From Candidatus Omnitrophota bacterium (GTDB taxonomy: Bacteria > Omnitrophota > Gorgyraeia > Gygaellales > Gygaellaceae), in the NCBI GenBank assembly GCA_018400015.1, contig JAGYNB010000002.1:180555-244554 (forward strand): DNA of 64,000 bases, in the 5' to 3' direction. The position numbers were made by a program, and so were the translations under genes. Under the pieces are notes generated by a model. The model made no database searches and had not been told where the DNA came from. It saw nothing but the letters and a program-made list of their open reading frames with translations. Positions 1-64,000 of this stretch are shown piece by piece. Within the stretch, counting starts at the first letter, position 1. Each line of letters opens with the position of its first letter.

Positions 1-435
1 TTAGGTGAAAGCGTCACTGCTATTAAAAAGGGTATTTTTGCCAGTAAAATTGATACGAGGCTGGTAAAGAACATATTTGAAAAGGTTGGTTCTGTTATTG
101 AAGTAAAGCGCGATGCGGATATTGATATAGTAACAGCCCTTTCCGGAAGCGGACCGGCGTATTTCTTTTATATAGTTGCTAGTTTTATGGCTGTTGGTAA
201 AGAGAGGGGAATGGATCAGAAAAAAACCAATGAGCTTCTTTTTAAGACTTTGATTGGTTCAGCTGAATTATTGAAAGAAAATAAATTTGATACTAAAAAA
301 CTTATTGCCAAGGTTGCTTCAAAAGGCGGTACAACCGAAGCTGCCCTAAAGGTGTTTGATGATAATAATCTGAAGACAATTATTGCTAAAGGAATTTTAG
401 CTGCTTATAAACGCGCAAAGCAGTTATCTCGTTAG
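1..435 (+). CDS. proC: pyrroline-5-carboxylate reductase, C-terminal part (5' end lies upstream of window)
   Basis: Frame 1 is open from base 1 and reads ...ALSGSGPAYFFYIVASF...VASKGGTTEAALKVF, the P5CR dimerisation-domain signature; stop at 433-435. Confidence 0.85.
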   Translation, partial: LGESVTAIKKGIFASKIDTRLVKNIFEKVGSVIEVKRDADIDIVTALSGSGPAYFFYIVASFMAVGKERGMDQKKTNELLFKTLIGSAELLKENKFDTKKLIAKVASKGGTTEAALKVFDDNNLKTIIAKGILAAYKRAKQLSR

Positions 436-443
436 GAGGAATA

Positions 444-1304
444 ATGATTAAAGTTGGTATTATCGGAGGAAGCGGGCTTTATAATATAGAAGGGTTAGAG
501 GATATTAAAGAGGTCGAAGTTAACACTCCTTTTGGAAAGCCATCGGATAAGTTTATTGCCGGCAAATTAGAAGGTAAAGATGTTGTGTTTTTGCCGCGTC
601 ACGCTCGGGGCCATATTCATTCGCCTACCAATATTAATTACCGCGCCAATATTTTCGGTATGAAAAAACTGGGTGTAGAGTGTATTATTTCCGTGACTGC
701 CTGCGGAAGTCTTAAAGAAGAGCTTAAGCCAATGGATTTTGTCGTAGTGGATCAGTTTGTCGATAGGACCAATCATTCGCGCGGTATGAGTTTTTTTGAT
801 ACGGGGATAGTTGCGCATATTATGTTTGCGCACCCGGTATGTAAAGATTTAAGCTCTTTAATTTATAAAAGCGGTAAAGACTTAGGTATTACAATGCATG
901 AAAAAGGTACTTATATTAATATGGAAGGCCCGGCTTTTTCTACATTGGCTGAATCAAAGCTTTACCGTAGCTGGGGTATGGATATAATCGGTATGACCAA
1001 TATGCCTGAGGCAAAACTGGCTCGCGAGGCTGAGATTTGCTATGCCACATTGGCTGCTGTTACCGATTATGACTGCTGGCATCCTGGACATGAGAGCGTT
1101 ACCACGGAAATGGTAATAAGTAATCTTGTAAAGAATATCGAGAATGCAAAAAAAATTTTAAAACAGGTTCTTAAGGCTATGCCGGATACAAGAACATGCG
1201 CATGTAAAGATTCACTTCAAAATGCGATAATTACAGACAAAAAGAAAATCCCCGCATCTGTTAAGAAGGACTTATCGATTTTGATTGGAAAGTATGTAAA
1301 ATAA
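444..1304 (+). CDS. mtnP: S-methyl-5'-thioadenosine phosphorylase (purine nucleoside phosphorylase family 2)
   Basis: GIIGGSGLY N-terminus and LPRHARGH phosphate-binding motif typical of MTAP/PNP-II; AGGAGG RBS 6 nt upstream of ATG. Confidence 0.8.
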   Translation: MIKVGIIGGSGLYNIEGLEDIKEVEVNTPFGKPSDKFIAGKLEGKDVVFLPRHARGHIHSPTNINYRANIFGMKKLGVECIISVTACGSLKEELKPMDFVVVDQFVDRTNHSRGMSFFDTGIVAHIMFAHPVCKDLSSLIYKSGKDLGITMHEKGTYINMEGPAFSTLAESKLYRSWGMDIIGMTNMPEAKLAREAEICYATLAAVTDYDCWHPGHESVTTEMVISNLVKNIENAKKILKQVLKAMPDTRTCACKDSLQNAIITDKKKIPASVKKDLSILIGKYVK

Positions 1305-4144
1305 TGGATTATAAAAAAACTCTAAACTTACCGAATACAAAATTTCCCATGAAGGCAGGTCTTCCGGTATCAGAGCCGAAAACTTTAAAATACTGGCAGG
1401 AGATAGGTATTTTTTCACTTATCAGCAATAAAAAAACAAAAAAAGATAAGTATATCTTACATGACGGCCCGCCTTATGCAAACGGCAATATCCATTTGGG
1501 ACACGCCCTTAATAAGACCTTAAAAGATATGATTGTGAAATTTAAGACGATGAAAGGCGCAAATACGTATTATGTCCCCGGATGGGATTGCCATGGGCTA
1601 CCAATAGAACATCAGCTTTTTAAGGAGCTGGGAATAAAAAAAGGTGAAATCAGTCAGTTAAAATTCCGCAAAAAGGCATATCGCTTTGCGCAAAAATACG
1701 TAAATTTACAAAAAGAACAATTTGAACGCCTGGCTGTTTTTGCAGATTGGGATAATCCTTATCTTACTATGGCACCGACTTACGAAGAGGCGATCATATC
1801 CAGTTTTGCCAAGATCGCTAAAGATGGGTATATTTACCGTGGGTTAAAACCGGTTAACTGGTGTAAGAGTTGTGAAACTGCCCTTGCTGAGGCAGAGGTA
1901 GAGTATAGTGATGTGATTTCATCATCTGTATACGTAAAATTCAAGATTGAAGAGAATGCCAAATTTAAAAAGAATTCTTATCTACTTATCTGGACCACAA
2001 CTCCTTGGACGCTTCTTGCAAATGTTGCTGTTGCCGCGCATAAAGATCTAGTTTATGTTTACGCACAAATTGGCGATGAATTTTTGGTCTTGGCTAAGGA
2101 TTTACTGGCTAGGGTTATGGAAAAGTCGGGTATCACTGATTATAAAATATTAAATGAATTTAAAGGAAGTGATCTGGAAGGTTCAATATACCAGCATCCT
2201 TTTATAGAGAGAAAAGGCAAAGTCGTTAATGCTGATTATGTTTCCAAAGAAGACGGCACGGGTCTAGTGCATATTGCCCCCGGGCATGGCGCAGAGGATT
2301 ATCTTGTGGGCTTAAGGCATAAACTTGAGATGATTATGCCGGTTGATGAAAAGGGTTATTTTGATAATACGGCTGGTGAGTTTTCCGGTCTAAATGTACA
2401 TAAGGCAAATCCAGCGATTATCCAAAAATTAAAGGATTTAAATAAATTATTCATGCATGAGGAGATTACGCATTCTTATCCTCATTGCTGGCGTTGTAAA
2501 CAGCCGATAATCTTTCGTGCGACAAAACAGTGGTTTTTGTCTTTAGAAAAAGACTCTTTAAGGGATAAGCTTATTGATATTGTAGAAACACAAGTTAACT
2601 GGGTTCCCGCATCAGGCAAAGAGAGAATAAAATCAATGTTAGAATTGCGCCCTGACTGGTGTCTATCTAGGCAAAGGTACTGGGGGGTTCCCATACCGTC
2701 TTTGGTATGCACAAAATGCAAAGAAGAGTTTTTAGATGATGAATTTATCAAGAAGTTTGCGAAGATAGTTGCAAAGGAAGGAACTGATTCTTGGTTTGAG
2801 AAGGATTTGATAGATATATTACCTAAAGAGACTAAGTGTCCTTCTTGCGCTAATAAAGATTTTACCAAGGGAGCTGATATTTTGGATGTCTGGTTTGATT
2901 CCGGTGTAAGCCATCAGGCGGTTCTGAAAAAAAGAAAGGAATTGGAAGGTACCCCTTGTGAGCTTTACCTTGAGGGGTCTGACCAGCATCGGGGATGGTT
3001 TCAGTCTTCTTTGATTGTTTCCAGCTGTATTGATAATGCCGCTCCGTATAAAAACGTATTAACTCATGGTTTTGTCGTTGACGGTCAGGGCAGGAAGATG
3101 TCCAAATCCTTAGGTAATGTGGTTTCACCATTTGATATTATCAAGGATTACGGAGTGGATATCTTAAGGCTTTGGGTCTGTTCCAGCGATTATAACGAGG
3201 ATATAAGGATTTCGCCTGAGATCTTAAAAAGATTGTCCGAAGCCTATAGAAAAATACGCAACACCGCGAGGTTTATCCTAAGCAACCTTTATGATTTTAA
3301 TCCTAGTGAACAAATAATTGATTATAGTCAGTTTTCTAAGATAGATAAGTGGATTTTGTTTAAGCTGTCGCAGTTAATTGAGAAGACCCATAATTATTAC
3401 GAGCTGTTTGAATTTCATAAAGTATATAAAGAGATTTACAATTTTTGCAATGAGGATTTATCCATGTTTTATCTGGATATGGTAAAAGGAAGACTTTATA
3501 CCTACGCCTATGATTCTTTCAAGCGCCGTATGACCCAGAGCGTGATTTTCCAGGTGCTTAATACTCTTGTGCGTCTGGTTGCGCCCATTTTAAGTTTTAC
3601 CGCAGAGGAGATCTGGCAGCATATGCCGAAGCCAGAAGATAATAAACAAATGAAAAGCGTACATCTTCTTGATTGGCCTGAGCGTATTTTCGATAAAAAA
3701 CTAAGCGATGTGTCAAATGAGTTAAAAACTTTAGAAACCGATTTAGGGATAATTTTGCAGATATTACCTGAAGTAGCCCTGGGTTTGGAAGAAAAAAGAA
3801 GCGCTGGCGCAATCGGTAGTTCATTCGATGCAAAAATAAAACTATTGACAAATGATGAAATTCGTTATAAATATTTAACAACTATAAAGGATGACTTGAG
3901 CGAGATTTTCAAAGTTTCTCAAGTTGAGGTAAAAAAAGTAGATTCAGGCGCAGAAGAATTAAAATCTTTGGGAAAACAAAGTGTTTTTAAAGATATTGTT
4001 TTTAACGTAGATAAAGCAGACGGTAAAAAATGTGTACGTTGCTGGAACTACACGCTGGATATCGGAAATGACCCTGAATATAAAGAAATTTGTACTAATT
4101 GTATAACGGCAATAAAAAAGGTGGAAAAAAATGAAACAATTTAA
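1304..4144 (+). CDS. ileS: isoleucyl-tRNA synthetase (type 1, with C-terminal zinc finger)
   Basis: Class I HIGH motif (NGNIHLGHALN), KMSKS motif (KMSKSLGN), editing domain, C-terminal CVRCWNY...CTNC Zn finger; 946 aa; start overlaps mtnP stop (TAATG). Confidence 0.95.
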   Translation: MDYKKTLNLPNTKFPMKAGLPVSEPKTLKYWQEIGIFSLISNKKTKKDKYILHDGPPYANGNIHLGHALNKTLKDMIVKFKTMKGANTYYVPGWDCHGLPIEHQLFKELGIKKGEISQLKFRKKAYRFAQKYVNLQKEQFERLAVFADWDNPYLTMAPTYEEAIISSFAKIAKDGYIYRGLKPVNWCKSCETALAEAEVEYSDVISSSVYVKFKIEENAKFKKNSYLLIWTTTPWTLLANVAVAAHKDLVYVYAQIGDEFLVLAKDLLARVMEKSGITDYKILNEFKGSDLEGSIYQHPFIERKGKVVNADYVSKEDGTGLVHIAPGHGAEDYLVGLRHKLEMIMPVDEKGYFDNTAGEFSGLNVHKANPAIIQKLKDLNKLFMHEEITHSYPHCWRCKQPIIFRATKQWFLSLEKDSLRDKLIDIVETQVNWVPASGKERIKSMLELRPDWCLSRQRYWGVPIPSLVCTKCKEEFLDDEFIKKFAKIVAKEGTDSWFEKDLIDILPKETKCPSCANKDFTKGADILDVWFDSGVSHQAVLKKRKELEGTPCELYLEGSDQHRGWFQSSLIVSSCIDNAAPYKNVLTHGFVVDGQGRKMSKSLGNVVSPFDIIKDYGVDILRLWVCSSDYNEDIRISPEILKRLSEAYRKIRNTARFILSNLYDFNPSEQIIDYSQFSKIDKWILFKLSQLIEKTHNYYELFEFHKVYKEIYNFCNEDLSMFYLDMVKGRLYTYAYDSFKRRMTQSVIFQVLNTLVRLVAPILSFTAEEIWQHMPKPEDNKQMKSVHLLDWPERIFDKKLSDVSNELKTLETDLGIILQILPEVALGLEEKRSAGAIGSSFDAKIKLLTNDEIRYKYLTTIKDDLSEIFKVSQVEVKKVDSGAEELKSLGKQSVFKDIVFNVDKADGKKCVRCWNYTLDIGNDPEYKEICTNCITAIKKVEKNETI

Positions 4145-4517
4145 AATGAGTAAAACAGACCTTAAAAGATACAAAGAAGTACTTCTTAAAAGAAAAGAAG
4201 AGATTGTTGAACAAATTGAGCATATTTCTCGTGATACTCTTAAACGTTCACAAAAAGATGCTTCTGGCGATATTTCTGGTTATGCATATCATATGGCTGA
4301 TTTGGCAACGGATTCTTTCGATAGAGAATTCTCTTTAGGATTGGCTTCTAACGAAAGACAGATACTTTATGAGATTGACGATGCATTACGTAGGGTTGAA
4401 GACGGTTCTTATGGTAAATGCAGCGCGTGCGATAAGCCGATTCCTAAAACTAGGCTAAAAGCAATTCCTTATAGCAGGCTTTGTTTGAAATGCCAGAAGC
4501 TACAAGAAAAATCATAA
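4131..4517 (+). CDS. DksA/TraR family C4-type zinc-finger protein
   Basis: Coiled-coil N-terminus and C-terminal CSACDKPI...CLKCQ four-Cys finger characteristic of DksA/TraR; AAGGTGG RBS. Confidence 0.8.
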   Translation: MKQFKMSKTDLKRYKEVLLKRKEEIVEQIEHISRDTLKRSQKDASGDISGYAYHMADLATDSFDREFSLGLASNERQILYEIDDALRRVEDGSYGKCSACDKPIPKTRLKAIPYSRLCLKCQKLQEKS

Positions 4518-4981
4518 AGAAATATTTTTCTAAGAATTTTTTTCTTGTTTTTCTTTGCGTATTGATAGTTTTAATTGATCAATACACTAAATCCCTTGCT
4601 TTAAAATACCTATCCTTATTAAAGCCTCAGGCAGTTATCAATAGCATATTTTATCTAACGCTTAGTTTTAATACCGGAGCCGCATTCGGCATGTTTAAAA
4701 ATCAGGCCGTATTTTTTGTGATTGTTTCTATCTTTGCGGCAATAATTATCATTATAAACATTTCTCGCAGTAAAAATCTTATTGAGAATTTAGGTTTTAC
4801 TTTTATACTTGCTGGCGCAATAGGTAATCTTATTGATCGCTTAAGATTTGGTTTTGTAGTTGATTTTATCGATTTTGTCGTATGGCCTGTTTTTAATATA
4901 GCAGATTCTTTTATAACCGTAGGGGCTTTCATAATTATTTTTGCAGCATTTTTTCTTAAACCTAAGAAAATAAACAAATGA
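4490..4981 (+). CDS. lspA: lipoprotein signal peptidase (signal peptidase II)
   Basis: NTGAAFGMF and FNIADSFI motifs of LspA, four TM segments; ORF track start at 4481 is TTG, first ATG at 4490; overlaps the dksA-like 3' end. Confidence 0.85.
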   Translation: MPEATRKIIKKYFSKNFFLVFLCVLIVLIDQYTKSLALKYLSLLKPQAVINSIFYLTLSFNTGAAFGMFKNQAVFFVIVSIFAAIIIIINISRSKNLIENLGFTFILAGAIGNLIDRLRFGFVVDFIDFVVWPVFNIADSFITVGAFIIIFAAFFLKPKKINK

Positions 4982-5889
4982 AACGCTTTGAATTATTCGT
5001 TGAATCGATAGATAAAGATAAAAGGATAGACGTTTATCTAAGCGACGCCTTGGATAAATACGGTGTCTCAAGAAATCTTATCAAGGAGTTAATAAAAGAT
5101 AATAAAGTTATTTTGAATAACAACAAATCATTCAAGGTTCATTATAAGGTTAGAGAAAATGACAGGATTCTTGTTGACGTCCCGGATAAAAGCAAGTTGG
5201 AAATTAAGCCGCAGGAGATTTCTTTAGATATCGTTTACGAAGACGACAATCTATTGGTAGTCAATAAGCCAACTGGCCTGGTGGTTCATCCGGCTCCCGG
5301 CAATAAAGATAAAACTTTGGTTAATGCGCTATTATTTCATACTAAACAGCTTTCCGATATAAATCCCGAAAGGCCGGGTATCGTGCATAGATTGGATAAG
5401 GATACTTCCGGGCTAATAGTTGTCGCCAAGGATAACAATACCCATCTTCAGCTGTCGCGGCAGTTTGCAGAAAGAAAGATAGAAAAGGTGTATGTTGCTG
5501 TAGTTGAAGGAGAAGTTGAGTTTACAGAAGGGGTAATTGATATTCCTGTTGGTAGAAATCCTAAGGATTTTAAAAAGATGCGTGCTTTTTTTCATGAGGA
5601 CGCAAGAATGGCAAAAACATTTTATAAAGTTCTTTGTACAAATAAGAAATTCAGTTTGCTGGAATTGAAACCCGTAACAGGCAGGACTCATCAGTTACGC
5701 GTGCATTTAAATTATCTGGGACATCCTATTCTTGGTGATAAAAAATATTCCAGTAAAAATGATTATTCCCGGCTTTTTCTTCATGCAAAATATTTAAAGT
5801 TTATGCATCCTATGAAAAATAAGGTTATGGAATTCAATCTTAAGGTTCCCAATGAGTTTAGGGCATTTTTTGATAATAAAATATCTTGA
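4978..5889 (+). CDS. rluD: RluA-family 23S rRNA pseudouridine synthase (RluD-like)
   Basis: N-terminal S4-like domain (RIDVYLSDAL) and catalytic HRLDKDTSGLIVVAK motif; ATGA overlap with lspA stop. Confidence 0.85.
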   Translation: MKRFELFVESIDKDKRIDVYLSDALDKYGVSRNLIKELIKDNKVILNNNKSFKVHYKVRENDRILVDVPDKSKLEIKPQEISLDIVYEDDNLLVVNKPTGLVVHPAPGNKDKTLVNALLFHTKQLSDINPERPGIVHRLDKDTSGLIVVAKDNNTHLQLSRQFAERKIEKVYVAVVEGEVEFTEGVIDIPVGRNPKDFKKMRAFFHEDARMAKTFYKVLCTNKKFSLLELKPVTGRTHQLRVHLNYLGHPILGDKKYSSKNDYSRLFLHAKYLKFMHPMKNKVMEFNLKVPNEFRAFFDNKIS

Positions 5890-5937
5890 AATTTCAATAC
5901 CCAGTTGTTATAATATTTTAAATACAAGGAGGCTTTG

Positions 5938-6678
5938 ATGAATAAATCCGGAAAGATCTCAGGAATTATTTTTATAATACTTATTGTTGCTTTAGCAGCT
6001 GGTAGTGGTTATCTATTTTTACAGTGGCAGCAGGAAAAGCAGCGTGCAGACACTTTAGAAGCAAAAGTTTTCTCATTAGAAACAGAAAAAAAAGAGTTGG
6101 ATGCTAGGTATAAAACAACTGTGATTAAGCTTGAGGAGCTTGACTCTCAGCTGAAGGATAAGGATTTGCAAGTTAAGGCATTAGAGAATAACCTGCGTAA
6201 TGCAGAAGAGCTTAGAATAAAAGCCATAGAAGACGTAAATTCGATTCGTCAGCAAATGATAGAAACTGAGAACGCAAGAAAAGAGCTTGAGATTAATCTT
6301 GATCAAACAAAAGAGGAATTAGATTCTTTAAAATCTAAGATGAACGTTATTCATGAATCAAGCAAAATTGATACTCAAGACCAGATGTTTTCTTCCGCAG
6401 ATAACGTTGATTTAGACAAAATCGTGGTCTCTCCTAATGAAAGCCAAAAGATAAAAGACGCTCGGGTTTTGGTGGTTAATAAAGAGTATGATTTTGTAGT
6501 TTTAAATCTTGGCAAGTATGATAATATTGTCGTAGGAGATATTGTTCAGGTAATAAGAGATAATTCAATTATCGGTTCTTTGGAAGTAGAAGAAGTTAGA
6601 GAGACAATGTCTGTTGCTAGGTTCTCGACCGAAGGTTTAAAAGATCAGATAAAAGAAGGCGATTTACTAGCTTTATAA
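5938..6678 (+). CDS. membrane-anchored coiled-coil protein with C-terminal beta-rich domain (hypothetical)
   Basis: One N-terminal TM helix (ISGIIFIILIVALAAG), about 120 aa of heptad-like coiled coil, then a conserved-looking C-terminal domain (VLVVNKEYDFVVLNLGKYDNIVVGDIVQV); AAGGAGG RBS; ATG 5938 follows a TTG at 5935. Confidence 0.5.
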   Translation: MNKSGKISGIIFIILIVALAAGSGYLFLQWQQEKQRADTLEAKVFSLETEKKELDARYKTTVIKLEELDSQLKDKDLQVKALENNLRNAEELRIKAIEDVNSIRQQMIETENARKELEINLDQTKEELDSLKSKMNVIHESSKIDTQDQMFSSADNVDLDKIVVSPNESQKIKDARVLVVNKEYDFVVLNLGKYDNIVVGDIVQVIRDNSIIGSLEVEEVRETMSVARFSTEGLKDQIKEGDLLAL

Positions 6679-6685
6679 ATTTATA

Positions 6686-7993
6686 GTGTCGTTTCCAATC
6701 CCAACGTTAAAAAAGCTTAAAGGTTGTGTTATTGTTCCTGGCGATAAGTCTATAGCCCATCGCGCAATTATAATTAGTTCCCTATCAAAAGGAAAATGTG
6801 TTATAAGGCATTTTCCCTTCAATGAAGATTGCTTGAATACTATCGATATTTTCAAATCCCTCGGAGTAAAGATTAAAATTAATAAGAAAAAAGATGAGGT
6901 TACAGTTTTTGGTAATGGAATTAGGAGTTTAAAAAAACCAAAAGACTGTTTATATTGTAATTCTTCCGGAACCACAATAAGACTTCTTGCCGGAATTTTG
7001 TCTGCCCAGGAATTCGATAGCACTTTAACTGCCAGTAAGGCATTGTCCAAGAGGCCTATGTCGCGTATTACAAAGCCATTAAGAAAGATGGCTGCTTGTA
7101 TTGAAGGAATTTCAAAAGGTAAAGAAGAATATCCTCCTTTAAAGATTAAAGGTAGACCACTTGTAGGCATAAATTATAAGTTGCCTGTTGCCAGTGCACA
7201 GGTAAAGTCAGCTATCTTATTTGCTGGCTTGTACGCCGTTGGGAGAACTATTTTAGAGGAAGAGGTTATTTGCCGTGATCACACAGAGCGTATGCTTAAA
7301 TCTTTTGGTGTGGATATCCGTAGAAAAAATAAAAGAATTATCTTATTTGAAACTAATCAGATGTCGGCAGTTAAGAGTTTATTGATTCCGGGAGATATCT
7401 CATCAGCCAGCTTTTTTATCGTGGGAAGCTGTATTTTACCGGGTTCGAGCATAAAAATACGCAATATAGGAATCAATCCTACGCGCGGCGGTATTTTGAA
7501 AGTGTTAAAAAGAATGAATGCAGATATCAGGATAGTTAATAAGAAAGATTTGGTTGAACCTGTTGCAGATATAGAGGTGCGTTATTCAATGCTAAAAGCA
7601 ACCATTGTAAGTTGTAAAGAGATACCTTTGTTAATAGATGAAGTGCCGATATTGATGGTAGCTGCATGTTTTGCAAGAGGAACTACTGTGATAAAAGGAG
7701 TGAATGAACTTCGTGTTAAAGAAACAGATAGATTAAAGTCTATGGTTGATAATTTAACCAAGATGGGTGCAGATATAAAAATCTTCCGTAAGCAAAAAAA
7801 ACAGGATGTGGTTATAAAAGGTGTAAAATGCTTAAAACCAGCCAGGTTAAAGAGTTTTCAGGACCATAGAACTGCCATGAGCTTAATAATCGCTTCCTTG
7901 GGTTTAAACAAACCAGCAAAAATAGATAATTTAAGCTGTATTGATAAGTCTTTTCCTGAGTTTATTAATATTCTAAATAAGCTTAAATGTTAA
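6686..7993 (+). CDS. aroA: 3-phosphoshikimate 1-carboxyvinyltransferase (EPSP synthase)
   Basis: VPGDKSIAHRAIIISSL N-terminal motif and LRVKETDRL motif of EPSPS (distinguishes it from MurA); GTG start is inferred, so the exact start is uncertain. Confidence 0.85.
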   Translation: MSFPIPTLKKLKGCVIVPGDKSIAHRAIIISSLSKGKCVIRHFPFNEDCLNTIDIFKSLGVKIKINKKKDEVTVFGNGIRSLKKPKDCLYCNSSGTTIRLLAGILSAQEFDSTLTASKALSKRPMSRITKPLRKMAACIEGISKGKEEYPPLKIKGRPLVGINYKLPVASAQVKSAILFAGLYAVGRTILEEEVICRDHTERMLKSFGVDIRRKNKRIILFETNQMSAVKSLLIPGDISSASFFIVGSCILPGSSIKIRNIGINPTRGGILKVLKRMNADIRIVNKKDLVEPVADIEVRYSMLKATIVSCKEIPLLIDEVPILMVAACFARGTTVIKGVNELRVKETDRLKSMVDNLTKMGADIKIFRKQKKQDVVIKGVKCLKPARLKSFQDHRTAMSLIIASLGLNKPAKIDNLSCIDKSFPEFINILNKLKC

Positions 7994-8004
7994 TAAAATT
8001 ATGA

Positions 8005-8033
8005 TTGACAACAGGTTTTGACTCTGATATATT
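8005..8033 (+). promoter_or_regulatory. sigma70-type promoter upstream of mreB (TTGACA-17-TATATT)
   Basis: TTGACA at 8005-8010, 17-nt spacer, TATATT at 8028-8033, about 28 nt upstream of the mreB ATG. Confidence 0.55.
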
Positions 8034-8060
8034 TAACACATTAAACAATTGGAGTTAAAA

Positions 8061-9146
8061 ATGGTAAGAAGATTCAGAAATTTCAAGATACTGGAAAGAG
8101 CCAAAGATCTTCTTAATTATATTTTGGGGCTTTTTTCCAATGATATGGGTATCGATTTAGGTACTGCTACGACTTTGGTTTATGCAAAAGGCGAAGGAGT
8201 TGTTTTGTGTGAGCCTTCTGTAGTCGCTGTAGAAAAAGGGAAAAGCCATGTTTTAGCAGTTGGCCAGGAAGGAAAGCGTATGTTAGGCCGTACTCCCGGT
8301 AACATCATTGCTATCAGACCAATGAAAGATGGAGTAATCGCTGATTTTGAGATAACCGAGGCAATGCTGCGTTATTTTATAAAAAAGGTTCATAATCGCC
8401 AGGTTCTTGTTAGGCCAAGGATGGTTATTGCAATACCTTCTGGTATTACAGAAGTAGAAAAGAGAGCGGTTAAAGATTCTGCTGAACGGGCTGGTGCACG
8501 TGAAGTGTATCTGGTAGAAGAGCCTGTAGCAGCAGCTATTGGTGTAGGGTTGCCCATATCAGAACCGACTGCCAGTATGATTATCGATATCGGCGGCGGT
8601 ACAAGTGAGATCGCAGTTATATCTTTAGGTGGGATAGTTTATGCTAAGTCAATTCGCATTGGCGGTGACGAAATGGATCAATCAATAAGCGAATATTTGA
8701 AGAAAACTTATAATCTTATGGTTGGAGAGCGAACGGCAGAAGAAATTAAGATGAAAATTGGCTCGGCGTTTTCTTTAGATGAAGAAAAAAGCATGGAAGT
8801 AAGAGGGCGCGATCTTATAGTAGGTTTACCTAAAACCGTTACGATCACATCAGAAGAAATCCGAGATGCGCTAAAAGAGACCATAAGAGCGATAATTGAT
8901 GCCGTTAAGATGGTTTTAGAAAGGACTCCGCCGGAATTGTCTTCTGATTTGATAGAATTAGGTATTATTATGGCCGGAGGAGGATCTCTTTTAAAAGGTT
9001 TAGACAAGATCATTTCTGACGAAACTGGTTTACCCGTTCATATAGCGGATGATCCTATAACCGCAGTCGCTCTAGGAACGGGGAAAATACTAAATGAGAT
9101 ACGTTATTTAAAGCGCGTTACCGTTCCCTCACGTATTGAAATATAA
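8061..9146 (+). CDS. mreB: rod shape-determining protein MreB
   Basis: [18 protein letters not shown] actin-fold phosphate-1 motif and [13 protein letters not shown] phosphate-2 motif; GGAG RBS; ORF track start at 8049 is TTG, ATG at 8061. Confidence 0.9.
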
Positions 9147-9155
9147 AAAAATGTA

Positions 9156-9938
9156 GTGAAATTAAAGAAAAAGAAATTAGCCGTTTTTTTTGTTATTTTA
9201 TTTTTAGCTATTTTTATCCTTCCTATTTTTTCGTTTTTAAGAACCCCCACGCAAATTATCAGTAAGTATCCTTTATATGTGGTTAAGTTTTTTCAGGAGG
9301 AGTTAAAAGCTCTTTTTTTCTTCCATGCGAATATGCAGGAAAATAAACAATTAAAACAGCAACAGAAGAAACTTATTCATAAAATAATAATGCTTAGAGA
9401 GCTTGAAGCGGAGAATAAGAGATTAAAGGCGCTATTCGAATTTTCTAAACGTGAAAAGGGAGAATTTGTTTTTGCCAGAGTGATTGCCCGAGATACTTCT
9501 AATCTGGTTTCAAGTATGCTGATTGATAAAGGTACTTTTCACGGCGTGAAAATCAATATGCCGGTAGTTAATGAACTTGGACTTGTAGGTCGTATTACTC
9601 AGGCAGGAGTTTTTACTAGCCGGATAGTTCTTATTAATGATACTAGACTTTTTGTTCCTGCTTTAGTGCAGCGTAGTCGTGTTCAAGGCTTGGTATCAGG
9701 AAGGCTCCATGGCAATCTGGTTATGGGTTATATAGATAAAGATAGCGATATTGCCATAAAAGATATTGTGGTTACTTCTGGATTAATCGAAGCCAATACC
9801 AAAAGCATATACCCCAAAGGTATTCCTATCGGAGCAGTTGCTCAGATAACCAAGGAAGCAAAAGGTCAAATGCTTACCGCGCATATAAAACCCTTCGTTG
9901 ATACTAATTCTCTTGAAGAAGTATTGATAATAAAATAG
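9156..9938 (+). CDS. mreC: rod shape-determining protein MreC
   Basis: N-terminal TM segment, coiled coil, C-terminal beta domain with GLVGRITQ...LVQRSRVQGLV; position directly after mreB; GTG start. Confidence 0.85.
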   Translation: MKLKKKKLAVFFVILFLAIFILPIFSFLRTPTQIISKYPLYVVKFFQEELKALFFFHANMQENKQLKQQQKKLIHKIIMLRELEAENKRLKALFEFSKREKGEFVFARVIARDTSNLVSSMLIDKGTFHGVKINMPVVNELGLVGRITQAGVFTSRIVLINDTRLFVPALVQRSRVQGLVSGRLHGNLVMGYIDKDSDIAIKDIVVTSGLIEANTKSIYPKGIPIGAVAQITKEAKGQMLTAHIKPFVDTNSLEEVLIIK

Positions 9939-9943
9939 TTATT

Positions 9944-10507
9944 ATGCGAGTTATTGAACAATCAATAAATGATTTTAAAAGAATTATAAGAAAAAGCGGT
10001 TTTGATTTTTCTCTTATCGATAAAAATAAACTGTTAACAGTTTCTATCGTTGCTGTTTCGTTATTATTATTTGAGAGTAGTTTTTTGGAGTGGTTTAAGA
10101 TTTTTGGCGTGAGGCCTAATTTGGCTGTATGTTTTATTGTTTTATTAAGTTTTACCCAAAAACCCGCAGTTAGTTTATCAATGGTATTGTTGGCAGGTAT
10201 TATTAAAGACAGTTTTTCCGGATTTGTTTTCGGAATGAACACGGTTAGTTTTTTTATCACAATGATCCTTTGTCTTGAGGTAAAGAAAAAACTTTTTGCG
10301 CAGAAAATCGGTATATTTATTTTTATGGCTTTTCTGGGTATATGGATTTCTTTTTTGTTTTTTTGTTTTTATTCTTTGATTTATGAGTTAGATTGCAACT
10401 TTACTAGATTTTTTTGGGTTGTTTTTGTCGAATCGTTGTATAGCTCGCTGATATTTTTTCCGATATTGAAATATTTAAAAAAATGCGTACCCGAAATGTT
10501 TACTTAA
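9944..10507 (+). CDS. mreD: rod shape-determining protein MreD
   Basis: Small polytopic membrane protein following mreC; hydrophobic profile typical of MreD. Confidence 0.7.
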   Translation: MRVIEQSINDFKRIIRKSGFDFSLIDKNKLLTVSIVAVSLLLFESSFLEWFKIFGVRPNLAVCFIVLLSFTQKPAVSLSMVLLAGIIKDSFSGFVFGMNTVSFFITMILCLEVKKKLFAQKIGIFIFMAFLGIWISFLFFCFYSLIYELDCNFTRFFWVVFVESLYSSLIFFPILKYLKKCVPEMFT

Positions 10508-12183
10508 TATTCTTGGGAATTTTTTCTTTTATTGCTTTAGGGCTTTTTTATGTCCAGGTTATAAAGGGAAATTATTATTCGCGCTTAAGCTATAGCAATT
10601 ATATCCGTGTTTTTCCCGAGGAGGGTATTAGGGGAAGGATTTTTGATAAGGATAATCGTTTAATTGCCGATAACCAAGTGAGTTTCGATTGTTATGTCAA
10701 TCTCAGACAGGCAGACGAAAAAGTAATGTCATTTTTAAGTTTGCATTTGGGGATCTCAAGAGCCGAAATAAGAAAAAACATAAAGAGAAATCTTAAGACC
10801 AGAGACCTTCCTGTTTTGGTTTATAAGGGCTTGACGAAAGAAAAAGCTTTTCTCATAAAAGAACACGCCTTGAACAACTCGGCTGTAATAGTAAAGCTTA
10901 ATCATTCCCGTTTTTATCCTTACGCTGAATCTACTAGCCATGTTACAGGATATTTAAGCCAGATTAGTAAAAGTTTAATTACCAAATTGAAGGATTATGG
11001 TTATAGTACTCAAGATGTTATTGGCTATGGCGGAGTCGAGCAGGCAATCGATAAGTTTTTAAGGTCAGAATCTGGAGGTAGCCAGATTCAGGTAGATGCA
11101 CGCGGCAGACAAATTGCGCTATTGGGTTTTAAGGCAGCTAAAGACGGGCTTGATGTAAAATTGACTTTGGATATAAAAATGCAGGTGGCTGCATTTAATG
11201 CCTTAAAAAAATATAAAGGTTCGATCGTAATACTTGAACCTGATACGGGGAAGGTTTTGACAATGGTTAGCAGCCCAGGTTTTGATGCAAACATACTTAC
11301 TCAGGGCAAGGATATCCAAAAGATCAGCCAGATTTTAACAGATAAGAATGCACGACTATTGAATCGTGCAATCAGCGCTTCCTATCCTCCGGCATCTACC
11401 TTTAAGCTTGTTGTAGGAACTTGTGCTTTGGATAACAATAAAATAAGCCTTGAGGAGACGTTTAATTGCACAGGTAGTTTAAAAATAGGAAACAGAAATT
11501 TCAATTGTGCGGGTGTTCACGGAGTGCAAAATCTTGAAGATGCAATTGCAAATTCCTGCAATGTATTTTTTTACAATCTTGGTCTAAGAGTTGGAGCGAG
11601 GGCAATAATCGAAGCAGCGCATAGATTCAGGTTTGGCGAAAGAACTGGTATAGACCTACCTTATGAGGTGAGTGGCTTTTTGCCCAGTCTTTTATCGAAC
11701 AAATTGCTTTTTAAGAAATGGTACCCAGGAGATACAGCGAATATTTCAATTGGTCAAGGTGAATTGTTAGTTTCGCCTTTGCAAGCAGCGCGAATGGTTT
11801 CTATCTTTGCCAATAATGGGAAATTGGTCAAGCCTTATATAATTGAAGAGATTTTGGGTATGGATAAGACATCGCCCAATGTTACAAAATTGGATTTTGG
11901 AAATGCTGCTATTTTAACTGTAAGGTCGGCAATGCGTAGAGCCGTAACTGACCCAACAGGAACGGCAAGAGTTTTAAATATGAAAAATCTTTCCGTTGCT
12001 GGAAAGACCGGGACTGCTCAGGTGGGCAGCAAGCGGTCCCACGGATGGATTGTGGGTTTTGCGCCGTACGATAAACCGAAGATAGCATTTTGCGTATTTT
12101 TAGAAAATGTCGGTTCAAGCTATTGGGCAACTCAGGTGGCGCACCAGATGCTGGTATCATTTTTAAAAGAAGGCTTGTTATGA
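10483..12183 (+). CDS. mrdA: penicillin-binding protein 2 (peptidoglycan D,D-transpeptidase)
   Basis: N-terminal TM anchor, PBP dimerisation domain, transpeptidase motifs STFK (SxxK), SCN (SxN) and KTGTA. Confidence 0.85.
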   Translation: MRTRNVYLIFLGIFSFIALGLFYVQVIKGNYYSRLSYSNYIRVFPEEGIRGRIFDKDNRLIADNQVSFDCYVNLRQADEKVMSFLSLHLGISRAEIRKNIKRNLKTRDLPVLVYKGLTKEKAFLIKEHALNNSAVIVKLNHSRFYPYAESTSHVTGYLSQISKSLITKLKDYGYSTQDVIGYGGVEQAIDKFLRSESGGSQIQVDARGRQIALLGFKAAKDGLDVKLTLDIKMQVAAFNALKKYKGSIVILEPDTGKVLTMVSSPGFDANILTQGKDIQKISQILTDKNARLLNRAISASYPPASTFKLVVGTCALDNNKISLEETFNCTGSLKIGNRNFNCAGVHGVQNLEDAIANSCNVFFYNLGLRVGARAIIEAAHRFRFGERTGIDLPYEVSGFLPSLLSNKLLFKKWYPGDTANISIGQGELLVSPLQAARMVSIFANNGKLVKPYIIEEILGMDKTSPNVTKLDFGNAAILTVRSAMRRAVTDPTGTARVLNMKNLSVAGKTGTAQVGSKRSHGWIVGFAPYDKPKIAFCVFLENVGSSYWATQVAHQMLVSFLKEGLL

Positions 12184-13304
12184 AAAAGAGTTTGTCTATA
12201 GTGTTTATTCCGGTAATTATCTGTCTCATAGGGATATTTTCTATTTATACAAATACATATCTTAATAATGGTTTTGATTCAAGATCGTTATCATTGATAG
12301 AGAAAATCAGTAGTTTTTTTGGTACCTTAGTTGGCAAACAGGTTATTTGGCTTTTGGTGAGTTTGTCTGCGTACTGGTTGGTTAGTCTTATTTATTATCG
12401 TCGGCTATATGATGCTGCTTATTTTTTGTATGGTTTTTTGTTAATTTTGCTTATATTCGTGTTTGTTTTAGGTATTGTCAGGTTGGGTGCTCAAAGGTGG
12501 TTGAAGATGGGATTTTTGAATTTTCAGCCTTCTGAATTTGCCAAGCTTTGCATTGTTTTAGTTATGGCAAGATATTTTGATTATCGAAAGCTTGGCAATG
12601 TTCAGTTGTTTGAATTAGATTTTGTAAATGGTTTTATATTGCCTTTTATCATTGTGATAATACCATGTTTTTTAATTGCCAAACAGCCTGATTTGGGTTC
12701 GGCGATTATTGTGTTTTTGGTATTTATTTCGATAATTTATGCAAAAGATTTTCCCATGAAGTGGTTTTTATTATTTGCAGGTTTATTTTTGCTTGTTTTT
12801 CCTTTTGTCTGGAGTTTGCTTGAGGAATACCAAAGACAACGTTTGCTTGTGTTTGTAAATCCTAATATCGATCCTTTAGGTGCCGGATATACCGTTATTC
12901 AATCTAAGATTGCCGTTGGTTCAGGAGGTTTATTCGGTAAGGGTTGGCTTTCAGGCACACAGAGCCAGTTACATTTTTTGCCTGAAGCCCATACGGATTT
13001 CATATTCGCAACCTGGGCAGAGGAAAGAGGTTTTTTCGGATCGACGATTTTAATTTTATTTTACGCATTGTTAATTAAAAGCATTGTTGATGTAGCTGTA
13101 AGGTCAAGAGACAGTTTTGCAAAGTTAATTTGTATAGGAATTGCCAGTATGTTTGGTTTCCAGATTGGTATTAATATTCTTATGACTATTGGGTTGTCTC
13201 CGGTTGTTGGCCTGCCTTTACCGTTTATGAGCTACGGCGGATCATCTCTTTTGATAAGTTTTATTTCTTTGGGTATTGTTTCTAATATTAAAAGTAACCT
13301 TTAA
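12180..13304 (+). CDS. rodA: peptidoglycan glycosyltransferase RodA (SEDS family)
   Basis: FtsW/RodA/SpoVE polytopic profile with QPSEFAKL and HTDFIFA motifs; ATG at 12180 overlaps the mrdA stop (ATGA); the track's 12090 start is an in-frame upstream extension. Confidence 0.85.
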   Translation: MKKSLSIVFIPVIICLIGIFSIYTNTYLNNGFDSRSLSLIEKISSFFGTLVGKQVIWLLVSLSAYWLVSLIYYRRLYDAAYFLYGFLLILLIFVFVLGIVRLGAQRWLKMGFLNFQPSEFAKLCIVLVMARYFDYRKLGNVQLFELDFVNGFILPFIIVIIPCFLIAKQPDLGSAIIVFLVFISIIYAKDFPMKWFLLFAGLFLLVFPFVWSLLEEYQRQRLLVFVNPNIDPLGAGYTVIQSKIAVGSGGLFGKGWLSGTQSQLHFLPEAHTDFIFATWAEERGFFGSTILILFYALLIKSIVDVAVRSRDSFAKLICIGIASMFGFQIGINILMTIGLSPVVGLPLPFMSYGGSSLLISFISLGIVSNIKSNL

Positions 13305-15035
13305 ATGAATTTAGATATCGTCAGAAAACCGGCAAGATATATCGGCAAGGAATGGAATCTGGCCTGTAAAAATGTGGCAAACTCTAAAGTTAAGATAGCG
13401 CTTTGTTATCCGGATATGTATGAATTGGGTATGAGCAATCTGGGTTTTAGAATTCTTTACGGGTTGCTGAATAAGCAAAGGGCTGTTTTTTGCGATAGGG
13501 TTTTTGCTCCTGCAGATGATTATTTGAATTATTTGAAAGAGCATGACATTAAATTATCCGGTCTTGATTCAAGAATACCCTTAAGTAAATTTGATATAAT
13601 TGGTTTTTCTCTGGGATATGAACTTACCTTTACTAATGTTTTAAGTATTCTTTCCTTTGCAGGATTGCCGTTAAGAAGCCGCGAAAGAATCGATAAACAT
13701 CCTTTAGTTATTGCCGGAGGGCCGTGTGTTGTAAATCCTGAACCGATGAGCGAATTTATCGACGCTTTTGTTATTGGTGAATCTGAAGAGGCGATTATTG
13801 AATTAATTAATTGTTTTAAGAAAACTTCTCCTAGAAATGAATTGTTAAAAAAATTGTCTAGAATAGAAGGGGTTTACGTGCCCTCGCTTTATGATGTCAA
13901 TTATAAAGAAGATTTTTCTATTAATGAGATTATTCCTAATGAAAAAGGCGTTCCTTCAAGCATAAATAAACGCATCGTAAAAGAATTTGATAGGAGTTTT
14001 TTTCCGGTTGATTGGCTAGTGCCTTTTATCCAGGTTGTGCACGATAGGATTTCATTGGAAATCATGCGTGGTTGTCCTAATAGTTGCCGTTTTTGTCAAG
14101 CAAGGAATATTTACTATCCCTACAGAATAAGAAAACTAAATACAATATTAAAGTATGCTAAGCAGACACTTAAACGCACAGGCTATGAAGAGCTTGGATT
14201 ATGTGGGTTATCCGTAAGTGATCATTATCAGATACGCGCAATGATAAAAAAGTTAACCTCTTTATTAAAAGGAAGAGGGATTTCACTTTCATTATCCAGT
14301 ATGCGCGCAGATATTCTTCTTGAAGGTGCATTTGGAGATATTTCCAGTATAAAGAAAACTGGTCTTACCTTTGCTTTGGAAGCCGGTAGTAGCAGGTTAC
14401 AGAAAAAAATAAATAAAAATATCGATATGGATAAGTTCTTCTTCCTGGCCAGCCAAAGTCTTGAAAAAGGGTGGCGCAAGATAAAATTGTATTTTATGGT
14501 TGGTTTTCCTGACGAGACAGAAGATGATTTAGCAGAGATAATTTTGATCGTAGATAAGTTACTTAAACTGAGATCTTCATCAGGAAACAAATTTCTTAAA
14601 ATTAATTTAAGCGTTAATCCTTTTATTCCTAAGCCGCATACGCCGTTTCAGTGGGTCAATATGGAGAGTATAGAAAATTTAAAAAGGAAAAAATATTATC
14701 TGTTAGATAGATTAAATAGTTTCCCAGGGAACAGGATTAATTTTAGTTTTCATAATATTGAATCAAGTTTTTTGGAAGCGGTTCTTTCGCGTGGCGATAG
14801 AAGACTTTCTGAAGTTATATCCATAGCCTGGAATAAAGGAGCAAAGTTTGACGCCTGGAGCGAGTTTTTTGATTTTAAAATCTGGCAGCAGGCTTTTAAA
14901 GAGGCCAATCTTGACCCAAACTTTTTTGTCAACCGCAATATAGCATTAAGTGAAAAACTCCCCTGGGACCATATCAAAATATCACCTGAAAAGGCCTATT
15001 TGTTTAAAGAGTTCGAACAGAGCCAGAAATACTGA
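13305..15035 (+). CDS. B12-binding-domain radical SAM protein (uncharacterised rSAM family)
   Basis: N-terminal B12-binding-like domain and radical SAM core with CPNSCRFCQA (CxxxCxxC); 576 aa. Confidence 0.75.
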   Translation: MNLDIVRKPARYIGKEWNLACKNVANSKVKIALCYPDMYELGMSNLGFRILYGLLNKQRAVFCDRVFAPADDYLNYLKEHDIKLSGLDSRIPLSKFDIIGFSLGYELTFTNVLSILSFAGLPLRSRERIDKHPLVIAGGPCVVNPEPMSEFIDAFVIGESEEAIIELINCFKKTSPRNELLKKLSRIEGVYVPSLYDVNYKEDFSINEIIPNEKGVPSSINKRIVKEFDRSFFPVDWLVPFIQVVHDRISLEIMRGCPNSCRFCQARNIYYPYRIRKLNTILKYAKQTLKRTGYEELGLCGLSVSDHYQIRAMIKKLTSLLKGRGISLSLSSMRADILLEGAFGDISSIKKTGLTFALEAGSSRLQKKINKNIDMDKFFFLASQSLEKGWRKIKLYFMVGFPDETEDDLAEIILIVDKLLKLRSSSGNKFLKINLSVNPFIPKPHTPFQWVNMESIENLKRKKYYLLDRLNSFPGNRINFSFHNIESSFLEAVLSRGDRRLSEVISIAWNKGAKFDAWSEFFDFKIWQQAFKEANLDPNFFVNRNIALSEKLPWDHIKISPEKAYLFKEFEQSQKY

Positions 15036-15063
15036 AAACCATCTCAAAAAACGCTAAAACCTG

Positions 15064-15092
15064 TTGACAAATAATAGATTATGAAATATAGT
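15064..15092 (+). promoter_or_regulatory. sigma70-type promoter heading the pilus/c-di-GMP locus (TTGACA-17-TATAGT)
   Basis: TTGACA 15064-15069, 17-nt spacer, TATAGT 15087-15092 (alternative TATAAT at 15093-15098); AAGGAGG RBS at 15114-15120; ATG at 15129. Confidence 0.6.
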
Positions 15093-15128
15093 ATAATTAT
15101 ATAATCATAATTTTAAGGAGGCATTTAT

Positions 15129-16529
15129 ATGATTAAGCTATTTAAGAAAACGTCTATTTCTTCCAGGGGATTGCGTAGCAAGTTAGCCGTTGCTTTTGCG
15201 TTAACCTCGACCATTCCAATTCTTATAAGCGTTTATCTGATTTCACAAATTACCGATGTTTCCACTTTGGATTTACGTATCGGTTCATTTTTGATTTTGA
15301 GCCTTCTTATTGCTGTTTTTGGTTATTTTGTCTTAAACAACATAATCAATTCCATTATAAAAACTAGCAAAAAAGCTAATGCTTATATACAAGGCCAGAC
15401 TTTTGGTGGAATAAAGATTTCAACCGATGATGAGATTTCCGATTTGAATAAGGCTATTGATAAACTTAATGACCGTATAAGGGAAAATATGGAAAAGTTA
15501 AGTTTTTATGATAAGCAAACTAAGCTAGTCGGTATGGATTTGAATAAGAAAGTAATCGCTCTTTCAAGTCTATTGCAAATCGGTAGTTTTATTTCTTCGA
15601 GCAATAAAATTGATGATATTTTTTCTTTGGTTGTAGGAAAACTTTCGAATATTGAGCCAAGTTTTGAAGTATTCTTGTTTTTGGAGAATAAAAATAATGA
15701 GTTTTCTCTCGATTTTGCTTCGAATCAGGAAAAGATTAAATCTAATGTATTTACTTTATCCAGCGATTCAAAAAGAATTGTTCAGGCAATAACCAGCAAC
15801 GAACCTTTAAGATTGGATATTTCTCATTCTGAGTCTAAGACTTTAGAGCGTTTAGGAGAAATATTCAACATCAGTAGTATAGTTATTTTTCCTATTTTTG
15901 CTTGCGAACAGACAAAAGGGCTCCTAATTGTCGCTAGCACAAAAAACGATTATGCTTTTGAGGCAGGCGATATTGAACTTATAAGGTTATTTGCCCGTCA
16001 GCTTGCAATAGCTTTGGAGAAGAACCAGCTTTTTAACAAAGCGAAGAAATTGGAGACAAAAGATGAATTAACTGGTTTATACAACGAAAGTTTTATTCGA
16101 GATCGTCTAAATGAAGAGATAAAACGCGCTTTTGTTTCCCAGAGGCCGTGTTCTTTTGTTCTTTTCGGAGTGGATAAATTCCAGAATTACCTGCAGCGAA
16201 AAGGTCAGGACGGGGCGGAAGTTTCTTTAAAACATATTGCTTCTTTATTGAAAGAGTCTTCTCGGGAAATTGACAAGCCTGGTCGTTTTGGGTATTCTGA
16301 CTTTGCATTGTTATTGCCGGAAATGAATAAAAAGGAAGCGATTAATCTTGCGGAAGAGATCAGGAACAAGGTTGCTTTTGTTTTTAAAGAAGAAGACGCT
16401 GGTCTTCGTCTGACAATTTCAGCTGCTGTCAGTGAAAATCCGATTGATGGGATAAAAGCCGAAGAATTGATTTCCCATGCAAGAAATCTTTTATCGAATA
16501 AAGATTCAGACAATAAGGTTTTTCGCTAA
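15129..16529 (+). CDS. membrane-anchored GAF-like + degenerate GGDEF domain protein (PelD-like c-di-GMP receptor candidate)
   Basis: Two N-terminal TM helices and a HAMP-like linker; GGDEF-domain start LTGLYNESF; signature degenerated to GYSDF; RxxD I-site retained (REIDKPGRFGYSDF). Confidence 0.6.
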   Translation: MIKLFKKTSISSRGLRSKLAVAFALTSTIPILISVYLISQITDVSTLDLRIGSFLILSLLIAVFGYFVLNNIINSIIKTSKKANAYIQGQTFGGIKISTDDEISDLNKAIDKLNDRIRENMEKLSFYDKQTKLVGMDLNKKVIALSSLLQIGSFISSSNKIDDIFSLVVGKLSNIEPSFEVFLFLENKNNEFSLDFASNQEKIKSNVFTLSSDSKRIVQAITSNEPLRLDISHSESKTLERLGEIFNISSIVIFPIFACEQTKGLLIVASTKNDYAFEAGDIELIRLFARQLAIALEKNQLFNKAKKLETKDELTGLYNESFIRDRLNEEIKRAFVSQRPCSFVLFGVDKFQNYLQRKGQDGAEVSLKHIASLLKESSREIDKPGRFGYSDFALLLPEMNKKEAINLAEEIRNKVAFVFKEEDAGLRLTISAAVSENPIDGIKAEELISHARNLLSNKDSDNKVFR

Positions 16530-16531
16530 TA

Positions 16532-16981
16532 ATGTTTTCTCCTTTTAGGAAGGTTGTAAATAAACAATTAGGTGAATTGCTGGTTGAGCATAAAATTATC
16601 AGTGAGGCGCAATTAAAAAAAGCCCTTGTGTTGCAAAGCCAGCGTAGCGGCGCTTTAATCGGAGAATTGATAGTAGAGCTTGGTTATGCAAAGGAAGAGG
16701 ATATTGCCAATACTCTGGCAGCCCAGTACGGTTTTCCTTATTTGCCTTTGGATAATTATTCGGTCGACGATAGTATTATAAAATTGATACCGAAGAACGT
16801 TGCGAGTCAGTACTGTTTATTGGCAATAGATAAGCTTGCCAATTCAATTGTCGTAGCCACAAGCAATCCTTTGAACACCCAGGCAATCGAAGACGTTGAA
16901 TATATTACTAATTGTGATGTTCGTGTTTTTATCTCTACGGCAACGAGCATTAGAAAGAAAATCAAAGAGTACTACCAATAG
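16532..16981 (+). CDS. stand-alone MshEN / T2SS-E N-terminal domain protein (putative c-di-GMP binding)
   Basis: 149 aa; tandem MshEN-type motifs KQLGELLVEHKIISEAQLKKALVLQ and ALIGELIVELGYAKEEDIANTLAAQ followed by the GspE_N fold (YGFPYLPL). Confidence 0.7.
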   Translation: MFSPFRKVVNKQLGELLVEHKIISEAQLKKALVLQSQRSGALIGELIVELGYAKEEDIANTLAAQYGFPYLPLDNYSVDDSIIKLIPKNVASQYCLLAIDKLANSIVVATSNPLNTQAIEDVEYITNCDVRVFISTATSIRKKIKEYYQ

Positions 16982-16984
16982 TAA

Positions 16985-18715
16985 ATGGCAACATTAAAAG
17001 AAAACTTAACCAATATTCTTATCGATAATAACCTTATTACGCGTGAGAATTTGGAAAAGGCTATTACTACACAAAAAAAACAAGGTGGTAGTCTTAGTCA
17101 GATACTTATAGATTCTGGTTTCGTAAAAGAAAAAGATTTGGTTATTGCCTTAAGCCAAGGTTTAGGAATCCCACCGATAAATTTAAATAAGATAAAAATA
17201 GATAAACAAGTTGTAAAACTTATTTCTCAAGAAGTAGCGCAGCGTTATCTTATTTTGCCTATTTCTCAAGTCGGCGCGACTTTAACCGTTGCCATGGCAG
17301 ATCCTTTGAATGTTTTTACTTTGGACGATTTGAAAACCCTTACGAGTATGAAGATCAATCCTGTTATAACTACTGCTAATGATATTAAGGATGCGATTAA
17401 GAATTATTATGTAGACGATCAAAAGCAGGAAGATGCAAAAATCGACGATATCATCAAGGATATTTCTACTGCGGATATAGAGCTGGTTAAAGAGTCCGAG
17501 GATAAGGAAGAGAACATAAGTTTTATGCATATGGTCGATGATGCACCTATTGTAAAAATCACCAATAGGTTCCTTAGCGATGCAGTTAAGCTCAATGCAA
17601 GCGATGTTTTGTTCGAACCGTTTGAAAAGACAACGCGTGTAAGATGTCGCGTTGACGGCGCATTAAGAGAAATAGAAACTCTTCCCAAATATATGCATGA
17701 AGCAATAGTGTCTCGTACTAAAGTTATTTCTGGGCTTGATATCTCAGAACATAGGCTTCCTCAGGACGGGCGTTTTAAGATAAAATTCCAGTCTCGAGAG
17801 GTTGATTTTAGAATTTCTATTCTGCCGTCGGTTTTCGGAGAAAAAGTTGCTTTGCGTGTTTTGGATAAAACAACCGCAATGCTTGATATTGAGAAACTTA
17901 ATTTTTCAGAGCATAATCTTAATATCCTCAAACACTGTTCTTCTTTTCCGCACGGTATGATGCTTGTTTGCGGTCCTACTGGTTCAGGTAAGACCACTAC
18001 ACTTTATTCCATTCTTAAATATGTGGATAGCCCTGAAAAAAATATTGTTACCGTAGAAGACCCTGTTGAATATCAGCTTCATGGAGTAAATCAAGTGACT
18101 TGTCGGCCTGATATCGGCCTGACATTTGCTGCAGCACTGCGTTCCATATTAAGGCAAGACCCCGATATAATAATGGTTGGTGAAATTAGGGATTTTGAGA
18201 CTTTGGATATTTCCATAAAATCAGCTCTTACCGGACACATGGTTTTAAGTACGCTTCATACGACGACAGCTCCCGGTTCAATTATCAGAATGTTGAATAT
18301 GGGCGCGGAACCTTTTTTGGTTACGTCCTGTGTAGTTGGTGTTATTGCTCAAAGGTTAGTGCGCAAGTTGTGTCCAAAATGTAAAGAAGCATATAAACCT
18401 TCTAAGGCAGTCTTAGATACTTTAAGTGTTGCCGGGGATATTAAAGAAAGCGTTACTTTTTATCGGGCAAAAGGTTGTCCGGAATGTTTTAATATAGGTT
18501 TTCGCGGAAGGCTGGCAATATGCGAAGTGCTTGTTTTGACACACGAAGTTAAAAATTTGATTTTAAAACGGGCGCAGGAGCATCAGATTAAGAAGATGGC
18601 TCGTTCGCAGAGCATGCGAACTTTAAGAGAAGACGGTATTGATAAAATAATTGCTGGTTTAACCACACCGGAAGAGGTATTAAAGGTTACCGCTTCTGAC
18701 GTAAAGGCAGAATAG
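16985..18715 (+). CDS. pilB: type IV pilus assembly ATPase PilB/GspE family (paralog 1)
   Basis: GspE_N domains, Walker A GPTGSGKTT, Asp box, Walker B, His box, tetracysteine CPKC...CPEC zinc site; 576 aa. Confidence 0.85.
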   Translation: MATLKENLTNILIDNNLITRENLEKAITTQKKQGGSLSQILIDSGFVKEKDLVIALSQGLGIPPINLNKIKIDKQVVKLISQEVAQRYLILPISQVGATLTVAMADPLNVFTLDDLKTLTSMKINPVITTANDIKDAIKNYYVDDQKQEDAKIDDIIKDISTADIELVKESEDKEENISFMHMVDDAPIVKITNRFLSDAVKLNASDVLFEPFEKTTRVRCRVDGALREIETLPKYMHEAIVSRTKVISGLDISEHRLPQDGRFKIKFQSREVDFRISILPSVFGEKVALRVLDKTTAMLDIEKLNFSEHNLNILKHCSSFPHGMMLVCGPTGSGKTTTLYSILKYVDSPEKNIVTVEDPVEYQLHGVNQVTCRPDIGLTFAAALRSILRQDPDIIMVGEIRDFETLDISIKSALTGHMVLSTLHTTTAPGSIIRMLNMGAEPFLVTSCVVGVIAQRLVRKLCPKCKEAYKPSKAVLDTLSVAGDIKESVTFYRAKGCPECFNIGFRGRLAICEVLVLTHEVKNLILKRAQEHQIKKMARSQSMRTLREDGIDKIIAGLTTPEEVLKVTASDVKAE

Positions 18716-18717
18716 TT

Positions 18718-20439
18718 ATGGTTAAGTCTTTAAGGGACAAGATTCTTGATTATTTATTGGAAGAAAAGAGGATTAGCAAAAGCGATATCGAACGGTTTTC
18801 TAAACTTCAGGAAAAGAGTAATCTTAAGATGGAAACTATTCTTATCGATAATGGTATTATTTCTGCCCAGGAGTATTTATCCATGCTGGCAAGGGAAACC
18901 AATACACCTGTAGTTTGTCTTGAGAGGATTGAGTGTGATCCGGAGATTTTAAATATTATACCGGAAAGAATATGCCAACAGTATAGTATTTTTCCTGTTG
19001 CCAAACTGGGGAATTTACTTACTTTGGCTATGTCTGACCCGATGAATATTTTTGCCATGGACGATATTAAGTCTTTAACATCTTTTGAAATTAATACGGT
19101 TTTAGCCAGCGAAGAAGATATTAAGAAAAACATACAGTTTTGGTATGAGGAATCAAAGAATAAAGATATATCCGAGTTGATTGGAGAGGTCAGCGAAGAA
19201 GAGATCAACGTTGTTGGTGAAATTAAGAAAAGGGAAATTGAAGGACAGTTTGATCTTGACAGGGCAATGTTTGAAGCTGAAGAATCTCCTGTTATCAAGC
19301 TGGTTAACCTTATGCTTAGTGAATCTTACCAGAAAAGGGCTTCGGATATTCATATTGAACCAGAAGAAGATTTTTTAAGGGTGCGCTATAGAATTGACGG
19401 TATGCTGCATGACGCTTACCAGATTCCCAAAGAAAAGCAGAATGCTGTAATCACGCGTATAAAGATAATGTCCAATCTGGATATTACTGAGTTTAGAATT
19501 CCTCAGGATGGCCGTTTTAAGATCCGTTTAGGGCAAAACGAAGTTGATTTCCGTGTATCAATTTTACCGATTAGTTTTGGGGAAAAGGTAGTTATGCGTT
19601 TGTTGGATAAACGTAATCTTTCTATTGGTCTGGAGAAATTAGGATTTTTAGCTGAGCCAATGCAGAAATTCAAAGATTGTATTAGTAAGCCATACGGAAT
19701 GATTCTTGTAACAGGGCCTACAGGGTCGGGAAAATCAACTACGCTTTATTCAATTATTAACCAGCTTAACACGTCCGCAACTCATATAATTACCGTAGAA
19801 GACCCTGTTGAGTATCAGATTGAAGGTATAGCGCAGATTCCGGTTAAGGCGGATATCGGTCTTACGTTCTCTGCTGGGCTTCGGGCGCTTTTGCGTCAAA
19901 GCCCTGATATTATCTTAATCGGTGAGATCAGGGATTCCGAAACTGCCGATATTGCCGTTAAGGCATCTCTCACCGGGCAGATGGTTTTATCGACGCTTCA
20001 TACCAACGATGCTGCAGGAGCAATAACCAGACTTATCGATATGGGCGTTGAACCGTTTTTGGTTTCTTCGAGTTTAATCATGACTTGTGCTCAGCGATTA
20101 AGTAGAAAAATATGTTCAAACTGTAAAGAAGAATATACGCCCGATCCAACGGTAGTAAAAAATCTTGGAATAAAATTGGAAAAAGACTCTGTTTTTTATC
20201 ACGGAAGAGGATGTTCTCATTGCAATAATACGGGTTATCGTGGTAGAATAGGGACAATAGAGGTTTTGGTAATTGATGATAAGATCAGAGAGATGATAAT
20301 CAAAAGAGTCTCATCTGATGAAGTCAGAGAATATGCCGTAACTCAAGGCATGGAGACATTAAGGGATAATGGCCTGCGTCAGGCAGCAATTGGTCTTACG
20401 ACCTTAGAAGAGGTTTTAAGAATCACTTCAGAGGAATAG
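18718..20439 (+). CDS. type IV pilus assembly ATPase PilB/GspE family (paralog 2)
   Basis: Same architecture as paralog 1: Walker A GPTGSGKSTT and CSNC...CSHC zinc site; 573 aa; has an N-terminal domain, so not PilT-like. Confidence 0.85.
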   Translation: MVKSLRDKILDYLLEEKRISKSDIERFSKLQEKSNLKMETILIDNGIISAQEYLSMLARETNTPVVCLERIECDPEILNIIPERICQQYSIFPVAKLGNLLTLAMSDPMNIFAMDDIKSLTSFEINTVLASEEDIKKNIQFWYEESKNKDISELIGEVSEEEINVVGEIKKREIEGQFDLDRAMFEAEESPVIKLVNLMLSESYQKRASDIHIEPEEDFLRVRYRIDGMLHDAYQIPKEKQNAVITRIKIMSNLDITEFRIPQDGRFKIRLGQNEVDFRVSILPISFGEKVVMRLLDKRNLSIGLEKLGFLAEPMQKFKDCISKPYGMILVTGPTGSGKSTTLYSIINQLNTSATHIITVEDPVEYQIEGIAQIPVKADIGLTFSAGLRALLRQSPDIILIGEIRDSETADIAVKASLTGQMVLSTLHTNDAAGAITRLIDMGVEPFLVSSSLIMTCAQRLSRKICSNCKEEYTPDPTVVKNLGIKLEKDSVFYHGRGCSHCNNTGYRGRIGTIEVLVIDDKIREMIIKRVSSDEVREYAVTQGMETLRDNGLRQAAIGLTTLEEVLRITSEE

Positions 20440-20440
20440 A

Positions 20441-23400
20441 ATGCAAAAAGATCTAATTATCTATATAGATGAGTTAACCGACCTTTACAATAGAAGATAC
20501 CTTTCCCAGGTTTTCCCCAAAGAAATTAAAAAAGCACAAGAAAAAAATTATAACCTTTGGTTTTTCATGATGGATTTGGATAACTTTAAAGGTATTAATG
20601 ATACATTAGGCCATTTAGCCGGAGATGATGCTTTAAAAAATCTAGCTGACATCCTAAAGAAGAATATGCGTGAGCAGGATATACTCTTTAGGTACGCCGG
20701 AGACGAATTTTCCGCAATTATTCCCGGAGGTACGCTTAATGATGTTTTGGCCGTTGCTAAAAGAATCTTAGAAAATGTCGCCAAATCTTCTTTTGGGTCT
20801 AATCCTATGCAGCCGGCAATAAAATTCACCGTGAGTATCGGAGTGTCTTGTTTTCCTGAAGATGCTGTTGAGCCCTTACGGTTAATCGATTTGGCTGACA
20901 AGGCGCTTTATGTATCAAAGCGAAAAGGCAAGAATCATATTTCCGTAGTAAGCGATGTTCCTCCAGAAGTATTAAGTCTTTATCAGACCCTAGAAAAGTT
21001 TCCTTGTCCTGTTTTTATTGATAGAGTCGAGGAATTAAACCGGCTTCTCAAATCCAGCGATGAACTTGCTAATCAAAAAAATAAAAAGAATATTTTCTTA
21101 TTTGGCAATTCCGGCATTGGAAAAACAAGGATATTACAGGAATACGGGAAAAGACTTTCCAGCAAAAACTTAAATTTGATCATTACCCGTGCAAGCGAAA
21201 AAGATCTTTTTACAAATTACCATATTTTTATAGAAGGGATATCCGGATACTTTAAAACCCATAGTTTTCAGATGGAGTTGTTGGAAGGTTTAGACGAAAG
21301 ACATAAATCCATACTTGTAGGTTTTATTCCGGAATTAAAAAGGTTTATTTCTGTTTCCGACGATGAGCTTAAAAATCTTTCCGGCAAGGCGATAAAAGAT
21401 GAAGACATAAAGATAATTTTTAAGAAATTCATTTCAAATATTACCAGAAGAAATTCTTCGGTTCTCGTAGTAGATGATTTGCAGTGGGCAGACAAAGCCA
21501 GCTTAGATCTAATAAAAGAATTTCAATCCAGCAATGATACTTTGATGGTTATTGCATCTATTTCCAGCGATTATATTGCCCAAAAAGAAACCCCGTTAGT
21601 GTTAAACGAATATATAACCAAAAATTTTCTTTCTTTTGAGAGGATTGATGTTGAGCCTTTCAATAAAGAAGAGATCGGCAAAATGGTCAATGCTGTTTTT
21701 GGTTCCCTTGAGAATTTGAATGAGTTTATTGCTTTGGTGTATTCGGTTACAAAAGGATCACCTTTATTTGTCGAAGAATTATTAAAATATTTTATTAATC
21801 GTGGGTTTGTATTTTATCGTAAGGGTAAATGGGGCTGGCTGGATATAAGAAGAGAAGATATCCCGTCAAGTATTGAAGAAGTTGTTGCTCAGCGTATCAA
21901 ATCGTTAAGCTCGGAATTAAAAGAAGTTATTACCCAGGCCTCTGTAATCGGTGAGGATTTTGAAGTAAATCTTTTGCAGAAGTTAGGCAAAAAGAATCAG
22001 GGTTATGTTATGGACTTGATTGAAACTGCCAAAAAATCCGGTCTCATACGAGAGGAAAAAGGTGCCGAAGGGGTAAGGTTCGTATTTACCAGTGCTAAAG
22101 TAAGGGATGTTTTATACGGCCTGGCTGATAAAAACCAGGTTAAGAATTTGAACCGCCAGATCGGCCAGATAAAAGAAGAGATTTACAAAGGTAATGAGGA
22201 TCAGGTGGCCGGCGAGCTGTACTACCGATTTAAAAAAGCAGAAGATGGCAAAAAAGCCTCTCGTTATGCAAAGATGGTTAAAGAAGGCCGATCTTTTGTT
22301 TATGAAAAAAGTATTCACTTCGCCAAGGGTCTTCTAGAAGAGGTTCAGGTTAGCGAACAGGAAATTCCCGATAAGGCAATTGATGTTGTTTCAGATATTA
22401 TTCGTCTTATTTACGTTTCGCAGATAAACAGCAGTCTTTACCCTAAAGGAAGCTCGATGCGCACTCAGCCATTGGCGGATTTGATAGCAAAAATGAAAAG
22501 TATTTTTGAATATGTGTTGGTGGTAAGTTTTAGTCATTTTAACGAATTTTTGGTTATTAATAATAGAATTTATGACAAGGAAAGTTTAAAAGAGACGTTT
22601 AAAAATGCTTTTATCGGGTTATTGAGGCAGAATAAAATCGAAAAAATCTCTTTTACTCCCAGTTTAAGCGTTGAAGAACTGGAAGATTTCTTGGAGTTAT
22701 TTGAAACCAGCGAAAAGGAAGGATTTAAGAATAAATTTCATCAGGAATCATTTCCTAATATCAAGGTTGAATTTATAAGTTATGAGAATTATCTTTCCAA
22801 AAGAACTAAAGACAGAGAGCAATTACAGGATATAATGCTTCTTGATTATCTTTTAGGCAAAGTTCCCGGAGAAGGTTTACAAGACAAAATGAGTATTCTT
22901 GATAAGATCCAGACGCATAGCCAGGATATTGCTTCAGCGTTAACACAGATGGCGGATAAAGTAAGTAAACAAAAAGGAGTGGATAAGGATTCCGCTCGAG
23001 CGGATATTCTTTCCGATAATTTTAAAAAGATCGCCCAGCATATTTTTAATAAAGGTGAAGGCGCTTGGGATAAATATAAAAAGGGTCTTGCTAAGACAAT
23101 ACTTTCACTTGAGCCTAATCTGCGTGAAGAATTTTTTCATAAACAGTTAAAAGAAGAGCAGGTAAAACAAGATGATATTGTTGAAGATGAGGTTGTTTCA
23201 GAAGTTTCAGAAGATGATGTTTCTGCACAGGAGGATGTTTCAACCGATGAATTAAGAGAAAAGACCCAAGAAGAAGAGCCTCGGCAGGATATTATCAAGG
23301 CTTTAGCTGGTGAATTTCCAGAAGACGTTGTTCTGGACCTTATAAAAAAAGAATACAAAGAGGGAAATAACAGCCCCGAACAATTTAAAGAGATAGTTTC

Positions 23401-24607
23401 TAAGTTTTTACCAGAAGATAAAGAACAAAAGAAAGCACTTTTAGACAAAATTATCAATACGTTAAAAGAAAACGGTGCGAAAGAAGAAGAATTGAAATTC
23501 CTTACCCAGGAAGAATCTTGGCCAAACCTTAGTTTTAGCGAAAAAATCATAGATTTTCTGAATATGAACGCTGATCGGTATGTTTATATCTCAAAGCAGT
23601 ATGGTTTTGCTTCGGTAATGGAATTCGCGCTCTCTTCCGATACAGAACAGGTTAAGAAAATACTGGAAAGGTTGGTTTATTTTATAGAGTCAGATACTCC
23701 CGAAGCGGTAAATATCGCAAAACAGGATCTTTTGGCGTTGATCGATTTAGTGTTTACTTTTAAAAAGGGTGAATTCTTGGAGTTGTTGCTTAATACATTT
23801 TTGTCTGAATTACATAAAGAACACAATAAAGAAACTATATCAATTTTTATCAATAATATCGAAAAACTCACCTATGTAGTTTTTTCAATGTCCGCATTTG
23901 ATTTGTTTACCAAGGTAATTAATGAATTAAGAAAGCTTATTAATGAAACTGACACCTTAGCTGATATAAAAGCCAATATCAATTTGGTTTTGTCTCATAT
24001 TTGTTCAGAGGAAATAATCCAGCGTCTTATTGAGCGGTTATTCAATTATGTTGATAATAATGAGGATTACGCACAGATTGCTCATGTTTTTGTCGCAATC
24101 GGGAAATCCGCAGCAAATAAGCTGATTGACGAGGCAATGTTCGAGAAAAATATAAATATCGTAGGTTATTTCGGGGGATATCTTAGAAGAAAAGCAGTGG
24201 GTAATATTTTAAACATGATGGATAAAAATGAAGTTATGGAGTTTATCAAGGATAGGCTTCAAAATGAAAAGTGGTTTATTGTACGTAATACCATTGATCT
24301 GATCATGCATATAGATAATCCTGAATATATTTCTTTGCTTGATATAGTAAAAGATAACAATGATTCCCGAGTGAGAAGAAAATTGCTTTTTGTCTTGGGT
24401 AGATTTAAGAGTAAACAGGCACTGGATATTTGTTATTCTCTTGCAAACGATAGAGATGATGCTATTGCCATGGGAGCGATAAAATTAATTGCTTCAATCG
24501 GAGAGAAAGACTCTGTTGAGTTCTTAAATAATTTAAGTGTAAAACATTCTTTACGCGATGAAAAGAATAAAGCTATTGAAGAATTAAAACAGAGATTAAA
24601 TAAATAA
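20441..24607 (+). CDS. 1388-aa multidomain signalling protein: GGDEF domain (AGDEF variant, with I-site) + AAA_16/STAND-type P-loop NTPase + C-terminal HEAT-repeat array
   Basis: N-terminal LTDLYNRRYL...REQDILFRYAGDEF (20696-20710) with RxxD I-site; P-loop LFGNSGIGKT (about 21103-21126) and hhhhDDLQWAD Walker B typical of AAA_16; acidic linker; HEAT/PBS-lyase-like repeats near the C-terminus (RVRRKLLFVLGRF...AIAMGAIKLIASIG). Confidence 0.7.
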   Translation: MQKDLIIYIDELTDLYNRRYLSQVFPKEIKKAQEKNYNLWFFMMDLDNFKGINDTLGHLAGDDALKNLADILKKNMREQDILFRYAGDEFSAIIPGGTLNDVLAVAKRILENVAKSSFGSNPMQPAIKFTVSIGVSCFPEDAVEPLRLIDLADKALYVSKRKGKNHISVVSDVPPEVLSLYQTLEKFPCPVFIDRVEELNRLLKSSDELANQKNKKNIFLFGNSGIGKTRILQEYGKRLSSKNLNLIITRASEKDLFTNYHIFIEGISGYFKTHSFQMELLEGLDERHKSILVGFIPELKRFISVSDDELKNLSGKAIKDEDIKIIFKKFISNITRRNSSVLVVDDLQWADKASLDLIKEFQSSNDTLMVIASISSDYIAQKETPLVLNEYITKNFLSFERIDVEPFNKEEIGKMVNAVFGSLENLNEFIALVYSVTKGSPLFVEELLKYFINRGFVFYRKGKWGWLDIRREDIPSSIEEVVAQRIKSLSSELKEVITQASVIGEDFEVNLLQKLGKKNQGYVMDLIETAKKSGLIREEKGAEGVRFVFTSAKVRDVLYGLADKNQVKNLNRQIGQIKEEIYKGNEDQVAGELYYRFKKAEDGKKASRYAKMVKEGRSFVYEKSIHFAKGLLEEVQVSEQEIPDKAIDVVSDIIRLIYVSQINSSLYPKGSSMRTQPLADLIAKMKSIFEYVLVVSFSHFNEFLVINNRIYDKESLKETFKNAFIGLLRQNKIEKISFTPSLSVEELEDFLELFETSEKEGFKNKFHQESFPNIKVEFISYENYLSKRTKDREQLQDIMLLDYLLGKVPGEGLQDKMSILDKIQTHSQDIASALTQMADKVSKQKGVDKDSARADILSDNFKKIAQHIFNKGEGAWDKYKKGLAKTILSLEPNLREEFFHKQLKEEQVKQDDIVEDEVVSEVSEDDVSAQEDVSTDELREKTQEEEPRQDIIKALAGEFPEDVVLDLIKKEYKEGNNSPEQFKEIVSKFLPEDKEQKKALLDKIINTLKENGAKEEELKFLTQEESWPNLSFSEKIIDFLNMNADRYVYISKQYGFASVMEFALSSDTEQVKKILERLVYFIESDTPEAVNIAKQDLLALIDLVFTFKKGEFLELLLNTFLSELHKEHNKETISIFINNIEKLTYVVFSMSAFDLFTKVINELRKLINETDTLADIKANINLVLSHICSEEIIQRLIERLFNYVDNNEDYAQIAHVFVAIGKSAANKLIDEAMFEKNINIVGYFGGYLRRKAVGNILNMMDKNEVMEFIKDRLQNEKWFIVRNTIDLIMHIDNPEYISLLDIVKDNNDSRVRRKLLFVLGRFKSKQALDICYSLANDRDDAIAMGAIKLIASIGEKDSVEFLNNLSVKHSLRDEKNKAIEELKQRLNK

Positions 24608-25077
24608 TGCCATTTAAAAGACAACCCATTTACAAAAAGCAGTTGCTGGGCCAGATTTTCTTAAAAAGCGGAATTATTTCCAAAGAGCAACTTAAGGAAG
24701 CGCTTGAATCACAAAAGAAAGAAGGCGGTTTTTTAGGCGGCGTATTGATAAAATTAGGTTATCTTACGGAGATGGATTTGGTTATGGGGCTTTCCAGTCA
24801 GTGTAGCATACCGTATCTGCCGCCCTTAAGGTACAAGATTCCTAAAAATGTTTCTGAAAATTTAAGCGAAGAATTGTTGCGTAAAAATAGCTTTGTTCCG
24901 ATTGATAAATTTCATGATACATTAACTGTTTGTATGGTTAATCCTTTGGACGATCGCTCAATAACAGAGATTACAAATATTACTAATCTTGAAGTTCTTG
25001 TCTGCATTGCCACCAGAGATGAAATTGAGAAAGCGATTAATAACCTATATAAAAAATCTGGTAAAAATGCGTTGTAA
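24607..25077 (+). CDS. stand-alone MshEN / T2SS-E N-terminal domain protein (putative c-di-GMP binding), second copy
   Basis: 156 aa; both 24-residue motifs intact (QLLGQIFLKSGIISKEQLKEALESQ and FLGGVLIKLGYLTEMDLVMGLSSQ) followed by GspE_N fold; ATG overlaps the stop of the giant gene. Confidence 0.7.
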   Translation: MPFKRQPIYKKQLLGQIFLKSGIISKEQLKEALESQKKEGGFLGGVLIKLGYLTEMDLVMGLSSQCSIPYLPPLRYKIPKNVSENLSEELLRKNSFVPIDKFHDTLTVCMVNPLDDRSITEITNITNLEVLVCIATRDEIEKAINNLYKKSGKNAL

Positions 25078-25145
25078 TTTGAGTTTTTATAGTATAAAAT
25101 AATAATAATATTTAAATTATTTAATATTAGAGAAAGGATTTTTAA

Positions 25146-26351
25146 ATGGCTCAGTTTAAATATTATGCAAAAGATAAAAAAGGAGCTTCTGTTAATGGTG
25201 TTTTGGAAGCAGAGAATAAGAATGTTGTTATCGAAGAGTTAAGGCGCAGACAGTTAACGATAATTTCCTTAAAGGAAGCAAAAAAAGCATTCAGTATCGG
25301 AGGTCCAAAGAAAGTCAGCGCTGATGATCTGGTAATTTTCTCTAGACAATTATCCACAATGGTAAATTCCGGTATTCCTTTGGTGCAGTCATTGGATATT
25401 TTAGGTGAACAGCTTGAGAATAAAGAGTTTCGTTCGATAATTATGACCATAAGAGACGATATCCAGACTGGCCTCAGTCTTTCCGGTGCGTTTGCAAAAC
25501 ACCCCAAGGTTTTTTCAACACTTTATATCAATATGGTCAAAGCCGGCGAGACTTCCGGTATGCTCGATGAAATATTAGACAGGCTGGCAATATATCTGGA
25601 AAAATCCAATTCTTTGAAGAAGAAAATAAAATCGGCCATGATTTATCCTGCTTTGGTTTTTAGCATGGCGATTATTATTACTTCAGGATTGTTGATTTTC
25701 GTTGTTCCTCAGTTTAAATCTATTTTTAGCTCTTTTGGAGGTAAACTTCCGTTGCCAACACAGATTTTGATTGCCATAAGCGATAATTTCTCAAAGATAG
25801 TACCTGCTTTGATTGTAATGTTGATCCTTGCCGCAGTTATATTTTCGCGTGTTATTAAAACGCCTAAAGGAAGATATAAGTTTGATCAGTTCAAATTAAA
25901 GGTATTTATTTTTGGCAAGATGTTTCAGATGGTTGCGGTCAGTAGATTCTCTAGAACGCTTTCGACTTTGGTAAGAAGCGGTGTTTCCATTCTTACAGCT
26001 TTAGATATCGTTTCCAAGACAACGGGGAATAAAGTTATTGAGCAGGCGTTAGATAACGTAGGTACTAATATAAAAGAAGGTAAATCTATTGCGTTGCCGT
26101 TAGCGGAAGCAAAGATATTTCCTCCTATGGTTGTAAGGATGATTTCCGTAGGCGAACAGTCCGGAGAACTGGAGAAGATGTTGTCAAAAATCAGTGATTT
26201 TTATGATGAACAGGTGGATATTGCCGTATCGGGCTTATCCAGTGTAATCGAGCCTGTAATTATTATATTCTTGGGTGTTGTGATCGGTTCTATCGTTATC
26301 GCTATATTTTTGCCGATTTTGAAGATGTCTTCTCTTGTTGGGGGCATGTAA
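25146..26351 (+). CDS. pilC: type IV pilus inner-membrane platform protein PilC (GspF family)
   Basis: Two T2SSF repeats and three TM segments; 401 aa; RBS GAGAAAGGA. Confidence 0.85.
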   Translation: MAQFKYYAKDKKGASVNGVLEAENKNVVIEELRRRQLTIISLKEAKKAFSIGGPKKVSADDLVIFSRQLSTMVNSGIPLVQSLDILGEQLENKEFRSIIMTIRDDIQTGLSLSGAFAKHPKVFSTLYINMVKAGETSGMLDEILDRLAIYLEKSNSLKKKIKSAMIYPALVFSMAIIITSGLLIFVVPQFKSIFSSFGGKLPLPTQILIAISDNFSKIVPALIVMLILAAVIFSRVIKTPKGRYKFDQFKLKVFIFGKMFQMVAVSRFSRTLSTLVRSGVSILTALDIVSKTTGNKVIEQALDNVGTNIKEGKSIALPLAEAKIFPPMVVRMISVGEQSGELEKMLSKISDFYDEQVDIAVSGLSSVIEPVIIIFLGVVIGSIVIAIFLPILKMSSLVGGM

Positions 26352-26356
26352 GAGGC

Positions 26357-26824
26357 ATGAGAAAAAGTTTTTCTCTAATTGAGTTAGTGTTTGCTCTTGG
26401 AATATTGGGTCTTGTAGCAGCGACTTTCATGATGAGTTTTGCCAATTATTCTAATCTTAATGAGACCAATATTAATGTTAACCTAGCATATATAAAGGCC
26501 CGTTCGGTTGTTGAAGAATTGCGTTCCATCGATGATTCAGATGAAGGAGATTTAAAGACTGCGAAGGATAGCTGTGGTACTGAAAAATTAGTAGAAAACG
26601 GTCTTTTGGAAGGAGTTGGCCAGCCTGACACAGGGATTTATTCAGTGTATCTGAAGTGTCTAAGGGATGCAGGCGGGTCGTGTCTTGACAGGACATTTGA
26701 TGTAACGGTATCATTGTGTTGGGTGCAGTCAAACGGAAGAGTAATTGGCGAAAGGGATTCTGATAACGAAGAATGCGAAGATTCTATCTATGAATATACC
26801 AGCAGTTTTACCACTGCTAAATAA
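26357..26824 (+). CDS. type IV pilin-like protein (major pilin candidate; atypical Ser at position -1)
   Basis: N-terminus MRKS/FSLIELVFALGILGLVAA with Glu+5, hydrophobic alpha1-N helix, Cys-rich C-terminal region; 155 aa. Confidence 0.6.
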   Translation: MRKSFSLIELVFALGILGLVAATFMMSFANYSNLNETNINVNLAYIKARSVVEELRSIDDSDEGDLKTAKDSCGTEKLVENGLLEGVGQPDTGIYSVYLKCLRDAGGSCLDRTFDVTVSLCWVQSNGRVIGERDSDNEECEDSIYEYTSSFTTAK

Positions 26825-26827
26825 AAG

Positions 26828-27445
26828 ATGATTTCTAAAATTAAGCTTTTTTCCAGAAAAGGTTTCAGCATACTGGAGTTGATTACGGCGATTGGGATTT
26901 TTTCGTTTTTGACCATATTTTTATTTTCCGGGATTATTACCGTGCGCAATATCTGGCTTAAGTCTTCTGCAAAGATAAAATTGGTTGATGAAGGGATGAA
27001 TGCTTTAAGCGTTATGAAATCAGAATTAGCCCAGTCAGGCAGGGATTATTTTAAGATTACGAATTCAGCTAGCGATTATTGCGCCAACAATGATACTAAT
27101 ACCGGGAGTTTGATTATTTTTCCTGTACCGATTTTAATTAGTGGTAAATATCATGATATCAACGGATCAATTAATTGGGGATATGACGGCGATACGAATA
27201 AAAAAATTCGCTATAGAGTCTATGATAATAAGCTTTTTCGTGAGATAGCAGATACGTCTTCAAGCTCTTGCGATACTATCGAGAGCAAAGTATTAGCTTA
27301 CAATATGGATAGCGACTCGCCTGTTACTTTTGAGTATGATACCGGCAGTCACACGATAGCACTAACTATTAATTTAGAAGATAGGGATTTTGCGAGTAAT
27401 GAAGTTGATTTAAGCCTGGAAGAGATTATTTACCCGGAAAATTAA
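26828..27445 (+). CDS. prepilin-type N-terminal cleavage/methylation domain protein (minor pilin or pseudopilin)
   Basis: Canonical G/FSILELITAIGIFS prepilin motif with Glu+5; 205 aa. Confidence 0.65.
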   Translation: MISKIKLFSRKGFSILELITAIGIFSFLTIFLFSGIITVRNIWLKSSAKIKLVDEGMNALSVMKSELAQSGRDYFKITNSASDYCANNDTNTGSLIIFPVPILISGKYHDINGSINWGYDGDTNKKIRYRVYDNKLFREIADTSSSSCDTIESKVLAYNMDSDSPVTFEYDTGSHTIALTINLEDRDFASNEVDLSLEEIIYPEN

Positions 27446-27458
27446 GAAGGTGTGACCT

Positions 27459-29906
27459 ATGAAAAATAAAAAAGGAATTGCAATAATCGTGACATATTCT
27501 ATATTGGTGCTTTTGTTGATTTTATCCGTTGCGTTTATGTACCAAAGTATTAATGCTAATTATTTGAGCAAAAGAAGAGTTTCAAATAACAAAGCGCGCG
27601 CCAATGCAGAAAAAGGCATTGCGCTCATAAAAAGAGAGCTTGGTTTTAGAAGCCAGAGCAATCCGTTGATCACGCATTCAGTTAACGCTTCCACAGACGC
27701 CTTAGAAAGTAATAATATCAATCCTTCATTACATGTACCAGGTGTTTCCATATTTAATGACGACAGCCAGCCTGATATAGACGGTTGTTTCAATGGCTAT
27801 GATGACGATTCAAATCTTATTTTTAGGGTTAAAACATTCAATAAAGAAAGTTCTTCAGGGGATGTGGTTATTATCAGTCAGGGCATTGACGCAGATAGCA
27901 AAGCATATTTGGCTTCCACGCTTAGTTCTTCCAGTCTTTACCAATATTTTATGTTTTATGAAGGTAAGACATATTTTTTTGGTTCAACTAATATAGACGG
28001 TAAAGGTATAGGAAAGATATTTGTCAATGGTGATGCGGGTTTTACCAGTCCCCAGCTTAAAGATTTGGCTAGTTTTGAAGTTGCCGGAGACATGAGCAAT
28101 TATTATTACGGGTATCTTAATCCCTCTATTTTGGATAGTTTAGCTGCAGACGGCCCTGGTATCACTAACGGTGCTCCCACCCCTTGTCTTTATGTGGATA
28201 CATCTGTTGCCGACCCTGATTATGACTATAGCGATCCCGCTAATCCCGCCAAGCATGATTTTAATGGCGATGGAGTGGTTAATTATAAGGATTGGATATA
28301 TTCTCCTGCTGACCCTCAACCGTGGAACGATAATTCAAGTGCTTATGCCCGGTTTCAGCCGTATACAAGCACTCCTTATGAATGGCGTGACATAGATACG
28401 CATTTTTATAATCCGTCTGGTTTCGGTGACCAGTTTATTTTTACTTCAGAAAGCGGAGCAGTTTCTGATTATGGTTTTAATCTTCCCGGCAACGGAGACG
28501 AATCTGCACTATCAACTTCTTGGGACTTTAATTTATTTGGCAGTGCTTCCAGTTATGATGATATAACCTGGCAGTATTATGATTACCAGACCGGTACGAT
28601 TAAAGCTGCGGACAGTGACTATTGGGATTTTGTAGAGGATAGGTATGGTTTGGAAATTCCTGATTATTTAAGGAATTTAGGTAGTGTTGAAACGCAGTCT
28701 GTCAATTATCTGAATACGGAAAAGCAGCCTGAGTGGCAGTCTTGGCTTGACGGTAAATCAATATCAATGGATGACGGTAGTACTAAAACCTTAGGTGAAA
28801 TAATTAAAACCGACCAGGATTCGATCACCCAGCCCGAGGTAAGCACTTATTATTATGATTTGGCTAATGATCCGGCAACAGGAATATATATAAATCCTGC
28901 GCAGTTGATTAATGGAACTGTTACCGATGAAAAAGTCCAGAAATTAATCGATGAGCAATGTATTACAGTCACGCAGTTTTATAATAATGTTTATCCGGCT
29001 TATGATAAAAAAGGAACAACCAATAATCCAGAAGACGATATTACTTATCCTGAGAAGTCAGTAAAAATTGATGTTGCCTGCGTAAAGGCTTTATCTGATG
29101 ACGCTTCAGATTCAGTGAAAGCTAATATTATTTATGTCGAAGGGGTAAAAACTTCCGTACAGGGCCAGGAATGGGATAATACGCCCGCCGCCGGAGAATA
29201 TAAAAATCTTCCTGTTTCTACGCTGTTGGTTAATGGCGAAAGCGTTCCCGAAGGGGGCTTAACTGTAGTTGCCCCTTATCAGGTATATGTAAAAGGAAAT
29301 TTTAATACTGTTGATCCCCAGTCGTCATCGGTTATCACAAATTCATATTATTATGCAATTTCTGATAATTATCAGGATTATGGAACTGACAGGGAGAGTA
29401 TTGCCTCGACATGCAGTGGGGATTTTTATGATTCCAATTGCGACGGCCCGCAGCATTTGCCAGGACTTTATGATTATTATACAGACATATACGGGAAAGT
29501 AGGCGCTTTGGAATATCCCTATGAAGCAAATGAGGCAGTGAATTATCCGGGTAAAAATAATCCTGAAGTCAATGGCGGTAACTATGACGGTAATTTTACT
29601 CAAAGAATATCTTTAGTCAGTCCTAATCCGTCAGTTTATTTTATTGGCAGAGGCTCAGGCACTTTGAATCGGATTGGTTCGATTATTGAGTCTAAAAGTT
29701 GGGGAGCTTATTATACTCCAGGTGCGTATGATCGCGGCAGGGTCAATTACGGTAATCCTATTGGTAGGTACAGTTCACTTGGATTAAAACAAGCTTACGA
29801 TACAATGCTGGAAACAGACAAACCTCCGGGTGATTACAGCGGCACCTCTAGCGGTTTGTTTGTTGAGGTATCGGAAAATGATTTTTTAGTTAATACTAAA
29901 TTTTAA
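27459..29906 (+). CDS. large PilX_N-domain pilus-associated protein (putative tip or adhesin protein, PilY1-like role)
   Basis: N-terminus KKGIAIIVTYSILVLLLILSVAF resembles PilX_N; 815 aa rich in D/N/Y/G/S; contains an EF-hand-like loop DFNGDGVVNYKD (about 28257-28292). Confidence 0.55.
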   Translation: MKNKKGIAIIVTYSILVLLLILSVAFMYQSINANYLSKRRVSNNKARANAEKGIALIKRELGFRSQSNPLITHSVNASTDALESNNINPSLHVPGVSIFNDDSQPDIDGCFNGYDDDSNLIFRVKTFNKESSSGDVVIISQGIDADSKAYLASTLSSSSLYQYFMFYEGKTYFFGSTNIDGKGIGKIFVNGDAGFTSPQLKDLASFEVAGDMSNYYYGYLNPSILDSLAADGPGITNGAPTPCLYVDTSVADPDYDYSDPANPAKHDFNGDGVVNYKDWIYSPADPQPWNDNSSAYARFQPYTSTPYEWRDIDTHFYNPSGFGDQFIFTSESGAVSDYGFNLPGNGDESALSTSWDFNLFGSASSYDDITWQYYDYQTGTIKAADSDYWDFVEDRYGLEIPDYLRNLGSVETQSVNYLNTEKQPEWQSWLDGKSISMDDGSTKTLGEIIKTDQDSITQPEVSTYYYDLANDPATGIYINPAQLINGTVTDEKVQKLIDEQCITVTQFYNNVYPAYDKKGTTNNPEDDITYPEKSVKIDVACVKALSDDASDSVKANIIYVEGVKTSVQGQEWDNTPAAGEYKNLPVSTLLVNGESVPEGGLTVVAPYQVYVKGNFNTVDPQSSSVITNSYYYAISDNYQDYGTDRESIASTCSGDFYDSNCDGPQHLPGLYDYYTDIYGKVGALEYPYEANEAVNYPGKNNPEVNGGNYDGNFTQRISLVSPNPSVYFIGRGSGTLNRIGSIIESKSWGAYYTPGAYDRGRVNYGNPIGRYSSLGLKQAYDTMLETDKPPGDYSGTSSGLFVEVSENDFLVNTKF

Positions 29907-29917
29907 ATAGGCATTTA

Positions 29918-30571
29918 ATGGCGCAAATAAATTTACTACAGACGAGAGCGGTTTTAAAAACTAAAAAAGCAAAGGCGGATAAAGGTGCTGCCAGCGCTAA
30001 GAAGTTTTCTTTTGACTTTAAAATTGACTTTCGCAGGATGCCCAGGTGGTTTTTTGCCATTGCCATAGGCTGGATTGTTTTTTTGGCACTTGGTGAAACG
30101 ATAATGATTTTAAAGTTAAATGATTCCAAGCGAAAACTAAAGATCCTTGAAACAGAAGGCAGTTTTTTTTCAAAAAGCCCCAAAGAGATAGAGGATTTAA
30201 AAAAGAAGAAAAAAAGCCTTCAGGACGCCTTAGGAATTATCGAAGGATTTCTGATTACCAAAACGCCTTTTTCACAGGCGCTTAATATTATAAGTGATCA
30301 GATAATTGACGGGGTTTGGCTTGAGAAGATATTTTTTAATTCCAAGAAAATCGGTAAAGACAAAGAAGAGATCACTATAAAAATAAACGGTAAAGTTTAC
30401 TCGGCAATCTCGCAAGAGCAGATAGATATATTGGGACAGTTTTCCAATGGTTTAAAAAATAATCCTTATTTTGAATTATTGTTTAGCAGTTTGCAGGTTG
30501 GTAATCTTAAAAATGTAGATTATATGGGATTTGATGTTTTGGATTTTGAAATGGAGGTATCTTTAAGATAA
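29918..30571 (+). CDS. pilN: type IV pilus assembly protein PilN-like
   Basis: N-terminal INLLQTR (INLLP-type) motif, single TM segment, periplasmic coiled-coil plus ferredoxin-like region; 217 aa. Confidence 0.7.
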   Translation: MAQINLLQTRAVLKTKKAKADKGAASAKKFSFDFKIDFRRMPRWFFAIAIGWIVFLALGETIMILKLNDSKRKLKILETEGSFFSKSPKEIEDLKKKKKSLQDALGIIEGFLITKTPFSQALNIISDQIIDGVWLEKIFFNSKKIGKDKEEITIKINGKVYSAISQEQIDILGQFSNGLKNNPYFELLFSSLQVGNLKNVDYMGFDVLDFEMEVSLR

Positions 30572-30575
30572 TATT

Positions 30576-31157
30576 ATGGACTTTGATATTAAAAGAATTA
30601 TAGAATGGGTTAAGTTTAGGAAAGTGGAAGTTTCTATTCTTGCGGGGTTATTTGTTATTGGCCTAATATTATCATTTTTGCTATTTCAACCACAGGCGAG
30701 AAAAATCCAGGAATACAATAATTCCTTAATCTCAAGCTCTAAGGATACAAGCAATCTGCGTACAGCGCAAGTAGAATTAAACGAGTTAAAAAAAGAAATT
30801 ACTGTTATTGAAGAGACTTTAGCAGAACATGAAAAAAAACTCTTTTCTCAGGAAGATACTCAGGCATTTTTAAATTATATAAACAGGCTCGCGAAGTTTT
30901 ATAACGTGCGCATTCTAAAGATCAATCCTTTATCACAGGTTGAAAACGAAGTTAAGTCTTTGGATAAGGTGTATCTGGCAATGCCTTATCGGTTGAGTTT
31001 AACCTGTAGCTATCATAATCTAGGGAAATTCCTGAATAAACTTGAGCAGTCAAAGGATAGTTTTGTAAGGGTTGATAGTTTGTCTATACAGGCCGACAAC
31101 AGCAATATGAGAGAGCATAAAGTGGAGTTAGGGATAACTATTTTTTCCATTAAATAA
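30576..31157 (+). CDS. pilO: type IV pilus assembly protein PilO-like
   Basis: Single N-terminal TM segment then coiled coil; size and position between pilN and pilP. Confidence 0.6.
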   Translation: MDFDIKRIIEWVKFRKVEVSILAGLFVIGLILSFLLFQPQARKIQEYNNSLISSSKDTSNLRTAQVELNELKKEITVIEETLAEHEKKLFSQEDTQAFLNYINRLAKFYNVRILKINPLSQVENEVKSLDKVYLAMPYRLSLTCSYHNLGKFLNKLEQSKDSFVRVDSLSIQADNSNMREHKVELGITIFSIK

Positions 31158-31158
31158 T

Positions 31159-31545
31159 ATGAAAAAGATAATTTTATTAATTATGTTTTTGAGTTTCTCA
31201 ATAATTGCTAGTGCCAGTGAAAATGATTTTGAACAAAGGCTTAATTTTGTGTATAATGATAATAATAAGCGCGATCCGTTTATCCCTTTACTTGATAAAG
31301 ACGGGTTGCGACCAAGATCGGATTTATTTGAGAAAGCTGAACTTCCGATAAAAATTGATCTATCAGGTATTGTCTGGAATAAACAAGTGCAATTTGCTAT
31401 AATTAATGGTAAAATAGTGAAAGAAAATGAAGAAGTTACAAGAGGTCTTACTTTAGAAAAAATTAATTCTGATAACGTGGTTTTAGAGTATGGAGGAAGA
31501 AGTACTAAGGTGTATATAGGAGGCCCTAAGAAGGATGATAAGTAG
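31159..31545 (+). CDS. pilP: type IV pilus assembly protein PilP-like
   Basis: Signal peptide, conserved RDPF motif (NKRDPFIPLL), C-terminal beta domain; 128 aa. Confidence 0.6.
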   Translation: MKKIILLIMFLSFSIIASASENDFEQRLNFVYNDNNKRDPFIPLLDKDGLRPRSDLFEKAELPIKIDLSGIVWNKQVQFAIINGKIVKENEEVTRGLTLEKINSDNVVLEYGGRSTKVYIGGPKKDDK

Positions 31546-33100
31546 TAAAAGAATAAAGTTTATATTTGTTTTTTTATTGTGCTTAGGTGTTTGTATATAT
31601 ACACTTAACGCAGAAGAGTTTAATCCTGCTGAGTTTGGCCAGGAAGGATTTGATCCTGCTTTTCAGGCAGTGCCACCTATTCAAACCGCACAAGTTATCA
31701 AAAAAGATAGCGTTCAAAAGCAGGAAGAGGAAATTCCAGCCAAAGAACAAGCTTTTGAGGCAGGTGGGGTTTACAACAATGAGGATTTTGTGAATTTGGC
31801 TTTTGACAATGCCGATATCCGCGATGTTATAAAAGTTTTAGCTGCAAGAAGCGATATGAATATTATTGTCGGTGAGGGTGTTCAAGCAAATGTTACCATG
31901 AAGCTAAAAGATGTAATTTGGGAGTCAGCCCTGGAATTAATCCTAAATACGTATAATCTTACCTATCAAAAAGAAGGCAATCTTATTAGAGTTATGACGC
32001 TTACTGAATCTGAAGAGGAAGCGAAGAAAATTCCAATGATAACTAAGATCATTCCGCTTAATTTCGCACAAACTCCTGAAATGTCCGCTTCCATTGCCAA
32101 GATGCTTTCTGCAAGAGGGTCTGTACAGGAAAATGTACGTACGAATACATTGATTATCACCGATATCCCTTCGCGCGTTAAGATGATAGAAGAGACGATT
32201 ACGAAACTTGATACACCTACACCCCAGGTTTTAATCGATGTTTTGATTATGGATATCACCTTAACCGATAGCGATGATCTGGGTGTTGACTGGCAGGCAA
32301 TCACGACAAACCAGTTATCAGATTTAAGCAGTGCCAATAGAACAAAGTCGGTCACTTTAGAGCAGCCATCAGGCATGTCTACAACAGGCGGTATTGCAGG
32401 AGATCCGGCATTTACGCTGGCTCTTGTTAAAAAGTTTGGTGAAGCTAATTTTACTGCTAACCTGCAGGCATGGATAGAAAATAAAGAAGCCAAGGTTTTG
32501 GCAAATCCGAAGATTTTAACGCTTGATAATCAGGAAGCTAAAATCGAAATAATAAATCAGTTTCCATATCTGCAGACTTCAAGTTCGACTGACGGCGGCA
32601 GCACTAGCGGAACAGAATATAAAAATATAGGAACTAGCCTTAGCGTAACAGCGCATATTACTAATGACGGACATATTACTTTAAATTTAAAACCGGAACA
32701 GGATATAAATGCCGGAACCGACTCTACAACCGGTGCGCCTATTGTTGATACCCGTTCTGCCGAGACCAATGTTTTGGTAAAAGATGGCCAGACCGTTGCC
32801 TTGGGCGGTTTAAGGCGTGTTGATAAGTCTACTACTATAAGCAAAGTACCTATTTTGGGGGATATTCCGTTTATCGGCAAGATATTCCAGAATAGGCAAA
32901 TTGACGACAAGGACGTTGAACTTGTAATGTTTGTTACTCCTCATATCATAAAGGATGCTGGCATAACTGATAAAGAAAGAATGTACATAAAAGAAAATCT
33001 TCCTGGTCCACAAAGGCCTTTTTTGCGCAACAAGCCCTTTGTTTTAGAGGAAAAATACGATTTAAGGTCCCCTTCATATAAAACTAAAGGGAGTAAATAA
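31535..33100 (+). CDS. pilQ: type IV pilus secretin PilQ (short form, no AMIN domains)
   Basis: Signal peptide, N0/N1-type domains, C-terminal secretin domain (VLANPKILTLDNQEAKIEI...GGLRRVDKSTTISKVPILGDIPFIGKIFQ). Confidence 0.85.
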   Translation: MISSKRIKFIFVFLLCLGVCIYTLNAEEFNPAEFGQEGFDPAFQAVPPIQTAQVIKKDSVQKQEEEIPAKEQAFEAGGVYNNEDFVNLAFDNADIRDVIKVLAARSDMNIIVGEGVQANVTMKLKDVIWESALELILNTYNLTYQKEGNLIRVMTLTESEEEAKKIPMITKIIPLNFAQTPEMSASIAKMLSARGSVQENVRTNTLIITDIPSRVKMIEETITKLDTPTPQVLIDVLIMDITLTDSDDLGVDWQAITTNQLSDLSSANRTKSVTLEQPSGMSTTGGIAGDPAFTLALVKKFGEANFTANLQAWIENKEAKVLANPKILTLDNQEAKIEIINQFPYLQTSSSTDGGSTSGTEYKNIGTSLSVTAHITNDGHITLNLKPEQDINAGTDSTTGAPIVDTRSAETNVLVKDGQTVALGGLRRVDKSTTISKVPILGDIPFIGKIFQNRQIDDKDVELVMFVTPHIIKDAGITDKERMYIKENLPGPQRPFLRNKPFVLEEKYDLRSPSYKTKGSK

Positions 33101-34980
33101 TGAGGAAAAAGTTCTTATTAATTTTTACTTTTTTTATTTTAAGTTTTTCTTTGAATTATTCCTTTGCCCAAGATCAAAATCCTCTTCTTGGTGAAGAAGA
33201 ATTGATATGGCAAAAAAACGTTAGCGGCATAAAAGATGCAGTGAAAGATTTAATTAACGAAAACAAGAACTTAAAGCAGCAAATTGAGTTAAGGTCTTTA
33301 GAGATGCACAAACTTAATGAAATCATGAAGACCTTGCAGGAAAAGAACGAAACACTTCAGCAAAAAATCGAATCAACTGACCTTAAAGTTAATTTAAACA
33401 GCAAAGTAAAGTCTCTCGTCCAGCGCGCTGATTCATTAGAAAGCGTGAAAGCCTCGCTTGATGAAGAGGTAAAACAGCTCAGAGAGGAAAATAAAACTTT
33501 AAAAAGAGACTCCGCGGCATTTGAAAAAGAGCTCAACACGTTAAGAAAAAAACTTGAAGCTACGGAAGATGAACTTAAACAAATGAATGATTCTTATGGC
33601 AATTTTAAGCAAAAATCTCTTGATTACGAAAAAGAGCTTGAGGGCAAACTTGTTAAATTAGAGTCTGATAATAAAAGATTTAGCGCGGCAGCTGAAGAAA
33701 ATGAGAAGTTGTCAACTCAGCTTAATGAAATAAAACAAGATCTTGAAAGTTCTCAGAAAGAAATCGGTGAATTAAAAAAATCTTTAGCGGCCAAGGACAA
33801 GATAATTGGATTCAGTAAGGATGAGCTTAAAAAAATCGAGCTTTTATCCAGCGAGTTAGGAAAAAGTGAAAAAGAAGTAGTTGATTTGAGAAAACAGTTG
33901 AATGAGTCCAATAAAAATTTAGAGATTGCCAATAAAGAGATTGGATTGCTTAATGAATCGTTCAATAAATTCAAAGAAAAATCAGCTGAATATCAGGAAA
34001 AACTGATCAAAGCCCAGAAAGAGAATATAGATTTAGAAAGCAGGATCGCTCCTTTGCAAGACGACTTAAAAAAAAAGATTTTAGAGATTGAAAATGTTAA
34101 GTCTGGTTATGAAAACCAGATTTCATTGTTAAAGACTCAAAATTCCGCATTAGAAGACAGAATCGCATTTTTTTCTCAAGAGATTACCCAGTTAACGGCT
34201 GAAAAAAGAGAATTAGAATCCTCGATGGCCAAGTTAAAGTCTAGAATCGAACCTCTAGTGAGCCCTTTTAAAGAAGAGATTCGTCAAAAAGACTACGAGC
34301 TCGATAGAATCAAGTCTAATTACGAAAAAGATTTAAGTAAGATTAAGGAAAATAATTCTTCTTTGAATGATAGAATAGATTCTTTGAGCGGTTTTATCGC
34401 TCAGGCAAATGCTGAAAAAAGACTTCTTGAACAAGAGTTTTTAAATATGCAGGACAAGCTTAAGTCTCTGGAGCAGGAAAAAGATCTTGCCTTAAGAAGA
34501 TCTGTTATGGTCAGCGATGCCCGTAAAACAAAACAAATTAGAACTGCTTCTGTTTATTCTGATTCCAAACAGAAGGATAATGGTTTTCAAATACCTGAAA
34601 GCGTAAAATTAAGGGCATTAAAACAGGCAGAGAATAAATTAGGCAGTTTTACAAAACAGGATTCGACAGCTATAGGGGCGATGCTTGAAACTGCTTATGA
34701 TTATGCGTTTGGTGGTCAGATTAAATTGGCAATAAAAGAATATGCCAATGTTTTAGAGATTGATCCCGGGAACAAAGACGCCTTGTTTAACCAGGGGGTA
34801 ATTTATCTTAATGCCAATGATTCTAGACGTGCAGTTGTTAACTTTGAGAAGCTCATAGAATTAGATCCCAATGACGAACAGGCATTATATAATTTGGCTT
34901 TATGTTACAGTAAGCTTCATAATAAAAAACAGATGGAATATTATTATTTAAAATATTTGGAATTGGAAAATGGCTCTTGA
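33100..34980 (+). CDS. secreted coiled-coil protein with C-terminal TPR repeats (pilus-associated; PilF/FimV-like role possible)
   Basis: Signal peptide MRKKFLLIFTFFILSFSLNYSFAQ, about 450 aa of continuous coiled coil, 3-4 C-terminal TPR motifs. Confidence 0.55.
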   Translation: MRKKFLLIFTFFILSFSLNYSFAQDQNPLLGEEELIWQKNVSGIKDAVKDLINENKNLKQQIELRSLEMHKLNEIMKTLQEKNETLQQKIESTDLKVNLNSKVKSLVQRADSLESVKASLDEEVKQLREENKTLKRDSAAFEKELNTLRKKLEATEDELKQMNDSYGNFKQKSLDYEKELEGKLVKLESDNKRFSAAAEENEKLSTQLNEIKQDLESSQKEIGELKKSLAAKDKIIGFSKDELKKIELLSSELGKSEKEVVDLRKQLNESNKNLEIANKEIGLLNESFNKFKEKSAEYQEKLIKAQKENIDLESRIAPLQDDLKKKILEIENVKSGYENQISLLKTQNSALEDRIAFFSQEITQLTAEKRELESSMAKLKSRIEPLVSPFKEEIRQKDYELDRIKSNYEKDLSKIKENNSSLNDRIDSLSGFIAQANAEKRLLEQEFLNMQDKLKSLEQEKDLALRRSVMVSDARKTKQIRTASVYSDSKQKDNGFQIPESVKLRALKQAENKLGSFTKQDSTAIGAMLETAYDYAFGGQIKLAIKEYANVLEIDPGNKDALFNQGVIYLNANDSRRAVVNFEKLIELDPNDEQALYNLALCYSKLHNKKQMEYYYLKYLELENGS

Positions 34981-36046
34981 TCAAAAAGGTTTTTTAGGCA
35001 TAGGCAGTAGTCTTTTCAAGCAAAAAGAAAAGAATTTTGTAGGTATTGATATCGGTTCATCAAGCATTAAGATTGTAAGGCTTGTTCCGAATAGAGATAA
35101 TAAGAAAATGCAGTTAAGTGATTTTGCCGATATTGCTTTTGAAGAACAGGTCAGCACCGATCAAATAAAACGCGCGGTTGATGAAGCTTTAAAGCAAACC
35201 AATATTCCTAAAGATAGCGAAGCAGTTTTTAATATCCCCAATAATTCTGCCATAACCCGTTTTATAGTAATGCCGAAGATGAATCATGACGACCTGAGAA
35301 AAGCCATTGGTTATGAACTTGAAAAATACATTGCTTTTGATACAAAAGAGGCTGTTTATGATTTTCGTATTTTGGATGACCTGCAGACTAAAGAAGGCCA
35401 TTTAAAAGTTCTTTTGGTTATTACAAAGAAAGAGACTGTTGATGAAAGGGTAAAGGCGATCGAAGATGCAGGGCTTATTCCTAAAGTGGTAAGTATTGAT
35501 TCTGTTGTTATTCCTAATACATTTTATCTTAATCATATAGATAAAAAAGATAAGAATATCGCCATAGTAAACCTTGGATCTCGGCTATGCAGTATCAGTG
35601 TTGTTAAAGGCGGAATATCCAACTTTATGCGTGATATAGCAATTGGAATAGAAAATATAGTAAGTTTGGTTTCGGAAAAACTGGAAATGAACAAAACTGA
35701 TATTATTAATTCTATTATGAAACCTGAATTGCAGTCTAATGATTTTAAAGATATTATTAATTCAGTTTTGTCTAATTTGTTGAACGAACTTTACCTTTCG
35801 TTCGATTATTACGAGACGCAGTTCGAAACTTCTATTGACGAGATTTATATTACCGGCGGACTTTCTCAGCAGCCGGGTTTGATTGACTTTTTATCCAGTA
35901 ATTTAGGTATATCAGTTAATAAACTTAATCCCCTATTGAATCTTGAAGTTGCTGCCGAATTGAAGTCCAAGATTGATTCAAAGAAGGATATTATGGCTGT
36001 AAGCATAGGTCTTGCCTTAGAGGAATCCGATCTAAAATATTTTTAA
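34970..36046 (+). CDS. pilM: type IV pilus assembly protein PilM (actin-like ATPase fold)
   Basis: FVGIDIGSSSIKIVRL N-terminal ASKHA phosphate-1 motif, PilM_2 domain organisation; 358 aa. Confidence 0.8.
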   Translation: MALDQKGFLGIGSSLFKQKEKNFVGIDIGSSSIKIVRLVPNRDNKKMQLSDFADIAFEEQVSTDQIKRAVDEALKQTNIPKDSEAVFNIPNNSAITRFIVMPKMNHDDLRKAIGYELEKYIAFDTKEAVYDFRILDDLQTKEGHLKVLLVITKKETVDERVKAIEDAGLIPKVVSIDSVVIPNTFYLNHIDKKDKNIAIVNLGSRLCSISVVKGGISNFMRDIAIGIENIVSLVSEKLEMNKTDIINSIMKPELQSNDFKDIINSVLSNLLNELYLSFDYYETQFETSIDEIYITGGLSQQPGLIDFLSSNLGISVNKLNPLLNLEVAAELKSKIDSKKDIMAVSIGLALEESDLKYF

Positions 36047-36055
36047 AGATTTGTT

Positions 36056-36442
36056 ATGAAGAAAGAACTTATCATAGTTGGAGATAAAGTGCTGGTTTCT
36101 GTTTGTGAAGGTAGTGATAAGACGGAGTTTGGTCTTTATTTGCCTCAAGGCATCAGGGAAAAAGAAAAAGTTGCTGCAGGTTTAATTGTTAAATCCGGTC
36201 CAGGTTATCCTGTATGGCAGGCCAATTCGCTAGATAGTGAAGATTGGAAACAATCTTGTGGTCAAGAAACCGCTAGTTATATTCCCCTTCAGGCAAAAGA
36301 GGGAGATTATTGTATTTTTTTAAGGGATCCTGCCGTTGAAGTCCGATATGAGAAGAAAAAATATGTCGTTGTTCCTCATTCAGCAATACTTCTTTTGGTT
36401 AGAGGAGACATTGATAAAGCAATAAATCTTCTGGAAAAGTAA
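36056..36442 (+). CDS. Cpn10/GroES-like domain protein (divergent, with insertion)
   Basis: LIIVGDKVLVSV...EFGLYLPQGIREKEKVAAGLIVKSGPG parallels GroES (RPLxDRVLV...GGIxLPxxAKEKPxxGxVVAVGPG); 128 aa with a 40-aa insertion; no groEL adjacent. Confidence 0.5.
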   Translation: MKKELIIVGDKVLVSVCEGSDKTEFGLYLPQGIREKEKVAAGLIVKSGPGYPVWQANSLDSEDWKQSCGQETASYIPLQAKEGDYCIFLRDPAVEVRYEKKKYVVVPHSAILLLVRGDIDKAINLLEK

Positions 36443-36443
36443 C

Positions 36444-37532
36444 ATGAAAAAAGTTTTTATCGCTGCAACCAAACAAAATGACGGAAAGACAACTGTAAGT
36501 TTGGGTCTTATATCGAACTTGAACAATCATTTTAAGAGTATTGGTTTTATAAAGCCTATTGGGCAAAGATATCTAGAGGAAGAGGGTTTTAAGGTCGACG
36601 AGGATTCCATACTTATTGAAGAAGTTTTTGGTATAAAATGCGGCCTTAAGGATATGAATCCTATTGCCGTAGAAAGAGGTTTTACAGAGAAATACATCAT
36701 TAATCCTAATGGAAAAAAACTCACTGCTCAGATTAAAAGTGCATTTAAGCATGTTTCTAAAAATAATGATTTTGTGGTTATCGAAGGTACCGGCCATGCT
36801 GGTGTCGGGTCTGTATTTGATCTTTCCAATGCTTCAGTCGCAAAACTTTTAAAGGCAAAAGTAATTATAATATCTTCCGGAGGGATTGGCCGGCCGGTTG
36901 ATGAAATCATGCTTAACAAAGCGCTATTTGATAAATTAGGAGTAAAGGTTTTAGGTGTTATTATAAATAAGGTTTTGCCTGAAAAAGCGCCGAAGATAGA
37001 AAAATTGTTAAAAAAAAGGCTTTCTCAGTTAAAGGTTGATGTTTTGGGGGTATTGCCTTACCGGCCTTTTCTTTCATATCCAAACATGTCCAGGATCTCA
37101 GAAGAGCTGGATTTTAAGTTTTTCTCTGGCAAGGAAAATGCCCACGCGGTGGTCAAGAAAATCGTTATCGGAGCAATGCATTCTCACGATGCGGTTTCTT
37201 ATATCGAAGATGGTTCTTTGGTGATTACCCCAGGAGATAGGGGAGATATGATTTTGACTGTTTTAAGCTGCCATTATGTGCAGACAAAAAGAGAGATAAA
37301 AATTTCCGGTTTGATTCTTACTGGTGGTATAATGCCTAATAAACGAATCCAGGAGCTTCTTAAAAAATCCGGTATTCCTGTTTTAATATCGCAAAAAGAC
37401 ACTTATGGGGTTGCATCGCTTGTGCATGATCTTGTAGTAAAGATAAGACCAGATGATAAGGAAAAAATTGCAATGGTTCATGATATGTTTAAGGAGAATA
37501 TCGATATCGATAAAATTATTGGAGGAATTTAA
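36444..37532 (+). CDS. phosphotransacetylase N-terminal domain protein (BioD-like AAA_26 + DRTGG), encoded separately
   Basis: KKVFIAATKQNDGKTTVSLGL P-loop-like N-terminus and DRTGG-type region; corresponds to the N-terminal half of PtaII; stop overlaps the ATG of pta (TAATG). Confidence 0.7.
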   Translation: MKKVFIAATKQNDGKTTVSLGLISNLNNHFKSIGFIKPIGQRYLEEEGFKVDEDSILIEEVFGIKCGLKDMNPIAVERGFTEKYIINPNGKKLTAQIKSAFKHVSKNNDFVVIEGTGHAGVGSVFDLSNASVAKLLKAKVIIISSGGIGRPVDEIMLNKALFDKLGVKVLGVIINKVLPEKAPKIEKLLKKRLSQLKVDVLGVLPYRPFLSYPNMSRISEELDFKFFSGKENAHAVVKKIVIGAMHSHDAVSYIEDGSLVITPGDRGDMILTVLSCHYVQTKREIKISGLILTGGIMPNKRIQELLKKSGIPVLISQKDTYGVASLVHDLVVKIRPDDKEKIAMVHDMFKENIDIDKIIGGI

Positions 37533-38464
37533 TGCAGATAGTAGAAAAAATTAGAAACAGAGCCAAACTGAATAAGAAAAAAATCGTTCTTCCGGAAAAC
37601 GAGGACGAGAGAATAAAACAGGCATGCGATATTATTAATAAAGAGGGTATTGCCGAAGCAGTTTTACTTTCAAAAGACAGATTAGATCAGGATTTGATAA
37701 AAAAATATTCTCATGAGTATTTTTGTCTTCGTAAGCATAAAGGTATAACTGAAAAAGAAGCTTTGGAAAAAGTAAATAATCCTCTTTATTATGCAGCGAT
37801 GATGACGCGTTTTGGTGATTGTGACGGTTTTGTCGCAGGGGCGGTAAACACTACTCCAAATGTAATTCGCGCTTCCATACATTGCCTTGATTTGGATAAG
37901 ACAATCGGTGCGGTTTCCAGTTGTTTTATTATGGCCGTACCTGACTGTGTCTATGGAGATAACGGTGTTTTTGTATTTGCGGATTGCGGGGTAATGCCTG
38001 AACCATCTGCTAAACAGCTGGCTAAGATTGCGATTTCCAATGCGCTTTTAGCTAAAAAAGTTCTTGGAATCGAGCCTAAGGTGGCAATGTTAAGCTATTC
38101 TACCAAAGGTTCTGCTGCCGGTAAATTCGTAGAAAAAGTTCAGGAAGCGACAAGACTTGCCAATGAATTAAGGCCGGATTTGATCATTGACGGCGAGTTA
38201 CAGCTAGATGCGGCGATTGTTCCTGAAGTTGCGAAAATAAAACAATCCGATAATGGCATCAAAGGAGATGCTAATGTACTTATTTTTCCTGATTTGGAAG
38301 CGGGGAATATCGGTTATAAGCTTGCTCAGAGACTAGCTAAGGCAAGAGCAATTGGCCCGATACTGGAGGGTTTTACTAAGCCGTGTTCTGATCTTTCTAG
38401 AGGATGTGAAGTAGACGATATTATTGATTGCGTTGCAGTGACAGCGATAAGGGCAGGAAAATGA
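37532..38464 (+). CDS. pta: phosphate acetyltransferase (catalytic PTA_PTB domain)
   Basis: 310-aa PTA_PTB domain with GAVNTTPNVIRA and SDLSRGCEVDDI motifs; GGAGG RBS. Confidence 0.9.
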   Translation: MQIVEKIRNRAKLNKKKIVLPENEDERIKQACDIINKEGIAEAVLLSKDRLDQDLIKKYSHEYFCLRKHKGITEKEALEKVNNPLYYAAMMTRFGDCDGFVAGAVNTTPNVIRASIHCLDLDKTIGAVSSCFIMAVPDCVYGDNGVFVFADCGVMPEPSAKQLAKIAISNALLAKKVLGIEPKVAMLSYSTKGSAAGKFVEKVQEATRLANELRPDLIIDGELQLDAAIVPEVAKIKQSDNGIKGDANVLIFPDLEAGNIGYKLAQRLAKARAIGPILEGFTKPCSDLSRGCEVDDIIDCVAVTAIRAGK

Positions 38465-39525
38465 AAATTCTTGTTATAAACTCGGGTAGCTCATCGATAA
38501 AATACCGTTTGTATGATATGCCTGAGGAAAAATTGTTCTTAAAGGGCATGATCGATAAGATTGCAGAAAAGGGCTCTTCTGTAAAAAACCATCATGAGGG
38601 TTTCAAGTTAATACTGGATAAAATCAATGGTGTAGATGCTGTTGGTCATCGTGTCGTGCATGGTGCCGAGGAATTCCAGAAACCGACATTAATAGACGAT
38701 AGCATTATTAGGCGTCTAAAAAAATATAATATTCTGGCGCCGCTGCATAATCCTGCAAATCTATCCGGCATTGTTGCCTGCAAGAATTTACTGAAGAATA
38801 TTTGTCAAGCTGCGGTTTTTGATACATCTTTTCATCATAGCCTGCCTGACTATGCATATACTTACGGTTTGCCGTTTAGTTTTTACAAAAAATATAAGAT
38901 TAGAAGATATGGTTTTCACGGTACAAGTCATCATTATGTAGCGCAAGAGTCTGCCAAGTTATTAAAAAGACCTTTAACCGCGTTAAAAATTGTTACTTGT
39001 CATTTAGGCAATGGTTGCAGCATGGCAGCAGTAAAAAAAGGTAAGTGTATTGATACCACTATGGGTTTTACGCCTCAAGAAGGGCTCCTCATGGGTACGC
39101 GTGCCGGTGATATGGATACAGCAGTAATCGTTTACCTTGTAGAAAAATTAAACAAGAGCATAGAAGAGGTTAATCGGATAATTAATAAAGACAGCGGCTT
39201 AAAAGGCATATCCGGAGTAAGCAATGATATGCGAAAAATAGAAGATGCAATAAAAAAAGGCAATAAAAGAGCAAGGCTGGCTAGAGATATTTTTATTTAT
39301 CGCATTAGAAAATATATTGGTTCATATGCTGCGATAATGGGCGGAATTGATGCGGTTGTCTTTACTGCTGGGATTGGCGAAAATCAAGTTCAGTTAAGGT
39401 CCGATGTTACTAAAGGACTGTTTGATTATCTGAAGAATAAGCCAAAGGTAATGGTTGTTCCCACCAATGAAGAGTTGATGATCGCTAGGCAGACTTACGG
39501 CCTAATAAAGAAAGGCAAGAAATGA
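38461..39525 (+). CDS. ackA: acetate kinase
   Basis: MKILVINSGSSSIKY N-terminus, HLGNGCS and VHGGG-type motifs; ATG 38461 overlaps the pta stop; the track's 38428 start is an upstream extension. Confidence 0.9.
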   Translation: MKILVINSGSSSIKYRLYDMPEEKLFLKGMIDKIAEKGSSVKNHHEGFKLILDKINGVDAVGHRVVHGAEEFQKPTLIDDSIIRRLKKYNILAPLHNPANLSGIVACKNLLKNICQAAVFDTSFHHSLPDYAYTYGLPFSFYKKYKIRRYGFHGTSHHYVAQESAKLLKRPLTALKIVTCHLGNGCSMAAVKKGKCIDTTMGFTPQEGLLMGTRAGDMDTAVIVYLVEKLNKSIEEVNRIINKDSGLKGISGVSNDMRKIEDAIKKGNKRARLARDIFIYRIRKYIGSYAAIMGGIDAVVFTAGIGENQVQLRSDVTKGLFDYLKNKPKVMVVPTNEELMIARQTYGLIKKGKK

Positions 39526-39875
39526 GAACAATGCTTAAATCAAAATTAAAGAATTTAAAAGTAACCCAGACGGAACTTTTTTATGAAGGTAGTATTACTA
39601 TCGATGAAGCCTTACTGGAAGTAGCTGATATTCTGCCGGGAGAGAAAGTAGAGGTTCTGGATGTGAATAATGGAGTGCGCATTGAGACCTATGCAATCAA
39701 GGGTGAGCGCGACAGCGGCATAGTCTGTATGAACGGCCCCTCAGCAAGGCTCATTTATAAAGGCGATACGATCATGGTTTTAAGCTATGTTCAGCTTGAA
39801 GATGAACAAGCAAGATTACTTAAACCGGTTATTGTCGATATAGATGAACCGAATAGATTAAAAAACCGAAAATAG
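39522..39875 (+). CDS. panD: aspartate 1-decarboxylase (pyruvoyl-dependent)
   Basis: MLKSKLKNLKVTQTELFYEGSITID with the Gly-Ser self-cleavage site; 117 aa. Confidence 0.9.
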   Translation: MRTMLKSKLKNLKVTQTELFYEGSITIDEALLEVADILPGEKVEVLDVNNGVRIETYAIKGERDSGIVCMNGPSARLIYKGDTIMVLSYVQLEDEQARLLKPVIVDIDEPNRLKNRK

Positions 39876-39876
39876 C

Positions 39877-40827
39877 TTGAAAAAAATTCTTATTATACTA
39901 TTAAAGATGGCAATAAGTTTTTCTTTATTGCTATTTTTATTTAATAAAATCGATACCGAAAGCGTATTTGTTCTACTGAAGAGTTTTGATAATTTTGTTG
40001 TCGTAAGTACATTTTTATTATTTTGTTTTGCCTATTTTCTTGCTATTATTCGCTGGTCAATTTTACTTTATATAAGCGAAGTTAGTTTTACCATAAAAAA
40101 AGTTGCCGTAACTTTTTTGGGTTCGCAGTTTTTCAACCTTATTTTTCCTTCTACGATTGGCTCGGACGTAGCCAGAAGCATTGATTTAGGCAAACATTCA
40201 AACAATTTTAAAAAAGTAGCGGTGACTGTATTTTTAGACCGATTAAGCGGATGCATCGGGCTTGTTTTGGTCGCAGTTGTGTCATTATTATTAGGTAAGA
40301 ACATAATCGATAATTTTTATGTACATGTAATAGTTTATTTTTTTGTTATCGGTATTATGTTTATATTGGTTTTGTTGTTCAATAACCGTATATTCGAATT
40401 CTTTTCAAGATTTATTCAAGGTAAAGGCAGATTTTGGGAAAGATTTTTTTTGATTCACAAAGAGATATATTTCTTTAAAAAACATAAAACCTTAATCATT
40501 CTAAATATTGCGATCTCAGTATTGATACAGTTAGTAGTTCCGGTAATGTTTTGGGTTCTTGCCGGCAGTTTATATGACGGTATTTCTATATTTCCTTTTT
40601 TGGTAATTGTTCCAATCGTAACCGTAGTTGTCTCAATTCCTATAACTATTGGCGGTCTGGGCGTAAGAGAATGGGCTATGGTTTTATTTTTGTCCCAATT
40701 AGGTTTAGAAAAAAGCCTATCTGCAAGTCTTTCGCTTTTACAGTTTATATATCTGGTTATCGTTGGGGTTATTGGCGGAATTATCTATGTCCTTACATTT
40801 CATACTAGACGGATACAATATAACTAA
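39877..40827 (+). CDS. flippase-like / lysylphosphatidylglycerol-synthase-TM-region family membrane protein (UPF0104)
   Basis: Eight predicted TM helices; N-terminal KKILIILLKMAISFSLLLFLF typical of the family; TTG start at 39877 (alternative ATG at 39907). Confidence 0.6.
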   Translation: MKKILIILLKMAISFSLLLFLFNKIDTESVFVLLKSFDNFVVVSTFLLFCFAYFLAIIRWSILLYISEVSFTIKKVAVTFLGSQFFNLIFPSTIGSDVARSIDLGKHSNNFKKVAVTVFLDRLSGCIGLVLVAVVSLLLGKNIIDNFYVHVIVYFFVIGIMFILVLLFNNRIFEFFSRFIQGKGRFWERFFLIHKEIYFFKKHKTLIILNIAISVLIQLVVPVMFWVLAGSLYDGISIFPFLVIVPIVTVVVSIPITIGGLGVREWAMVLFLSQLGLEKSLSASLSLLQFIYLVIVGVIGGIIYVLTFHTRRIQYN

Positions 40828-41254
40828 TAAATTCAGGAATAAACCTGCGGTTGATTTGCGTAATTCCAGGTTCGAACTGTATAAATTTATCCATGAAAAC
40901 AATCCTAAAGGATCACAGAATAATAGTCTGACTATTGTATTTGATGGTAAAGTAGATGTCATATCAAATGAAGCTGCCGAAGGGATAAATATAGTTTTCT
41001 CGAAAAATAAAAGCGCCGATAGCGTGATTAAAGAGTTGATTGAAAGTAGTATTCAGCCAAAAAATATTGTTTTGGTTACTGATGATAAAGAGCTGGTTAT
41101 GTTTGCACGGTCAAAAAGAGTAGGAATTATGAGCGTAAAAGAACTTCTTGCAAAGAAAAAGTATCCTTTTTTTAAAAAGAAAATGAGGATATCAGCCGAA
41201 GAAGCATTGAAGATTGATAAAGAGTTGCGTAAGATTTGGCTAAATGAAAAGTAA
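40787..41254 (+). CDS. NYN/YacP-like PIN-domain predicted RNA-binding protein
   Basis: HFILDGYNI...IVFDG...VLVTDDKEL pattern of YacP/NYN ribonuclease-like proteins; ATG 40787 (the track's 40763 is a TTG extension). Confidence 0.6.
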   Translation: MSLHFILDGYNITNKFRNKPAVDLRNSRFELYKFIHENNPKGSQNNSLTIVFDGKVDVISNEAAEGINIVFSKNKSADSVIKELIESSIQPKNIVLVTDDKELVMFARSKRVGIMSVKELLAKKKYPFFKKKMRISAEEALKIDKELRKIWLNEK

Positions 41255-42014
41255 TAACTTTATTAAGTTTTTAGGTACTGCCGGTGCGCGTTTTGTTACC
41301 ATAAATCAACTTCGTGCCTCTGGAGGTATATGGATCAGGTATAAAAATACGAACATATTAGTAGACCCGGGTCCAGGAAGTCTGGTAAGGGTAAAGCAGT
41401 CTTATCCTAAGCTTGATCCTGCTAATCTTGATGCAATAGTCTTAACGCATAGACACTTAGATCATTCAGGAGATTTAAATATTATGACCGAGGCAATGAC
41501 TGAAGGTGCGCGTAAAAAAAGAGGTGTGTTGATAATACCTAAAGACAGCTTAGGCCGTGAACCCGTAGTATTGTCTTTTCTAAGACAGGCTGTTAGAAAA
41601 GTACATTTTTTAAGAGAAAAAGCGAGTTTTAAGATTAAGGATATTCGATTGTCTTCGCCTTGCCGTCTTGATCACAGCGTCGAGAATTATGTCTTAAAGT
41701 TTAATTTTGGTAAAACAAGACTATGTCTGGTAAGCGATACCAAGTTTTTTCCTCACTTGGCAAAGAAAATCAATAAATGCGATATTTTAATAATTAATGT
41801 AGTTTTTTATAATCCTTGTCCTGGAATCAAACACCTTGATTATTTTTCAGCATTAAAGCTTATTGAGCAGGTTAGGCCTAAGAAAGCGATTATCACCCAT
41901 TTTGGGATACCGATGTTAAGGAAAAATCCCAAACGACTTGCAAAACTAGCTAAACTTAAGTTAAAAATCGACGTTTTGGCAGCTGAAGATTCGATGTTGG
42001 TAGCGATTAAATAG
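41244..42014 (+). CDS. MBL-fold metallo-hydrolase
   Basis: THRHLDHSGD (HxHxDH) motif, beta-lactamase-fold order of motifs; 256 aa. Confidence 0.75.
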   Translation: MKSNNFIKFLGTAGARFVTINQLRASGGIWIRYKNTNILVDPGPGSLVRVKQSYPKLDPANLDAIVLTHRHLDHSGDLNIMTEAMTEGARKKRGVLIIPKDSLGREPVVLSFLRQAVRKVHFLREKASFKIKDIRLSSPCRLDHSVENYVLKFNFGKTRLCLVSDTKFFPHLAKKINKCDILIINVVFYNPCPGIKHLDYFSALKLIEQVRPKKAIITHFGIPMLRKNPKRLAKLAKLKLKIDVLAAEDSMLVAIK

Positions 42015-42015
42015 G

Positions 42016-42044
42016 TTGACAGTTTATAAAGCCTTTTTTATAAT
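42016..42044 (+). promoter_or_regulatory. consensus sigma70 promoter (TTGACA-17-TATAAT)
   Basis: TTGACA 42016-42021, 17-nt spacer, TATAAT 42039-42044; AAGGAGG RBS and ATG 42069 downstream. Confidence 0.65.
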
Positions 42045-42068
42045 AAACATAGGAAAAAGGAGGTGTAT

Positions 42069-42737
42069 ATGTCAATTTTTATAGAACCTGCAAAAACAGT
42101 GCTTTTACAAATTGGCGCTTTTTTGCCAAAGCTGATTGCTGCGATTATTGTTTTTGTTGTTGGTTGGCTTTTGGCAAAAGTGATCAGAGAGCTTATGAAA
42201 AGATTCTTAAAAATCATTAAGCTTGAACAGCTTGCGGATAACGTAGGGATTAACCAGTTTTTAACTAAAGGCGGGATAAAGTATTCTTTTTGTGAATTGT
42301 TAGGATTTTTGGTGTATTGGTTGGTTGTTTTAGTTGTTTTGGTAGTTGCAGTGGATATTTTAGGCCTTACTGTAGCAGGGAACATAATTGAAAAGGTTGT
42401 TTCCTATATACCTAATGTTATTGCAGCTTTATTTATTTTGATTTTAGGTATTTTTGCATCGAGTTTTTCCGGTTCTACCATAACGGCGGCTTTGACTAAT
42501 GCTGGTATAGAGCAAGCTAGACTTTTGGGTAAGGTTGCCGAGATAATCATAATTGTTTTTACGATTTTCGTTGCTATTGAGCAACTTGGAATTGCCGGTC
42601 AGGTTATTGTCTTGGCAATAACGATTACCTTTGCATCCATTGGTTTGGCAGTGGGCCTTGCTTTTGGAATAGGCTGCAAGGATATTGCCGCTGATTTTTT
42701 GAAGAATTTTCTAGCTAAAATAAAGTCTAAGAAATAA
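42069..42737 (+). CDS. membrane protein with two conserved-TM-helix repeats (MscS N-terminal-like)
   Basis: Two repeats of a TM helix followed by an amphipathic segment (IIVFVVGWLLAKVIRELMKRF / VAEIIIIVFTIFVAIEQLGIAGQ), resembling the TM_helix repeat found N-terminal to MscS channels. Confidence 0.5.
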   Translation: MSIFIEPAKTVLLQIGAFLPKLIAAIIVFVVGWLLAKVIRELMKRFLKIIKLEQLADNVGINQFLTKGGIKYSFCELLGFLVYWLVVLVVLVVAVDILGLTVAGNIIEKVVSYIPNVIAALFILILGIFASSFSGSTITAALTNAGIEQARLLGKVAEIIIIVFTIFVAIEQLGIAGQVIVLAITITFASIGLAVGLAFGIGCKDIAADFLKNFLAKIKSKK

Positions 42738-42743
42738 TTTTTA

Positions 42744-43142
42744 ATGTACAAGATTTTAATTGCCGACGATGAGCCTGATGTAGTTAATAGTTTAAGCAAA
42801 AGGCTTAAAAGGGATGGTTTTATTGTTTCAACTGCCAGAGACGGCCAGGAAGCACTTGAGTTAGCTCTGGCAGTTGATACACCTGATATTTTGGTTTTGG
42901 ATATTCAGATGCCCAAAAAAAACGGTTTTGAGGTTTTAAGAGAACTTCGCGAAAATAACCTCAAAACTGATATATGGCAGCCGGTAATAATACTCTCAGC
43001 AAAAAGTGATTTTGACGATATTAAAAAGGGTTATGATTTAGAAGCTGATTTTTATCTTACCAAGCCGTTTAGTTATCAACAGTTATTAAAAGGAATAGAG
43101 ACGATGATTACGCTTCTATCCGTTAAAAGGATTCAGAAATGA
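42744..43142 (+). CDS. stand-alone response regulator receiver (CheY-like)
   Basis: ILIADDEPDV (DD pair), phospho-acceptor Asp in LVLDIQMP, T/S and K positions (ILSAKSD...KPF); 132 aa, no output domain. Confidence 0.8.
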   Translation: MYKILIADDEPDVVNSLSKRLKRDGFIVSTARDGQEALELALAVDTPDILVLDIQMPKKNGFEVLRELRENNLKTDIWQPVIILSAKSDFDDIKKGYDLEADFYLTKPFSYQQLLKGIETMITLLSVKRIQK

Positions 43143-43795
43143 TCGCACTTTTTATAACAGTATTTATTTTTATACTTCTTGCCGTGATAGTTGAGGTGGC
43201 AACGACTGCTTTGCGTATGACCGGTCTAGATATTCGTACAGCTAGATTTCAGGCAATGTCTGCTTTAACCGGAACCGGTTTTACCACCAAAGAGAGTGAG
43301 CTTATTACAGATGATAGACAGCGCAGAATCATCGTGATGAGTTTAATGATAATCGGGCCCATTGGTTTTGTTACGATTCTTACTTCAATTTTATTGTCTG
43401 CGAGAGAACATGTTATGCTTTATCAACTTCTCGCTTTGGCAATACTTGCTTTTTTGCTGTTGAAACTATCCAAAAGCCGTAAGCTGATGAGTATTTTTCA
43501 TAAGGCGATAGAGGCTAGTCTGAAGAAACGTCATTATCCTAGAAAAATCGTTCTGGAAGAGGTCCTGCAGCTTGATGAGAATTTTGGTGTATGCGAGATA
43601 AAAGTCGATAAGCATTCAAAGATAGCCGATAAGACTTTAGCGCAAAGCGACATAAAAGAAAAGGGTTTTATTGTTTTGGCGATTCAAAGAGGTGAAGAAT
43701 TAATTAGTGTTCCGCACGCAAACGATAAGATTCTTATTGATGATATTTTAGTTATTTTTGGAAATCTTAAGCATTTAAGAGACTTTGCGAGGTAG
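43139..43795 (+). CDS. ion-channel-like membrane protein with C-terminal TrkA-C (RCK_C) domain
   Basis: Two TM helices flanking a pore-loop-like MSALTGTGFTT segment; C-terminal TrkA_C-like domain (VCEIKVDKHSKIADKTLAQSDIKEKGFIVLAIQRGEE). Confidence 0.5.
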   Translation: MIALFITVFIFILLAVIVEVATTALRMTGLDIRTARFQAMSALTGTGFTTKESELITDDRQRRIIVMSLMIIGPIGFVTILTSILLSAREHVMLYQLLALAILAFLLLKLSKSRKLMSIFHKAIEASLKKRHYPRKIVLEEVLQLDENFGVCEIKVDKHSKIADKTLAQSDIKEKGFIVLAIQRGEELISVPHANDKILIDDILVIFGNLKHLRDFAR

Positions 43796-43801
43796 CATCA
43801 A

Positions 43802-44197
43802 TTGAAACTTTATTTAATTGTTATAATTGGAGTTTTTGGTTTGTTTTTGTTGTTTAACGGCTGCAGGAAGAAAACTGTTGTTGAGACATTTGAGTCTCCA
43901 TATGAATTGATAGACGAGATGGAGTCTTTAAATCTTCTGGAATCTGAAAATCAGAATCAAATTGTTACTGCGGCATATGAGCCTTCGCCGCAGATTGAAC
44001 AAGATTTTGATTTAGAAGCAAAGCAGATCCAGACAGCTTTAAAAGAAGCCGGATTTTATCATGGTAATATCGATGGTAAGATCGGTCCGAAATCAACGCA
44101 GGCAGTGAAGGATTTTCAGGCAGCGAACGATTTGAAAGTCGATGGCGTTATTGGTAATAATACCAAAGAAGCCCTTCGAAGATATTTGCCGCAGTAG
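43802..44197 (+). CDS. lipoprotein with C-terminal peptidoglycan-binding domain (PG_binding_1)
   Basis: Signal peptide with lipobox LFNGC; C-terminal LKEAGFYHGNIDGKIGPKSTQAVKDFQAANDLKVDGVIGNNT PG-binding repeat; TTG start. Confidence 0.65.
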   Translation: MKLYLIVIIGVFGLFLLFNGCRKKTVVETFESPYELIDEMESLNLLESENQNQIVTAAYEPSPQIEQDFDLEAKQIQTALKEAGFYHGNIDGKIGPKSTQAVKDFQAANDLKVDGVIGNNTKEALRRYLPQ

Positions 44198-44220
44198 TCT
44201 TAAAACTTTTTTATAAACAG

Positions 44221-45015
44221 ATGAAGAAAAAAATAACCGATATTATTATTCATATCGGAAAATATATTCTTGGTATAGTTCAGGAAACCGGTTCAATTTT
44301 AATGTTTTTGATCAAGGTTTTTAGTTTTATTGCCAAAGGTAAGGTAAGGTTTTTTGATGTGTTAAGGCAGATTTACGAACAGGGTTTTGAGTCTATAGTT
44401 ATAGTCTCTATTACTTCACTTACCACGGGTATGGTTTTAGGCCTTCAAGGTTACTTTGCGCTTGTGCGTTTTGGCGCCAAGGAGTTCGTTGCAGCTTTGG
44501 TGGCGATTTCGCTTTTAAGAGAATTGAGCCCTGTGTTGACTTCTATTGTTTTCTCTGGTAAGGTTGGTGCGAAGATAACTTCAGAGCTTAGTACGATGAA
44601 CGTTTCCGAACAGATCTTGGCGACCCGTACCATGGGAGTTGATCCTTTGGAATATTTTGTTGTTTCAAGGATTATTGCTTGTGTTATAGTTTTGCCTATT
44701 CTGGTTGTGATCTCAGGCGTAATAGGTATATTCGGAGGTTACTTGGCAGTTTCCTGGGAAGGCGCGACCAATGCTATTTATTATTTTCATAACACGTTAG
44801 ATATAGTCGCATTAAGAGATTTTTTAAGCGGGATTATAAAGGCGTTTGTTTTTTCAGTGATAATCGGAATTATCTGTTGCTATCAAGGCTTTAAGGCAGA
44901 AGGAGGCTCTTTAGGTGTAGGAAAATTCACTACAAAGGCAGTCGCCTATTGTTATATTATGATAATTGTATTTAATTTTGTACTGACGAAAATTCTTTTA
45001 AGGCTGGGATTTTAA
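44221..45015 (+). CDS. mlaE: ABC transporter permease MlaE
   Basis: MlaE/YrbE family profile (FFDVLRQIYEQGFESIVIVSITSLTTGMVLGLQGY), six TM helices. Confidence 0.8.
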   Translation: MKKKITDIIIHIGKYILGIVQETGSILMFLIKVFSFIAKGKVRFFDVLRQIYEQGFESIVIVSITSLTTGMVLGLQGYFALVRFGAKEFVAALVAISLLRELSPVLTSIVFSGKVGAKITSELSTMNVSEQILATRTMGVDPLEYFVVSRIIACVIVLPILVVISGVIGIFGGYLAVSWEGATNAIYYFHNTLDIVALRDFLSGIIKAFVFSVIIGIICCYQGFKAEGGSLGVGKFTTKAVAYCYIMIIVFNFVLTKILLRLGF

Positions 45016-45030
45016 AAAGGAGATTTCAAA

Positions 45031-45351
45031 ATGTTCAGAAAAATTATTTATTTTGTAGTATTCTTATCAATTGCTTTTTCAATAGGATGTAGTCTTAACG
45101 GCGGGCTTATAAGTTATTATCATGTGAATGAAGCTTCATGGATAAGAAATGGAGAGCCGATTGAATTTGAAGGGCAGCTTTGGTATCCTTCAGATAATGT
45201 GGAAAACCTTTTGCAGAAAGAAATGCTTCCTATGGGAACATATAAGGGAGTGCAGTTTTTTACAGAACGTAAAGACATACGTCCGTTTAGGTACCTTTAT
45301 ACTAAATTTGGTGAAAACCAGTTTAGGACATACGAGCAGAACAATGATTGA
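45031..45351 (+). CDS. small lipoprotein (hypothetical) between mlaE and mlaF
   Basis: Strong RBS AAAGGAG, signal peptide with lipobox FSIGC; 106 aa; 3' end overlaps the mlaF start. Confidence 0.5.
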   Translation: MFRKIIYFVVFLSIAFSIGCSLNGGLISYYHVNEASWIRNGEPIEFEGQLWYPSDNVENLLQKEMLPMGTYKGVQFFTERKDIRPFRYLYTKFGENQFRTYEQNND

Positions 45352-46093
45352 GACGGTTGCATTAAATAAATCATTTAATGGCGTTGAGGTTTTAAAGGAT
45401 ATAAATGTCATCTTCAAAGCCAATGAGATTACCTGTATCTTAGGCGAAAGCGGAAGCGGTAAAAGCGTATTCTTGCAGACCTTGGCAGCTTTGCATGAAC
45501 CTGATTCGGGCAAAATATTTATCAATAAAGAGAACATCCTGCAGAAAAGCGAGGAGGAGTTGCTCGAATTAAGGAAGAAGATTGGGTATCTTTTTCAGTC
45601 AAGTGCGCTTTTCGATTTTATGAATATATATGATAATCTGGCTTTTCCTTTGAGAGAGAATACAGCGCTTTCTGAAAGCGAGATTTCTAAAAAAATTAAG
45701 GAAATTTTACAAGAAGTGAATCTTTCCGGGGTGGAAGAAAAGTTTCCTAATGAATTATCTGGCGGAATGCAGAAAAGGGCATCTTTGGCGAGGTCTGTAA
45801 TCTTACAGCCGCAGTTTTTGTTTTGTGATGAGCCTACTTCAGGGCTTGACCCTGAACATGCGCGAATAATCGCGCGTTTGATTGCCAAGATTTCTAAGGT
45901 TTATAAGGCTACGACAATTATAACCAGTCATGATATTCCTAATTCTTTGGCTATTGCCGACAGGATTGTTTTTATTTTCGACGGTCAGTTTACAGAGGTG
46001 GGCGCTCCCAGTAATTTAATAGAAAATCAAGATAGGCGCATTAACAGTTTTTTAGGTCCTTATGCGGAGGTTAAAAAATGCATGATAGAATAA
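45344..46093 (+). CDS. mlaF: ABC transporter ATP-binding protein MlaF
   Basis: Walker A GESGSGKS, ABC signature LSGGMQKR, Walker B FLFCDEPTSGLD; ATG 45344 (the track's 45149 start is a spurious upstream extension overlapping the lipoprotein ORF). Confidence 0.85.
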   Translation: MIETVALNKSFNGVEVLKDINVIFKANEITCILGESGSGKSVFLQTLAALHEPDSGKIFINKENILQKSEEELLELRKKIGYLFQSSALFDFMNIYDNLAFPLRENTALSESEISKKIKEILQEVNLSGVEEKFPNELSGGMQKRASLARSVILQPQFLFCDEPTSGLDPEHARIIARLIAKISKVYKATTIITSHDIPNSLAIADRIVFIFDGQFTEVGAPSNLIENQDRRINSFLGPYAEVKKCMIE

Positions 46094-46671
46094 AAGAATT
46101 TATTGCCGGTTTATTTTTTGTCTTTGGCGTTGTAGTTTTTTTGATTACTTTTTTTATTATCGGCAATGACAAAGGAATTACTTCTCTAAAATTCAAGAAA
46201 AAGGTGATTTTTTCCGATGTCGGCGGTTTAAGTATCGGTGCTCCTGTACGCATTTCAGGGGTTAATGTTGGAATTGTCGAATCGGTAGATTTTACCAAAG
46301 ATGAGATAATAAAGAATAAGAATATTGTTGTTGTTTTAAGTATTCTTTCTAAATATAGCCCGCAGCTTAAAGGATGTCTGGACTATTCTATTCGTACAGA
46401 GGGTGTTTTAGGCGGTAAGCTTATCGAGATTAAGCCGTCTAAAAGTTATCAGAACTGCCAGGAGGCTGAATTTGCCATTGGGGAAGATCCTTTGGATATT
46501 CAGGATTTGACGGTTTCGTTTGATAATACGGCAAAATCTCTGACTAGTCTTTCCCAGAAAATAGAGGATTACTTAAAACAGCTTAGTAAAATTTCATTCA
46601 CCATAAAAAGGACTATCGATAGATTAGAAAAACGTATTATCGAAGGTACCTTATTTAACATTTTTAAATAA
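46078..46671 (+). CDS. mlaD: MCE-domain protein MlaD
   Basis: N-terminal TM anchor then MCE domain (GAPVRISGVNVGIVESV); 197 aa. Confidence 0.75.
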   Translation: MHDRIKEFIAGLFFVFGVVVFLITFFIIGNDKGITSLKFKKKVIFSDVGGLSIGAPVRISGVNVGIVESVDFTKDEIIKNKNIVVVLSILSKYSPQLKGCLDYSIRTEGVLGGKLIEIKPSKSYQNCQEAEFAIGEDPLDIQDLTVSFDNTAKSLTSLSQKIEDYLKQLSKISFTIKRTIDRLEKRIIEGTLFNIFK

Positions 46672-46676
46672 TAAAA

Positions 46677-48521
46677 GTGAAACACCTCGAAAGACAACTA
46701 AGCCTTTTGGATGTTTTTTGCGTTGCCACCGGGGCAATGATCAGTTCCGGAATATTCATATTACCCGGACTTGCCTTTGCTAAGGCAGGGCCGGCTGTAA
46801 TCTTATCTTATATTTTGGCAGCTTTGATTTGTATTCCTACGCTTTTTTCTCAGGCTGAGCTTACCACTGCCATGCCTAAAGCAGGAGGAGATTATTTTTA
46901 TATTATGCGCGGCTTTGGTCCGTTATTAGGGACAGTTGCCGGTTTTAGTTCCTGGTTTGCCTTAAGTTTTAAAGGGGCGTTTGCGCTTTTGGGTATGGGT
47001 GCTTTTTTAAGCATGTTTAGTCCGCTGCCGTTACATATTGTTGCTTTAATTCTTTGTGTGTTTTTTGTAATTATTAACCTACTGGGGGTAAAATTCGCCG
47101 GTAAATTTCAAGTTTATCTGGTTATTTGGCTTTTGGCAATACTTGTTATTTATATTATTTTTGGCGTTCAAAGAGTAAATGTAAGTAATTTTAATCCTTT
47201 TTTTGCCAAAGGTTATGCGAGCGTATTTGCCACAGCGAGTTTTGTGTTTATTTCATACGGGGGTCTTACTAAAGTTGCTTCGCTTGCAGAAGAGGTGCAT
47301 GATCCAGGCAGGAATTTGCCTTTAGGGATGTTTTTATCTTTAGCGGTCACTACAATTATTTATGCTTTAGCAGTATTCGTTACTATCGGAATTATGAATC
47401 CTGAAATTTTAAAGTCTACATTAACTCCGATTAGCGATGCTTCAGCAATTTTAGGAGGCAGTGTTTTTAAAATATTGGTAAGCGTTGCAGCGTTTTTTGC
47501 ATTTATTTCTACGGCCAATGCTGCAATTATGTCAGCATCTCGTTATCCCCTGAGCATGAGTAGAGACAAGATCCTGCCGGAATTATTCCAGAAGGTCCAC
47601 AGAAGATTTAATACGCCTCACGTATCTATTATTCTTACGGGCGTTTTTATGATTACAGTTATTGCTTTCTTAAGGCTTGAATCTTTGGTAAAGGTGGCTT
47701 CAAGCATTTTGATCATTCTTTATATCCTGGCGAATTTTTCCGTGATTTTATTCAGAGAAAGCAGAATCCAGAGTTACAGGCCAAAGTTTATTTCACCAAT
47801 GTATCCGGTTATTCAGATAACCGGCATTTTAGCCGGATTATTTTTATTGATTGAAATGGGCAGTTTTATCATATTTTTGACGCTTATTATTTTAGGTCTT
47901 GAAATATTTTGGTACGGCGTTTATTCAAAAAAACACACATCGCGCGATTCAGCGCTGATATATTTATTGGAAAGGCTTGTGGCACAGGATAAGGGTTTGG
48001 TGTCGGATAATCTTCTTACGGAATTAAAGGATATTGTTATAAAGCGTGACGATATTATCGAAGATAAGATTCATAAAGTTATCGATAACAGTATTGTTTT
48101 GGATATAAATGATCCCTTGTTGATGGAGAGTTTTTTCGCTTTCGTGTCGCATAAGCTCAGCGTGCAATTAAACATAAATGAAAATATCTTAAATGACAAG
48201 TTTTTAGAGCGCGAGAAAGCCTCGAGTACGCTTTTGGCTCCCAGGCTGGCCATACCGCATATAATCGTTGAAGGAGAAAATATTTTTCAGCTTGTTATCG
48301 TAAGATCTGCTCCGGGAGTAATTTTTCCAGAGGATAAACTGGCCCATATGGTTTTTGTGATAGTTGCCTCAGACGATTTGCGCAATCTTCATTTAAAGAT
48401 GCTTGCGGCAATTGCTCAAATTACACAGAATAAAGATTTTGACCAGAATTGGATGTCTGCAAAAAATATTGATGAATTAAGAAATCTAGTGCTGCTAGCA
48501 GAGCGGAAAAGGAGTCATTAG
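46677..48521 (+). CDS. APC-family amino acid permease fused to a C-terminal PTS EIIA(Ntr)-type domain
   Basis: About 430 aa of 12-TM APC permease (LSLLDVFCVATGAMISSGIF) followed by a roughly 150-aa PTS_EIIA_2-like domain (AIPHIIVEGENIFQLVIVRS...HMVFVIVAS); GTG start. Confidence 0.7.
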   Translation: MKHLERQLSLLDVFCVATGAMISSGIFILPGLAFAKAGPAVILSYILAALICIPTLFSQAELTTAMPKAGGDYFYIMRGFGPLLGTVAGFSSWFALSFKGAFALLGMGAFLSMFSPLPLHIVALILCVFFVIINLLGVKFAGKFQVYLVIWLLAILVIYIIFGVQRVNVSNFNPFFAKGYASVFATASFVFISYGGLTKVASLAEEVHDPGRNLPLGMFLSLAVTTIIYALAVFVTIGIMNPEILKSTLTPISDASAILGGSVFKILVSVAAFFAFISTANAAIMSASRYPLSMSRDKILPELFQKVHRRFNTPHVSIILTGVFMITVIAFLRLESLVKVASSILIILYILANFSVILFRESRIQSYRPKFISPMYPVIQITGILAGLFLLIEMGSFIIFLTLIILGLEIFWYGVYSKKHTSRDSALIYLLERLVAQDKGLVSDNLLTELKDIVIKRDDIIEDKIHKVIDNSIVLDINDPLLMESFFAFVSHKLSVQLNINENILNDKFLEREKASSTLLAPRLAIPHIIVEGENIFQLVIVRSAPGVIFPEDKLAHMVFVIVASDDLRNLHLKMLAAIAQITQNKDFDQNWMSAKNIDELRNLVLLAERKRSH

Positions 48522-48526
48522 TATAA

Positions 48527-50203
48527 ATGAGCATTATTGAGAATATATTAACAAGTATTCAAGTGTACCATTTGAATATTTTAGTTCTTTTGGGTCTTGC
48601 TTTATTCGGCGGAGTTTTAGGTGGCAGGATATTCCAAAAACTTAAAGTTCCCCAGGTTGTCGGTTATATTGCTATTGGTATCTTAATTGGCGAATCAGGG
48701 ATAAAAATTGTCGATGAAAAGCTTATTGCTATGCTCGAACCTTTAAACTATTTTGCTTTAGGTTTAATTGGCTTTATGGTGGGGGGGGAATTACACCGCA
48801 GTATTTTCACCAAATACGGCAGGCAGTTTATGACGATTTTGTTTTGCGAGGGGATTACGCCGTTTTTGCTGGTTACTCTTTTTGTAGGGTTTTTTGGTTC
48901 TTTTTTCTTTGATTGGCATATTGCTTGGAGTTTAGGGTTGCTTTTTGGTGCGGTTGCATCAGCCACTGACCCTGCGACCACAACAGAAGTATTAAGAGAA
49001 TATAGGACCAGAGGTCCGTTAAGTAAAACTGTTATGGGGATAGTTGCTTTAGACGATGGTTTGGCTTTGATACTTTTTGCTATAGCTTGCAGTGTTGCAG
49101 GTTCTTTAAGCGGCACGACTCACGATAGTTTATTGAAGACATTTATTCATCCGATTTACGATATTGGCGGATCAATAATTCTAGGAACTGTTCTGGGGTT
49201 TACGTTAAGCAAGATACTTAATAGATATTCGGAAAAAGAGCGTCTCTTGGCTTTTACTATTGGTATAGTTTTGCTTGTTGTGGGGCTTTCTCTTACTTTA
49301 AATGTGGAAATGCTTCTTACAGCAATGACCGTAGGGGTAATCGTAGTGAATCTAAGCCCGCAAAAAAGTAAGGATGTATTTAAACTTGTGGGTGGCTTTA
49401 CTCCGCCGATATATGTACTTTTTTTTGTTTTAATCGGAGCAAAGCTTAACCTTTCGCATTTGGGTTTATCAACAAGCGTACTGGTAGTGATTTATTTATT
49501 TGGTACGATGTTTGGTAAAGTCGTGGGTTCAAGATTCGGCGCACGCTTAGCTGGTTCACCGATCAGCGTACAAAAGTATCTGCCTTTAGCGCTTTTTAGT
49601 CAGGCGGGCGTGGCAATCGGTTTATCTATTTTGGCAGCCCAGTATTTTCCCGGAGCCATAGGTAATACTATAATCATCGTTATAACCGCAACCACGTTTA
49701 TCTTGCAACTTGTGGGTCCGTATTTTACCAAAATTGCCGTAACGAAAGCAAAAGAGGTCGGCCTTAATGTTACAGAAGAAGACCTTATTTATAATACAAA
49801 AGCAAAAGATGTTATGGATGCCAACCCTCCTTTGATTTTAAACAATATGCCATTGTCTAAGATATTAAATATATTTTCAACTGATTCCAATCTTTATTAC
49901 CCGGTTGTGGATAGCGAGAATAAGGTTTTGGGGATAATTACCGTAGATAACTTGAAGAATATTTTTATGGAGACAGACCTTAATGATTTGCTTTTGGCTG
50001 TTGATGTTATGGAGCCGGTTTTAGCGACCGTAACGATCGATTCGCCAGTTCAAAGCGTAAAAGAATCATTGAATAGATTTAATCTTGAATATATCCCAGT
50101 AACGGATAACGAAAACAAACTTATCGGTTTTATTGAAGAAAGGATGCTTGATAGAATAATATCCACCAAGCTTATGGAGCTTCAAAGAGAAGTGGATATG
50201 TAA
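48527..50203 (+). CDS. monovalent cation:proton antiporter (CPA family) with C-terminal CBS-domain pair
   Basis: Na_H exchanger TM domain (10-12 helices, IAIGILIGESG) and two C-terminal CBS motifs; 558 aa. Confidence 0.75.
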   Translation: MSIIENILTSIQVYHLNILVLLGLALFGGVLGGRIFQKLKVPQVVGYIAIGILIGESGIKIVDEKLIAMLEPLNYFALGLIGFMVGGELHRSIFTKYGRQFMTILFCEGITPFLLVTLFVGFFGSFFFDWHIAWSLGLLFGAVASATDPATTTEVLREYRTRGPLSKTVMGIVALDDGLALILFAIACSVAGSLSGTTHDSLLKTFIHPIYDIGGSIILGTVLGFTLSKILNRYSEKERLLAFTIGIVLLVVGLSLTLNVEMLLTAMTVGVIVVNLSPQKSKDVFKLVGGFTPPIYVLFFVLIGAKLNLSHLGLSTSVLVVIYLFGTMFGKVVGSRFGARLAGSPISVQKYLPLALFSQAGVAIGLSILAAQYFPGAIGNTIIIVITATTFILQLVGPYFTKIAVTKAKEVGLNVTEEDLIYNTKAKDVMDANPPLILNNMPLSKILNIFSTDSNLYYPVVDSENKVLGIITVDNLKNIFMETDLNDLLLAVDVMEPVLATVTIDSPVQSVKESLNRFNLEYIPVTDNENKLIGFIEERMLDRIISTKLMELQREVDM

Positions 50204-50292
50204 GCTTAGCATGTTGAAAATAGCTTTCGGTTATGGTTATGGTACTGGCAATATATAGACATAATAAAAAATAAAAGTTTTTCTTATTGTTG

Positions 50293-51375
50293 ATGAATTT
50301 AAAATTAACCCCTTTAGCTGAAGTTCACGAAACGTTAGGCGCTAAAACCGCATCTTTTGGCGGCTGGCTTATGCCTATAGAGTATAATGGTATAATCCAG
50401 GAACATAACTGGACGAGAAAAAACGCTTCGGTTTTTGATATTTGTCATATGGGTGAGTTTGAATTTAAAGGAGATTTGAAAACATCCGGATTTGATAATG
50501 TAGTTACTGCAGATTTAGAATCAATGCCTGTAAAAACCTGCCGTTATGGGTTTTTGCTTAATGAAACTGGCAATATCTTAGACGATGCGGTTACGTATAG
50601 AAAAGGCATTGATCAATGGATGCTGGTAGTAAACGCTGCTACGACAGAAGATGATTTTAAGCATATTAAAAGTAATTTAAGATCAAGTAATTTTAGAAAT
50701 ATGTCTGATCAAACCGCAAAGCTTGATTTGCAGGGGCCGTTATCGCGCGATGTGTTGGTTAGTTTAGGCTGTAAAGGTATTGAGAATCTCGCTTATTACA
50801 CTTTTGATTACTTTGAACTATTTGAAAACAAAGTGTTAATCAGCAGAACTGGTTATACCGGAGAATTGGGTTTTGAAATCTATATTGATTCTATCCATGC
50901 GGTTGAACTTTGGAATTTGTTGTTAAAAGAAGACAGGGTGCGTCCTGCAGGTCTTGGCGCTAGAGATACCCTTAGGCTTGAGATGAGCTATCCTTTATAT
51001 GGTCAGGATATAACCGGGGAAAATAACCCGATCGAAGCAGGGTTTGGCAAATTTATCGATTTTGATAAAGAGTTTATCGGTAAAGAAAAGCTATTAAAAA
51101 AGAAAACTAATGTTGAGAAAAAATTAGTTTGCTTTGTGTGTGACTCCCGCCGTGCCCCCAGGCATAACGACAGGATATTAAAAGATAAAAAGACTATCGG
51201 TGTAGTTACCAGCGGATCATTCTCGCCAAGTCTGGGTGTGGGAATTGGCATGGGTTATGTTGAGAGTCATGAAGCGGTTGTTGATAACCAGATCATAATA
51301 AGCGATGATAAGAAAGAATTAAGTGCCAAAATAGTTAAGAGACCTTTTTATAAAAATGGATCTTTAAAAGGATGA
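50293..51375 (+). CDS. gcvT: glycine cleavage system T protein (aminomethyltransferase)
   Basis: TPLAEVHETLGAKTASFGGWLMPIEY N-terminus and GYTGELGFEI motif; ATG 50293 preferred over the two TTG codons at 50287. Confidence 0.9.
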   Translation: MNLKLTPLAEVHETLGAKTASFGGWLMPIEYNGIIQEHNWTRKNASVFDICHMGEFEFKGDLKTSGFDNVVTADLESMPVKTCRYGFLLNETGNILDDAVTYRKGIDQWMLVVNAATTEDDFKHIKSNLRSSNFRNMSDQTAKLDLQGPLSRDVLVSLGCKGIENLAYYTFDYFELFENKVLISRTGYTGELGFEIYIDSIHAVELWNLLLKEDRVRPAGLGARDTLRLEMSYPLYGQDITGENNPIEAGFGKFIDFDKEFIGKEKLLKKKTNVEKKLVCFVCDSRRAPRHNDRILKDKKTIGVVTSGSFSPSLGVGIGMGYVESHEAVVDNQIIISDDKKELSAKIVKRPFYKNGSLKG

Positions 51376-51387
51376 AAGGAGTTTTTT

Positions 51388-51777
51388 ATGGATGTTAGAG
51401 AAGGTTTATTTTATACAAAAGAGCACGAATGGGTCAAGATAGACGGCAAGATTGCAACTGTCGGGATAACCGATTATGCACAGTCGGCTTTGGGGGATGT
51501 CACGTTTGTTGAACTTCCCAAGAAAGCAGATGTATTTAAGCAGGCAGATCAGATCGCTACAGTTGAATCAGTTAAGGCAGCTTCTGATATCTATGCTCCT
51601 TTAAGCGGCGCAGTAGAAGAGATTAATCCAGAGCTAGATAATGTGCCGGAATTAGTCAATCAATCATGCTATGAAAAAGGTTTTTTCTTAAAGATGCAAA
51701 TAGAAGATGAAGCGGAAATTAAGAACCTGATGGATGCTAAAAGCTATAAAGCGTACCTGGAAAGTTTAGCTAAATGA
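51388..51777 (+). CDS. gcvH: glycine cleavage system H protein
   Basis: Lipoyl-lysine motif VESVKAASDIYAPLSG; 129 aa; AAAGGAG RBS. Confidence 0.9.
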   Translation: MDVREGLFYTKEHEWVKIDGKIATVGITDYAQSALGDVTFVELPKKADVFKQADQIATVESVKAASDIYAPLSGAVEEINPELDNVPELVNQSCYEKGFFLKMQIEDEAEIKNLMDAKSYKAYLESLAK

Positions 51778-53105
51778 ATTTTATTCCCCATACAGACAAA
51801 GAACGCCGTGAAATGTGTAAAGCCATCGGTGTATCCAGTATAGATGAATTGTTTAAGGATATTACTCCGGATTTAAAAGCTAAATCGTTCGAGTTGCCAA
51901 ATGGTAAATCCGAGTTTGAGGTAATGCGCTTCTTTAAAGGTTTGGCTAATAAAAATAATGTCAGCCTCACGAGTTTTTTAGGGGCAGGATTTTACGATCA
52001 TTATATACCCTCAGCAGTTGAAAGTCTGTCTTCGAAGCCAGAGTTTTATACAGCCTATACGCCTTATCAGCCAGAATGTTCGCAAGGCTGGCTGCAGTCG
52101 ATATTTGAATTTCAGACTGCTATATGTGAGCTGACTTCACTTGATGTTGCCAATGCCTCGCTTTATGACGGTGGGACTGCGCTTTATGAAGCAGCGATGA
52201 TGGCCATTCGTATAACCGGCAGGAAAAAGATTATTGTCGACAGCGGTGTTAATCTTCTTTATCGCAGTATGCTTTATACATACACAACTAATTTGGAAAT
52301 TGAGTTTAAGGAAACTCCAGTCGTACACGGCCAGAGTTCGCGTAAGGATATATCCTCGGTAATAGACAAAGATACTGCAGCGATAATTTTGCAGAATCCT
52401 AATTTTTTTGGTGCTATAGATGATCATTCGGATATTGTAAAAAAAGCGCATGAATTAGGCGTTTTGGTGATTCAGTCGGTTTATCCTGTTGCTTTAGGAT
52501 TAATAAAGCCGCCCGGGGAGATGGATGTTGACATTGCAACCGGAGAAGGGCAAAGCCTGGGCTTAAATTTGAATTTTGGCGGTCCTTACCTTGGTTTTAT
52601 GGCAGCAAAAAAACAATATATGCGTAAGATGCCTGGCAGGATTGTCGGAGAAACTGTTGATAAACAAAATAAAAGAGGTTTTGTTCTCACTTTACAGACA
52701 AGAGAACAGCATATCAGGCGCGAGAAAGCAACTTCTAATATCTGTTCCAATGAAGCATTATGTGCTTTGCGTGCAGTGATCTATCTGTCTTTATTAGGCA
52801 AGCACGGTTTTAAGGAACTTGCTTTATTAAATCATAAAAAGGCAGAATTTGCCAAAGGCTTGTTTGATAAGATAAAAGGTGTTGAAGTTAAGAAAAACTC
52901 ACCTACGTTTAATGAGTTTACGCTAATGCTGCCAAAGCGTGCGGATGAGATCGTGTGTAAATTAATTGAAAAAGGGTTTATCTGCGGTTTTCCTTTGGGC
53001 AGGTTTTATAAGGGTTTGGATAATTATTTATTAGTAAGTGTTACGGAAAAGCGCTCCAAAGAGGAGATTGCAAAATTAGCCGATACCTTGGAGGCAGCGT
53101 TATGA
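51774..53105 (+). CDS. gcvPA: glycine dehydrogenase (decarboxylating) subunit 1
   Basis: GcvP alpha-subunit profile (YTPYQPECSQGWLQSIFEFQT); ATGA overlap with gcvH. Confidence 0.9.
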   Translation: MNFIPHTDKERREMCKAIGVSSIDELFKDITPDLKAKSFELPNGKSEFEVMRFFKGLANKNNVSLTSFLGAGFYDHYIPSAVESLSSKPEFYTAYTPYQPECSQGWLQSIFEFQTAICELTSLDVANASLYDGGTALYEAAMMAIRITGRKKIIVDSGVNLLYRSMLYTYTTNLEIEFKETPVVHGQSSRKDISSVIDKDTAAIILQNPNFFGAIDDHSDIVKKAHELGVLVIQSVYPVALGLIKPPGEMDVDIATGEGQSLGLNLNFGGPYLGFMAAKKQYMRKMPGRIVGETVDKQNKRGFVLTLQTREQHIRREKATSNICSNEALCALRAVIYLSLLGKHGFKELALLNHKKAEFAKGLFDKIKGVEVKKNSPTFNEFTLMLPKRADEIVCKLIEKGFICGFPLGRFYKGLDNYLLVSVTEKRSKEEIAKLADTLEAAL

Positions 53106-54550
53106 AGCTGATTTTTGAAAAAAGTATAGATAGTAGAACCGGGTTTAAACTTCCAGAGTGCGATGTGGATATAAAATTTAATTTGAGTGAGAAGTATCTT
53201 AGGAAATCTCAAGCAGAACTTCCTGAAGTTTCGGAATTGGACGTGGTCAGGCATTTTAGCGAGCTGGCCAAAAGGAATTTTTCCGTTGATAGTAATTTTT
53301 ATCCTTTGGGTTCATGTACGATGAAGTATAATCCGAAATTTACGGAAAGAGTTGCTAATTTTGAAGGTTTTACTGATTTGCACGGTCTCCTGCCGCAGGT
53401 TTTGGGTGCAAGTATGCTTTGCCAGGGTGCTTTGCAGGTTGTTTATGATGTACAGAAATTACTCTGTGAGATAACCGGAATGAAGGCTTTTACCACGCAG
53501 CCATTAGCCGGCGCGCATGGTGAATTGACCGGCGCAATGCTTATTGCTGCCTATCACAAGGATAAAAAACATAAGCGTAAATATGTGATTGTGCCTGATT
53601 CTTCACACGGTACTAATCCCGCCAGTGCAGCAATCGCAGGTTATGAGATTATTACTGTTCCTACTGATAAAACCGGCTGCATGGATTTTGAAGAGTTTAA
53701 AAGTAAACTTAATGAAAATGTTGCGGCAGTAATGCTTACATGTCCAAATACTTTAGGGATATTCAATTTCCGCATAAAAGATATTTGTGACGAGGCGCAC
53801 AAAGTCGATGCCTTGGTTTATTATGATGGAGCTAATCTTAATGCGATATTAGGTAAAGCCAGACCAGGAGATATCGGTTTTGATATCGTGCATATTAATC
53901 TGCATAAGACATTTGCTACGCCTCATGGCGGAGGAGGCCCGGGTGCAGGGCCTGTGGGCGTAAGTGAAAAGCTAGTTGGGTATTTACCTATCCCACGCGT
54001 AGTCAAGCGCAGTGATGCAACTTATGCTTTAAGTTACAACCGGTCTAAATCATTAGGTTATATGGCTGCGTTTTTTGGTAATTTTAGCGTAATACTTAAA
54101 ACCTACGCCTATATTATGATGTTGGGCAAAGATGGCCTGACAGAAGTGAGTGAAACCGCAGTTTTAAACGCAAATTACCTAAAAGAAAAGCTAAAGAAAT
54201 ATTTTCAGCTGGATTATGACAGGATCTGTATGCATGAATTCGTAATATCTGCTGTTAGTCAGTTAAAGAATAATATCCATGCAATTGATATTGCCAAATA
54301 CTTAATTGATAAAGGCATTCATCCGCCCACGGTGTATTTCCCTTTGATTGTTAAAGAGGCGATGATGGTTGAGCCCACGGAAACCGAGAGCAAACAAACC
54401 CTGGATGAGTTTATCGATGTTATGGTTGAAATTGCCGAGTTGGCTGAACATAACCCGCAAGCGTTAAAAGATGCTCCTGTTACAACCTGTGTAGGCAGGC
54501 TTGATGAAGCAAAGGCAGCAAGAGATTTGAATCTACGCTGGCAAAAATAA
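53102..54550 (+). CDS. gcvPB: glycine dehydrogenase (decarboxylating) subunit 2
   Basis: PLP-binding region HINLHKTFATPHGGGGPGAGP (Lys in NLHKTF); ATGA overlap with gcvPA. Confidence 0.9.
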   Translation: MKLIFEKSIDSRTGFKLPECDVDIKFNLSEKYLRKSQAELPEVSELDVVRHFSELAKRNFSVDSNFYPLGSCTMKYNPKFTERVANFEGFTDLHGLLPQVLGASMLCQGALQVVYDVQKLLCEITGMKAFTTQPLAGAHGELTGAMLIAAYHKDKKHKRKYVIVPDSSHGTNPASAAIAGYEIITVPTDKTGCMDFEEFKSKLNENVAAVMLTCPNTLGIFNFRIKDICDEAHKVDALVYYDGANLNAILGKARPGDIGFDIVHINLHKTFATPHGGGGPGAGPVGVSEKLVGYLPIPRVVKRSDATYALSYNRSKSLGYMAAFFGNFSVILKTYAYIMMLGKDGLTEVSETAVLNANYLKEKLKKYFQLDYDRICMHEFVISAVSQLKNNIHAIDIAKYLIDKGIHPPTVYFPLIVKEAMMVEPTETESKQTLDEFIDVMVEIAELAEHNPQALKDAPVTTCVGRLDEAKAARDLNLRWQK

Positions 54551-54552
54551 TC

Positions 54553-55410
54553 ATGAGTAGAATAGTTTTTGAAAAACCTTCCTGGCTTAAGAAAAAAATC
54601 ATTCTTAAGGACTGCGTAAGATTGAATAACCTTTTTGGGAAATTAAAACTACATACAGTTTGCCATGAGGCAATGTGCCCTAATATATCCGAGTGTTTTA
54701 AAAAAGGTGTTGCCACTTTTTTGATTATGGGTGATACCTGTACCCGCCGCTGCGGGTTTTGCAATGTGAAAAAAGGCATTCCCAGGGATTTAGACGAAGA
54801 CGAACCGCAGAGAGTCCTAGAGGCTGTAAAGGAACTGAAATTAAAGCATGTTGTTATAACAAGCGTCACAAGAGATGATTTGGAAGATAAGGGAGCGGAG
54901 CATTTTGCCAAAACAATAAAGACCATAAAAGATTTTGATAAGAATATAGCTGTTGAGGTTCTCGTGCCGGATTTTCTTGCAAAAAAAGATTTAATCAAGA
55001 TTGTTTTAGACGAAAATCCGGATATTTTTGCCCATAATGTGGAGATGGTGCCCTTACTTTATGAGGAAATCAGGCCTGATTCAGACTATAGGCTATGTTT
55101 GGAAGTCTTAAAGATAGCCAAGACAATAAAAAAAGATATTTATACAAAGTCCGGCATTATGTTGGGTTTAGGTGAAGATGATAATGAGATAATAGAAGTT
55201 TTAAAAGATTTAAGAAGCGTTGGTTGTGATTTCTTAAGCGTAGGCCAGTATTTATCCCCATCAAAAAGCCATTACCCGGTAAAAGAATTTAAAAAACCTG
55301 AAGTTTTTGATAGGATTAAGGAAAGTGCGCTTGGTATGGGATTTTTACACGTTGAGAGCGCTCCTTATGTAAGAAGTTCTTACATCGCCAGCGAATACTT
55401 AAAAAAATAA
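54553..55410 (+). CDS. lipA: lipoyl synthase
   Basis: Auxiliary cluster CHEAMCPNISEC and radical SAM CTRRCGFC motifs. Confidence 0.9.
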   Translation: MSRIVFEKPSWLKKKIILKDCVRLNNLFGKLKLHTVCHEAMCPNISECFKKGVATFLIMGDTCTRRCGFCNVKKGIPRDLDEDEPQRVLEAVKELKLKHVVITSVTRDDLEDKGAEHFAKTIKTIKDFDKNIAVEVLVPDFLAKKDLIKIVLDENPDIFAHNVEMVPLLYEEIRPDSDYRLCLEVLKIAKTIKKDIYTKSGIMLGLGEDDNEIIEVLKDLRSVGCDFLSVGQYLSPSKSHYPVKEFKKPEVFDRIKESALGMGFLHVESAPYVRSSYIASEYLKK

Positions 55411-55414
55411 GTCT

Positions 55415-56143
55415 GTGAATAAAAAAATACAATTTAATAAAAGATTGCTTAGGAGCTGGTCCAGCCAGTTTGATAAGACTTTAGGAAGCATGGGGTTCCA
55501 TAAAGGCTTATTAAGGCTGATGGTGGAAGTTTCTAAAGTGCACAATGGCAGCAAGGTGCTTGATATTGGTTGTGGTACAGGTTTGTTGAGCGCCAGGTTT
55601 TTAAGTAAAAATAACTGTTTTATAACCGGAATAGATAATTCACGTGAAATGCTTTCTATATTGAATAAGAAAATAAGAAAGTTTAAAATAGCGGATAATT
55701 TAAAAGTCAAATATATGGACATAGTAAAGTTAAGGCTGAAATCGAATAGCTTTGATATTGCAGCATGTTCTATGGTACTGCATCATTTTGATAAAGATAA
55801 ATTAAAGGTTTTAAGAAAAATAAAAGACGTGTTAAAGCCAGAAGGGCTATTTATTTTAGGTGATATTGATATGGAAACGCGCGGGAGCCATACCGATATC
55901 AAAAGGCTTAAAAGAATAGTTGATGTTTTATTAAGCGAATGGGTGTGTGCTTTAAAGGATACAGGAATAGAAGGGTTTAAAAGGCAGTATGATAGCGGTA
56001 AAAGGCATATACTTAATTTGGGAGAGTATTGCGTAAGCTTTAAAGAATGGTCCCAGCTTTGTAAGAAGGCTGGATTAAAAATAGTCAAGATAATACCGGT
56101 AAAGGAAAACAAAAATTTCAAGGTATTGGTAGCTAGAAAATAA
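55415..56143 (+). CDS. class I SAM-dependent methyltransferase
   Basis: Motif I VLDIGCGTGLL; GTG start; 242 aa. Confidence 0.7.
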   Translation: MNKKIQFNKRLLRSWSSQFDKTLGSMGFHKGLLRLMVEVSKVHNGSKVLDIGCGTGLLSARFLSKNNCFITGIDNSREMLSILNKKIRKFKIADNLKVKYMDIVKLRLKSNSFDIAACSMVLHHFDKDKLKVLRKIKDVLKPEGLFILGDIDMETRGSHTDIKRLKRIVDVLLSEWVCALKDTGIEGFKRQYDSGKRHILNLGEYCVSFKEWSQLCKKAGLKIVKIIPVKENKNFKVLVARK

Positions 56144-56151
56144 AAAAGTCT

Positions 56152-56529
56152 ATGAAAAACACATTTGCAACCTGTATTAACTGTATAGATGGAAGGGTGC
56201 AGCTTCCGGCAATCAATTTTATAAAAAAAAGTTTTAAAGCGGACTTTGTGGATATGGTTACTTATCCAGGAGTAGATAAGATACTTTCCGGGAAAAATAG
56301 CAAAGATATTATTTCTATTAAAAAAAAGGTAAAACTTTCGGTTAAAGTTCATAATCCTGAGGTTGTTATTATTGTCGGTCATTATGATTGCCTGGCTAAT
56401 CCTGTTACCAAAGCTGTACACATCAAACAGATTAAATCCTCAATAAAAACTATCCAGAAATGGAATCTTGACGTAAATGTAAAAGGATTATGGATAGATA
56501 GTTCATGGCAGGCGCACAGGTTAAAATAA
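56152..56529 (+). CDS. small beta-carbonic-anhydrase-like metal-binding protein (hypothetical)
   Basis: CINCIDGRV (CxDxR-like) and IIVGHYDCLA (HxxC-like) spaced as in beta-CA zinc sites, but only 125 aa. Confidence 0.4.
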   Translation: MKNTFATCINCIDGRVQLPAINFIKKSFKADFVDMVTYPGVDKILSGKNSKDIISIKKKVKLSVKVHNPEVVIIVGHYDCLANPVTKAVHIKQIKSSIKTIQKWNLDVNVKGLWIDSSWQAHRLK

Positions 56530-56654
56530 GAAACTGTATATATAAAGGCTTGTTTTATAAAGAATTTAGGAATATCATAGAGATGGTAGTTTTTTATTCC
56601 CTGTAGTCAGCTTTGTCAGATAGATATTCATAACACAAAAACAAGGAGGGGAAA

Positions 56655-56822
56655 ATGCAAGGTCTGTTAGGTCTTATTGTTATTGTGTTGGATGTTATTG
56701 CTATATTAGATGTAATCAAGAGCTCAAAAGATACTGCGGGAAAAGCACTCTGGATTATTTTGATTGTGATACTGCCTGTTATAGGTTTGGTGCTTTATTA
56801 TTTATTGGGTAAGAAGAAATAA
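56655..56822 (+). CDS. PLDc_N-type small membrane protein (55 aa; not in the ORF track)
   Basis: ATG preceded by AAGGAGGGG RBS; translation MQGLLGLIVIVLDVIAILDVIKSSKDTAGKALWIILIVILPVIGLVLYYLLGKKK matches the YxlE/PLD-N-terminal small-protein family; intrinsic terminator follows. Confidence 0.6.
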   Translation: MQGLLGLIVIVLDVIAILDVIKSSKDTAGKALWIILIVILPVIGLVLYYLLGKKK

Positions 56823-56850
56823 TTCATAGCCTGGGATCGTTTTAGTTCTA

Positions 56851-56887
56851 AAAACCCTCAAAGATATCCTAATGAGGGTTTTTTATT
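56851..56887 (+). terminator. rho-independent terminator
   Basis: AAAACCCTCA-(12-nt loop)-TGAGGGTTTT followed by a T-run. Confidence 0.7.
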
Positions 56888-56965
56888 AATTGCAGCTTGG
56901 GGTATTTGATATATAATATTTGTTACGGGATCATTAATTTTTATAAGGATCAAGCTATCCATATT

Positions 56966-58375
56966 ATGAACAATAAACGCTTACGCAAAGTAAATAACCA
57001 TACAATTTCCGGCAGCATAAGAACTTCCATCTGGAAACTTGCCATTCCGATGATGGGCGGAGCTATTTTGCATGATTTATTCTCTCTTGCGGATATGTTT
57101 TTTGTAGGGCGTTTGGGGCATGAAGCAGTGGCGGCTTTGACCATATCAGGCTTTATTATATCGGTTATTATGATGGCGATTATCGGCATTGCCACAGGCA
57201 CAACTGCATTGATTGCCCATTTTACCGGTAAAAAGGATTATGATTCAGCTGATCTGGTATTGTTCCAGACAGTGGTAGTAAGCGTTGTTGGCTCAATAAT
57301 TATGGTGTTTATCGGATTATTTTCTACAGAGTTTTTGCTTAAGCTTTTTGGTGCAACTGCTGAGATAATCCCCGCAGCGGCAGAGTATTTAAAAATTGGG
57401 TTTATCTGGTCGATATTTATATTTTTGTTTATCGGGTTTAATCAGGCCTTAAGAGGTTCAGGCGATGTTGATGTTCCTCTAAAGGTGCTTATTCTAGCCA
57501 ATGTGATAAATATTATTATTGACCCTATGTTTATATTCGGTTTTGGAATAATACCTTCGATGGGTGTTGCCGGTTCTGCTATAGCCACTGTATTAAGCCG
57601 CGGTATAGGCGTAGTGATACTTTTTATGCATTTTATGTTTGGTCATTCCAGTCTGCATTTTCACAAAAAAGTATTTAAGATTAATTTTACGATTATCGGC
57701 AGGATGATTAAAATCGGTTTTTTTGCTTCGTTTGAGGTATTGTTAAGACAGATTTCCATACTTTTATTGGCGCGAATCGTGGCATCATTTGGTGCAGTAT
57801 CTTTGGCAGCATTTGGTATTGCCATGAGGTTGCGCTTATCGATTATTATGCTTGGTATGGGCATGGCTGATACGGCTTCAGTGTTGATAGGACAGAATAT
57901 GGGGGCAGGCAATGCAGAACGTGCAACAAAATTAGGCATGAAGATATTAAAATATTTTGAATTGATGATTATACCGGTTGCAATTGTGTTTTTTGTTTTT
58001 TCTCAAGCGATAATAACAATATTCAATAATCATCCCGAAGTTGTTAGAACCGGTAGTATGTTTTTAAGGCTGGTTGCGGTTACCTTGCCGTTTTTGGCTG
58101 TTGCGCTTATTTTAGGCAGAGGCGTTACCGGAGCAGGAGATACGATTGCGCCTGCTGTGATGACAGGCATTTCACAACTGGGTTTGCGTGTCCCCGTGGC
58201 TTATGTTATGAGCATCGTATTTGGTTTTGGTATAATCGGCGTATGGCTGGGGATTAATGCATCTGATATCCTGCAGGGTTTGGCGATGCTGTGGTATTTT
58301 AAAAAAGGATACTGGCAGAAGAGGTATCACAAGCACAGGGTTATTTTAGAACAGGGCGGGTTTGCAGGCATTTGA
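56966..58375 (+). CDS. MATE family efflux transporter
   Basis: 12-TM MATE profile with two MatE repeats; ATG 56966 lies downstream of the terminator (the track's 56897 start runs through the terminator). Confidence 0.85.
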   Translation: MNNKRLRKVNNHTISGSIRTSIWKLAIPMMGGAILHDLFSLADMFFVGRLGHEAVAALTISGFIISVIMMAIIGIATGTTALIAHFTGKKDYDSADLVLFQTVVVSVVGSIIMVFIGLFSTEFLLKLFGATAEIIPAAAEYLKIGFIWSIFIFLFIGFNQALRGSGDVDVPLKVLILANVINIIIDPMFIFGFGIIPSMGVAGSAIATVLSRGIGVVILFMHFMFGHSSLHFHKKVFKINFTIIGRMIKIGFFASFEVLLRQISILLLARIVASFGAVSLAAFGIAMRLRLSIIMLGMGMADTASVLIGQNMGAGNAERATKLGMKILKYFELMIIPVAIVFFVFSQAIITIFNNHPEVVRTGSMFLRLVAVTLPFLAVALILGRGVTGAGDTIAPAVMTGISQLGLRVPVAYVMSIVFGFGIIGVWLGINASDILQGLAMLWYFKKGYWQKRYHKHRVILEQGGFAGI

Positions 58376-58376
58376 T

Positions 58377-59354
58377 ATGAAACTCAAATACAAAGTAGTC
58401 AATAATAAGCTTATTATTTTAAAGAATAAAGCCACCTTGCAGCCTAAAGGTGAATTTACCATTGGTACCGGTAATAATTTAGTTTATCTGGTAAAAGAGC
58501 CTGATAATTGGTTAAAAGTCAATAGTGTCCCCAGGCGCATTGTATTAAAGGGTAAGTTTAGCTTGGATTTAGAGCATGACCTTACTTTTACGCTTGATAA
58601 GACCAAAACCCAGGCCGGTAATGACAGGTTATTATTAAAAACTGATTTAGTAAGCGCTAAAGCAAGGTCGTTGGTGTTTTCTCTTGGTGCAAAAGAAAAT
58701 AACGGAGCTTATAGGTTAAGATTACTGCAGTTAAAAGGCAGGTGGCGCTCGGATAAATATAATCGGCTTAGTTTTTTAGTAAAGAAGCTAAAATCAACCG
58801 ATACATTGACCTTACAAGGCGAGTGGGAATTAAAGAATAACACGCTTATTTATACTTATAAACGCACTCCTTTAAAGACAAAGACAAAAAAAGAGCATAG
58901 TTTAACCTTTAAAGGCTATTGGCAGATAAATAAGAAAAACCGCCTTACGTACATATTCGATAAAAAAAGTGGTTCATTTTTTGAGTTTAAGGTTTTAGTT
59001 GAGACGCCTAACTTAATCGGTAAAGATGGAGAGATTAAGTATAGAGTTGGTATTGGGTTAAACTCAAGTAAAGTCATTACTTTATATGGGGTTTGGAAGT
59101 TAAACAGAAAAACCGGCCTTTCATTTGAAGTAGATTACGGCAATAATAGGGTAGAACAGATAAAGTTTACTGCGTTTGTAAGGCTAAGGAGTAAAGATAA
59201 GCTTAGCTTTAGTTTAAAAACAAAGAATGGCAAAGATTTAGGTTTGGGTGTAGAATTTAAAAAGAGCTTCTTTAAACATAGCGAGTGGTTCTTAAAAGCG
59301 CGTAGAACTAATGCAGTAAAGAGGTTTGATTGCGGAGTTACTCTTCGGTGGTAG
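58377..59354 (+). CDS. hypothetical protein with four or more internal 55-60-aa beta-strand repeats
   Basis: Recurrent motif KG[KRY][FW]..[DN]...[LRT]L[TS]F at roughly regular spacing (KGKFSLDLEHDLTFTLDK / KGRWRSDKYNRLSFLVKK / KGYWQINKKNRLTYIFDK / GVWKLNRKTGLSFEVDY); no signal peptide. Confidence 0.45.
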   Translation: MKLKYKVVNNKLIILKNKATLQPKGEFTIGTGNNLVYLVKEPDNWLKVNSVPRRIVLKGKFSLDLEHDLTFTLDKTKTQAGNDRLLLKTDLVSAKARSLVFSLGAKENNGAYRLRLLQLKGRWRSDKYNRLSFLVKKLKSTDTLTLQGEWELKNNTLIYTYKRTPLKTKTKKEHSLTFKGYWQINKKNRLTYIFDKKSGSFFEFKVLVETPNLIGKDGEIKYRVGIGLNSSKVITLYGVWKLNRKTGLSFEVDYGNNRVEQIKFTAFVRLRSKDKLSFSLKTKNGKDLGLGVEFKKSFFKHSEWFLKARRTNAVKRFDCGVTLRW

Positions 59355-59501
59355 TAGAGAGTAATGATATTTAAGTAATAAATCGATAAAATTAAAATTA
59401 TCATACGTTATAACATATTAAGCTGCCTGTATGGTAACTTTTTGTTTGACAAAGGAAAAAAGAAGTCTTAAGTATATTAAGATAGTTAATTTAAATGCAT
59501 T

Positions 59502-59885
59502 ATGCAGGAATTGATTAAAGATTTTTTAAAACAGAAGAAAATAGCAGTTGCAGGCTCATTTAGGAATGAGACCAAGTTTGCCTATAAGATATTCAAGGCA
59601 TTAAGGTCAAAAGGCTATGAGGTGTATCCTGTTAACCCAGGCCTTGATCAGGTAGATGGAGTAAAGTGTTATAAAAGCATAAAAGACATCCCGTTTGATA
59701 TCGATGCTGTAAATCTGGTGGTGCCGCCAAAGGTATCACAAGAGATGATAAAAGACTCACTTGAGAGATCCATTAAAAAAATCTGGCTGCAGCCCGGGGC
59801 TGAGGATGAGGCTGTTTTAGAATTCTGCCAGGATAATAATATCAAGCCAATCCACGGGCTTTGTATAATGCTTGAGGCTTTGTAA
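59502..59885 (+). CDS. CoA-binding domain protein (YccU-like)
   Basis: KKIAVAGSFRNETKFAYKIFKALRSKGYEVYPVNP Rossmann-like CoA-binding motif; 127 aa. Confidence 0.75.
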   Translation: MQELIKDFLKQKKIAVAGSFRNETKFAYKIFKALRSKGYEVYPVNPGLDQVDGVKCYKSIKDIPFDIDAVNLVVPPKVSQEMIKDSLERSIKKIWLQPGAEDEAVLEFCQDNNIKPIHGLCIMLEAL

Positions 59886-59910
59886 TAAAGAATATAAGGG
59901 GATTATTGTC

Positions 59911-60672
59911 ATGAAACAATGGTATGAACAGTTATTTGAAAACTACGCTCATAAATACGATCAGGAGCCTTTTGTGCAGGGCACTGTTGGTGAGTGTGAT
60001 TTTATTGAAACTGAGATAAACCGCGATAAAAGTAAAAGGATTATAGATATCGGCTGCGGTACAGGACGCCACGCGATAGAACTTACCAAAAGAGGCTATA
60101 AGGTTACTGGTATTGATTTTTCCGTTTCCCAGATCAACAGGGCAAAAGAAAAAGCTAAAGAGCAAGGATTGACTATAGACTTTCAAATGCAAGACGCGCG
60201 TAATCTTACCTTTAAAGAGGAATTTGACTTAGCGATTATGATTTGCGAAGGGGGTTTCTCTTTAATGGAGACAGACGAGATGAACTTTGCAATACTTAAA
60301 AGCGCTACAAGAGCGTTAAAAGATAAGGGAAAACTAATATTTACTGCTTTAAACGGGCTTTTCCCGCTATTGCATTCGGTTAAAGATTTTTATGAGTCTA
60401 AAGCTAAAGAAGGCCAGTCCCAGTGCAAGGATTGTTCCTTTGACCTGATGACTTTCAGAGATCATAATACTGTTGTGTTTGAAGATGATTCTGGCAATAA
60501 AAAAGAGCTAAAATGCAATGAGCGCTATTACCTGCCCAGTGAGATAACCTGGCTTCTTAAAAGCCTTGGGTATAAGCAAATCGATATCTTCGGCGCAAAA
60601 CTTGGGGCTTTTTCAAGGGAAGAGAAGCTCACTAGCGAACACTTTGAGATGCTTGTGTCGGCGCAGAGGTAG
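59911..60672 (+). CDS. class I SAM-dependent methyltransferase
   Basis: Motif I IIDIGCGTGRHAIEL; ATG 59911 with AAGGGG RBS (the track's 59872 start is an upstream extension). Confidence 0.75.
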   Translation: MKQWYEQLFENYAHKYDQEPFVQGTVGECDFIETEINRDKSKRIIDIGCGTGRHAIELTKRGYKVTGIDFSVSQINRAKEKAKEQGLTIDFQMQDARNLTFKEEFDLAIMICEGGFSLMETDEMNFAILKSATRALKDKGKLIFTALNGLFPLLHSVKDFYESKAKEGQSQCKDCSFDLMTFRDHNTVVFEDDSGNKKELKCNERYYLPSEITWLLKSLGYKQIDIFGAKLGAFSREEKLTSEHFEMLVSAQR

Positions 60673-60750
60673 TTTGATTTATTAGCGAACAATCCGCGTA
60701 GGGAAAATTAAAACAACAGCTAAATTAATAGTAAAATTCATCCCAAAGTA

Positions 60751-60778
60751 TTCATAAAAAATATTATTTTTTTATGAA
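60751..60778. repeat. AT-only inverted repeat upstream of the OMP promoter
   Basis: TTCATAAAAAA-tatta-TTTTTTTATGAA; arms of about 11 bp, centred about 40 bp upstream of the -35 box. Confidence 0.5.
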
Positions 60779-60802
60779 TTTATTTTTTTCTTTGTACAAA
60801 CG

Positions 60803-60831
60803 TTGACAAATATATTATGCATGTGTATAAT
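60803..60831 (+). promoter_or_regulatory. consensus sigma70 promoter (TTGACA-17-TATAAT) for the OMP gene
   Basis: TTGACA 60803-60808, 17-nt spacer, TATAAT 60826-60831; GAGAGGAGAAAAAA RBS then GTG 60873. Confidence 0.65.
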
Positions 60832-60872
60832 AACAAAACTATTAAAAAAAATGCTAACGAGAGGAGAAAAAA

Positions 60873-61655
60873 GTGCGAAAGTTAATTTGTTTTTTCTGTA
60901 TAAGTGTTTTATTTGTTCCTTTAATGAATGTTCATGCGGCTATGATAGGCGCAGCTCAAACCCAAGGGCAGAGTAAGATATCTTTTGCTTTAGAACAAGA
61001 TATAGTTTTTGATAGGGATATGAAAATAATAAGTATAAGCCCTGATGTAGGGACAGTTATTAGCGATATGAAATTTGACGAAATGTATCGAACAGATATA
61101 AAGGTTAGTTATGGTTTGCTGGAGAATTTGGATGCATATATTAAACTAGGAATTGCTGATTTTAAGATGTCGGAAAATTGGAGATCAACAACACCTGAAG
61201 TGGGAACAATAAAGGATAAAGCAAAAAATGACTTGTTGTGGGGCCTTGGGTTAAAAGGTACTATGCAATTGGAAGATGATTGGTTATTAGGAATCGATAC
61301 GCAGTATTTATCTCATCGAAATAAATTTGAGGGACAAATTAACAATATAAGTAGTCCAGCTGATAGTGAGGATTATTCAGGTAAAATGAAAATTAAAGAA
61401 TGGCATGTAGCTCCGTATGTTGCAAAGAAGTTCGATAATCTTATTCCCTATTTGGGAATAAAATATTCAGATCTTAGGATAAAAAATGAGTTTAGCACAT
61501 CCAGCAACGATACAGAAGAAAAAAGGAAAGCTGAAGATAATTTCGGTATTTTTGTAGGAACGGATTATAAAATTGACGATGACTGGAAGCTGAATATAGA
61601 AGGCAGATTTTTAGATGAGACGGCAATGAGCCTGGGAGCTTCTTGTAAATTTTAA
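60873..61655 (+). CDS. outer-membrane beta-barrel protein (porin/MOMP-like)
   Basis: Signal peptide MRKLICFFCISVLFVPLMNVHA; alternating amphipathic beta-strands; C-terminal ...GASCKF ending in Phe (BAM recognition). Confidence 0.6.
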   Translation: MRKLICFFCISVLFVPLMNVHAAMIGAAQTQGQSKISFALEQDIVFDRDMKIISISPDVGTVISDMKFDEMYRTDIKVSYGLLENLDAYIKLGIADFKMSENWRSTTPEVGTIKDKAKNDLLWGLGLKGTMQLEDDWLLGIDTQYLSHRNKFEGQINNISSPADSEDYSGKMKIKEWHVAPYVAKKFDNLIPYLGIKYSDLRIKNEFSTSSNDTEEKRKAEDNFGIFVGTDYKIDDDWKLNIEGRFLDETAMSLGASCKF

Positions 61656-61698
61656 AATATGACAATATAAAAAAGAAATTTTTATTGATTCATTGTAT

Positions 61699-61738
61699 AC
61701 CCGCAGAGGATAATTTATCTTTTGCGGGTGTTTTTTTA
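61699..61738 (+). terminator. rho-independent terminator
   Basis: ACCCGCAG...TTGCGGGTG hairpin followed by TTTTTTT. Confidence 0.65.
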
Positions 61739-61807
61739 CGTAATTCTCTCTTTAGCTCCTGCGTCAATAGCCGATTTTCCTAAAAAAATATAAACCTCGT
61801 TTTATTA

Positions 61808-61836
61808 TTGACACGGGCGCGTTATTATTTTATAAT
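61808..61836 (+). promoter_or_regulatory. consensus sigma70 promoter (TTGACA-17-TATAAT) for the DUF134-arsP-arsM operon
   Basis: TTGACA 61808-61813, 17-nt spacer, TATAAT 61831-61836. Confidence 0.7.
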
Positions 61837-61848
61837 GCACATATGTGC
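61837..61848. promoter_or_regulatory. perfect 12-bp palindrome GCACATATGTGC immediately downstream of the -10 (candidate operator)
   Basis: GCACAT/ATGTGC directly abutting TATAAT and overlapping the expected +1; AGGAGCAATAAG RBS and ATG 61866 follow. Confidence 0.55.
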
Positions 61849-61865
61849 GAAATAGGAGCAATAAG

Positions 61866-62183
61866 ATGAGGCCTAAGAAAACTAGATGGGTTAAGTGTGA
61901 ACCGGGGGAGAGGTGTTTTCGTCCTCAGTGCAAGCCTTTGAATAAATTAGAAGGTGTTTATATGACTATAGATGAGTTTGAGGCGATAAGGCTCTCATAT
62001 CTCGAAGGTTTAACCCAAGAGCAAGTTGCAAAGAAAATGAAAATCCACCGTTCGACCGTATCCCGCATATTGGAGTCAGGAAATAAAAAAGTAGCCGATG
62101 CTCTTGTGAATATCAAGTCTATAAAAATTGAAGGTGGCTGTTGTAAGATTGTAGGAGATAAAAAACATGAAAGAAAAAAATAA
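61866..62183 (+). CDS. DUF134-family predicted DNA-binding protein (HTH, Cys-containing)
   Basis: EGVYMTIDEFEAIRLSYLEGLTQEQVAKKMKIHRSTVSRIL (sigma-70 region-4-like HTH), N-terminal CEPGERCFRPQC and C-terminal GGCC cysteines; ATG 61866 preferred (the track's start at 61845 lies inside the operator). Confidence 0.65.
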   Translation: MRPKKTRWVKCEPGERCFRPQCKPLNKLEGVYMTIDEFEAIRLSYLEGLTQEQVAKKMKIHRSTVSRILESGNKKVADALVNIKSIKIEGGCCKIVGDKKHERKK

Positions 62184-63339
62184 ATTTTTATTAATGTTTG
62201 CTGTGTTTTTAGCATTCTTCTATCTGCCTGTTGAGTTGCTGTCTTTTCGCAATCCCGTTTTTGAGTCTCTTGCGTTGGTTCGTTGGTACGCCAGAGAACA
62301 TGTTTTGCTTTGCCTCGTTCCGGCTTTTTTTATCGCCGGAGCAATATCGGTTTTTGTATCTCAGGCGTCTGTTATTAAATACTTCGGAGCAAAAGCGAAT
62401 AAATTTCTTGCTTATAGCGTTGCGTCTGTTTCCGGAACAATTTTGGCAGTTTGTTCATGCACTGTCTTGCCTTTATTTTCTGGAATTTACAAAAGAGGCG
62501 CGGGGTTAGGGCCGGCTACTGCATTTCTTTATTCAGGTCCGGCAATTAACGTGCTTGCGATTATTATGACAGCCAGAATTCTTGGCTGGGAGTTAGGCTT
62601 GGCTAGGGCAGTTGGAGCGGTTATATTTAGTGTTGTAGTAGGGTTATTGATGCATCTAATATTTATAAAGGAAGAAAGAGCCAGGCAAACGAACGGCGAT
62701 TTTCAGCTGGGGGAAGCTGAAGAAGCCAGGCCGTTATGGAAAAACGCGGTTTATTTTATTTCCATGGTAGGTATCCTTGTATTCGCTAACTGGGGAAAGC
62801 CTCAGGATGGCGATACAGGGCTTTGGGCGGCAATCTTTAATCTCAAGTGGATAATAACTCTTGGTTTTCTTGTTTTATTAATCATAATGCTCATAGCATG
62901 GTTTAAGAAGCAGGAGTTAAAAAACTGGACGAGCGCTTCCTGGACTTTTGCCAAACAGATAATGCCTTTACTTCTTGCCGGTGTAGTTGTGGCAGGATTG
63001 TTATTGGGCCGGCCGGGACATGAAGGTTTTATTCCATCGTGGATAATCGAAAAAGCTGTTGGTGGCAATTCACTGCTATCGAATTTCTTCGCTTCAATTG
63101 TGGGGGCATTCATGTATTTTGCCACCCTTACTGAGGTACCCATTTTGCAGGGCTTGATCGGTGCGGGTATGGGCAAAGGGCCTGCATTAGCTCTGCTTTT
63201 GGCTGGCCCGGCTTTAAGTTTGCCGAATATGTTGGTTATCCGTGGTGTTATCGGCACCAAGAAAACAGTTGTTTATGTCAGCCTTGTCGTGGTCATGGCG
63301 ACAATAAGCGGGATTGTTTTTGGAATGATCGTATCTTAA
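62167..63339 (+). CDS. arsP: DUF318/ArsP-family permease (putative organoarsenical efflux permease)
   Basis: 8-TM permease with a CSC motif inside a TM helix (ILAVCSCTVLPLF), as in ArsP-type permeases; overlaps the DUF134 gene end. Confidence 0.6.
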   Translation: MKEKNKFLLMFAVFLAFFYLPVELLSFRNPVFESLALVRWYAREHVLLCLVPAFFIAGAISVFVSQASVIKYFGAKANKFLAYSVASVSGTILAVCSCTVLPLFSGIYKRGAGLGPATAFLYSGPAINVLAIIMTARILGWELGLARAVGAVIFSVVVGLLMHLIFIKEERARQTNGDFQLGEAEEARPLWKNAVYFISMVGILVFANWGKPQDGDTGLWAAIFNLKWIITLGFLVLLIIMLIAWFKKQELKNWTSASWTFAKQIMPLLLAGVVVAGLLLGRPGHEGFIPSWIIEKAVGGNSLLSNFFASIVGAFMYFATLTEVPILQGLIGAGMGKGPALALLLAGPALSLPNMLVIRGVIGTKKTVVYVSLVVVMATISGIVFGMIVS

Positions 63340-63350
63340 AGGAGATGTTT

Positions 63351-64000
63351 ATGGAAAAAGATATCAAGAAGTTAGTTAAAGAAGGTTATGCTAAGGTTGC
63401 CAAGAAAGGGACATCCTGTTGTTCTTCCGGATCGTGCTGTTCATCATCAGACAACGCCCGGGATATCAGTAAGAGCGTTGGCTATAGCGATGATGAGATA
63501 AAAACTGTTCCTGACGGGGCGAACTTAGGGCTTGGCTGCGGTAATCCGGTGGCCATAGCTTCGTTAAAAGAGGGTGATGTTGTGCTTGATTTAGGCAGCG
63601 GTGCAGGATTTGATGCTTTTCTTGCGGCTAAGAAAGTAGGCAAGACAGGGCGTGTTATCGGCGTGGATATGACTGCGGAAATGCTGGAGAGAGCACGGGC
63701 GAACGCTAAAAAAGGCGGGTTTGATAACGTGGAGTTCCGCTCAGGCGAGATAGAGAAACTTCCTGTGGAGGATAATATGATTGATGTAGTTATCTCTAAC
63801 TGCGTTATAAACCTATCACCGGATAAACAGACGGTGTTTAAGGAAGCGTTCAGGGTGCTTAAGCCAGGAGGCAGGCTGATGGTTTCCGATCTGGTCCTGG
63901 TCAAAGAGTTGCCAGAACAGATTAAGGAATCGGTCGAAGCGTATGTGGGTTGTCTTACCGGAGCGATTAAGAAAGATATATATCTTGGGTTCATCAAGCA
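63351..64000 (+). CDS. arsM: arsenite S-adenosylmethionine methyltransferase (ArsM), N-terminal about 216 aa; 3' end beyond window
   Basis: Translation MEKDIKKLVKEGYAKVAKKGTSCCSSGSCCSS...VLDLGSGAGFD...VISNCVINL...YVGCLTGA shows the N-terminal Cys pairs, SAM motif I and the two catalytic Cys contexts of ArsM; AAGGAG RBS; no stop before the window end. Confidence 0.8.
   Translation, partial: MEKDIKKLVKEGYAKVAKKGTSCCSSGSCCSSSDNARDISKSVGYSDDEIKTVPDGANLGLGCGNPVAIASLKEGDVVLDLGSGAGFDAFLAAKKVGKTGRVIGVDMTAEMLERARANAKKGGFDNVEFRSGEIEKLPVEDNMIDVVISNCVINLSPDKQTVFKEAFRVLKPGGRLMVSDLVLVKELPEQIKESVEAYVGCLTGAIKKDIYLGFIK

Follow-up and report, generated by a model that had tools for sequence, protein, structure and literature searches.

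The window is the whole 64,000-nucleotide stretch of DNA that was analysed, and it holds a pilus gene cluster whose features are collected in Table 1. The best sigma-70-like site of the cluster (15064-15092) lies just 5' of its first gene. Within the cluster, one open reading frame with an ATG start codon encodes a product of 1388 aa. The earlier note had described this gene as a single ORF, and we confirmed its coordinates and start directly from the sequence. The same note had placed the gene between pilB2 and pilC. The second pilB gene is indeed its upstream neighbour, but pilC is not its direct neighbour downstream, as a 156-aa MshEN-only gene intervenes.

Table 1. Features of the 1388-aa protein and of the surrounding pilus cluster.
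Feature	Residues (aa)	Position	Strand	Content or basis
Membrane-anchored GAF protein with degenerate GGDEF (GYSDF)		15129..16529	+	first gene of cluster
MshEN_A, second stand-alone MshEN protein	149 in total	16532..16981	+
PilB1 (16985-18715) and PilB2 (18718-20439)		16985..20439	+	two extension-type T2SSE ATPases
Whole gene	1388 in total	20441..24607	+	GGDEF, STAND NTPase, LYP alpha/beta domain, helical region, HEAT solenoid
GGDEF domain	8-169	20462..20947	+	predicted catalytically competent diguanylate cyclase
I-site RxxD (REQD)	77-80	20669..20680	+	read from sequence; partly conserved in family
Active-site motif AGDEF	86-90	20696..20710	+	hallmark across family
STAND nucleotide-binding oligomerisation module	~192-560	21014..22120	+	NBD, helical domain with GxP motif, winged helix
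Walker A GNSGIGKT	222-229	21104..21127	+	family conservation
Walker B and AAA_16 signature VLVVDDLQWAD	341-351	21461..21493	+	family conservation
GxP-type motif G(N/S)PLFxEE, STAND helical domain	439-446	21755..21778	+	family conservation
Flexible junction between N-half and C-half	~620-642	22298..22366	+	pLDDT <50; stand-alone C-half proteins begin here
Unclassified alpha/beta LYPxGS domain	~644-778	22370..22774	+	AF2 fold
Conserved helical region	~779-904	22775..23152	+	motifs MLxDYLLGK, LEPxLR
Acidic disordered linker	~905-950	23153..23290	+	pLDDT ~40; poorly conserved
HEAT/ARM alpha-solenoid	~951-1388	23291..24604	+
MshEN_B, stand-alone MshEN, predicted c-di-GMP receptor	156 in total	24607..25077	+	Pfam MshEN
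PilC/GspF platform protein		25146..26351	+
Rest of pilus cluster		26357..36046	+	two prepilin-like genes, 815-aa unknown, 217-aa gene (no significant family match), PilO, T2SSB-like gene, secretin, TPR/coiled-coil protein, PilM

The gene is authentic and linked to pilus clusters

About 100 full-length homologues with a common architecture, at 21-83% identity, were found in independent assemblies of Omnitrophota and some Planctomycetota. Homologues with the identical domain set and a full length of 1300-1400 aa came from NCBI, JGI, ENA and Logan assemblies, the gene structure of an 83%-identical orthologue agreed in two independent samples, and the GC content was even over the ORF and its neighbouring genes. 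The gene is therefore not an assembly chimera, a possibility that the earlier note had raised. The 1388-aa protein is real and is kept in Omnitrophota pilus gene clusters. The claim that its architecture is undescribed stood only in part: our literature search found no paper on a GGDEF-STAND-HEAT architecture, but the claim was overstated, since databases hold hundreds of homologues labelled 'diguanylate cyclase' and the cyclase-STAND-repeat logic is known.

The suspected association with a pilus operon proved real and is conserved across lineages at 25-35% identity. Of 17 distinct loci, 16 carry an MshEN-only gene of ~150 aa directly 3' of the large gene; this gene is followed by pilC in 11 of these, and a pair of pilB genes lies upstream in 9. 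In the window, the stop of the large gene and the start of MshEN_B overlap as TAATG, which predicts translational coupling. One close relative (L101) has no MshEN gene downstream. The Planctomycetota homologues and a sister group of GGDEF-AAA_16-TPR proteins are found outside pilus loci, suggesting that the N-terminal half can work in other contexts.

The GGDEF head is probably an active cyclase

Residues 8-166 matched Pfam GGDEF (E 4e-43, 147 bits against a cutoff of 23.8), and the NCBIfam model TIGR00254 scored 164 bits. All three domain assignments proposed beforehand (GGDEF, AAA_16 and HEAT) were upheld by Pfam scores above the cutoffs, and the motifs REQD, RYAGDEF, GNSGIGKT and VLVVDDLQWAD were all found in the translation, with REQD five residues before RYAGDEF (aa 84-90). 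Conservation was counted in 92 family sequences at 25-85% identity. In the signature, A86, G87, D88 and E89 were invariant (92/92) and F90 was present in 91. The catalytic or GTP-binding residues D45, D47, K50, N53, D54, H58, D62, R84 and K160 were likewise invariant. By contrast, the I-site varied: position 77 was R in 50 sequences and K in 28, D80 was kept in 77, and only about half of the sequences had a complete RxxD.

The replacement of the first Gly of the signature by Ala counts against an active enzyme. On this basis the earlier note had suggested that the head senses c-di-GMP through its I-site. According to this alternative, the head is catalytically dead, the RxxD site senses c-di-GMP made elsewhere, and the protein as a whole works as a nucleotide-gated scaffold. 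Receptors with a degenerate GGDEF domain form an established class, and the RxxD of the window protein is intact at canonical spacing. The AGDEF domain of NbdA is also described as degenerate in excerpts of a preprint (bioRxiv 10.64898/2026.03.20.713172). Nevertheless, an I-site sensor would show the reverse of the conservation pattern that we observed, and the AGDEF cyclase VCA0965 of V. cholerae is reported as active in excerpts of PMC3974145. Moreover, the only other GGDEF protein in the cluster, encoded by its first gene, is clearly degenerate (GYSDF or SDSEF), leaving the 1388-aa protein as the only candidate source of c-di-GMP in the locus. We thus consider the dead-head alternative unlikely. 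An invariant catalytic set combined with a variable I-site looks like a working cyclase, and the head is probably an active c-di-GMP-making enzyme.

A STAND-type NTPase

Pfam AAA_16 matched aa 195-364 (E 9e-15, 56 bits against a cutoff of 32.6) and ATPase_2 matched aa 192-447 (41 bits against 33.2). The motifs were almost completely conserved. For Walker A, G225 and G227 were present in 92/92 sequences, K228 in 91/92, and S or T at position 229 in 92/92. For Walker B, all 92 sequences had D or E at position 345, D, N or E at 346, and D351. The GxP motif retained G439 in 92/92, P441 in 88/92, F443 in 87/92 and E446 in 90/92. The assignment as a STAND NTPase, made earlier from the Walker motifs, was hence supported. 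The region 193-631 also gave a partial match to TIGR03903, at 81 bits far below the cutoff of 705.75. Structure prediction, suggested as a check, returned a confident AF2 model whose layout agrees with an effector, then NBD-HD-WHD, then repeats, a predicted domain order that resembles NLR/STAND proteins.

The C-terminal half appears to be a pilus-linked module

The C-terminal half had been described as a long helical middle region with an acidic linker, followed by HEAT repeats. The linker is present, as an insertion where most homologues have a gap, but the middle region also contains a compact alpha/beta domain. This LYPxGS domain is modelled as helix-helix-hairpin-helix-strand-helix-helix-strand with pLDDT 88-96, had no match in Pfam and no sequence relative in the PDB, and occurs as a tandem duplicate in distant family members; its Y667 and P668 are invariant in A1. 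At the C-terminus, Pfam HEAT_2 matched aa 1299-1382 (E 1.6e-12, 48 bits against a cutoff of 27.7), and weak NCBIfam matches were to the PBS-lyase-type HEAT proteins CpeY and NblB.

The C-terminal half also exists as a separate gene, encoding proteins of 710-772 aa that start at the 'PLS...LYPxGS' segment after the junction. In one such locus (P0193), the order is PilB, C-half, MshEN, PilC, pilin-like, PilO, T2SSB-like and secretin, so that the C-half-only gene fills the same pilB / X / mshEN / pilC slot as the fusion gene. From this arrangement, the C-terminal half appears to be a pilus-linked module. One could go further and regard the protein as mainly a structural pilus accessory, with GGDEF-STAND as a lineage-specific addition that hardly regulates the pilus and, for example, feeds a global c-di-GMP pool. 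The C-half-only protein occupies its slot without GGDEF-STAND, and relatives of the N-terminal half outside pilus loci carry other sensors such as TPR, both in line with this reading. However, the fusion has persisted down to 21-35% identity in numerous Omnitrophota lineages, its enzymatic motifs all invariant, and the gene is tightly coupled to that of a predicted c-di-GMP receptor, making a mainly structural role improbable.

Stand-alone MshEN proteins as predicted receptors

NF053729 scored above cutoff for MshEN_A, MshEN_B and PilB1 (55.9 bits for MshEN_B against a cutoff of 38). By the definition of the tandem c-di-GMP motif in PMC5013675, MshEN_B has two 24-residue motifs separated by a 5-residue spacer, each with a single mismatch. 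Gly3, the hydrophobic positions, Gln24 and the spacer were conserved in 16 orthologues, and these include the Gly/Gln positions that read guanine O6/N7 and ribose-phosphate (PMC5013675). On the other hand, position 1 of both motifs is L, F or V, as opposed to the guanine-stacking Arg of V. cholerae MshE, so c-di-GMP binding could be weakened or altered. The N-terminal c-di-GMP motifs of PilB1 and PilB2 themselves are degraded. The pairing of the large gene with a predicted MshEN receptor gene suggests that the pilus motor has a signalling circuit of its own.

The missing Arg could instead reflect a different ligand and, together with the atypical signature, would fit a head that makes another product (cGAMP or c-di-AMP, as Hypr GGDEFs do) or serves the STAND module as an allosteric sensor by GTP binding alone. 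In Hypr enzymes, the Asp that corresponds to PleD D344 is replaced. Here that position is D62; D62 and N53, the guanine-specificity positions, are both invariant in the family. Along with the conserved guanine-reading Gly/Gln positions of the MshEN partners, this renders such a head very unlikely.

Comparison with known systems

Class III cyclase-STAND-TPR proteins already combine a cyclase head with a STAND module and a repeat sensor, and the weak match to TIGR03903 is in line with this logic. Examples are the adenylyl cyclase-STAND(AAA_16/NB-ARC-like)-TPR(-HTH) proteins Rv0386, Rv1358 and Rv2488c of M. tuberculosis, and also the TOMM kinase/cyclase fusion TIGR03903. The 1388-aa protein shares with them an N-terminal cyclase head needing dimerisation, an AAA_16-type STAND module and a C-terminal helical-repeat sensor. 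It differs in that its head is a GGDEF domain, predicted to make a cyclic dinucleotide, rather than a class III cyclase, its sensor is the LYP domain plus HEAT rather than TPR, it has no HTH output and its gene lies in a pilus operon. Unlike MalT/LAL-type STAND regulators, its effector is enzymatic and N-terminal, and no LuxR-type HTH output was found in the Pfam scan. Class III cyclases are surveyed in PMC2447327, and they are said to have a common fold with GGDEF domains (Pei and Grishin 2001, as cited in excerpts of PMC7159879).

The proposed control of a pilus extension ATPase by c-di-GMP through MshEN/GSPII domains with two 24-residue motifs recalls V. cholerae MshE, M. xanthus PilB, C. 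perfringens PilB2 and T. thermophilus PilF, which are N-terminal MshEN receptors (PMC5013675 and excerpts of PMC11656802). In our cluster, by contrast, the best-kept motifs lie on two separate ~150-aa proteins while those of the ATPases are degraded, a gene for a dedicated cyclase, as predicted, accompanies that of the receptor, and the position-1 Arg is replaced. A specific cyclase placed beside its own c-di-GMP-responsive machine is seen in DgcJ-NfrB (an MshEN glycosyltransferase, E. coli) and, in P. aeruginosa, in SadC-PilO and DgcP-FimV. DgcJ and NfrB are reportedly the cyclase and synthase in a study of local c-di-GMP control. In excerpts, such local pairs are treated in PMC8669469, which deals with an MshEN-domain synthase under local c-di-GMP control, in the review PMC11656802, where SadC-PilO is a precedent for a cyclase locally paired with a pilus part, and in PMC7033161. 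The cyclases of these pairs, however, are membrane or PAS/REC-type with N-terminal sensors, have neither a STAND switch nor a HEAT scaffold, and are not fused to an accessory module of a pilus operon. FimX-PilZ-PilB of Xanthomonas and Pseudomonas similarly combines a multidomain c-di-GMP signalling protein with a small adaptor on PilB (excerpts of PMC8389850 and PMC5595344), but FimX is a degenerate GGDEF-EAL receptor rather than a cyclase, its adaptor is PilZ rather than MshEN, and it has no NTPase switch.

Effector, STAND module and repeats are also the typical plan of prokaryotic NLR-like defence proteins, and GGDEF heads are rare nucleotide-generating effectors in conflict systems (PMC7159879), yet an Avs/NLR-like anti-phage protein whose head makes a nucleotide alarm when the repeats detect an invader, its pilus-cluster location being incidental or tied to pilus-using phages, is highly improbable given the syntenic slot that the gene occupies within a housekeeping pilus operon in distantly related lineages, unlike mobile defence islands, the absence of a nuclease, TIR or pore effector and of hypervariability in the family, and the lack of any PADLOC match for the gene or its neighbours.

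A proposed mechanism

We lean moderately towards reading the gene product as an NLR-like diguanylate cyclase, built from effector, NOD and sensor, that specifically serves a type IV pilus or a machine resembling type II secretion. It counts against this reading that the analysis identified no phosphodiesterase gene. Diguanylate cyclases need dimerisation for activity. In the proposed mechanism, the C-terminal half would bind a pilus component (MshEN_B, PilB or PilC) and hold the STAND module off. Once the machine changes state and ATP is bound, the NOD would be free to oligomerise and so pair two GTP-loaded GGDEF heads. The c-di-GMP would be made locally, with product inhibition at the RxxD I-site limiting output in the window protein, and would be sensed in trans by MshEN_A and MshEN_B. 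These two proteins may in turn influence the PilB1/PilB2 ATPases or PilC and tune pilus assembly. STAND oligomerisation and the direction of regulation are inferences. If this is true, the pilus motor would have a dedicated cyclase gene paired with its own receptor gene.

A conserved GGDEF-STAND-HEAT architecture

The 1388-aa open reading frame described in the earlier note (the big gene) was recovered on the + strand with the extent given there. Each of its GGDEF, AAA_16 and HEAT assignments scored above the curated Pfam cutoff in an HMM check, and the motifs that had been quoted could all be placed (see table). The NCBIfam model TIGR00254 also matched the GGDEF domain with 164 bits, and the PBS-lyase-type HEAT matches of NCBIfam were weak. 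A repeat model above its cutoff together with a solenoid fold identifies the C-terminal end as a HEAT/ARM alpha-solenoid. The region before it, described as a long helical middle, does contain helices and an acidic insert, but the AF2 model places a compact alpha/beta domain there too.

A search of 5.8 billion proteins returned an identical NCBI protein, an 83%-identical protein named Candidatus Gygaella obscura (Omnitrophota), and about 100 full-length homologues of 1300-1450 aa, 21-35% identical and with an unchanged set of Pfam domains. The homologues came from NCBI, JGI, ENA and Logan assemblies and belong, where named, to Omnitrophota or Planctomycetota. With aa 450-1200 as the query, 381 proteins were found at E<=1e-10 among 1.84 billion cluster representatives, most of them with the same match position and a similar protein length. 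A chimeric assembly, which had been raised as a concern, is ruled out by full-length homologues in independent assemblies and by the Gygaella orthologue, whose gene structure is the same in two independent samples. GC content is even across the region.

Features of the pilus cluster and of the 1388-aa protein (nt, window coordinates; aa, residues of the protein; bits, score against NF053729, cutoff 38 bits)
Feature	Position	Remarks
mreB-mreC(-mreD)-PBP2-rodA elongasome operon	nt 8049-13304	directly upstream of pilus cluster
Radical SAM gene	nt 13305-15035	between elongasome and pilus cluster
Sigma-70-like site	nt 15064-15092	TTGACA, 17 nt, TATAGT; 11/12 positions
TM-GAF protein with degenerate GGDEF domain	nt 15129-16529	first gene of cluster
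MshEN_A	nt 16532-16981	after GAF-GGDEF gene; 52.7 bits, above cutoff
PilB1, PilB2 (tandem paralogues)	nt 16985-20439	after MshEN_A; PilB1 50.7 bits, above cutoff; PilB2 27.4 bits, below cutoff
Big gene	nt 20441-24607	+ strand; after PilB2
MshEN_B	nt 24607-25077	ATG overlaps big-gene stop as TAATG; 55.9 bits, above cutoff
PilC		after MshEN_B
Two prepilin-like genes		after PilC
815-aa unknown	nt 27459-29906	after prepilin-like genes
217-aa gene		after 815-aa gene
PilO, T2SSB-like gene, secretin, TPR/coiled-coil protein, PilM		in this order; PilM ends cluster
GGDEF	aa 8-166	Pfam, E 4e-43
REQD	aa 77-80	RxxD site
RYAGDEF	aa 84-90	signature motif
ATPase_2	aa 192-447	Pfam
TIGR03903	aa 193-631	partial match
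AAA_16	aa 195-364	Pfam, E 9e-15, 56 bits, cutoff 32.6
GNSGIGKT	aa 222-229	Walker A
VLVVDDLQWAD	aa 341-351	Walker B
Disordered segment	aa 620-642	AF2
Compact alpha/beta domain	aa ~644-778	N..LYPxGS motif; Y667, P668 invariant; AF2 and alignment
Conserved helical stretch	follows alpha/beta domain	motifs MLxDYLLGK, LEPxLR; AF2
Acidic insert	aa ~905-950	disordered; AF2
Alpha-solenoid	to C-terminal end	AF2
HEAT_2	aa 1299-1382	Pfam, E 1.6e-12

The GGDEF head retains a catalytic set

The GGDEF family models (PF00990 / TIGR00254) scored above their curated cutoffs for the window protein. The strict GG(D/E)EF signature is replaced by AGDEF in all 92 members of our alignment, which takes in a sister group with TPR repeats instead of HEAT. 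Besides A86, G87, D88 and E89, the residues D45, D47, K50, N53, D54, G57, H58, D62, R84, S132, G134, D153 and K160 were invariant in 92/92. We take D45, K50, N53, H58, D62, R84, D88, E89 and K160 to correspond to D327, K332, N335, H340, D344, R366, E370/E371 and K442 of PleD; read in this way, the invariant positions presumably cover the metal, GTP and catalytic positions. The I-site, by contrast, varies: R77 is kept in 50 of the 92 sequences (K in 28) and D80 in 77. Judged from the alignment, a variable I-site beside an invariant catalytic set suggests that selection has acted on catalysis or on GTP binding and not on I-site reception. With these counts, the proposal that the head serves as an I-site sensor of c-di-GMP is implausible.

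Since AGDEF and the catalytic set are shared by the whole alignment, the signature is a hallmark of the clade and not a recent lesion. Nor does it exclude catalysis, because the AGDEF cyclase VCA0965 is reported to be active (PMC3974145). On its sequence, the window protein is likely to be an active cyclase.

The GAF-GGDEF protein at the start of the cluster is degenerate. It reads GYSDF in the window, with the DxD and NDxxGH positions lost, and SDSEF in orthologues of ~34% identity; its RxxD is REID in the window and SDID, without RxxD, in these orthologues. The big protein is therefore the only credible source of c-di-GMP in the locus, and the membrane-anchored GAF-GGDEF protein could supply a protein-interaction or receptor domain.

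A STAND module follows the head

The family keeps both Walker motifs as well as the DDxQWxD signature and a G(N)PLFxEE motif, and Walker A and Walker B follow the STAND (AAA_16 clade) P-loop patterns GxxGxGK[ST] and hhhhD[DE]. The AF2 model of aa 1-660, based on a 92-sequence alignment, is confident (pLDDT 87.6, pTM 0.80). In it, an NBD of alpha/beta type is followed by a helical domain, a winged-helix region and further helices; the succession of NBD, helical domain (GxP) and winged helix is that of a STAND protein. With a GGDEF effector, a NOD and HEAT repeats, the protein has the tripartite STAND/NLR layout. TnsC and archaeal ATPase_2 proteins have also been named in connection with the module.

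In its logic the protein comes nearest to actinobacterial class III cyclase-STAND-TPR proteins, and a weak match to TIGR03903 (TOMM kinase/cyclase fusion) agrees with this likeness. The match is confined to the NTPase part and lies below the cutoff (81 bits against 705.75); no class III cyclase domain (Guanylate_cyc) was found in the window protein with Pfam. MalT/LAL regulators differ in carrying a C-terminal LuxR-type HTH, and no HTH family appeared among the Pfam matches of the window protein at E<=1. A defence-system reading is unsupported by PADLOC, which gave a match at chance level only (E 0.0056).

The C-terminal half is a separate module

The AF2 model of aa 641-1388 (pLDDT 86.5) resolves four parts, which are listed in the table. 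The module spanning aa 644-904 is a conserved domain without family assignment. In distant Planctomycetota-type members (P0073, P0080, P0088 and P0092) the LYPxGS unit occurs twice in tandem and therefore behaves as a repeatable domain.

Among the cluster representatives were also C-half-only proteins of 710-772 aa. They begin precisely with the LYPxGS domain and can be aligned as far as the C-terminal end of the window protein, and the junction of the two halves coincides with the disordered segment of the table. One of them, P0193, lies in a locus with the order PilB, C-half, MshEN (153 aa), PilC, pilin-like, PilO, T2SSB-like and secretin, at which the GGDEF-STAND part is not present. Another C-half-only protein sits outside pilus loci. 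The C-half is an independent module tied to the pilus. ORFs with the N-half only may be real split genes or truncations; that of P0208 has its stop 55 nt from the contig end.

The pilus cluster of the window

An extension ATPase, a platform protein, PilM, PilO, a secretin and prepilin-like genes mark the cluster as type IV pilus/T2SS-type. The two PilB paralogues fall below the PilB equivalog cutoff (641 and 633 against 675.65), and neither a major pilin nor a retraction (PilT-type) ATPase was identified within the cluster. Intergenic gaps are 1-13 nt, except for one of 68 nt and three short overlaps. Against its earlier placement between pilB2 and pilC, the big gene does not adjoin pilC directly, since the 156-aa MshEN-only gene (MshEN_B) intervenes. 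Other lineages (loci L084 and L086) have a 410-420-aa T2SSE gene without MshEN.

The 815-aa protein has an N-terminal hydrophobic helix and no Pfam, NCBIfam or PADLOC match. It recurs in the loci L081, L084 and L095, again behind the prepilin-like genes, has a counterpart on the opposite strand in L086, and could be a pilus-tip or adhesin component.

The adjacency of elongasome and pilus cluster recurs in a lineage 34% identical (L083, 1-4470), and the radical SAM gene is inserted between the two in both the window and Gygaella. All ORFs of at least 250 aa in window 1-64000 share the + strand, which is unusual over such a length; the GC skew stays positive from end to end, and the cumulative skew rises steadily. 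In a scan of 13000-32900 for sigma-70-like sites, the site listed in the table ranked top, tied with an intragenic site at 26685-26714; the listed site falls within the 93-nt gap that precedes the GAF-GGDEF gene. Such promoter-like sites were no more frequent in the scanned region than in shuffled sequence. A start of the pilus operon before the GAF-GGDEF gene would fit the site listed in the table.

Linkage of the big gene to MshEN

The window's proteins served as queries against the ORFs of 26 retrieved loci. An MshEN-only gene directly follows the big gene or the C-half in 16 of the 17 distinct Omnitrophota-type loci with downstream DNA; pilC comes next in 11 of these 16, and the pilB pair lies upstream of the big gene in 9. 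The sole exception is L101 (1-2258), a close relative on a contig of only 2.4 kb whose protein is 64% identical in the matched part; an orf155-like prepilin gene directly follows there, not an MshEN-only gene and pilC. A metagenome search with a 6-sequence mid-module alignment gave only 14 loci, all Omnitrophota-type, so the survey is biased towards relatives of the query. Surrounding gene order varies between lineages, and the pairing of the big gene with MshEN is therefore not simply frozen synteny. The Planctomycetota homologue and the TPR-variant both lie outside pilus loci, and a 156-aa gene downstream of the former proved not to encode an MshEN protein. Overall, a functional link of the big gene to the pilus through MshEN is rather probable.

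A 364-aa HD_5/HD protein, perhaps of HD-GYP type, is encoded beside an 833-aa HEAT-repeat protein at a distance of ~8 kb from the Planctomycetota homologue (L085, 21698-24125, minus strand). The pair could represent a phosphodiesterase counterpart with a similar scaffold.

MshEN proteins as candidate receptors

PF05157 matched MshEN_A (149 aa) and MshEN_B, the two stand-alone MshEN proteins, as well as PilB1 and PilB2. NF053729, the NCBIfam model of the 53-residue MshE-type c-di-GMP motif, gave the scores in the table. We also compared the four sequences with the published relaxed 24-residue motif RLGxxhhxxGhhxxxxLxxxLxxQ, which occurs in two copies with a 5-residue spacer (PMC5013675). MshEN_B has both copies and the spacer, with one mismatch in each (Arg1 replaced by L or F); MshEN_A has 2 and 1 mismatches; in PilB1 and PilB2 the motifs are degraded, with 2-3 or more mismatches and Gly lost. 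All of this but the first residue is retained across 16 MshEN_B orthologues (Gly3, Gln24, the hydrophobic positions and the spacer). In place of Arg, position 1 carries L, F or V, and a conserved Lys stands 1-2 residues upstream. Charged motif residues, Arg9 among them, alter c-di-GMP affinity less than fivefold (PMC5013675). The kept positions and this tolerance make c-di-GMP binding by MshEN_B-type proteins plausible, and they may form a distinct MshEN subfamily.

A possible mechanism and its relation to known systems

For a diguanylate cyclase to work, two GGDEF domains must come together, and STAND modules form oligomers upon ATP binding and engagement of the sensor. Because the GGDEF domain is the N-terminal effector of a STAND-type module, oligomerisation would switch synthesis on by induced proximity; the input would probably be the state or a component of the pilus motor, because the sensor is the pilus-linked C-half. 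Domain anatomy, conservation and gene linkage are observed directly, and from them we infer the remaining steps. Once the C-half senses its input, the engaged sensor and ATP would assemble a STAND oligomer, which would pair the GGDEF heads and start c-di-GMP synthesis. The RxxD site would add product inhibition, and MshEN_A and MshEN_B would probably read the output and then act on PilB or PilC. STAND-driven activation of the cyclase, taken by itself, is an evenly balanced proposition. The combined mechanism, in which the pilus-linked C-half gates STAND-paired GGDEF heads read by MshEN_A and MshEN_B, is slightly favoured by the sequences and models. A self-contained second-messenger circuit built into the pilus machine, running from a pilus-binding C-half that signals motor state through STAND and AGDEF cyclase to a c-di-GMP pulse, with dedicated, trans-acting MshEN mini-proteins replacing the PilB N-termini as receptors, is a tentative and rather unlikely extension. 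From the original proposal of a pilus regulator, a pilus-linked, nucleotide-gated regulator stays plausible, but the I-site sensor does not.

In most diguanylate cyclases, control comes from sensor domains upstream of GGDEF. The window protein instead carries GGDEF at its N-terminus, as the effector of an ATP switch of NLR-like type. Closest in biology are the MshE/PilB MshEN receptors and locally acting cyclases. A pair of cyclase and MshEN-domain synthase under local c-di-GMP control is DgcJ and NfrB. SadC-PilO is a further pairing with a locally acting cyclase (PMC11656802), and a synthase that has an MshEN domain and responds to c-di-GMP made locally is the subject of PMC8669469. In the literature searched, with its incomplete coverage of subscription journals, no description was found of GGDEF-STAND-HEAT, of an MshEN partner that stands alone or of a PilB cofactor with HEAT repeats, and two Omnitrophota genome papers do not mention a GGDEF-STAND-HEAT protein. 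The earlier note did not recognise the architecture as a described one, and databases already label the family 'diguanylate cyclase'.

The find is conserved and mechanistically suggestive on sequence and model grounds, and it includes an unclassified domain. If the proposed activation is true, induced proximity through a STAND module would join the known modes of control of c-di-GMP synthesis; if the circuit is true, STAND/NLR-type activation of a diguanylate cyclase would have its first example, and pilus cofactors would gain a new class. A cyclase, a HEAT module and stand-alone MshEN proteins at one locus offer a testable case of local c-di-GMP signalling, and likewise of a receptor function transferred away from the PilB ATPase. 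Omnitrophota are an uncultivated phylum of ultra-small, possibly host-dependent bacteria. Their secretion and pilus genes have been noted beside giant proteins for which an action on other cells is proposed (bioRxiv 10.64898/2026.06.07.730766), and the present finding suggests that the Omnitrophota pilus has a conserved regulatory layer.

What the first reader, a model, noticed from the sequence alone, without database searches (positions are those of the whole stretch)
27459..29906. 815-aa PilX_N-type protein with an EF-hand-like calcium loop: candidate tip adhesin
The N-terminus matches the PilX N-terminal hydrophobic segment. The remaining roughly 780 aa are D/N/Y/G/S-rich. The loop DFNGDGVVNYKD (about 28257-28292) fits the 12-residue EF-hand consensus (D1, N3, D5, G6, V8, D12). 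In Pseudomonas PilY1 an EF-hand-like site tunes pilus extension and retraction. A PilX and PilY1 fusion-like protein here could be the tip adhesin and calcium sensor.
Basis: partly seen in the sequence, partly recalled or inferred. Interest (0 to 1): 0.6.

Follow-up and report, generated by a model that had tools for sequence, protein, structure and literature searches.

The report
Oversized PilX/ComZ-type pilus tip pilin
The 815-residue gene most likely encodes the cap subunit of a type IV pilus in an uncultured Omnitrophota bacterium: a PilX/ComZ-like pilin enlarged by a beta-solenoid and an extra domain, with one probable calcium-binding loop, and it is not a fusion with the PilY1 adhesin.

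Summary
ORF 27459-29906 (+) encodes 815 aa, and DFNGDGVVNYKD is aa 267-278 (nt 28257-28292).

- **Family.** No Pfam or NCBIfam model hits the protein. An exhaustive HMMER search finds 144 relatives of 700-1100 aa; the four with an organism name are Omnitrophota.
- **Cap-pilin features.** All aligned members share a prepilin-like leader (KKG|hydrophobic) with no Glu5. This is the mark of PilX/GspK-class terminal minor pilins.
- **Link to PilX_N.** The first ~215 aa are homologous (hhalign 99.6%) to a shorter Omnitrophota PilX_N/DUF4900 family. The model of that family matches Thermus ComZ (E 1.6e-10).
- **Fold.** The AlphaFold model (pLDDT 76.6) shows a long helix, a beta-sheet and short solenoid-like strands. 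Its only PDB match is ComZ, weakly. There is no PilY1 propeller.
- **Context.** The gene follows two Glu5-bearing minor pilins inside a PilB-PilB-PilC...PilN-O-P-Q...PilM cluster.
- **The loop.** It lies in an insert (aa ~241-285) found only in this protein and its one orthologue. All ligand positions are conserved there. Its pattern is dockerin-like (N9, D12). The model is low-confidence there.

Best reading: a tip cap/adhesin pilin with a probable structural Ca2+ site. A calcium sensor for retraction is unsupported. Moderate-to-low interest.

The parts
27459..29906 (+). Gene for the 815-aa PilX/ComZ-type large minor pilin (P0001)
   Evidence: ORF list and translation. There is one orthologue at 49% identity with identical synteny. 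144 family representatives were found.
27459..27476 (+). Prepilin-like leader MKNKKG (aa 1-6), ending in Gly at -1
   Evidence: Gly is present in 51 of 51 non-gap family sequences. The family profile aligns this segment to the leader and first helix of Geobacter PilA-N in PDB (E 0.052, weak). Cleavage is inferred, not shown.
27477..27641 (+). Hydrophobic alpha-1 helix and its extension (aa 7-61). It lacks Glu5 (position +5 is Val) and carries the A..AE.G motif typical of PilX_N
   Evidence: The model shows a helix over aa 4-61 with pLDDT above 90. Glu at +5 occurs in 0 of 56 members. The segment is 38% identical to a protein that hits PilX_N. hhalign gives 99.6%.
27789..27935 (+). Beta-sheet after the helix (aa 111-159), read as the pilin-fold sheet
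   Evidence: Long antiparallel-type strands E111-114, 120-128, 136-144 and 147-159 with pLDDT 88-96. The region lies within the stretch homologous to the PilX_N/DUF4900 family. Assignment to the pilin fold is by analogy with ComZ.
27945..28178 (+). First run of short strands (aa 163-240), read as beta-solenoid rungs; includes the family motif IFVNG
   Evidence: Short strands recur every 6-8 residues. N190 is nearly invariant. The start of this run aligns to the short ComZ-like family.
28185..28376 (+). Low-confidence surface excursion (aa 243-306). Residues ~241-285 are an insert found only in this protein and its orthologue
   Evidence: pLDDT is below 50 for aa 243-253, 262-270 and 274-306. 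Occupancy by the other 54 family members is 0.00-0.19 for aa 241-285.
28257..28292 (+). DFNGDGVVNYKD (aa 267-278): 12-residue DxNxDGxVNxxD loop of dockerin/EF-hand type, a probable Ca2+ site
   Evidence: Coordinates. Ligand positions are conserved in P0002. Chance occurrence is 2.4%. Dockerin_1 gives E 0.055 and EF-hand_1 gives E 0.18 on the fragment, both sub-threshold. Ca2+ binding is not shown.
28434..29108 (+). Family-conserved alpha/beta middle region (aa ~326-550; motifs YLNT..Q...W..WL and GIYI). It has no counterpart in the short PilX_N/DUF4900 proteins and no PDB analogue
   Evidence: pLDDT is 86-95 over aa 410-500. Q423, A469, G475 and F507 are nearly invariant. hhalign of aa 216-550 against the short family finds nothing (probability 0.1%). 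No Pfam hit in any of 56 members. No PDB fold hit other than ComZ.
29127..29690 (+). Second run of short solenoid-like strands (aa 557-744), with the best conserved motif LLVNGESVPEGGLTVVAPYQVYVKGNFN
   Evidence: Strands at 557-634 and 713-744. Occupancy is 0.98-1.00 for aa 586-630 and N616 is invariant. The motif is collinear with the LPxNGALFVxGG segment of the short family (hhalign E 7.8e-5, probability 62%). It is also the second region hit by many family members.
29412..29459 (+). Cys-bracketed loop CSGDFYDSNCDGPQHL (aa 652-667) containing the second, non-EF-hand DSNCDG motif
   Evidence: C652 and C661 are conserved in P0002. The DCDGPQHLPGL stretch is also present in P0003. pLDDT is low here. 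A disulfide bond is an inference.
29781..29903 (+). C-terminal strands and the PPGD motif (aa 775-815), possibly returning to the pilin sheet as in ComZ
   Evidence: Strands 775-779 and 794-803 with pLDDT about 90. Weak collinear similarity to the C-terminus of the short family (BLASTP E 0.031; hhalign E 0.14).
26357..26824 (+). Minor pilin 1 (155 aa), leader RKS|FSLIELV with Glu5
   Evidence: N_methyl E 0.0011. Weak ComGE and GspI hits. Prepilin motif scan.
26828..27445 (+). Minor pilin 2 (205 aa), leader RKG|FSILELI with Glu5
   Evidence: N_methyl E 0.0063. Weak ComGE and GspJ hits. Prepilin motif scan.
16985..20439 (+). Two tandem PilB/GspE-type assembly ATPases with MshEN N-terminal domains
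   Evidence: T2SSE E 1e-132 and 1e-135. TIGR02538 PilB scores 641 and 633 bits, just under the 675.65 cut-off.
25146..26351 (+). PilC/GspF platform protein
   Evidence: T2SSF E 1.6e-67. PilC and GspF models at E 1e-125 to 1e-128, below their cut-offs.
29918..33100 (+). PilN-like (217 aa, starts MAQINLL), PilO, PilP/T2SSB-like protein and PilQ secretin
   Evidence: PilO E 4.5e-11, T2SSB E 1.1e-8 and Secretin E 3.5e-49. TIGR02515 PilQ scores 291.6 bits, above the 284.35 cut-off. The PilN assignment rests on position and the INLL motif only.
34970..36046 (+). PilM
   Evidence: TIGR01175 scores 155.1 bits, above the 133 cut-off. PilM_2 E 3.1e-42.

Best explanation
The gene encodes the terminal ('cap') minor pilin of a type IVa-like pilus in an uncultured Omnitrophota bacterium. 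It is a greatly enlarged relative of PilX, GspK and ComZ.

Shown here:
- It has a prepilin-type leader ending in Gly, followed by a long hydrophobic helix that lacks Glu5.
- Its first ~215 residues are homologous to a shorter PilX_N/DUF4900 family whose predicted fold matches Thermus ComZ, a pilin fold with an inserted beta-solenoid.
- Its own model shows helix, sheet and solenoid-like strands, interrupted by a ~335-residue region. Most of that region (aa ~300-550) is a family-conserved alpha/beta part with no known analogue.
- It is the third gene of a small-pilin, small-pilin, large-pilin cassette inside a PilB-PilB-PilC...PilN-O-P-Q...PilM cluster. No PilY1 gene is present in that cluster.

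Inferred from the established logic for GspK, PilX and ComZ:
- A subunit without Glu5 cannot have another subunit added above it, so it is incorporated first.
- It forms the priming complex with the two upstream Glu5-bearing minor pilins through their N-terminal helices.
- It ends up at the distal tip. There the bulky solenoid and alpha/beta module caps the fibre and serves as the contact or adhesion surface, plausibly for attachment to surfaces or host cells as proposed for Omnitrophota pili.

The DFNGDGVVNYKD loop is most likely (about 55%) a single dockerin/EF-hand-type Ca2+ site. It would rigidify a surface insert specific to this lineage in the extracellular milieu. It is a structural site rather than a regulator of extension and retraction.
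For: Leader and absence of Glu5:
- From the sequence and across the family: Gly at -1 in 51 of 51 members, Glu at +5 in 0 of 56.
- The family profile's best PDB sequence hit is the leader plus first helix of Geobacter PilA-N.

Homology:
- 144 representatives at E<=1e-3 and 81 at E<=1e-10, mostly 700-1100 aa.
- NCBI names one member 'pilus assembly PilX N-terminal domain-containing protein'. The four organism names returned among ten members looked up are all Omnitrophota.
- The 430-aa relative in L005 hits PilX_N at E 8.3e-10 and is 38% identical over the first 61 aa (E 5e-9).
- hhalign of the two families gives probability 99.6%, E 7.6e-24 over about 200 columns.

Fold:
- The AlphaFold2 model has pLDDT 76.6 and pTM 0.80: helix 4-61, sheet 111-159, then runs of short solenoid-like strands.
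- Its only PDB fold hit at E<=0.001 is ComZ 6QVI, E 1.5e-4.
- The model of the short family (pLDDT 84.8) hits ComZ at E 1.6e-10, probability 1.00. An ice-binding solenoid and minor pseudopilins follow at non-significant E (0.16 and above).
- ComZ is a GspK-like pilin with a beta-solenoid, argued to sit at the tip (PMC6561018).

Context:
- Two Glu5 prepilins lie directly upstream.
- PilQ and PilM score above their NCBIfam cut-offs.
- The same gene order occurs in the orthologous locus.
- Independent family members also follow small prepilin genes.
- No PilY1-type domain was found in any scanned ORF between 13.3 and 36.0 kb.
- Cyanobacterial PilX proteins with beta-solenoids have been proposed to replace PilY1 as the tip plug (bioRxiv 10.64898/2026.02.12.705559).

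Loop:
- Ligand positions are conserved in the orthologue despite flanking indels.
- DxDxDG loops are enriched 4.6-fold across the family.
- One member carries a dockerin pair that just passes the Pfam threshold (P0034, E 9.5e-5, 23.0 bits against a 22.9 cut-off); a second (P0085) is sub-threshold.
- GspK/XcpX-class cap pseudopilins are known to bind Ca2+ at two to three sites (PMC6211770).
Against: - No curated model (Pfam PilX_N, T2SSK, NCBIfam) hits the protein itself. The PilX link is transitive.
- The ComZ match of the query model is weak: probability 0.54, TM 0.11-0.17, rmsd 24 A.
- I could not inspect coordinates. The solenoid geometry and the insertion point within the pilin fold are therefore unverified.
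- The window contains no major pilin, prepilin peptidase, fourth (GspH/FimU-like) minor pilin or PilT. Pilus versus secretion pseudopilus is not settled.
- Tip location, cleavage and adhesion are all inferred.
- The loop lies where pLDDT is mostly below 50 and is absent from the 54 other aligned members.
- Only one orthologous lineage exists to judge conservation.
- A 2.4% chance occurrence is not negligible for a motif picked after the fact.
Confidence: 0.6

Rival explanations
1. The protein is a PilX-PilY1 fusion whose EF-hand-like site senses calcium and tunes pilus extension against retraction, as in Pseudomonas PilY1.
For: - The loop fits Dx[DN]xDG, and PilY1 sites are written Dx[DN]xDGxxD (PMC8833165).
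- No separate PilY1 gene is present in the cluster.
- The protein is large enough to carry an adhesin domain.
Against: - No PilY1/PilC domain is detected by Pfam at E<=10.
- No PilY1 chain appears in sequence or fold searches of PDB.
- The model shows solenoid-like strands plus an alpha/beta region, with ComZ as its only PDB match and no PilY1 propeller.
- Position 9 of the loop is N, not D.
- The loop lies in a lineage-specific insert absent from 54 relatives.
- There is no PilT in the window.
Confidence: 0.04
2. The machine is a type II secretion-like system, and the protein is the GspK-equivalent tip of a periplasmic pseudopilus that pushes or selects substrates. It would not be an exposed adhesin.
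For: - Both ATPases and the platform protein score almost as well against GspE and GspF as against PilB and PilC.
- The window has no PilT and no major pilin.
- The small pilins give weak GspI and GspJ hits.
- ComZ's pilin domain is closest to GspK (PMC6561018).
- GspK binds Ca2+ (PMC6211770).
Against: - The alignment subcomplex is of the PilM/N/O/P type, and PilM and PilQ pass their NCBIfam cut-offs. No GspL, GspM or GspC equivalogue was hit.
- An 815-aa cap would be very bulky for a periplasmic piston.
- Type IVa pili are reported as near-universal in Omnitrophota (PMC10066038).
Confidence: 0.12
3. The protein is a ComZ-like DNA receptor at the tip of a competence pilus.
For: - ComZ is the only structural match for both the query model and its short relatives.
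- ComZ binds DNA (PMC6561018).
Against: - The ComZ lysines implicated in DNA binding cannot be mapped, because there is no sequence-level similarity.
- No comEA, comEC or dprA genes are present in the window.
- The protein is strongly acidic and polar (D 9.4%, R 1.9%, K 4.4%), which argues against nucleic-acid binding.
Confidence: 0.06
4. The protein is the tip pilin as described, but the DFNGDG loop does not bind calcium. It would be a chance or purely structural turn in a D/N/G-rich, fast-evolving insert.
For: - The chance of such a motif in this composition is 2.4%, for a motif chosen post hoc.
- Pfam EF-hand and dockerin scores are below threshold.
- Most of the loop and its surroundings are predicted with pLDDT below 50.
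- The loop is absent from the rest of the family.
- Only one orthologue supports conservation.
Against: - All seven consensus positions are kept at 49% overall identity, with indels on both sides.
- The motif class is 4.6-fold enriched in the family, and the 12-residue form is about 8-fold enriched.
- The pattern, including N9 and D12, is the specific dockerin Ca2+-loop pattern. One relative carries a dockerin pair that passes the Pfam threshold.
Confidence: 0.25

Closest known systems
ComZ of Thermus thermophilus (PDB 6QVI; PMC6561018)
   Same: - A prepilin-like N-terminal helix, a GspK-like pilin sheet and a large beta-solenoid.
- It is encoded among small minor pilins and is argued to be too bulky for anywhere but the tip.
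- It is the only PDB fold match of the query model (E 1.5e-4) and a strong match for the homologous short Omnitrophota family (E 1.6e-10).
   Different: - No detectable sequence similarity.
- The query is about 50% longer than the ComZ chains (498-518 residues in 6QVI), with a ~335-aa region that includes a family-conserved alpha/beta part with no counterpart, plus a DxNxDG loop.
- ComZ binds DNA, whereas this protein is acidic.
- The insertion topology could not be verified here.
PilX_N/DUF4900 proteins (about 430 aa) of Omnitrophota, and cyanobacterial beta-solenoid PilX proteins including HpsA-like ones (bioRxiv 10.64898/2026.02.12.705559)
   Same: - Homologous N-terminal ~215 aa (hhalign 99.6%).
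- The same cassette order: small pilin, small pilin, PilX-like.
- No Glu5.
- A collinear LPxGG segment and a C-terminal PPxGD motif.
- The cyanobacterial proteins are proposed to replace PilY1 as the tip plug.
   Different: - The query family is twice as long.
- None of its 56 tested members hits PF14341 or PF16241 at E<=0.01.
- The middle domain is unique to it.
- A relationship to cyanobacterial PilX or HpsA was not tested directly, because no sequences were at hand.
GspK/XcpX, the cap pseudopilin of type II secretion (PMC6211770)
   Same: - The terminal subunit without Glu5, which heads a GspI-GspJ-GspK trimer.
- It carries an inserted domain in the pilin fold and binds Ca2+ at two to three sites.
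   Different: - GspK's insert is alpha-helical and lies between strands 3 and 4 (PMC6561018).
- No T2SSK Pfam or NCBIfam hit here.
- The machine genes here are of the PilMNOPQ type.
PilY1/PilC tip adhesins (PMC8833165)
   Same: - A possible functional analogy: a large tip-associated protein with a DxDxDG-type Ca2+ site, acting together with minor pilins.
   Different: - PilY1 is a different protein class, with a type I signal peptide and a C-terminal beta-propeller that carries the Ca2+ site.
- None of these features was found here.
Dockerin type I repeat / EF-hand loop
   Same: - A 12-residue DxNxDGxVNxxD loop with Asp at position 12 and Asn at position 9.
- One family member (P0034) carries a dockerin pair that passes the Pfam threshold, and a second (P0085) has a sub-threshold pair.
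   Different: - There is only a single loop, without the paired repeat or the following helix.
- Scores are sub-threshold (Dockerin_1 E 0.055, EF-hand_1 E 0.18).
- The structure is not confidently predicted there.

Membership tests
PilX/GspK-class terminal (cap) minor pilin | Prepilin-type leader ending in Gly, followed by a hydrophobic alpha-1 helix | tested here: met
   The leader is MKNKKG|IAIIVTYSILVLLLILSVAF. The model shows a helix over aa 4-61. Gly is present in 51 of 51 family members. The family profile aligns to the PilA-N leader and helix, weakly at E 0.052.
PilX/GspK-class terminal (cap) minor pilin | No Glu at mature position 5 | tested here: met
   Position +5 is Val. Glu occurs there in 0 of 56 family members, while both upstream small pilins have Glu5.
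PilX/GspK-class terminal (cap) minor pilin | Match to Pfam PilX_N (PF14341) above the gathering score | tested here: not met
   No hit even at E<=10 for the whole protein or for its first 100 aa, and none in 56 relatives at E<=0.01. The link is indirect: a 430-aa homologue scores 38.9 bits against the 25.5 cut-off, and hhalign between the two families gives 99.6%.
PilX/GspK-class terminal (cap) minor pilin | Encoded last in a cassette of minor pilins within, or together with, a type IV filament machine | tested here: met
   Genes of 155 aa, 205 aa and 815 aa lie between pilC and pilN. The same holds in the orthologue and in independent members.
PilX/GspK-class terminal (cap) minor pilin | Cleaved by prepilin peptidase and located at the filament tip | not testable with these tools
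   This needs biochemistry or imaging. No prepilin peptidase gene is present in the window.
ComZ-type beta-solenoid pilin | Pilin fold combined with a large beta-solenoid domain | tested here: inconclusive
   The secondary-structure pattern of the model fits this, and ComZ is the only PDB hit. However, TM is 0.11-0.17 and probability 0.54. The homologous short family matches at probability 1.00.
ComZ-type beta-solenoid pilin | Solenoid inserted between the penultimate and last strands of the pilin sheet | not testable with these tools
Only the conserved C-terminal strand (aa 794-803) hints at this arrangement.
ComZ-type beta-solenoid pilin | DNA binding | not testable with these tools
The acidic composition argues against it.
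PilY1/PilC tip adhesin | Type I (Sec) signal peptide, not a pilin helix | tested here: not met
   The N-terminus is a prepilin-like leader followed by a 58-residue helix.
PilY1/PilC tip adhesin | C-terminal PilY1 beta-propeller domain | tested here: not met
   No Pfam family at E<=10. No PilY1 chain in sequence or fold searches of PDB. The C-terminal half is predicted as short solenoid-like strands with low-confidence loops.
PilY1/PilC tip adhesin | Dx[DN]xDGxxD Ca2+ site within the propeller | tested here: not met
   The loop reads DFNGDGVVN, with N at position 9. It lies in a non-propeller, lineage-specific insert.
EF-hand / dockerin Ca2+-binding loop | 12-residue loop with ligands at positions 1, 3, 5 and 12, Gly at 6 and a hydrophobic residue at 8 | tested here: met
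   D267, N269, D271, G272, V274 and D278. The same positions are kept in P0002.
EF-hand / dockerin Ca2+-binding loop | Domain-level match: helix-loop-helix, or a paired dockerin repeat | tested here: not met
   Dockerin_1 scores 14.1 bits against a 22.9 cut-off and EF-hand_1 scores 11.9 against 25.4. There is a single copy only.
EF-hand / dockerin Ca2+-binding loop | Pentagonal-bipyramidal coordination geometry and actual Ca2+ binding | not testable with these tools
   pLDDT is below 50 over aa 262-270 and 274-306. No metal modelling was available.
Verru_Chthon cassette protein A (PVC pseudopilin cassette, NCBIfam) | Match to the NCBIfam model | tested here: not met
   No NCBIfam family at E<=1 for the 815-aa protein. 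The 205-aa neighbour scores only 13.6 bits against a 256.5 cut-off for cassette protein C.

The most novel reading that the evidence does not exclude
Omnitrophota possess a previously undescribed family of giant PilX/ComZ-type tip pilins.
- The family has at least 144 clusters at 50% identity and no Pfam coverage.
- Its members carry a conserved alpha/beta region of up to ~335 aa with an unknown fold.
- They also carry interchangeable Ca2+/dockerin-type surface modules.
- Some genomes hold them in tandem arrays of three to four alternative cassettes.

On this reading these proteins are the host- or prey-recognition heads of the pili that these ultra-small, putatively parasitic bacteria use. 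The dockerin-like loops would let the tip dock onto cohesin-like partners or be switched by environmental Ca2+.
Probability: 0.15. Interest if true: 0.6.

Novelty: new variant of a known kind. Interest (0 to 1): 0.3.

Why it matters
Cap pilins decide what a type IV pilus sticks to and how its assembly starts. In Proteobacteria that role is shared with PilY1. In Thermus, and according to a 2026 preprint in cyanobacteria, a beta-solenoid built into PilX/ComZ appears to take it over.

This locus suggests the same solution in the PVC-group phylum Omnitrophota, in a much enlarged form with an additional conserved domain of unknown fold and occasional Ca2+-binding modules. Omnitrophota are uncultured nanobacteria thought to attach to hosts by type IVa pili (PMC10066038). 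These proteins are therefore the obvious candidates for host-recognition determinants and a concrete target for heterologous expression.

The EF-hand-like loop on its own is a minor, lineage-specific feature.

Tried and rejected
- **Direct family scans.** Pfam and NCBIfam scans of the protein, of its first 100 aa and of the loop fragment gave no significant family.
- **Sequence search of PDB.** Nothing was found with the protein. The family profile returned only a weak pilin-leader match.
- **Word-indexed homologue searches.** The protein found only itself and one orthologue. The 56-sequence profile added one more protein. The exhaustive HMMER search was what revealed the family.
- **Pfam on 56 members.** No PilX_N, DUF4900, PilY1 or T2SSK hit.
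- **Collection scans.** Genome and metagenome scans for more orthologues returned only the Ace Lake Ca. Gygaella lineage, so loop conservation rests on one comparison.
- **Provenance.** The window's own contig is not on record.
- **Small pilins.** PDB sequence searches with the two small pilins were uninformative.
- **Rejected: a generic secreted repeat protein.** No internal repeats were seen in the alignments or the model, and the pilin-type N-terminus is conserved.
- **Rejected: a lipoprotein or Sec-secreted adhesin.** There is no lipobox, and the N-terminal helix is 58 residues long.
- **Rejected: Verru_Chthon cassette protein A**.
- **Rejected: DSNCDG (aa 658-663) as a second EF-hand.** It has no acidic residue at position 9 or 12.

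Full report
**1. What is in the sequence.**
The ORF 27459..29906 (+) is real. It has an ATG start and encodes 815 aa. After residue 40 the protein is rich in S (10.3%), D (9.4%), G (8.6%), Y (8.0%) and N (7.5%). The window has 36.8% G+C.

The only close relative in genome and metagenome collections is an 860-aa protein. It is 49% identical by BLASTP (53% of query residues are identical in the MAFFT alignment). It comes from Ace Lake metagenomes and the MAG Candidatus Gygaella obscura, phylum Omnitrophota. Gene order around it is identical.

**2. Is the loop more than chance?**
- Shuffling the protein gives at least one D.[DN].[DN]G.{5}[DE] motif in 2.4% of trials. This is suggestive but not compelling for a motif chosen after reading.
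- The orthologue keeps D1, N3, D5, G6, V8, N9 and D12 (DFNGDGNVNKLD), although insertions of 11, 21 and 5 residues flank the loop in that protein.
- Identity is 67% over aa 265-279, against 45% in the flanks.
- Across 144 family representatives, D.[DN].[DN]G motifs number 53 against 11.6 +/- 3.6 in shuffles. The 12-residue form numbers 11 against 1.4.
- One member (P0034) has a dockerin type I pair that just passes the Pfam threshold, and NCBI names it accordingly. A second member (P0085) has a sub-threshold pair.

The loop belongs to a class of Ca2+-type surface loops that recur in this family. With Asn at position 9 and Asp at position 12, it follows the dockerin pattern rather than a canonical EF-hand. 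On the isolated fragment Dockerin_1 gives E 0.055 and EF-hand_1 gives E 0.18, both below threshold.

The loop lies in an insert (aa ~241-285) that the other 54 aligned members lack: column occupancy there is 0.00-0.19.

**3. What the protein is.**
No Pfam or NCBIfam model hits it, and PilX_N does not hit it directly.

An exhaustive HMMER search with the two orthologues finds 144 cluster representatives at E<=1e-3, of which 81 are at E<=1e-10. Most are 700-1100 aa. They share the first ~240 residues and a second block around LLVNG..P.GGLT.V.P..VY.KG.FN. None of 56 members tested hits any pilus-related Pfam family at E<=0.01. Of ten members looked up, four carry an organism name, and all four are Omnitrophota. 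One of them is labelled 'pilus assembly PilX N-terminal domain-containing protein'.

All aligned members have Gly at the end of a short basic leader (51 of 51). None has Glu at mature position 5 (0 of 56). The two small proteins encoded immediately upstream have canonical prepilin leaders with Glu5: RKS|FSLIELV and RKG|FSILELI. The absence of Glu5 is the hallmark of the terminal PilX/GspK subunit (bioRxiv 10.64898/2026.02.12.705559; PMC6211770).

**4. Link to known families.**
The genome scan also returned a contig (L005, record title 'uncultured Planctomycetia bacterium') with a 136-aa, 148-aa and 430-aa cassette. The named relatives of its 430-aa protein are all Omnitrophota.
- The 430-aa protein is 38% identical to the query over the first 61 residues (E 5e-9).
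- It hits PilX_N at E 8.3e-10.
- It has 665 relatives at E<=1e-5. Those listed are pre-annotated PF16241 (DUF4900), some also PF14341, and some are named 'Tfp pilus assembly protein PilX'.

Profile-profile comparison of the two families gives probability 99.6% and E 7.6e-24 over about 200 columns. These cover the helix, the sheet and the first solenoid-like strands. Region by region:
- aa 216-550 of the query have no counterpart in the short family (probability 0.1%).
- The LP.GGLT segment is collinear with the short family's LPxNGALFVxGG (E 7.8e-5, probability 62%).
- The extreme C-terminus (YD..L....PPGD) is weakly collinear (BLASTP E 0.031).

**5. Structure.**
AlphaFold2 with the 56-sequence alignment gives mean pLDDT 76.6 and pTM 0.80. 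The model contains:
- a helix at aa 4-61;
- a sheet at aa 111-159;
- short strands repeating every 6-8 residues at aa 163-214, 557-634 and 713-803, a pattern consistent with a beta-solenoid;
- a confident alpha/beta region around aa 340-550.

pLDDT is below 50 for aa 243-253, 262-270, 274-306, 640-657 and 670-707.

Foldseek against PDB returns a single match at E<=0.001: ComZ of Thermus thermophilus (6QVI), with E 1.5e-4, probability 0.54 and TM only 0.11-0.17. No PilY1 chain is returned. The model of the short family (pLDDT 84.8) matches ComZ at E 1.6e-10 and probability 1.00. Below it, at non-significant E-values (0.16 and above), come an ice-binding DUF3494 solenoid and XcpGHIJK, XcpV/W and S. 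sanguinis minor pilins.

ComZ is a GspK-like pilin fold with an inserted ~380-residue beta-solenoid. It binds the neighbouring pilin PilA2 and is argued to fit only at the pilus tip (PMC6561018). I could not access model coordinates, so neither the solenoid geometry nor the insertion point in the query was verified.

**6. Context.**
The gene lies inside a cluster with the following order:
- a GAF-GGDEF protein;
- a stand-alone MshEN-domain protein;
- two PilB/GspE-type ATPases;
- a 1388-aa GGDEF-AAA_16-HEAT protein;
- a second stand-alone MshEN-domain protein;
- PilC;
- minor pilin 1, minor pilin 2 and the 815-aa protein;
- a PilN-like protein, PilO, a PilP/T2SSB-like protein and the PilQ secretin;
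- a coiled-coil/TPR protein;
- PilM.

PilQ and PilM pass their NCBIfam cut-offs, so the alignment subcomplex is of the type IVa kind. The window contains no PilT, prepilin peptidase, major pilin, fourth minor pilin or PilY1.

Type IVa pilus clusters are reported in most Omnitrophota and are discussed there as attachment devices for a host-dependent lifestyle (PMC10066038).

**7. Mechanism proposed.**
Shown: a prepilin-type N-terminus without Glu5; homology to PilX_N/DUF4900 proteins; a ComZ-like fold class; a position after two Glu5 pilins in a pilus machine cluster.

Inferred:
- The protein is the first subunit assembled.
- It bundles with the two small pilins to prime the filament.
- It remains at the tip, where its solenoid and alpha/beta module cap the fibre and provide the binding surface. 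This takes the place of PilY1, as suggested for cyanobacterial PilX.
- The DxNxDG loop probably binds Ca2+ and stiffens a lineage-specific surface excursion. GspK/XcpX cap pseudopilins also bind Ca2+, with a Kd of about 26 uM for XcpX (PMC6211770).

Nothing supports a role of the loop in balancing extension and retraction.

**8. Comparison and membership.**
The protein works like, and is distantly related to, PilX/GspK/ComZ-class cap pilins.
- It fails the formal Pfam PilX_N test but meets the sequence-logic tests: leader, no Glu5, and cassette position.
- It is not a PilY1. It has no type I signal peptide, no propeller, and the motif is not of the 9-residue PilY1 form.
- It is not a GspK by model match, nor a Verru_Chthon cassette A protein.
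- The loop meets the 12-residue consensus but not the domain-level definitions of an EF-hand or a dockerin.

**9. Novelty and score.**
The principle of a cap pilin enlarged by a beta-solenoid has been known since 2019 (ComZ) and was extended to cyanobacteria in a 2026 preprint. Some relatives are already labelled PilX_N proteins by NCBI.

What is new is the Omnitrophota family itself. It is twice the size of the short family, lacks Pfam coverage, has a conserved middle domain with no structural analogue, and carries scattered Ca2+/dockerin modules. I rate it a new variant of a known kind.

The specific claim that drew attention, an EF-hand as a PilY1-like calcium sensor, is not supported. Interest: 0.3.

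Noticed in passing
L007:4615-17955 (NCBI GCA_042571725.1, contig JBHPFN010000002.1, Omnitrophota): Four tandem paralogues of the large PilX-like family lie here (777 aa, 834 aa, 829 aa and one cut by the contig end). Each is preceded by one Glu5-type prepilin gene. This looks like an array of alternative tip modules.
   Followed up: partly
L007:4615-6603 and L007:8993-10186: Two of those prepilin-type proteins (662 aa and 397 aa, starting MNKKAFTVFEVLV and MKKNAFALPELLV) carry Hint/PT-HINT (intein or hedgehog-like autoprocessing) domains according to precomputed Pfam hits. This is an unusual combination for a pilin.
   Followed up: no
L008:7969-18465 (JGI 3300045411): Three consecutive cassettes occur here. 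The first is 131 aa, 206 aa and 986 aa; the second is 1037 aa; the third is 141 aa, 230 aa and at least 627 aa. All the large proteins score E<=1e-91 against the family profile.
   Followed up: partly
window 15129-25077: The pilus cluster is unusually rich in c-di-GMP parts. It holds a GAF-GGDEF protein (15129-16529) and two stand-alone MshEN-domain proteins (16532-16981 and 24607-25077). It also holds two tandem PilB-like ATPases with MshEN N-domains (16985-20439) and a 1388-aa GGDEF-AAA_16-HEAT protein (20441-24607) between the ATPases and pilC.
   Followed up: partly
window 16985-20439: Two full-length PilB/GspE-type ATPases lie in tandem, and no PilT-type retraction ATPase is present anywhere in the 64 kb.
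   Followed up: partly
window 26357-26824: The first small pilin has Ser instead of Gly at the -1 position of the prepilin cleavage motif (RKS|FSLIELV).
   Followed up: no
window 33100-36046: A 626-aa protein with a ~450-residue coiled coil and C-terminal TPR repeats lies between the secretin gene and pilM. As a result pilM is separated from pilN, pilO, pilP and pilQ and comes last.
   Followed up: no
family members P0005, P0009, P0010, P0011, P0015, P0081, P0128, P0130 (residues ~70-110): A DxDxDGDxxxEL-type acidic loop recurs at about position 80, just after the conserved W.TH motif in the N-terminal region. It is a second, non-orthologous candidate Ca2+ site in this family. The window protein lacks it.
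   Followed up: partly
window 29412-29459 (aa 652-667): A Cys-X8-Cys bracketed segment followed by DGPQHLPGL is conserved in P0002, and the DCDGPQHLPGL stretch is also in the fragment P0003. C501 and C541 are likewise conserved between the two orthologues. This suggests disulfides, which would be consistent with an extracytoplasmic location.
   Followed up: no
L005:9134-11287: The record title of this contig says 'uncultured Planctomycetia bacterium'. However, the named relatives of its PilX_N/DUF4900 protein, at 48-77% identity, are all Omnitrophota. The bin may be misassigned.
   Followed up: no

Follow-up and report, generated by a model that had tools for sequence, protein, structure and literature searches.

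A DUF134 protein in the place of ArsR: a probable arsenic-responsive repressor heading ars operons of Omnitrophota

Which protein controls an arsenic operon that is not accompanied by an ArsR/SmtB-type regulator? This question is raised by the last few kilobases of a 64,000-nucleotide stretch of a Candidatus Omnitrophota contig (JAGYNB010000002.1; the whole stretch is hereafter "the window"), in which a small DUF134 helix-turn-helix (HTH) protein, a permease, and an arsenite methyltransferase are encoded in a row. An initial sequence-only reading had described this gene set as a DUF134 gene followed by a CSC-motif ArsP-like permease and ArsM, and all three members were found with Pfam and NCBIfam models. 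The features of the locus are as follows:

60873-61655: outer-membrane beta-barrel gene (OMP_b-brl, Pfam)
61697-61741, + strand: intrinsic terminator of the upstream beta-barrel gene, a 16-pair stem followed by a T-run
61808-61836, + strand: sigma-70 promoter, TTGACA-17 nt-TATAAT, matching 12/12 consensus positions
61835-61850, no strand assigned: putative operator ATGCACATATGTGCGA, a palindrome match
61866-62183, + strand: gene of the DUF134 HTH protein, 105 aa (PF02001, E 4.5e-20)
62167-63339, + strand: PF03773 (ArsP_1) permease gene, 390 aa (Pfam, E 1.5e-76)
63351-64000, + strand: 5' part of arsM, 216 codons, arsenite S-adenosylmethionine methyltransferase (NF008823)

The DUF134, permease, and arsM genes form a single tightly packed operon, in which terminator, promoter, palindrome, and ribosome-binding site (GGAG, 61855-61858) are followed by three closely spaced or overlapping + strand genes, the first of them starting at the ATG at 61866. 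The permease gene begins within the last 17 nt of the DUF134 gene, an overlap through which the two are translationally coupled. The permease scores below the cutoffs of the NCBIfam equivalogs SO_0444 and SaoE and carries a CSC motif within AVCSCTVLP; a C-x-C motif in a transmembrane segment is reportedly important in ArsP. The 216 aa of ArsM encoded before the window end, beyond which its C-terminal third lies, reach 344 bits against NCBIfam NF008823 (cutoff 263), and the translation includes the cysteine motifs SCCSSGSCC, GLGCGNP, SNCVINL, and YVGCLTGA. On the upstream side, the ars transcription unit is delimited by the terminator. A SAM-methyltransferase gene at 59872-60672 was considered as a member of the system and rejected: it is not ArsM by NCBIfam, and it is placed outside the system because the beta-barrel gene and the terminator separate it from the operon. 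Elsewhere in the window, a stretch without gene call (12183-13305) corresponds to a RodA/FtsW-like ORF.

The claim that no ArsR/SmtB-type regulator is present in the window, which ends inside arsM, was upheld by two kinds of search. In tblastn searches of the 64-kb window with four ArsR-family sequences, the best match had an E-value of 2; the same queries found ArsR-like ORFs in four related loci and therefore provide a positive control for this approach. Pfam scans for HTH_5 and HTH_20 were likewise negative for 15 of the 18 window gene calls of ≤200 aa, the other three being the DUF134 and CoA-binding genes, which were scanned separately, and the truncated first ORF. ArsR was also scarce in relatives. 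Among 80 related loci, examined with flanks of up to 10 kb on each side, ArsR-like sequence was detected in only four and was absent from 76, including all 21 with an orthologous ArsM. The exceptions include L022, where the ArsR-like ORF is divergent from the DUF134 gene, and L052 and L063, where it lies beside a second, distant ArsM-like gene and the DUF134 operon is present in addition.

This comparison set was drawn from 80 species-representative genomes, mostly Omnitrophota, with DUF134 orthologues 63–89 % identical to the protein of the window; the hosts are uncultured MAGs or SAGs, except for a Candidatus Velamenicoccus enrichment. Across these loci, DUF134 heads an ars operon composed of the permease, with or without ArsM, followed by an ArsE-like thioredoxin, ArsF, ArsG, Acr3, and ArsC. 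The first gene after DUF134 encodes a permease in 58 loci (a count that takes in orthologous and more distant PF03773 members), Acr3 in 12, ArsM in five, ArsE/F in three, ArsC in one, and an unclassified product in one; DUF134 is thus followed by a permease of PF03773 or by one of the canonical ars genes in 80/80, save for a single intervening unclassified ORF (L070). ArsM, ArsE/F, ArsG, Acr3, or ArsC was found in the same-strand run at 71 loci, while three of the other nine are on truncated contigs and six look complete with DUF134 and permease only. Neighbors scored above the NCBIfam cutoffs for the ArsE family (TIGR00412), ArsF (NF040494), ArsG (NF040495), and Acr3 (TIGR00832), and an ArsC neighbor remained below cutoff at 119 bits (TIGR02691). 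The "organoarsenical cluster" of the earlier description is, given the presence of Acr3 and ArsC in relatives, a general ars operon and not exclusively organoarsenical.

Association between DUF134 and ars genes in other genomes, on which the sequence-only reading had staked its proposal, proved to be a property of one narrow DUF134 clade and not of the whole family: it extends over the 80 clade loci, but among 80 generic DUF134 control loci only ~3 were near ars genes, while 36 were beside NifX-like genes and none included the GCC motif.

The promoter region of these operons includes a single conserved cis-element. In ~78/80 related loci, a 16–20 bp palindrome of the form ATG(C/A)ACATATGT(G/T)CAT lies just after the -10 box of a sigma-70 promoter close to consensus, at a fixed position ending 13–22 nt before the ATG, with unconserved flanking DNA, and a promoter equivalent to that of the window (≥9/12 consensus positions) abuts the palindrome in 62 of the 71 evaluable loci. 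The putative operator of the window, which has a perfect palindromic core (GCACATATGTGC, 61837-61848), shares 2 nt with the 3' end of the -10 box, extends over the expected start of transcription, and is the single match in the 64-kb window, where 0.06 were expected by chance. The palindrome occurs in one copy per locus and is essentially confined to the DUF134 upstream region over 1.06 Mb of related loci. A role in a wider regulon was rejected, since neither the window nor the 1.06 Mb holds another copy apart from chance intragenic matches, as was an RNA element, the window having no Rfam or tRNA hit. No known ArsR-type operator was seen in the promoter.

The palindrome varies together with the DUF134 protein itself. 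Recognition helices (approximately residues 58–70) with H61/S63/I-V65 were paired with GCAC...GTGC half-sites in 43/43 loci, and those with S61/P63/F65 with GAAC...GTTC half-sites in 31/31 loci. Intermediate S/S/F helices were associated with mixed sites, one of them a hybrid, T66 was paired with a CCATGG or CCATAG center in 5/5 loci, and a divergent member with a changed helix also has a changed palindrome. On a neighbor-joining tree these pairings represent only ~2–3 independent co-variation events, so that 43/43 and 31/31 overstate the statistical weight of the association. A conserved palindrome that lies over the protein's own promoter and is matched to its recognition helix points to autoregulation.

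The DUF134 protein of the window, to which the protein P0001 from a 246-kb NCBI contig is 100 % identical, matches PF02001 over residues 2–93 of 105, at 72.5 bits versus a gathering cutoff of 27, but does not reach the NCBIfam equivalog PRK04217 (60.6 bits versus a cutoff of 115). It belongs to a divergent DUF134 clade, to which only ~5 of the 3192 family representatives at 50 % identity are close. HTH_5 (PF01022) and HTH_20 (PF12840) are absent from its 14 Pfam matches, and MarR (18.6 bits versus 24.6) and MarR_2 (18.7 versus 27) are both sub-threshold and limited to the HTH. AlphaFold2 (AF2) modeling of the monomer yielded a confident HTH core (residues 30–88) with flexible cysteine-bearing tails, for which the closest fold and PDB sequence matches, at the HTH level only, were sigma-70 region 4 and DeoR/SorC DNA-binding domains; no solved DUF134 structure was found among these matches. 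The HTH is thus predicted to be sigma-70-region-4/DeoR-like, and not a winged helix. Literature searches for DUF134, UPF0251, PF02001, and COG1342 returned incidental mentions only, in line with the earlier description of the family as largely uncharacterized.

The cysteine richness first noticed in this protein is genuine and clade-conserved: five cysteines, C11, C17, and C22 in CEPGERCFRPQC and C92/C93 in GGCC, are each kept in 76–81 of 81 clade sequences. AF2 confidence is <50 in these regions, so that spatial proximity of the cysteines is not established. Of 150 family representatives, 120 have Gly at position 22 and 89 have Tyr or Phe at position 17; the CC pair is rare, while it is found in 5/5 full-length closest relatives. 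C17, C22, C92, and C93 are accordingly rare in generic DUF134 proteins, and C11 is common to some of them. Divergent members of the CC type retain C11 and the CC pair, and their next gene encodes Acr3 or an MIP aquaporin.

Taken together, the location at the head of the operon in ~80 relatives and the conserved palindrome indicate that DUF134 is very probably a new type of arsenic-responsive switch. We propose, with a probability of about 65%, that the ars operon has in the DUF134 protein its own dedicated and autoregulated repressor, which fills the role of ArsR and responds to As(III)/MAs(III) through its thiols. At the sequence level, the proposal that DUF134 stands in ArsR's place draws on a conserved gene order, a co-varying operator, clade-specific cysteines, a non-ArsR fold, and the scarcity of ArsR; we infer from these that the protein represses rather than activates transcription, binds DNA as a dimer, and binds As(III)/MAs(III) directly. 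A dimer would bind the palindrome ATGCACATATGTGC(AT) via its sigma-70-region-4-like HTH, with half-sites one helical turn apart. Since this operator is placed directly beyond the -10 box, with some overlap, and spans the transcription start, we propose that its occupancy blocks RNA polymerase. As(III), or MAs(III) produced by the operon's own ArsM, would be held by the Cys92–Cys93 thiolates and one N-terminal cysteine (11, 17, or 22), and this binding may shift the flexible N- and C-terminal arms, leading to DNA release and to de-repression of DUF134, the PF03773 permease, and ArsM. Beyond arsM, by analogy with relatives, the operon probably continues with an ArsE-like thioredoxin, ArsF, ArsG, Acr3, and ArsC.

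An unlikely alternative is that DUF134 regulates the operon without binding arsenic, its cysteines serving a structural zinc, an Fe–S cluster, or thiol/redox (disulfide) sensing, and any arsenic effect being indirect. Such roles would fit the NifX-like and Fe–S-type neighbors of generic DUF134 genes, the CxxC zinc-ribbon tails of some members, and the thiol-redox proteins encoded in related operons (thioredoxin-like ArsE/ArsF and CcdA-like ArsG), and AF2 gave no confident cysteine geometry. However, beyond the clade found at the head of ars operons, C17, C22, and the CC pair are seldom present, and 12 loci have only Acr3 and ArsC after DUF134, leaving no redox genes to regulate. In several ArsR types, the As(III) site consists of a vicinal cysteine pair and one distant cysteine, and the DUF134 cysteines follow this pattern of proven As(III) sensors, of which MarR_ars is an example.

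The remaining alternatives concern the identity and the sign of the regulator. That an ArsR/SmtB protein encoded elsewhere in the genome or just past the window end is the real sensor, with DUF134 in an accessory or secondary role, seems improbable: the window does stop inside arsM, and ArsR-like ORFs do occur within 10 kb at 4/80 related loci, but none accompanies the other 76 or any of the 21 loci with orthologous ArsM, and the sole conserved promoter element, the palindrome, varies in step with the DUF134 helix, no known ArsR-type operator having been seen. We consider it highly improbable that DUF134 is an activator or sigma-like factor. Although sigma-70 region 4 is its top match in both sequence and fold, this 105-aa protein is without sigma regions 2 and 3, a promoter matching the sigma-70 consensus at 12/12 positions needs no activator, and the palindrome sits on the -10 box and the transcription start instead of ahead of the -35 box.

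If the repressor model holds, the DUF134 protein would have converged in function with ArsR and MarR_ars. The arsenic-responsive repressors, so far of the ArsR/SmtB and MarR_ars types, would gain a third protein fold, and this would be a further instance in which thiol-based metalloid sensing arose convergently. The model would also explain the control of ars operons in the large and uncultured phylum Omnitrophota, while offering a first functional handle on DUF134/UPF0251, a family widespread in anaerobic bacteria and archaea. On balance, we lean toward a broader reading in which ars-type DUF134 proteins are an unrecognized structural class of repressors that sense As(III)/MAs(III), combining a sigma-70-region-4-like HTH with an S3 site (C-terminal vicinal cysteine pair plus N-terminal cysteine), convergent with ArsR and MarR_ars and the standard ars regulator of Omnitrophota, and in which the large DUF134/UPF0251 family (~3200 clusters at 50 % identity) would by extension be made up of small operon repressors that sense ligands or metals, with this clade supplying its first assignable function. 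In practice, surveys of ars genes keyed on arsR would miss DUF134-headed operons. With one protein of 105 aa, an operator of 16 bp, and a consensus promoter, the system is also compact and well defined, and therefore directly testable and a possible arsenic biosensor chassis.

Among known systems, one parallel is with the ArsR/SmtB repressors, including R773 ArsR, AfArsR, CgArsR, and the MAs(III)-selective SpArsR. Like these, the DUF134 protein is small (~105 aa), is encoded by the first gene of an ars operon that it apparently autoregulates, should form a dimer on a palindromic operator that overlaps the promoter, and probably binds As(III)/MAs(III) through cysteine thiolates, among them a vicinal pair in a flexible terminus, with the usual ars genes (Acr3, ArsC, ArsM, ArsP-like permease) downstream. 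Unlike them, it has no predicted winged helix, a different operator sequence, and no detected homology to ArsR. The downstream genes can also be compared with known systems: the window permease shares PF03773 membership and a C-x-C motif with Campylobacter jejuni ArsP, a methylarsenite efflux permease, and related loci continue with genes reaching the NCBIfam ArsE-family, ArsF, and ArsG models, as in the Shewanella ArsEFG module. With generic members of DUF134/UPF0251/COG1342, the protein shares the RPxxxR...P...FxP N-terminal arm, the HTH, and a C-terminal beta strand ending in GG, and in some cases Cys11, whereas these members have Tyr/Phe17, Gly22, usually no CC pair, and NifX-like rather than ars neighbors. 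MarR_ars offers a precedent for the recruitment to ars genes of a clade from a non-ArsR family, and for the combination of a vicinal pair with a distant cysteine: AdMarR_ars of Achromobacter leaves its promoter in response to As(III)/Sb(III) by way of three conserved cysteines, the pair Cys36–Cys37 and Cys157 (bioRxiv 10.1101/2021.08.12.456183). That system differs in its MarR winged helix and proteobacterial hosts, and it was demonstrated by experiment, while the case for DUF134 is computational.

From position 61697 onwards, the plus strand reads as a single clean transcription unit, with the following features:

61697-61741, plus strand: intrinsic terminator, closing the preceding outer-membrane beta-barrel gene
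61808-61836, plus strand: sigma-70 promoter TTGACA-17-TATAAT, matching the consensus at 12/12 positions
61835-61850: palindrome ATGCACATATGTGCGA, immediately next to the -10 box; its 12-bp core GCACATATGTGC is perfect
61855-61858, plus strand: ribosome-binding site GGAG
ATG at 61866, plus strand: DUF134 gene, 105 aa (PF02001, 72.5 bits)
Start overlapping the DUF134 stop by 17 nt, plus strand: PF03773/ArsP_1 permease gene, 390 aa (E 1.5e-76)
11 nt after the permease gene, plus strand: arsenite methyltransferase gene (NF008823, 344 bits vs a cutoff of 263), running off the window end

Profile scores thus confirm all three genes named in the sequence-only reading (DUF134, ArsP_1 permease and ArsM). 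All 60 crude gene calls of the window lie on the plus strand, and no tRNA or Rfam family was detected across the 64 kb. A second SAM-dependent methyltransferase (59872-60672; Methyltransf_25), encoded two genes ahead of the ars operon, clusters loosely with ArsM by BLAST; its best NCBIfam match is CpaM, sub-threshold, and we rejected it as an ArsM. Similar genes are also found upstream in three related loci (L003, L038 and L063). A type IV pilus/type II secretion-like cluster at 16500-36000, containing several small MshEN-domain proteins and PilO/T2SS-like components, is unrelated to the DUF134 finding.

Scanning one genome per GTDB species yielded 242 relatives, of which the best 80 (63-89% identity) were taken together with as much as 10 kb of DNA to either side, and their neighbor genes were assigned by crude gene calling, clustering and NCBIfam. 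These are mostly labelled Omnitrophota, including Ca. Velamenicoccus archaeovorus, Ca. Saelkia and Ca. Zapsychrus, along with a few MAGs labelled Auribacterota, Thermodesulfovibrionia, Planctomycetia or Pseudomonadota. Gene order is strongly conserved across the 80 loci: DUF134, PF03773 permease, (ArsM), MTH895/ArsE-family thioredoxin (TIGR00412), ArsF (NF040494), ArsG (NF040495), Acr3 (TIGR00832), and an LMW-PTP-type ArsC whose match to TIGR02691 is below cutoff. The first gene 3' of DUF134 is the permease in 58 loci, Acr3 in 12, ArsM in 5, ArsE/F in 3, and ArsC or an unclassified ORF in one each. At least one canonical ars gene lies within the same-strand run in 71/80 loci; the other nine comprise three truncated contigs and six loci with the permease alone. 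Four loci encode, between ArsE and ArsF, a Cys-rich protein of 118-135 aa (cluster c20, MCxE...CSGG...DGCP..C; e.g., L076 12315-12671 and L041 4593-5000) with no NCBIfam match, which we take to be possibly a DGC-type zinc-binding protein. On a 1.1-kb Logan contig where arsM directly adjoins DUF134, the 163-aa protein P0075 fuses an intact ars-type DUF134 in frame to ArsM fragments, probably through a deletion or an assembly artefact.

For a control, we took 80 loci from metagenomes in which the DUF134 gene is of the generic kind (L081-L160). Ars-operon genes occur nearby in only ~3/80 of these, so that the proposition that DUF134 genes generally do not associate with ars genes holds for the family at large but fails for the ars-type clade, in which the association is complete over the 80 loci. 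One control, L131, has a full ars gene set (ArsP, ArsE, ArsF, ArsG) just upstream of a generic DUF134, as in L038 and L044. None of the 80 control proteins has the GCC motif, and generic paralogues from the same genomes as ars-type proteins read ...VRCRPDANYFKPRG...IEGGVV, without C17, C22 or the CC pair and often with a C-terminal CxxC...CxxC tail. NifX-like genes (cluster c18) adjoin generic DUF134 in 36/80 control loci, and such pairs also occur in L038 (12951-13789), L044 (4498-5336) and L068 (12229-13505), a hint that DUF134 proteins in general may control metallocluster-related genes.

In an alignment of the 110 nt that precede each orthologue, the DNA was unconserved except for two elements, a promoter and a palindrome. 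A -35/-10 promoter matching at ≥9/12 positions is present in 62/71 evaluable loci, and a 16-20 bp palindrome, (TT)ATG[C/A]ACATATGT[G/T]CAT(AA), in ~78/80, its 3' end 13-22 nt ahead of the start codon; the exceptions are L036, which retains a single half-site, and L069, where it is found 94 nt before the start codon. Either the -10 box runs 1-2 nt into the palindrome or it stops 4-5 nt short of it, so that the expected transcription start falls within the site. The window has a single copy of the motif (0.06 expected by chance), and other matches across 1.06 Mb of related loci are only degenerate and inside genes; this distribution suggests a strictly local site of autoregulation.

The two half-sites, whose centres are 10 bp apart, vary together and in step with the recognition helix of the DUF134 protein. 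GCAC...GTGC accompanies H61/S63/(I,V)65 in 43/43 loci and GAAC...GTTC accompanies S61/P63/F65 in 31/31; the sites of four intermediate S/S/F helices are mixed, one of them being the hybrid GAAC...GTGC. All five T66 proteins go with CCATGG or CCATAG at the centre, and TGCAACTAATTGCA is the site of a more distant member whose helix reads HASTVC. When a neighbor-joining tree is computed with the helix residues left out, only ~2-3 independent switches account for these patterns; the co-variation thus lends support but is not overwhelming. Since co-variation, site position and symmetry combine, binding of a DUF134 dimer to the palindrome is the best-supported step and appears very probable (roughly 0.85). 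Placement of the site over -10/+1 of a consensus promoter points to repression rather than activation.

The protein belongs to neither of two known regulator families: ArsR/SmtB identity was ruled out by the lack of any HTH_5 or HTH_20 match, and MarR matches were sub-threshold. Sequence comparison with the PDB and Foldseek both point to sigma-70 region 4 and DeoR/SorC N-terminal DNA-binding domains (e.g., 7bhy, 40% identity over 40 residues). AF2 models the HTH core (residues 30-88) confidently and the arms with low confidence; predicted strands at 15-24, 30-33 and 85-88 weakly suggest that an N-terminal hairpin packs with the segment just ahead of GGCC.

Within the clade, C11 is conserved in 79/81 proteins, C17 in 80/81, C22 in 76/81, C92 in 79/81 and C93 in 81/81. 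Searched exhaustively with HMMER, 1.84 billion representatives yielded 3192 DUF134 clusters, of which only ~5 full-length ones belong to the ars-type clade, with a clear score gap beyond them. Of the 150 top-ranking representatives, 120 have Gly at position 22 and 89 have Tyr or Phe at position 17. Positions 92/93 vary; CC, which is rare, occurs in 5/5 full-length closest relatives. Divergent CC-type members (53-64% identity) keep C11, C92 and C93, with C17, C22 or both missing (P0124 and P0125 have neither). Acr3 comes next after P0122 and a MIP aquaporin after P0124, As(III) channels being known from the MIP family; P0125 still has the operator. Divergent CC-type genes head a MIP aquaporin gene in L162 (26-1001) and Acr3 in L164 (1912-3217), and L161 (800-1159) and L163 (380-790) keep the palindrome or a helix-matched variant where upstream sequence exists. 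C11, C92 and C93 would be the minimal triad needed for an S3 As(III) site. In the main rival reading, the conserved cysteines would serve as redox sensors or as ligands of Zn or an Fe-S cluster, any arsenic effect being indirect.

A conventional regulator is a less likely alternative. The sequence-only reading had noted no ArsR/SmtB gene in the window, and this stands: four ArsR-family queries gave a best tblastn E of 2 while catching ArsR-like ORFs in related loci, and 15 of the 18 gene calls ≤200 aa have no HTH_5 or HTH_20 match (the others being the DUF134 and CoA-binding genes, Pfam-scanned separately, and a truncated first ORF). Because the window stops inside arsM, a distant ArsR may exist elsewhere in this genome. 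ArsR-like sequences were found in 4/80 related loci; in a few genomes (L052 490-1498, L063 1771-2806, L022 9408-9650) a classical ArsR lies close to the DUF134-headed operon, adjoining a distant ArsM-like gene or divergent from DUF134, and both regulator types can therefore coexist.

Under arsenic-responsive repression by DUF134, an apo-dimer would repress its own operon until As(III), or MAs(III) made by ArsM, is caught by its thiolates; the arsenic-bound protein would then quit the operator, allowing expression of the permease, ArsM and downstream resistance genes. In full-text searches, DUF134, UPF0251, PF02001 and COG1342 turned up in incidental mentions only, none tying the family to arsenic, and nothing relevant was found for Omnitrophota and ars. 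If true, this would come as a considerable surprise to specialists in arsenic and metalloregulation, and it opens a DUF family's function to direct tests. We rate the genomic evidence as unusually strong for a candidate thiol-based, metalloid-responsive operon repressor on a different, uncharacterised fold. Its regulatory logic is conventional, being the same as that of ArsR, and the closest match is MarR_ars, for which the use of a vicinal Cys36/37 pair plus Cys157 was shown experimentally (bioRxiv 10.1101/2021.08.12.456183).
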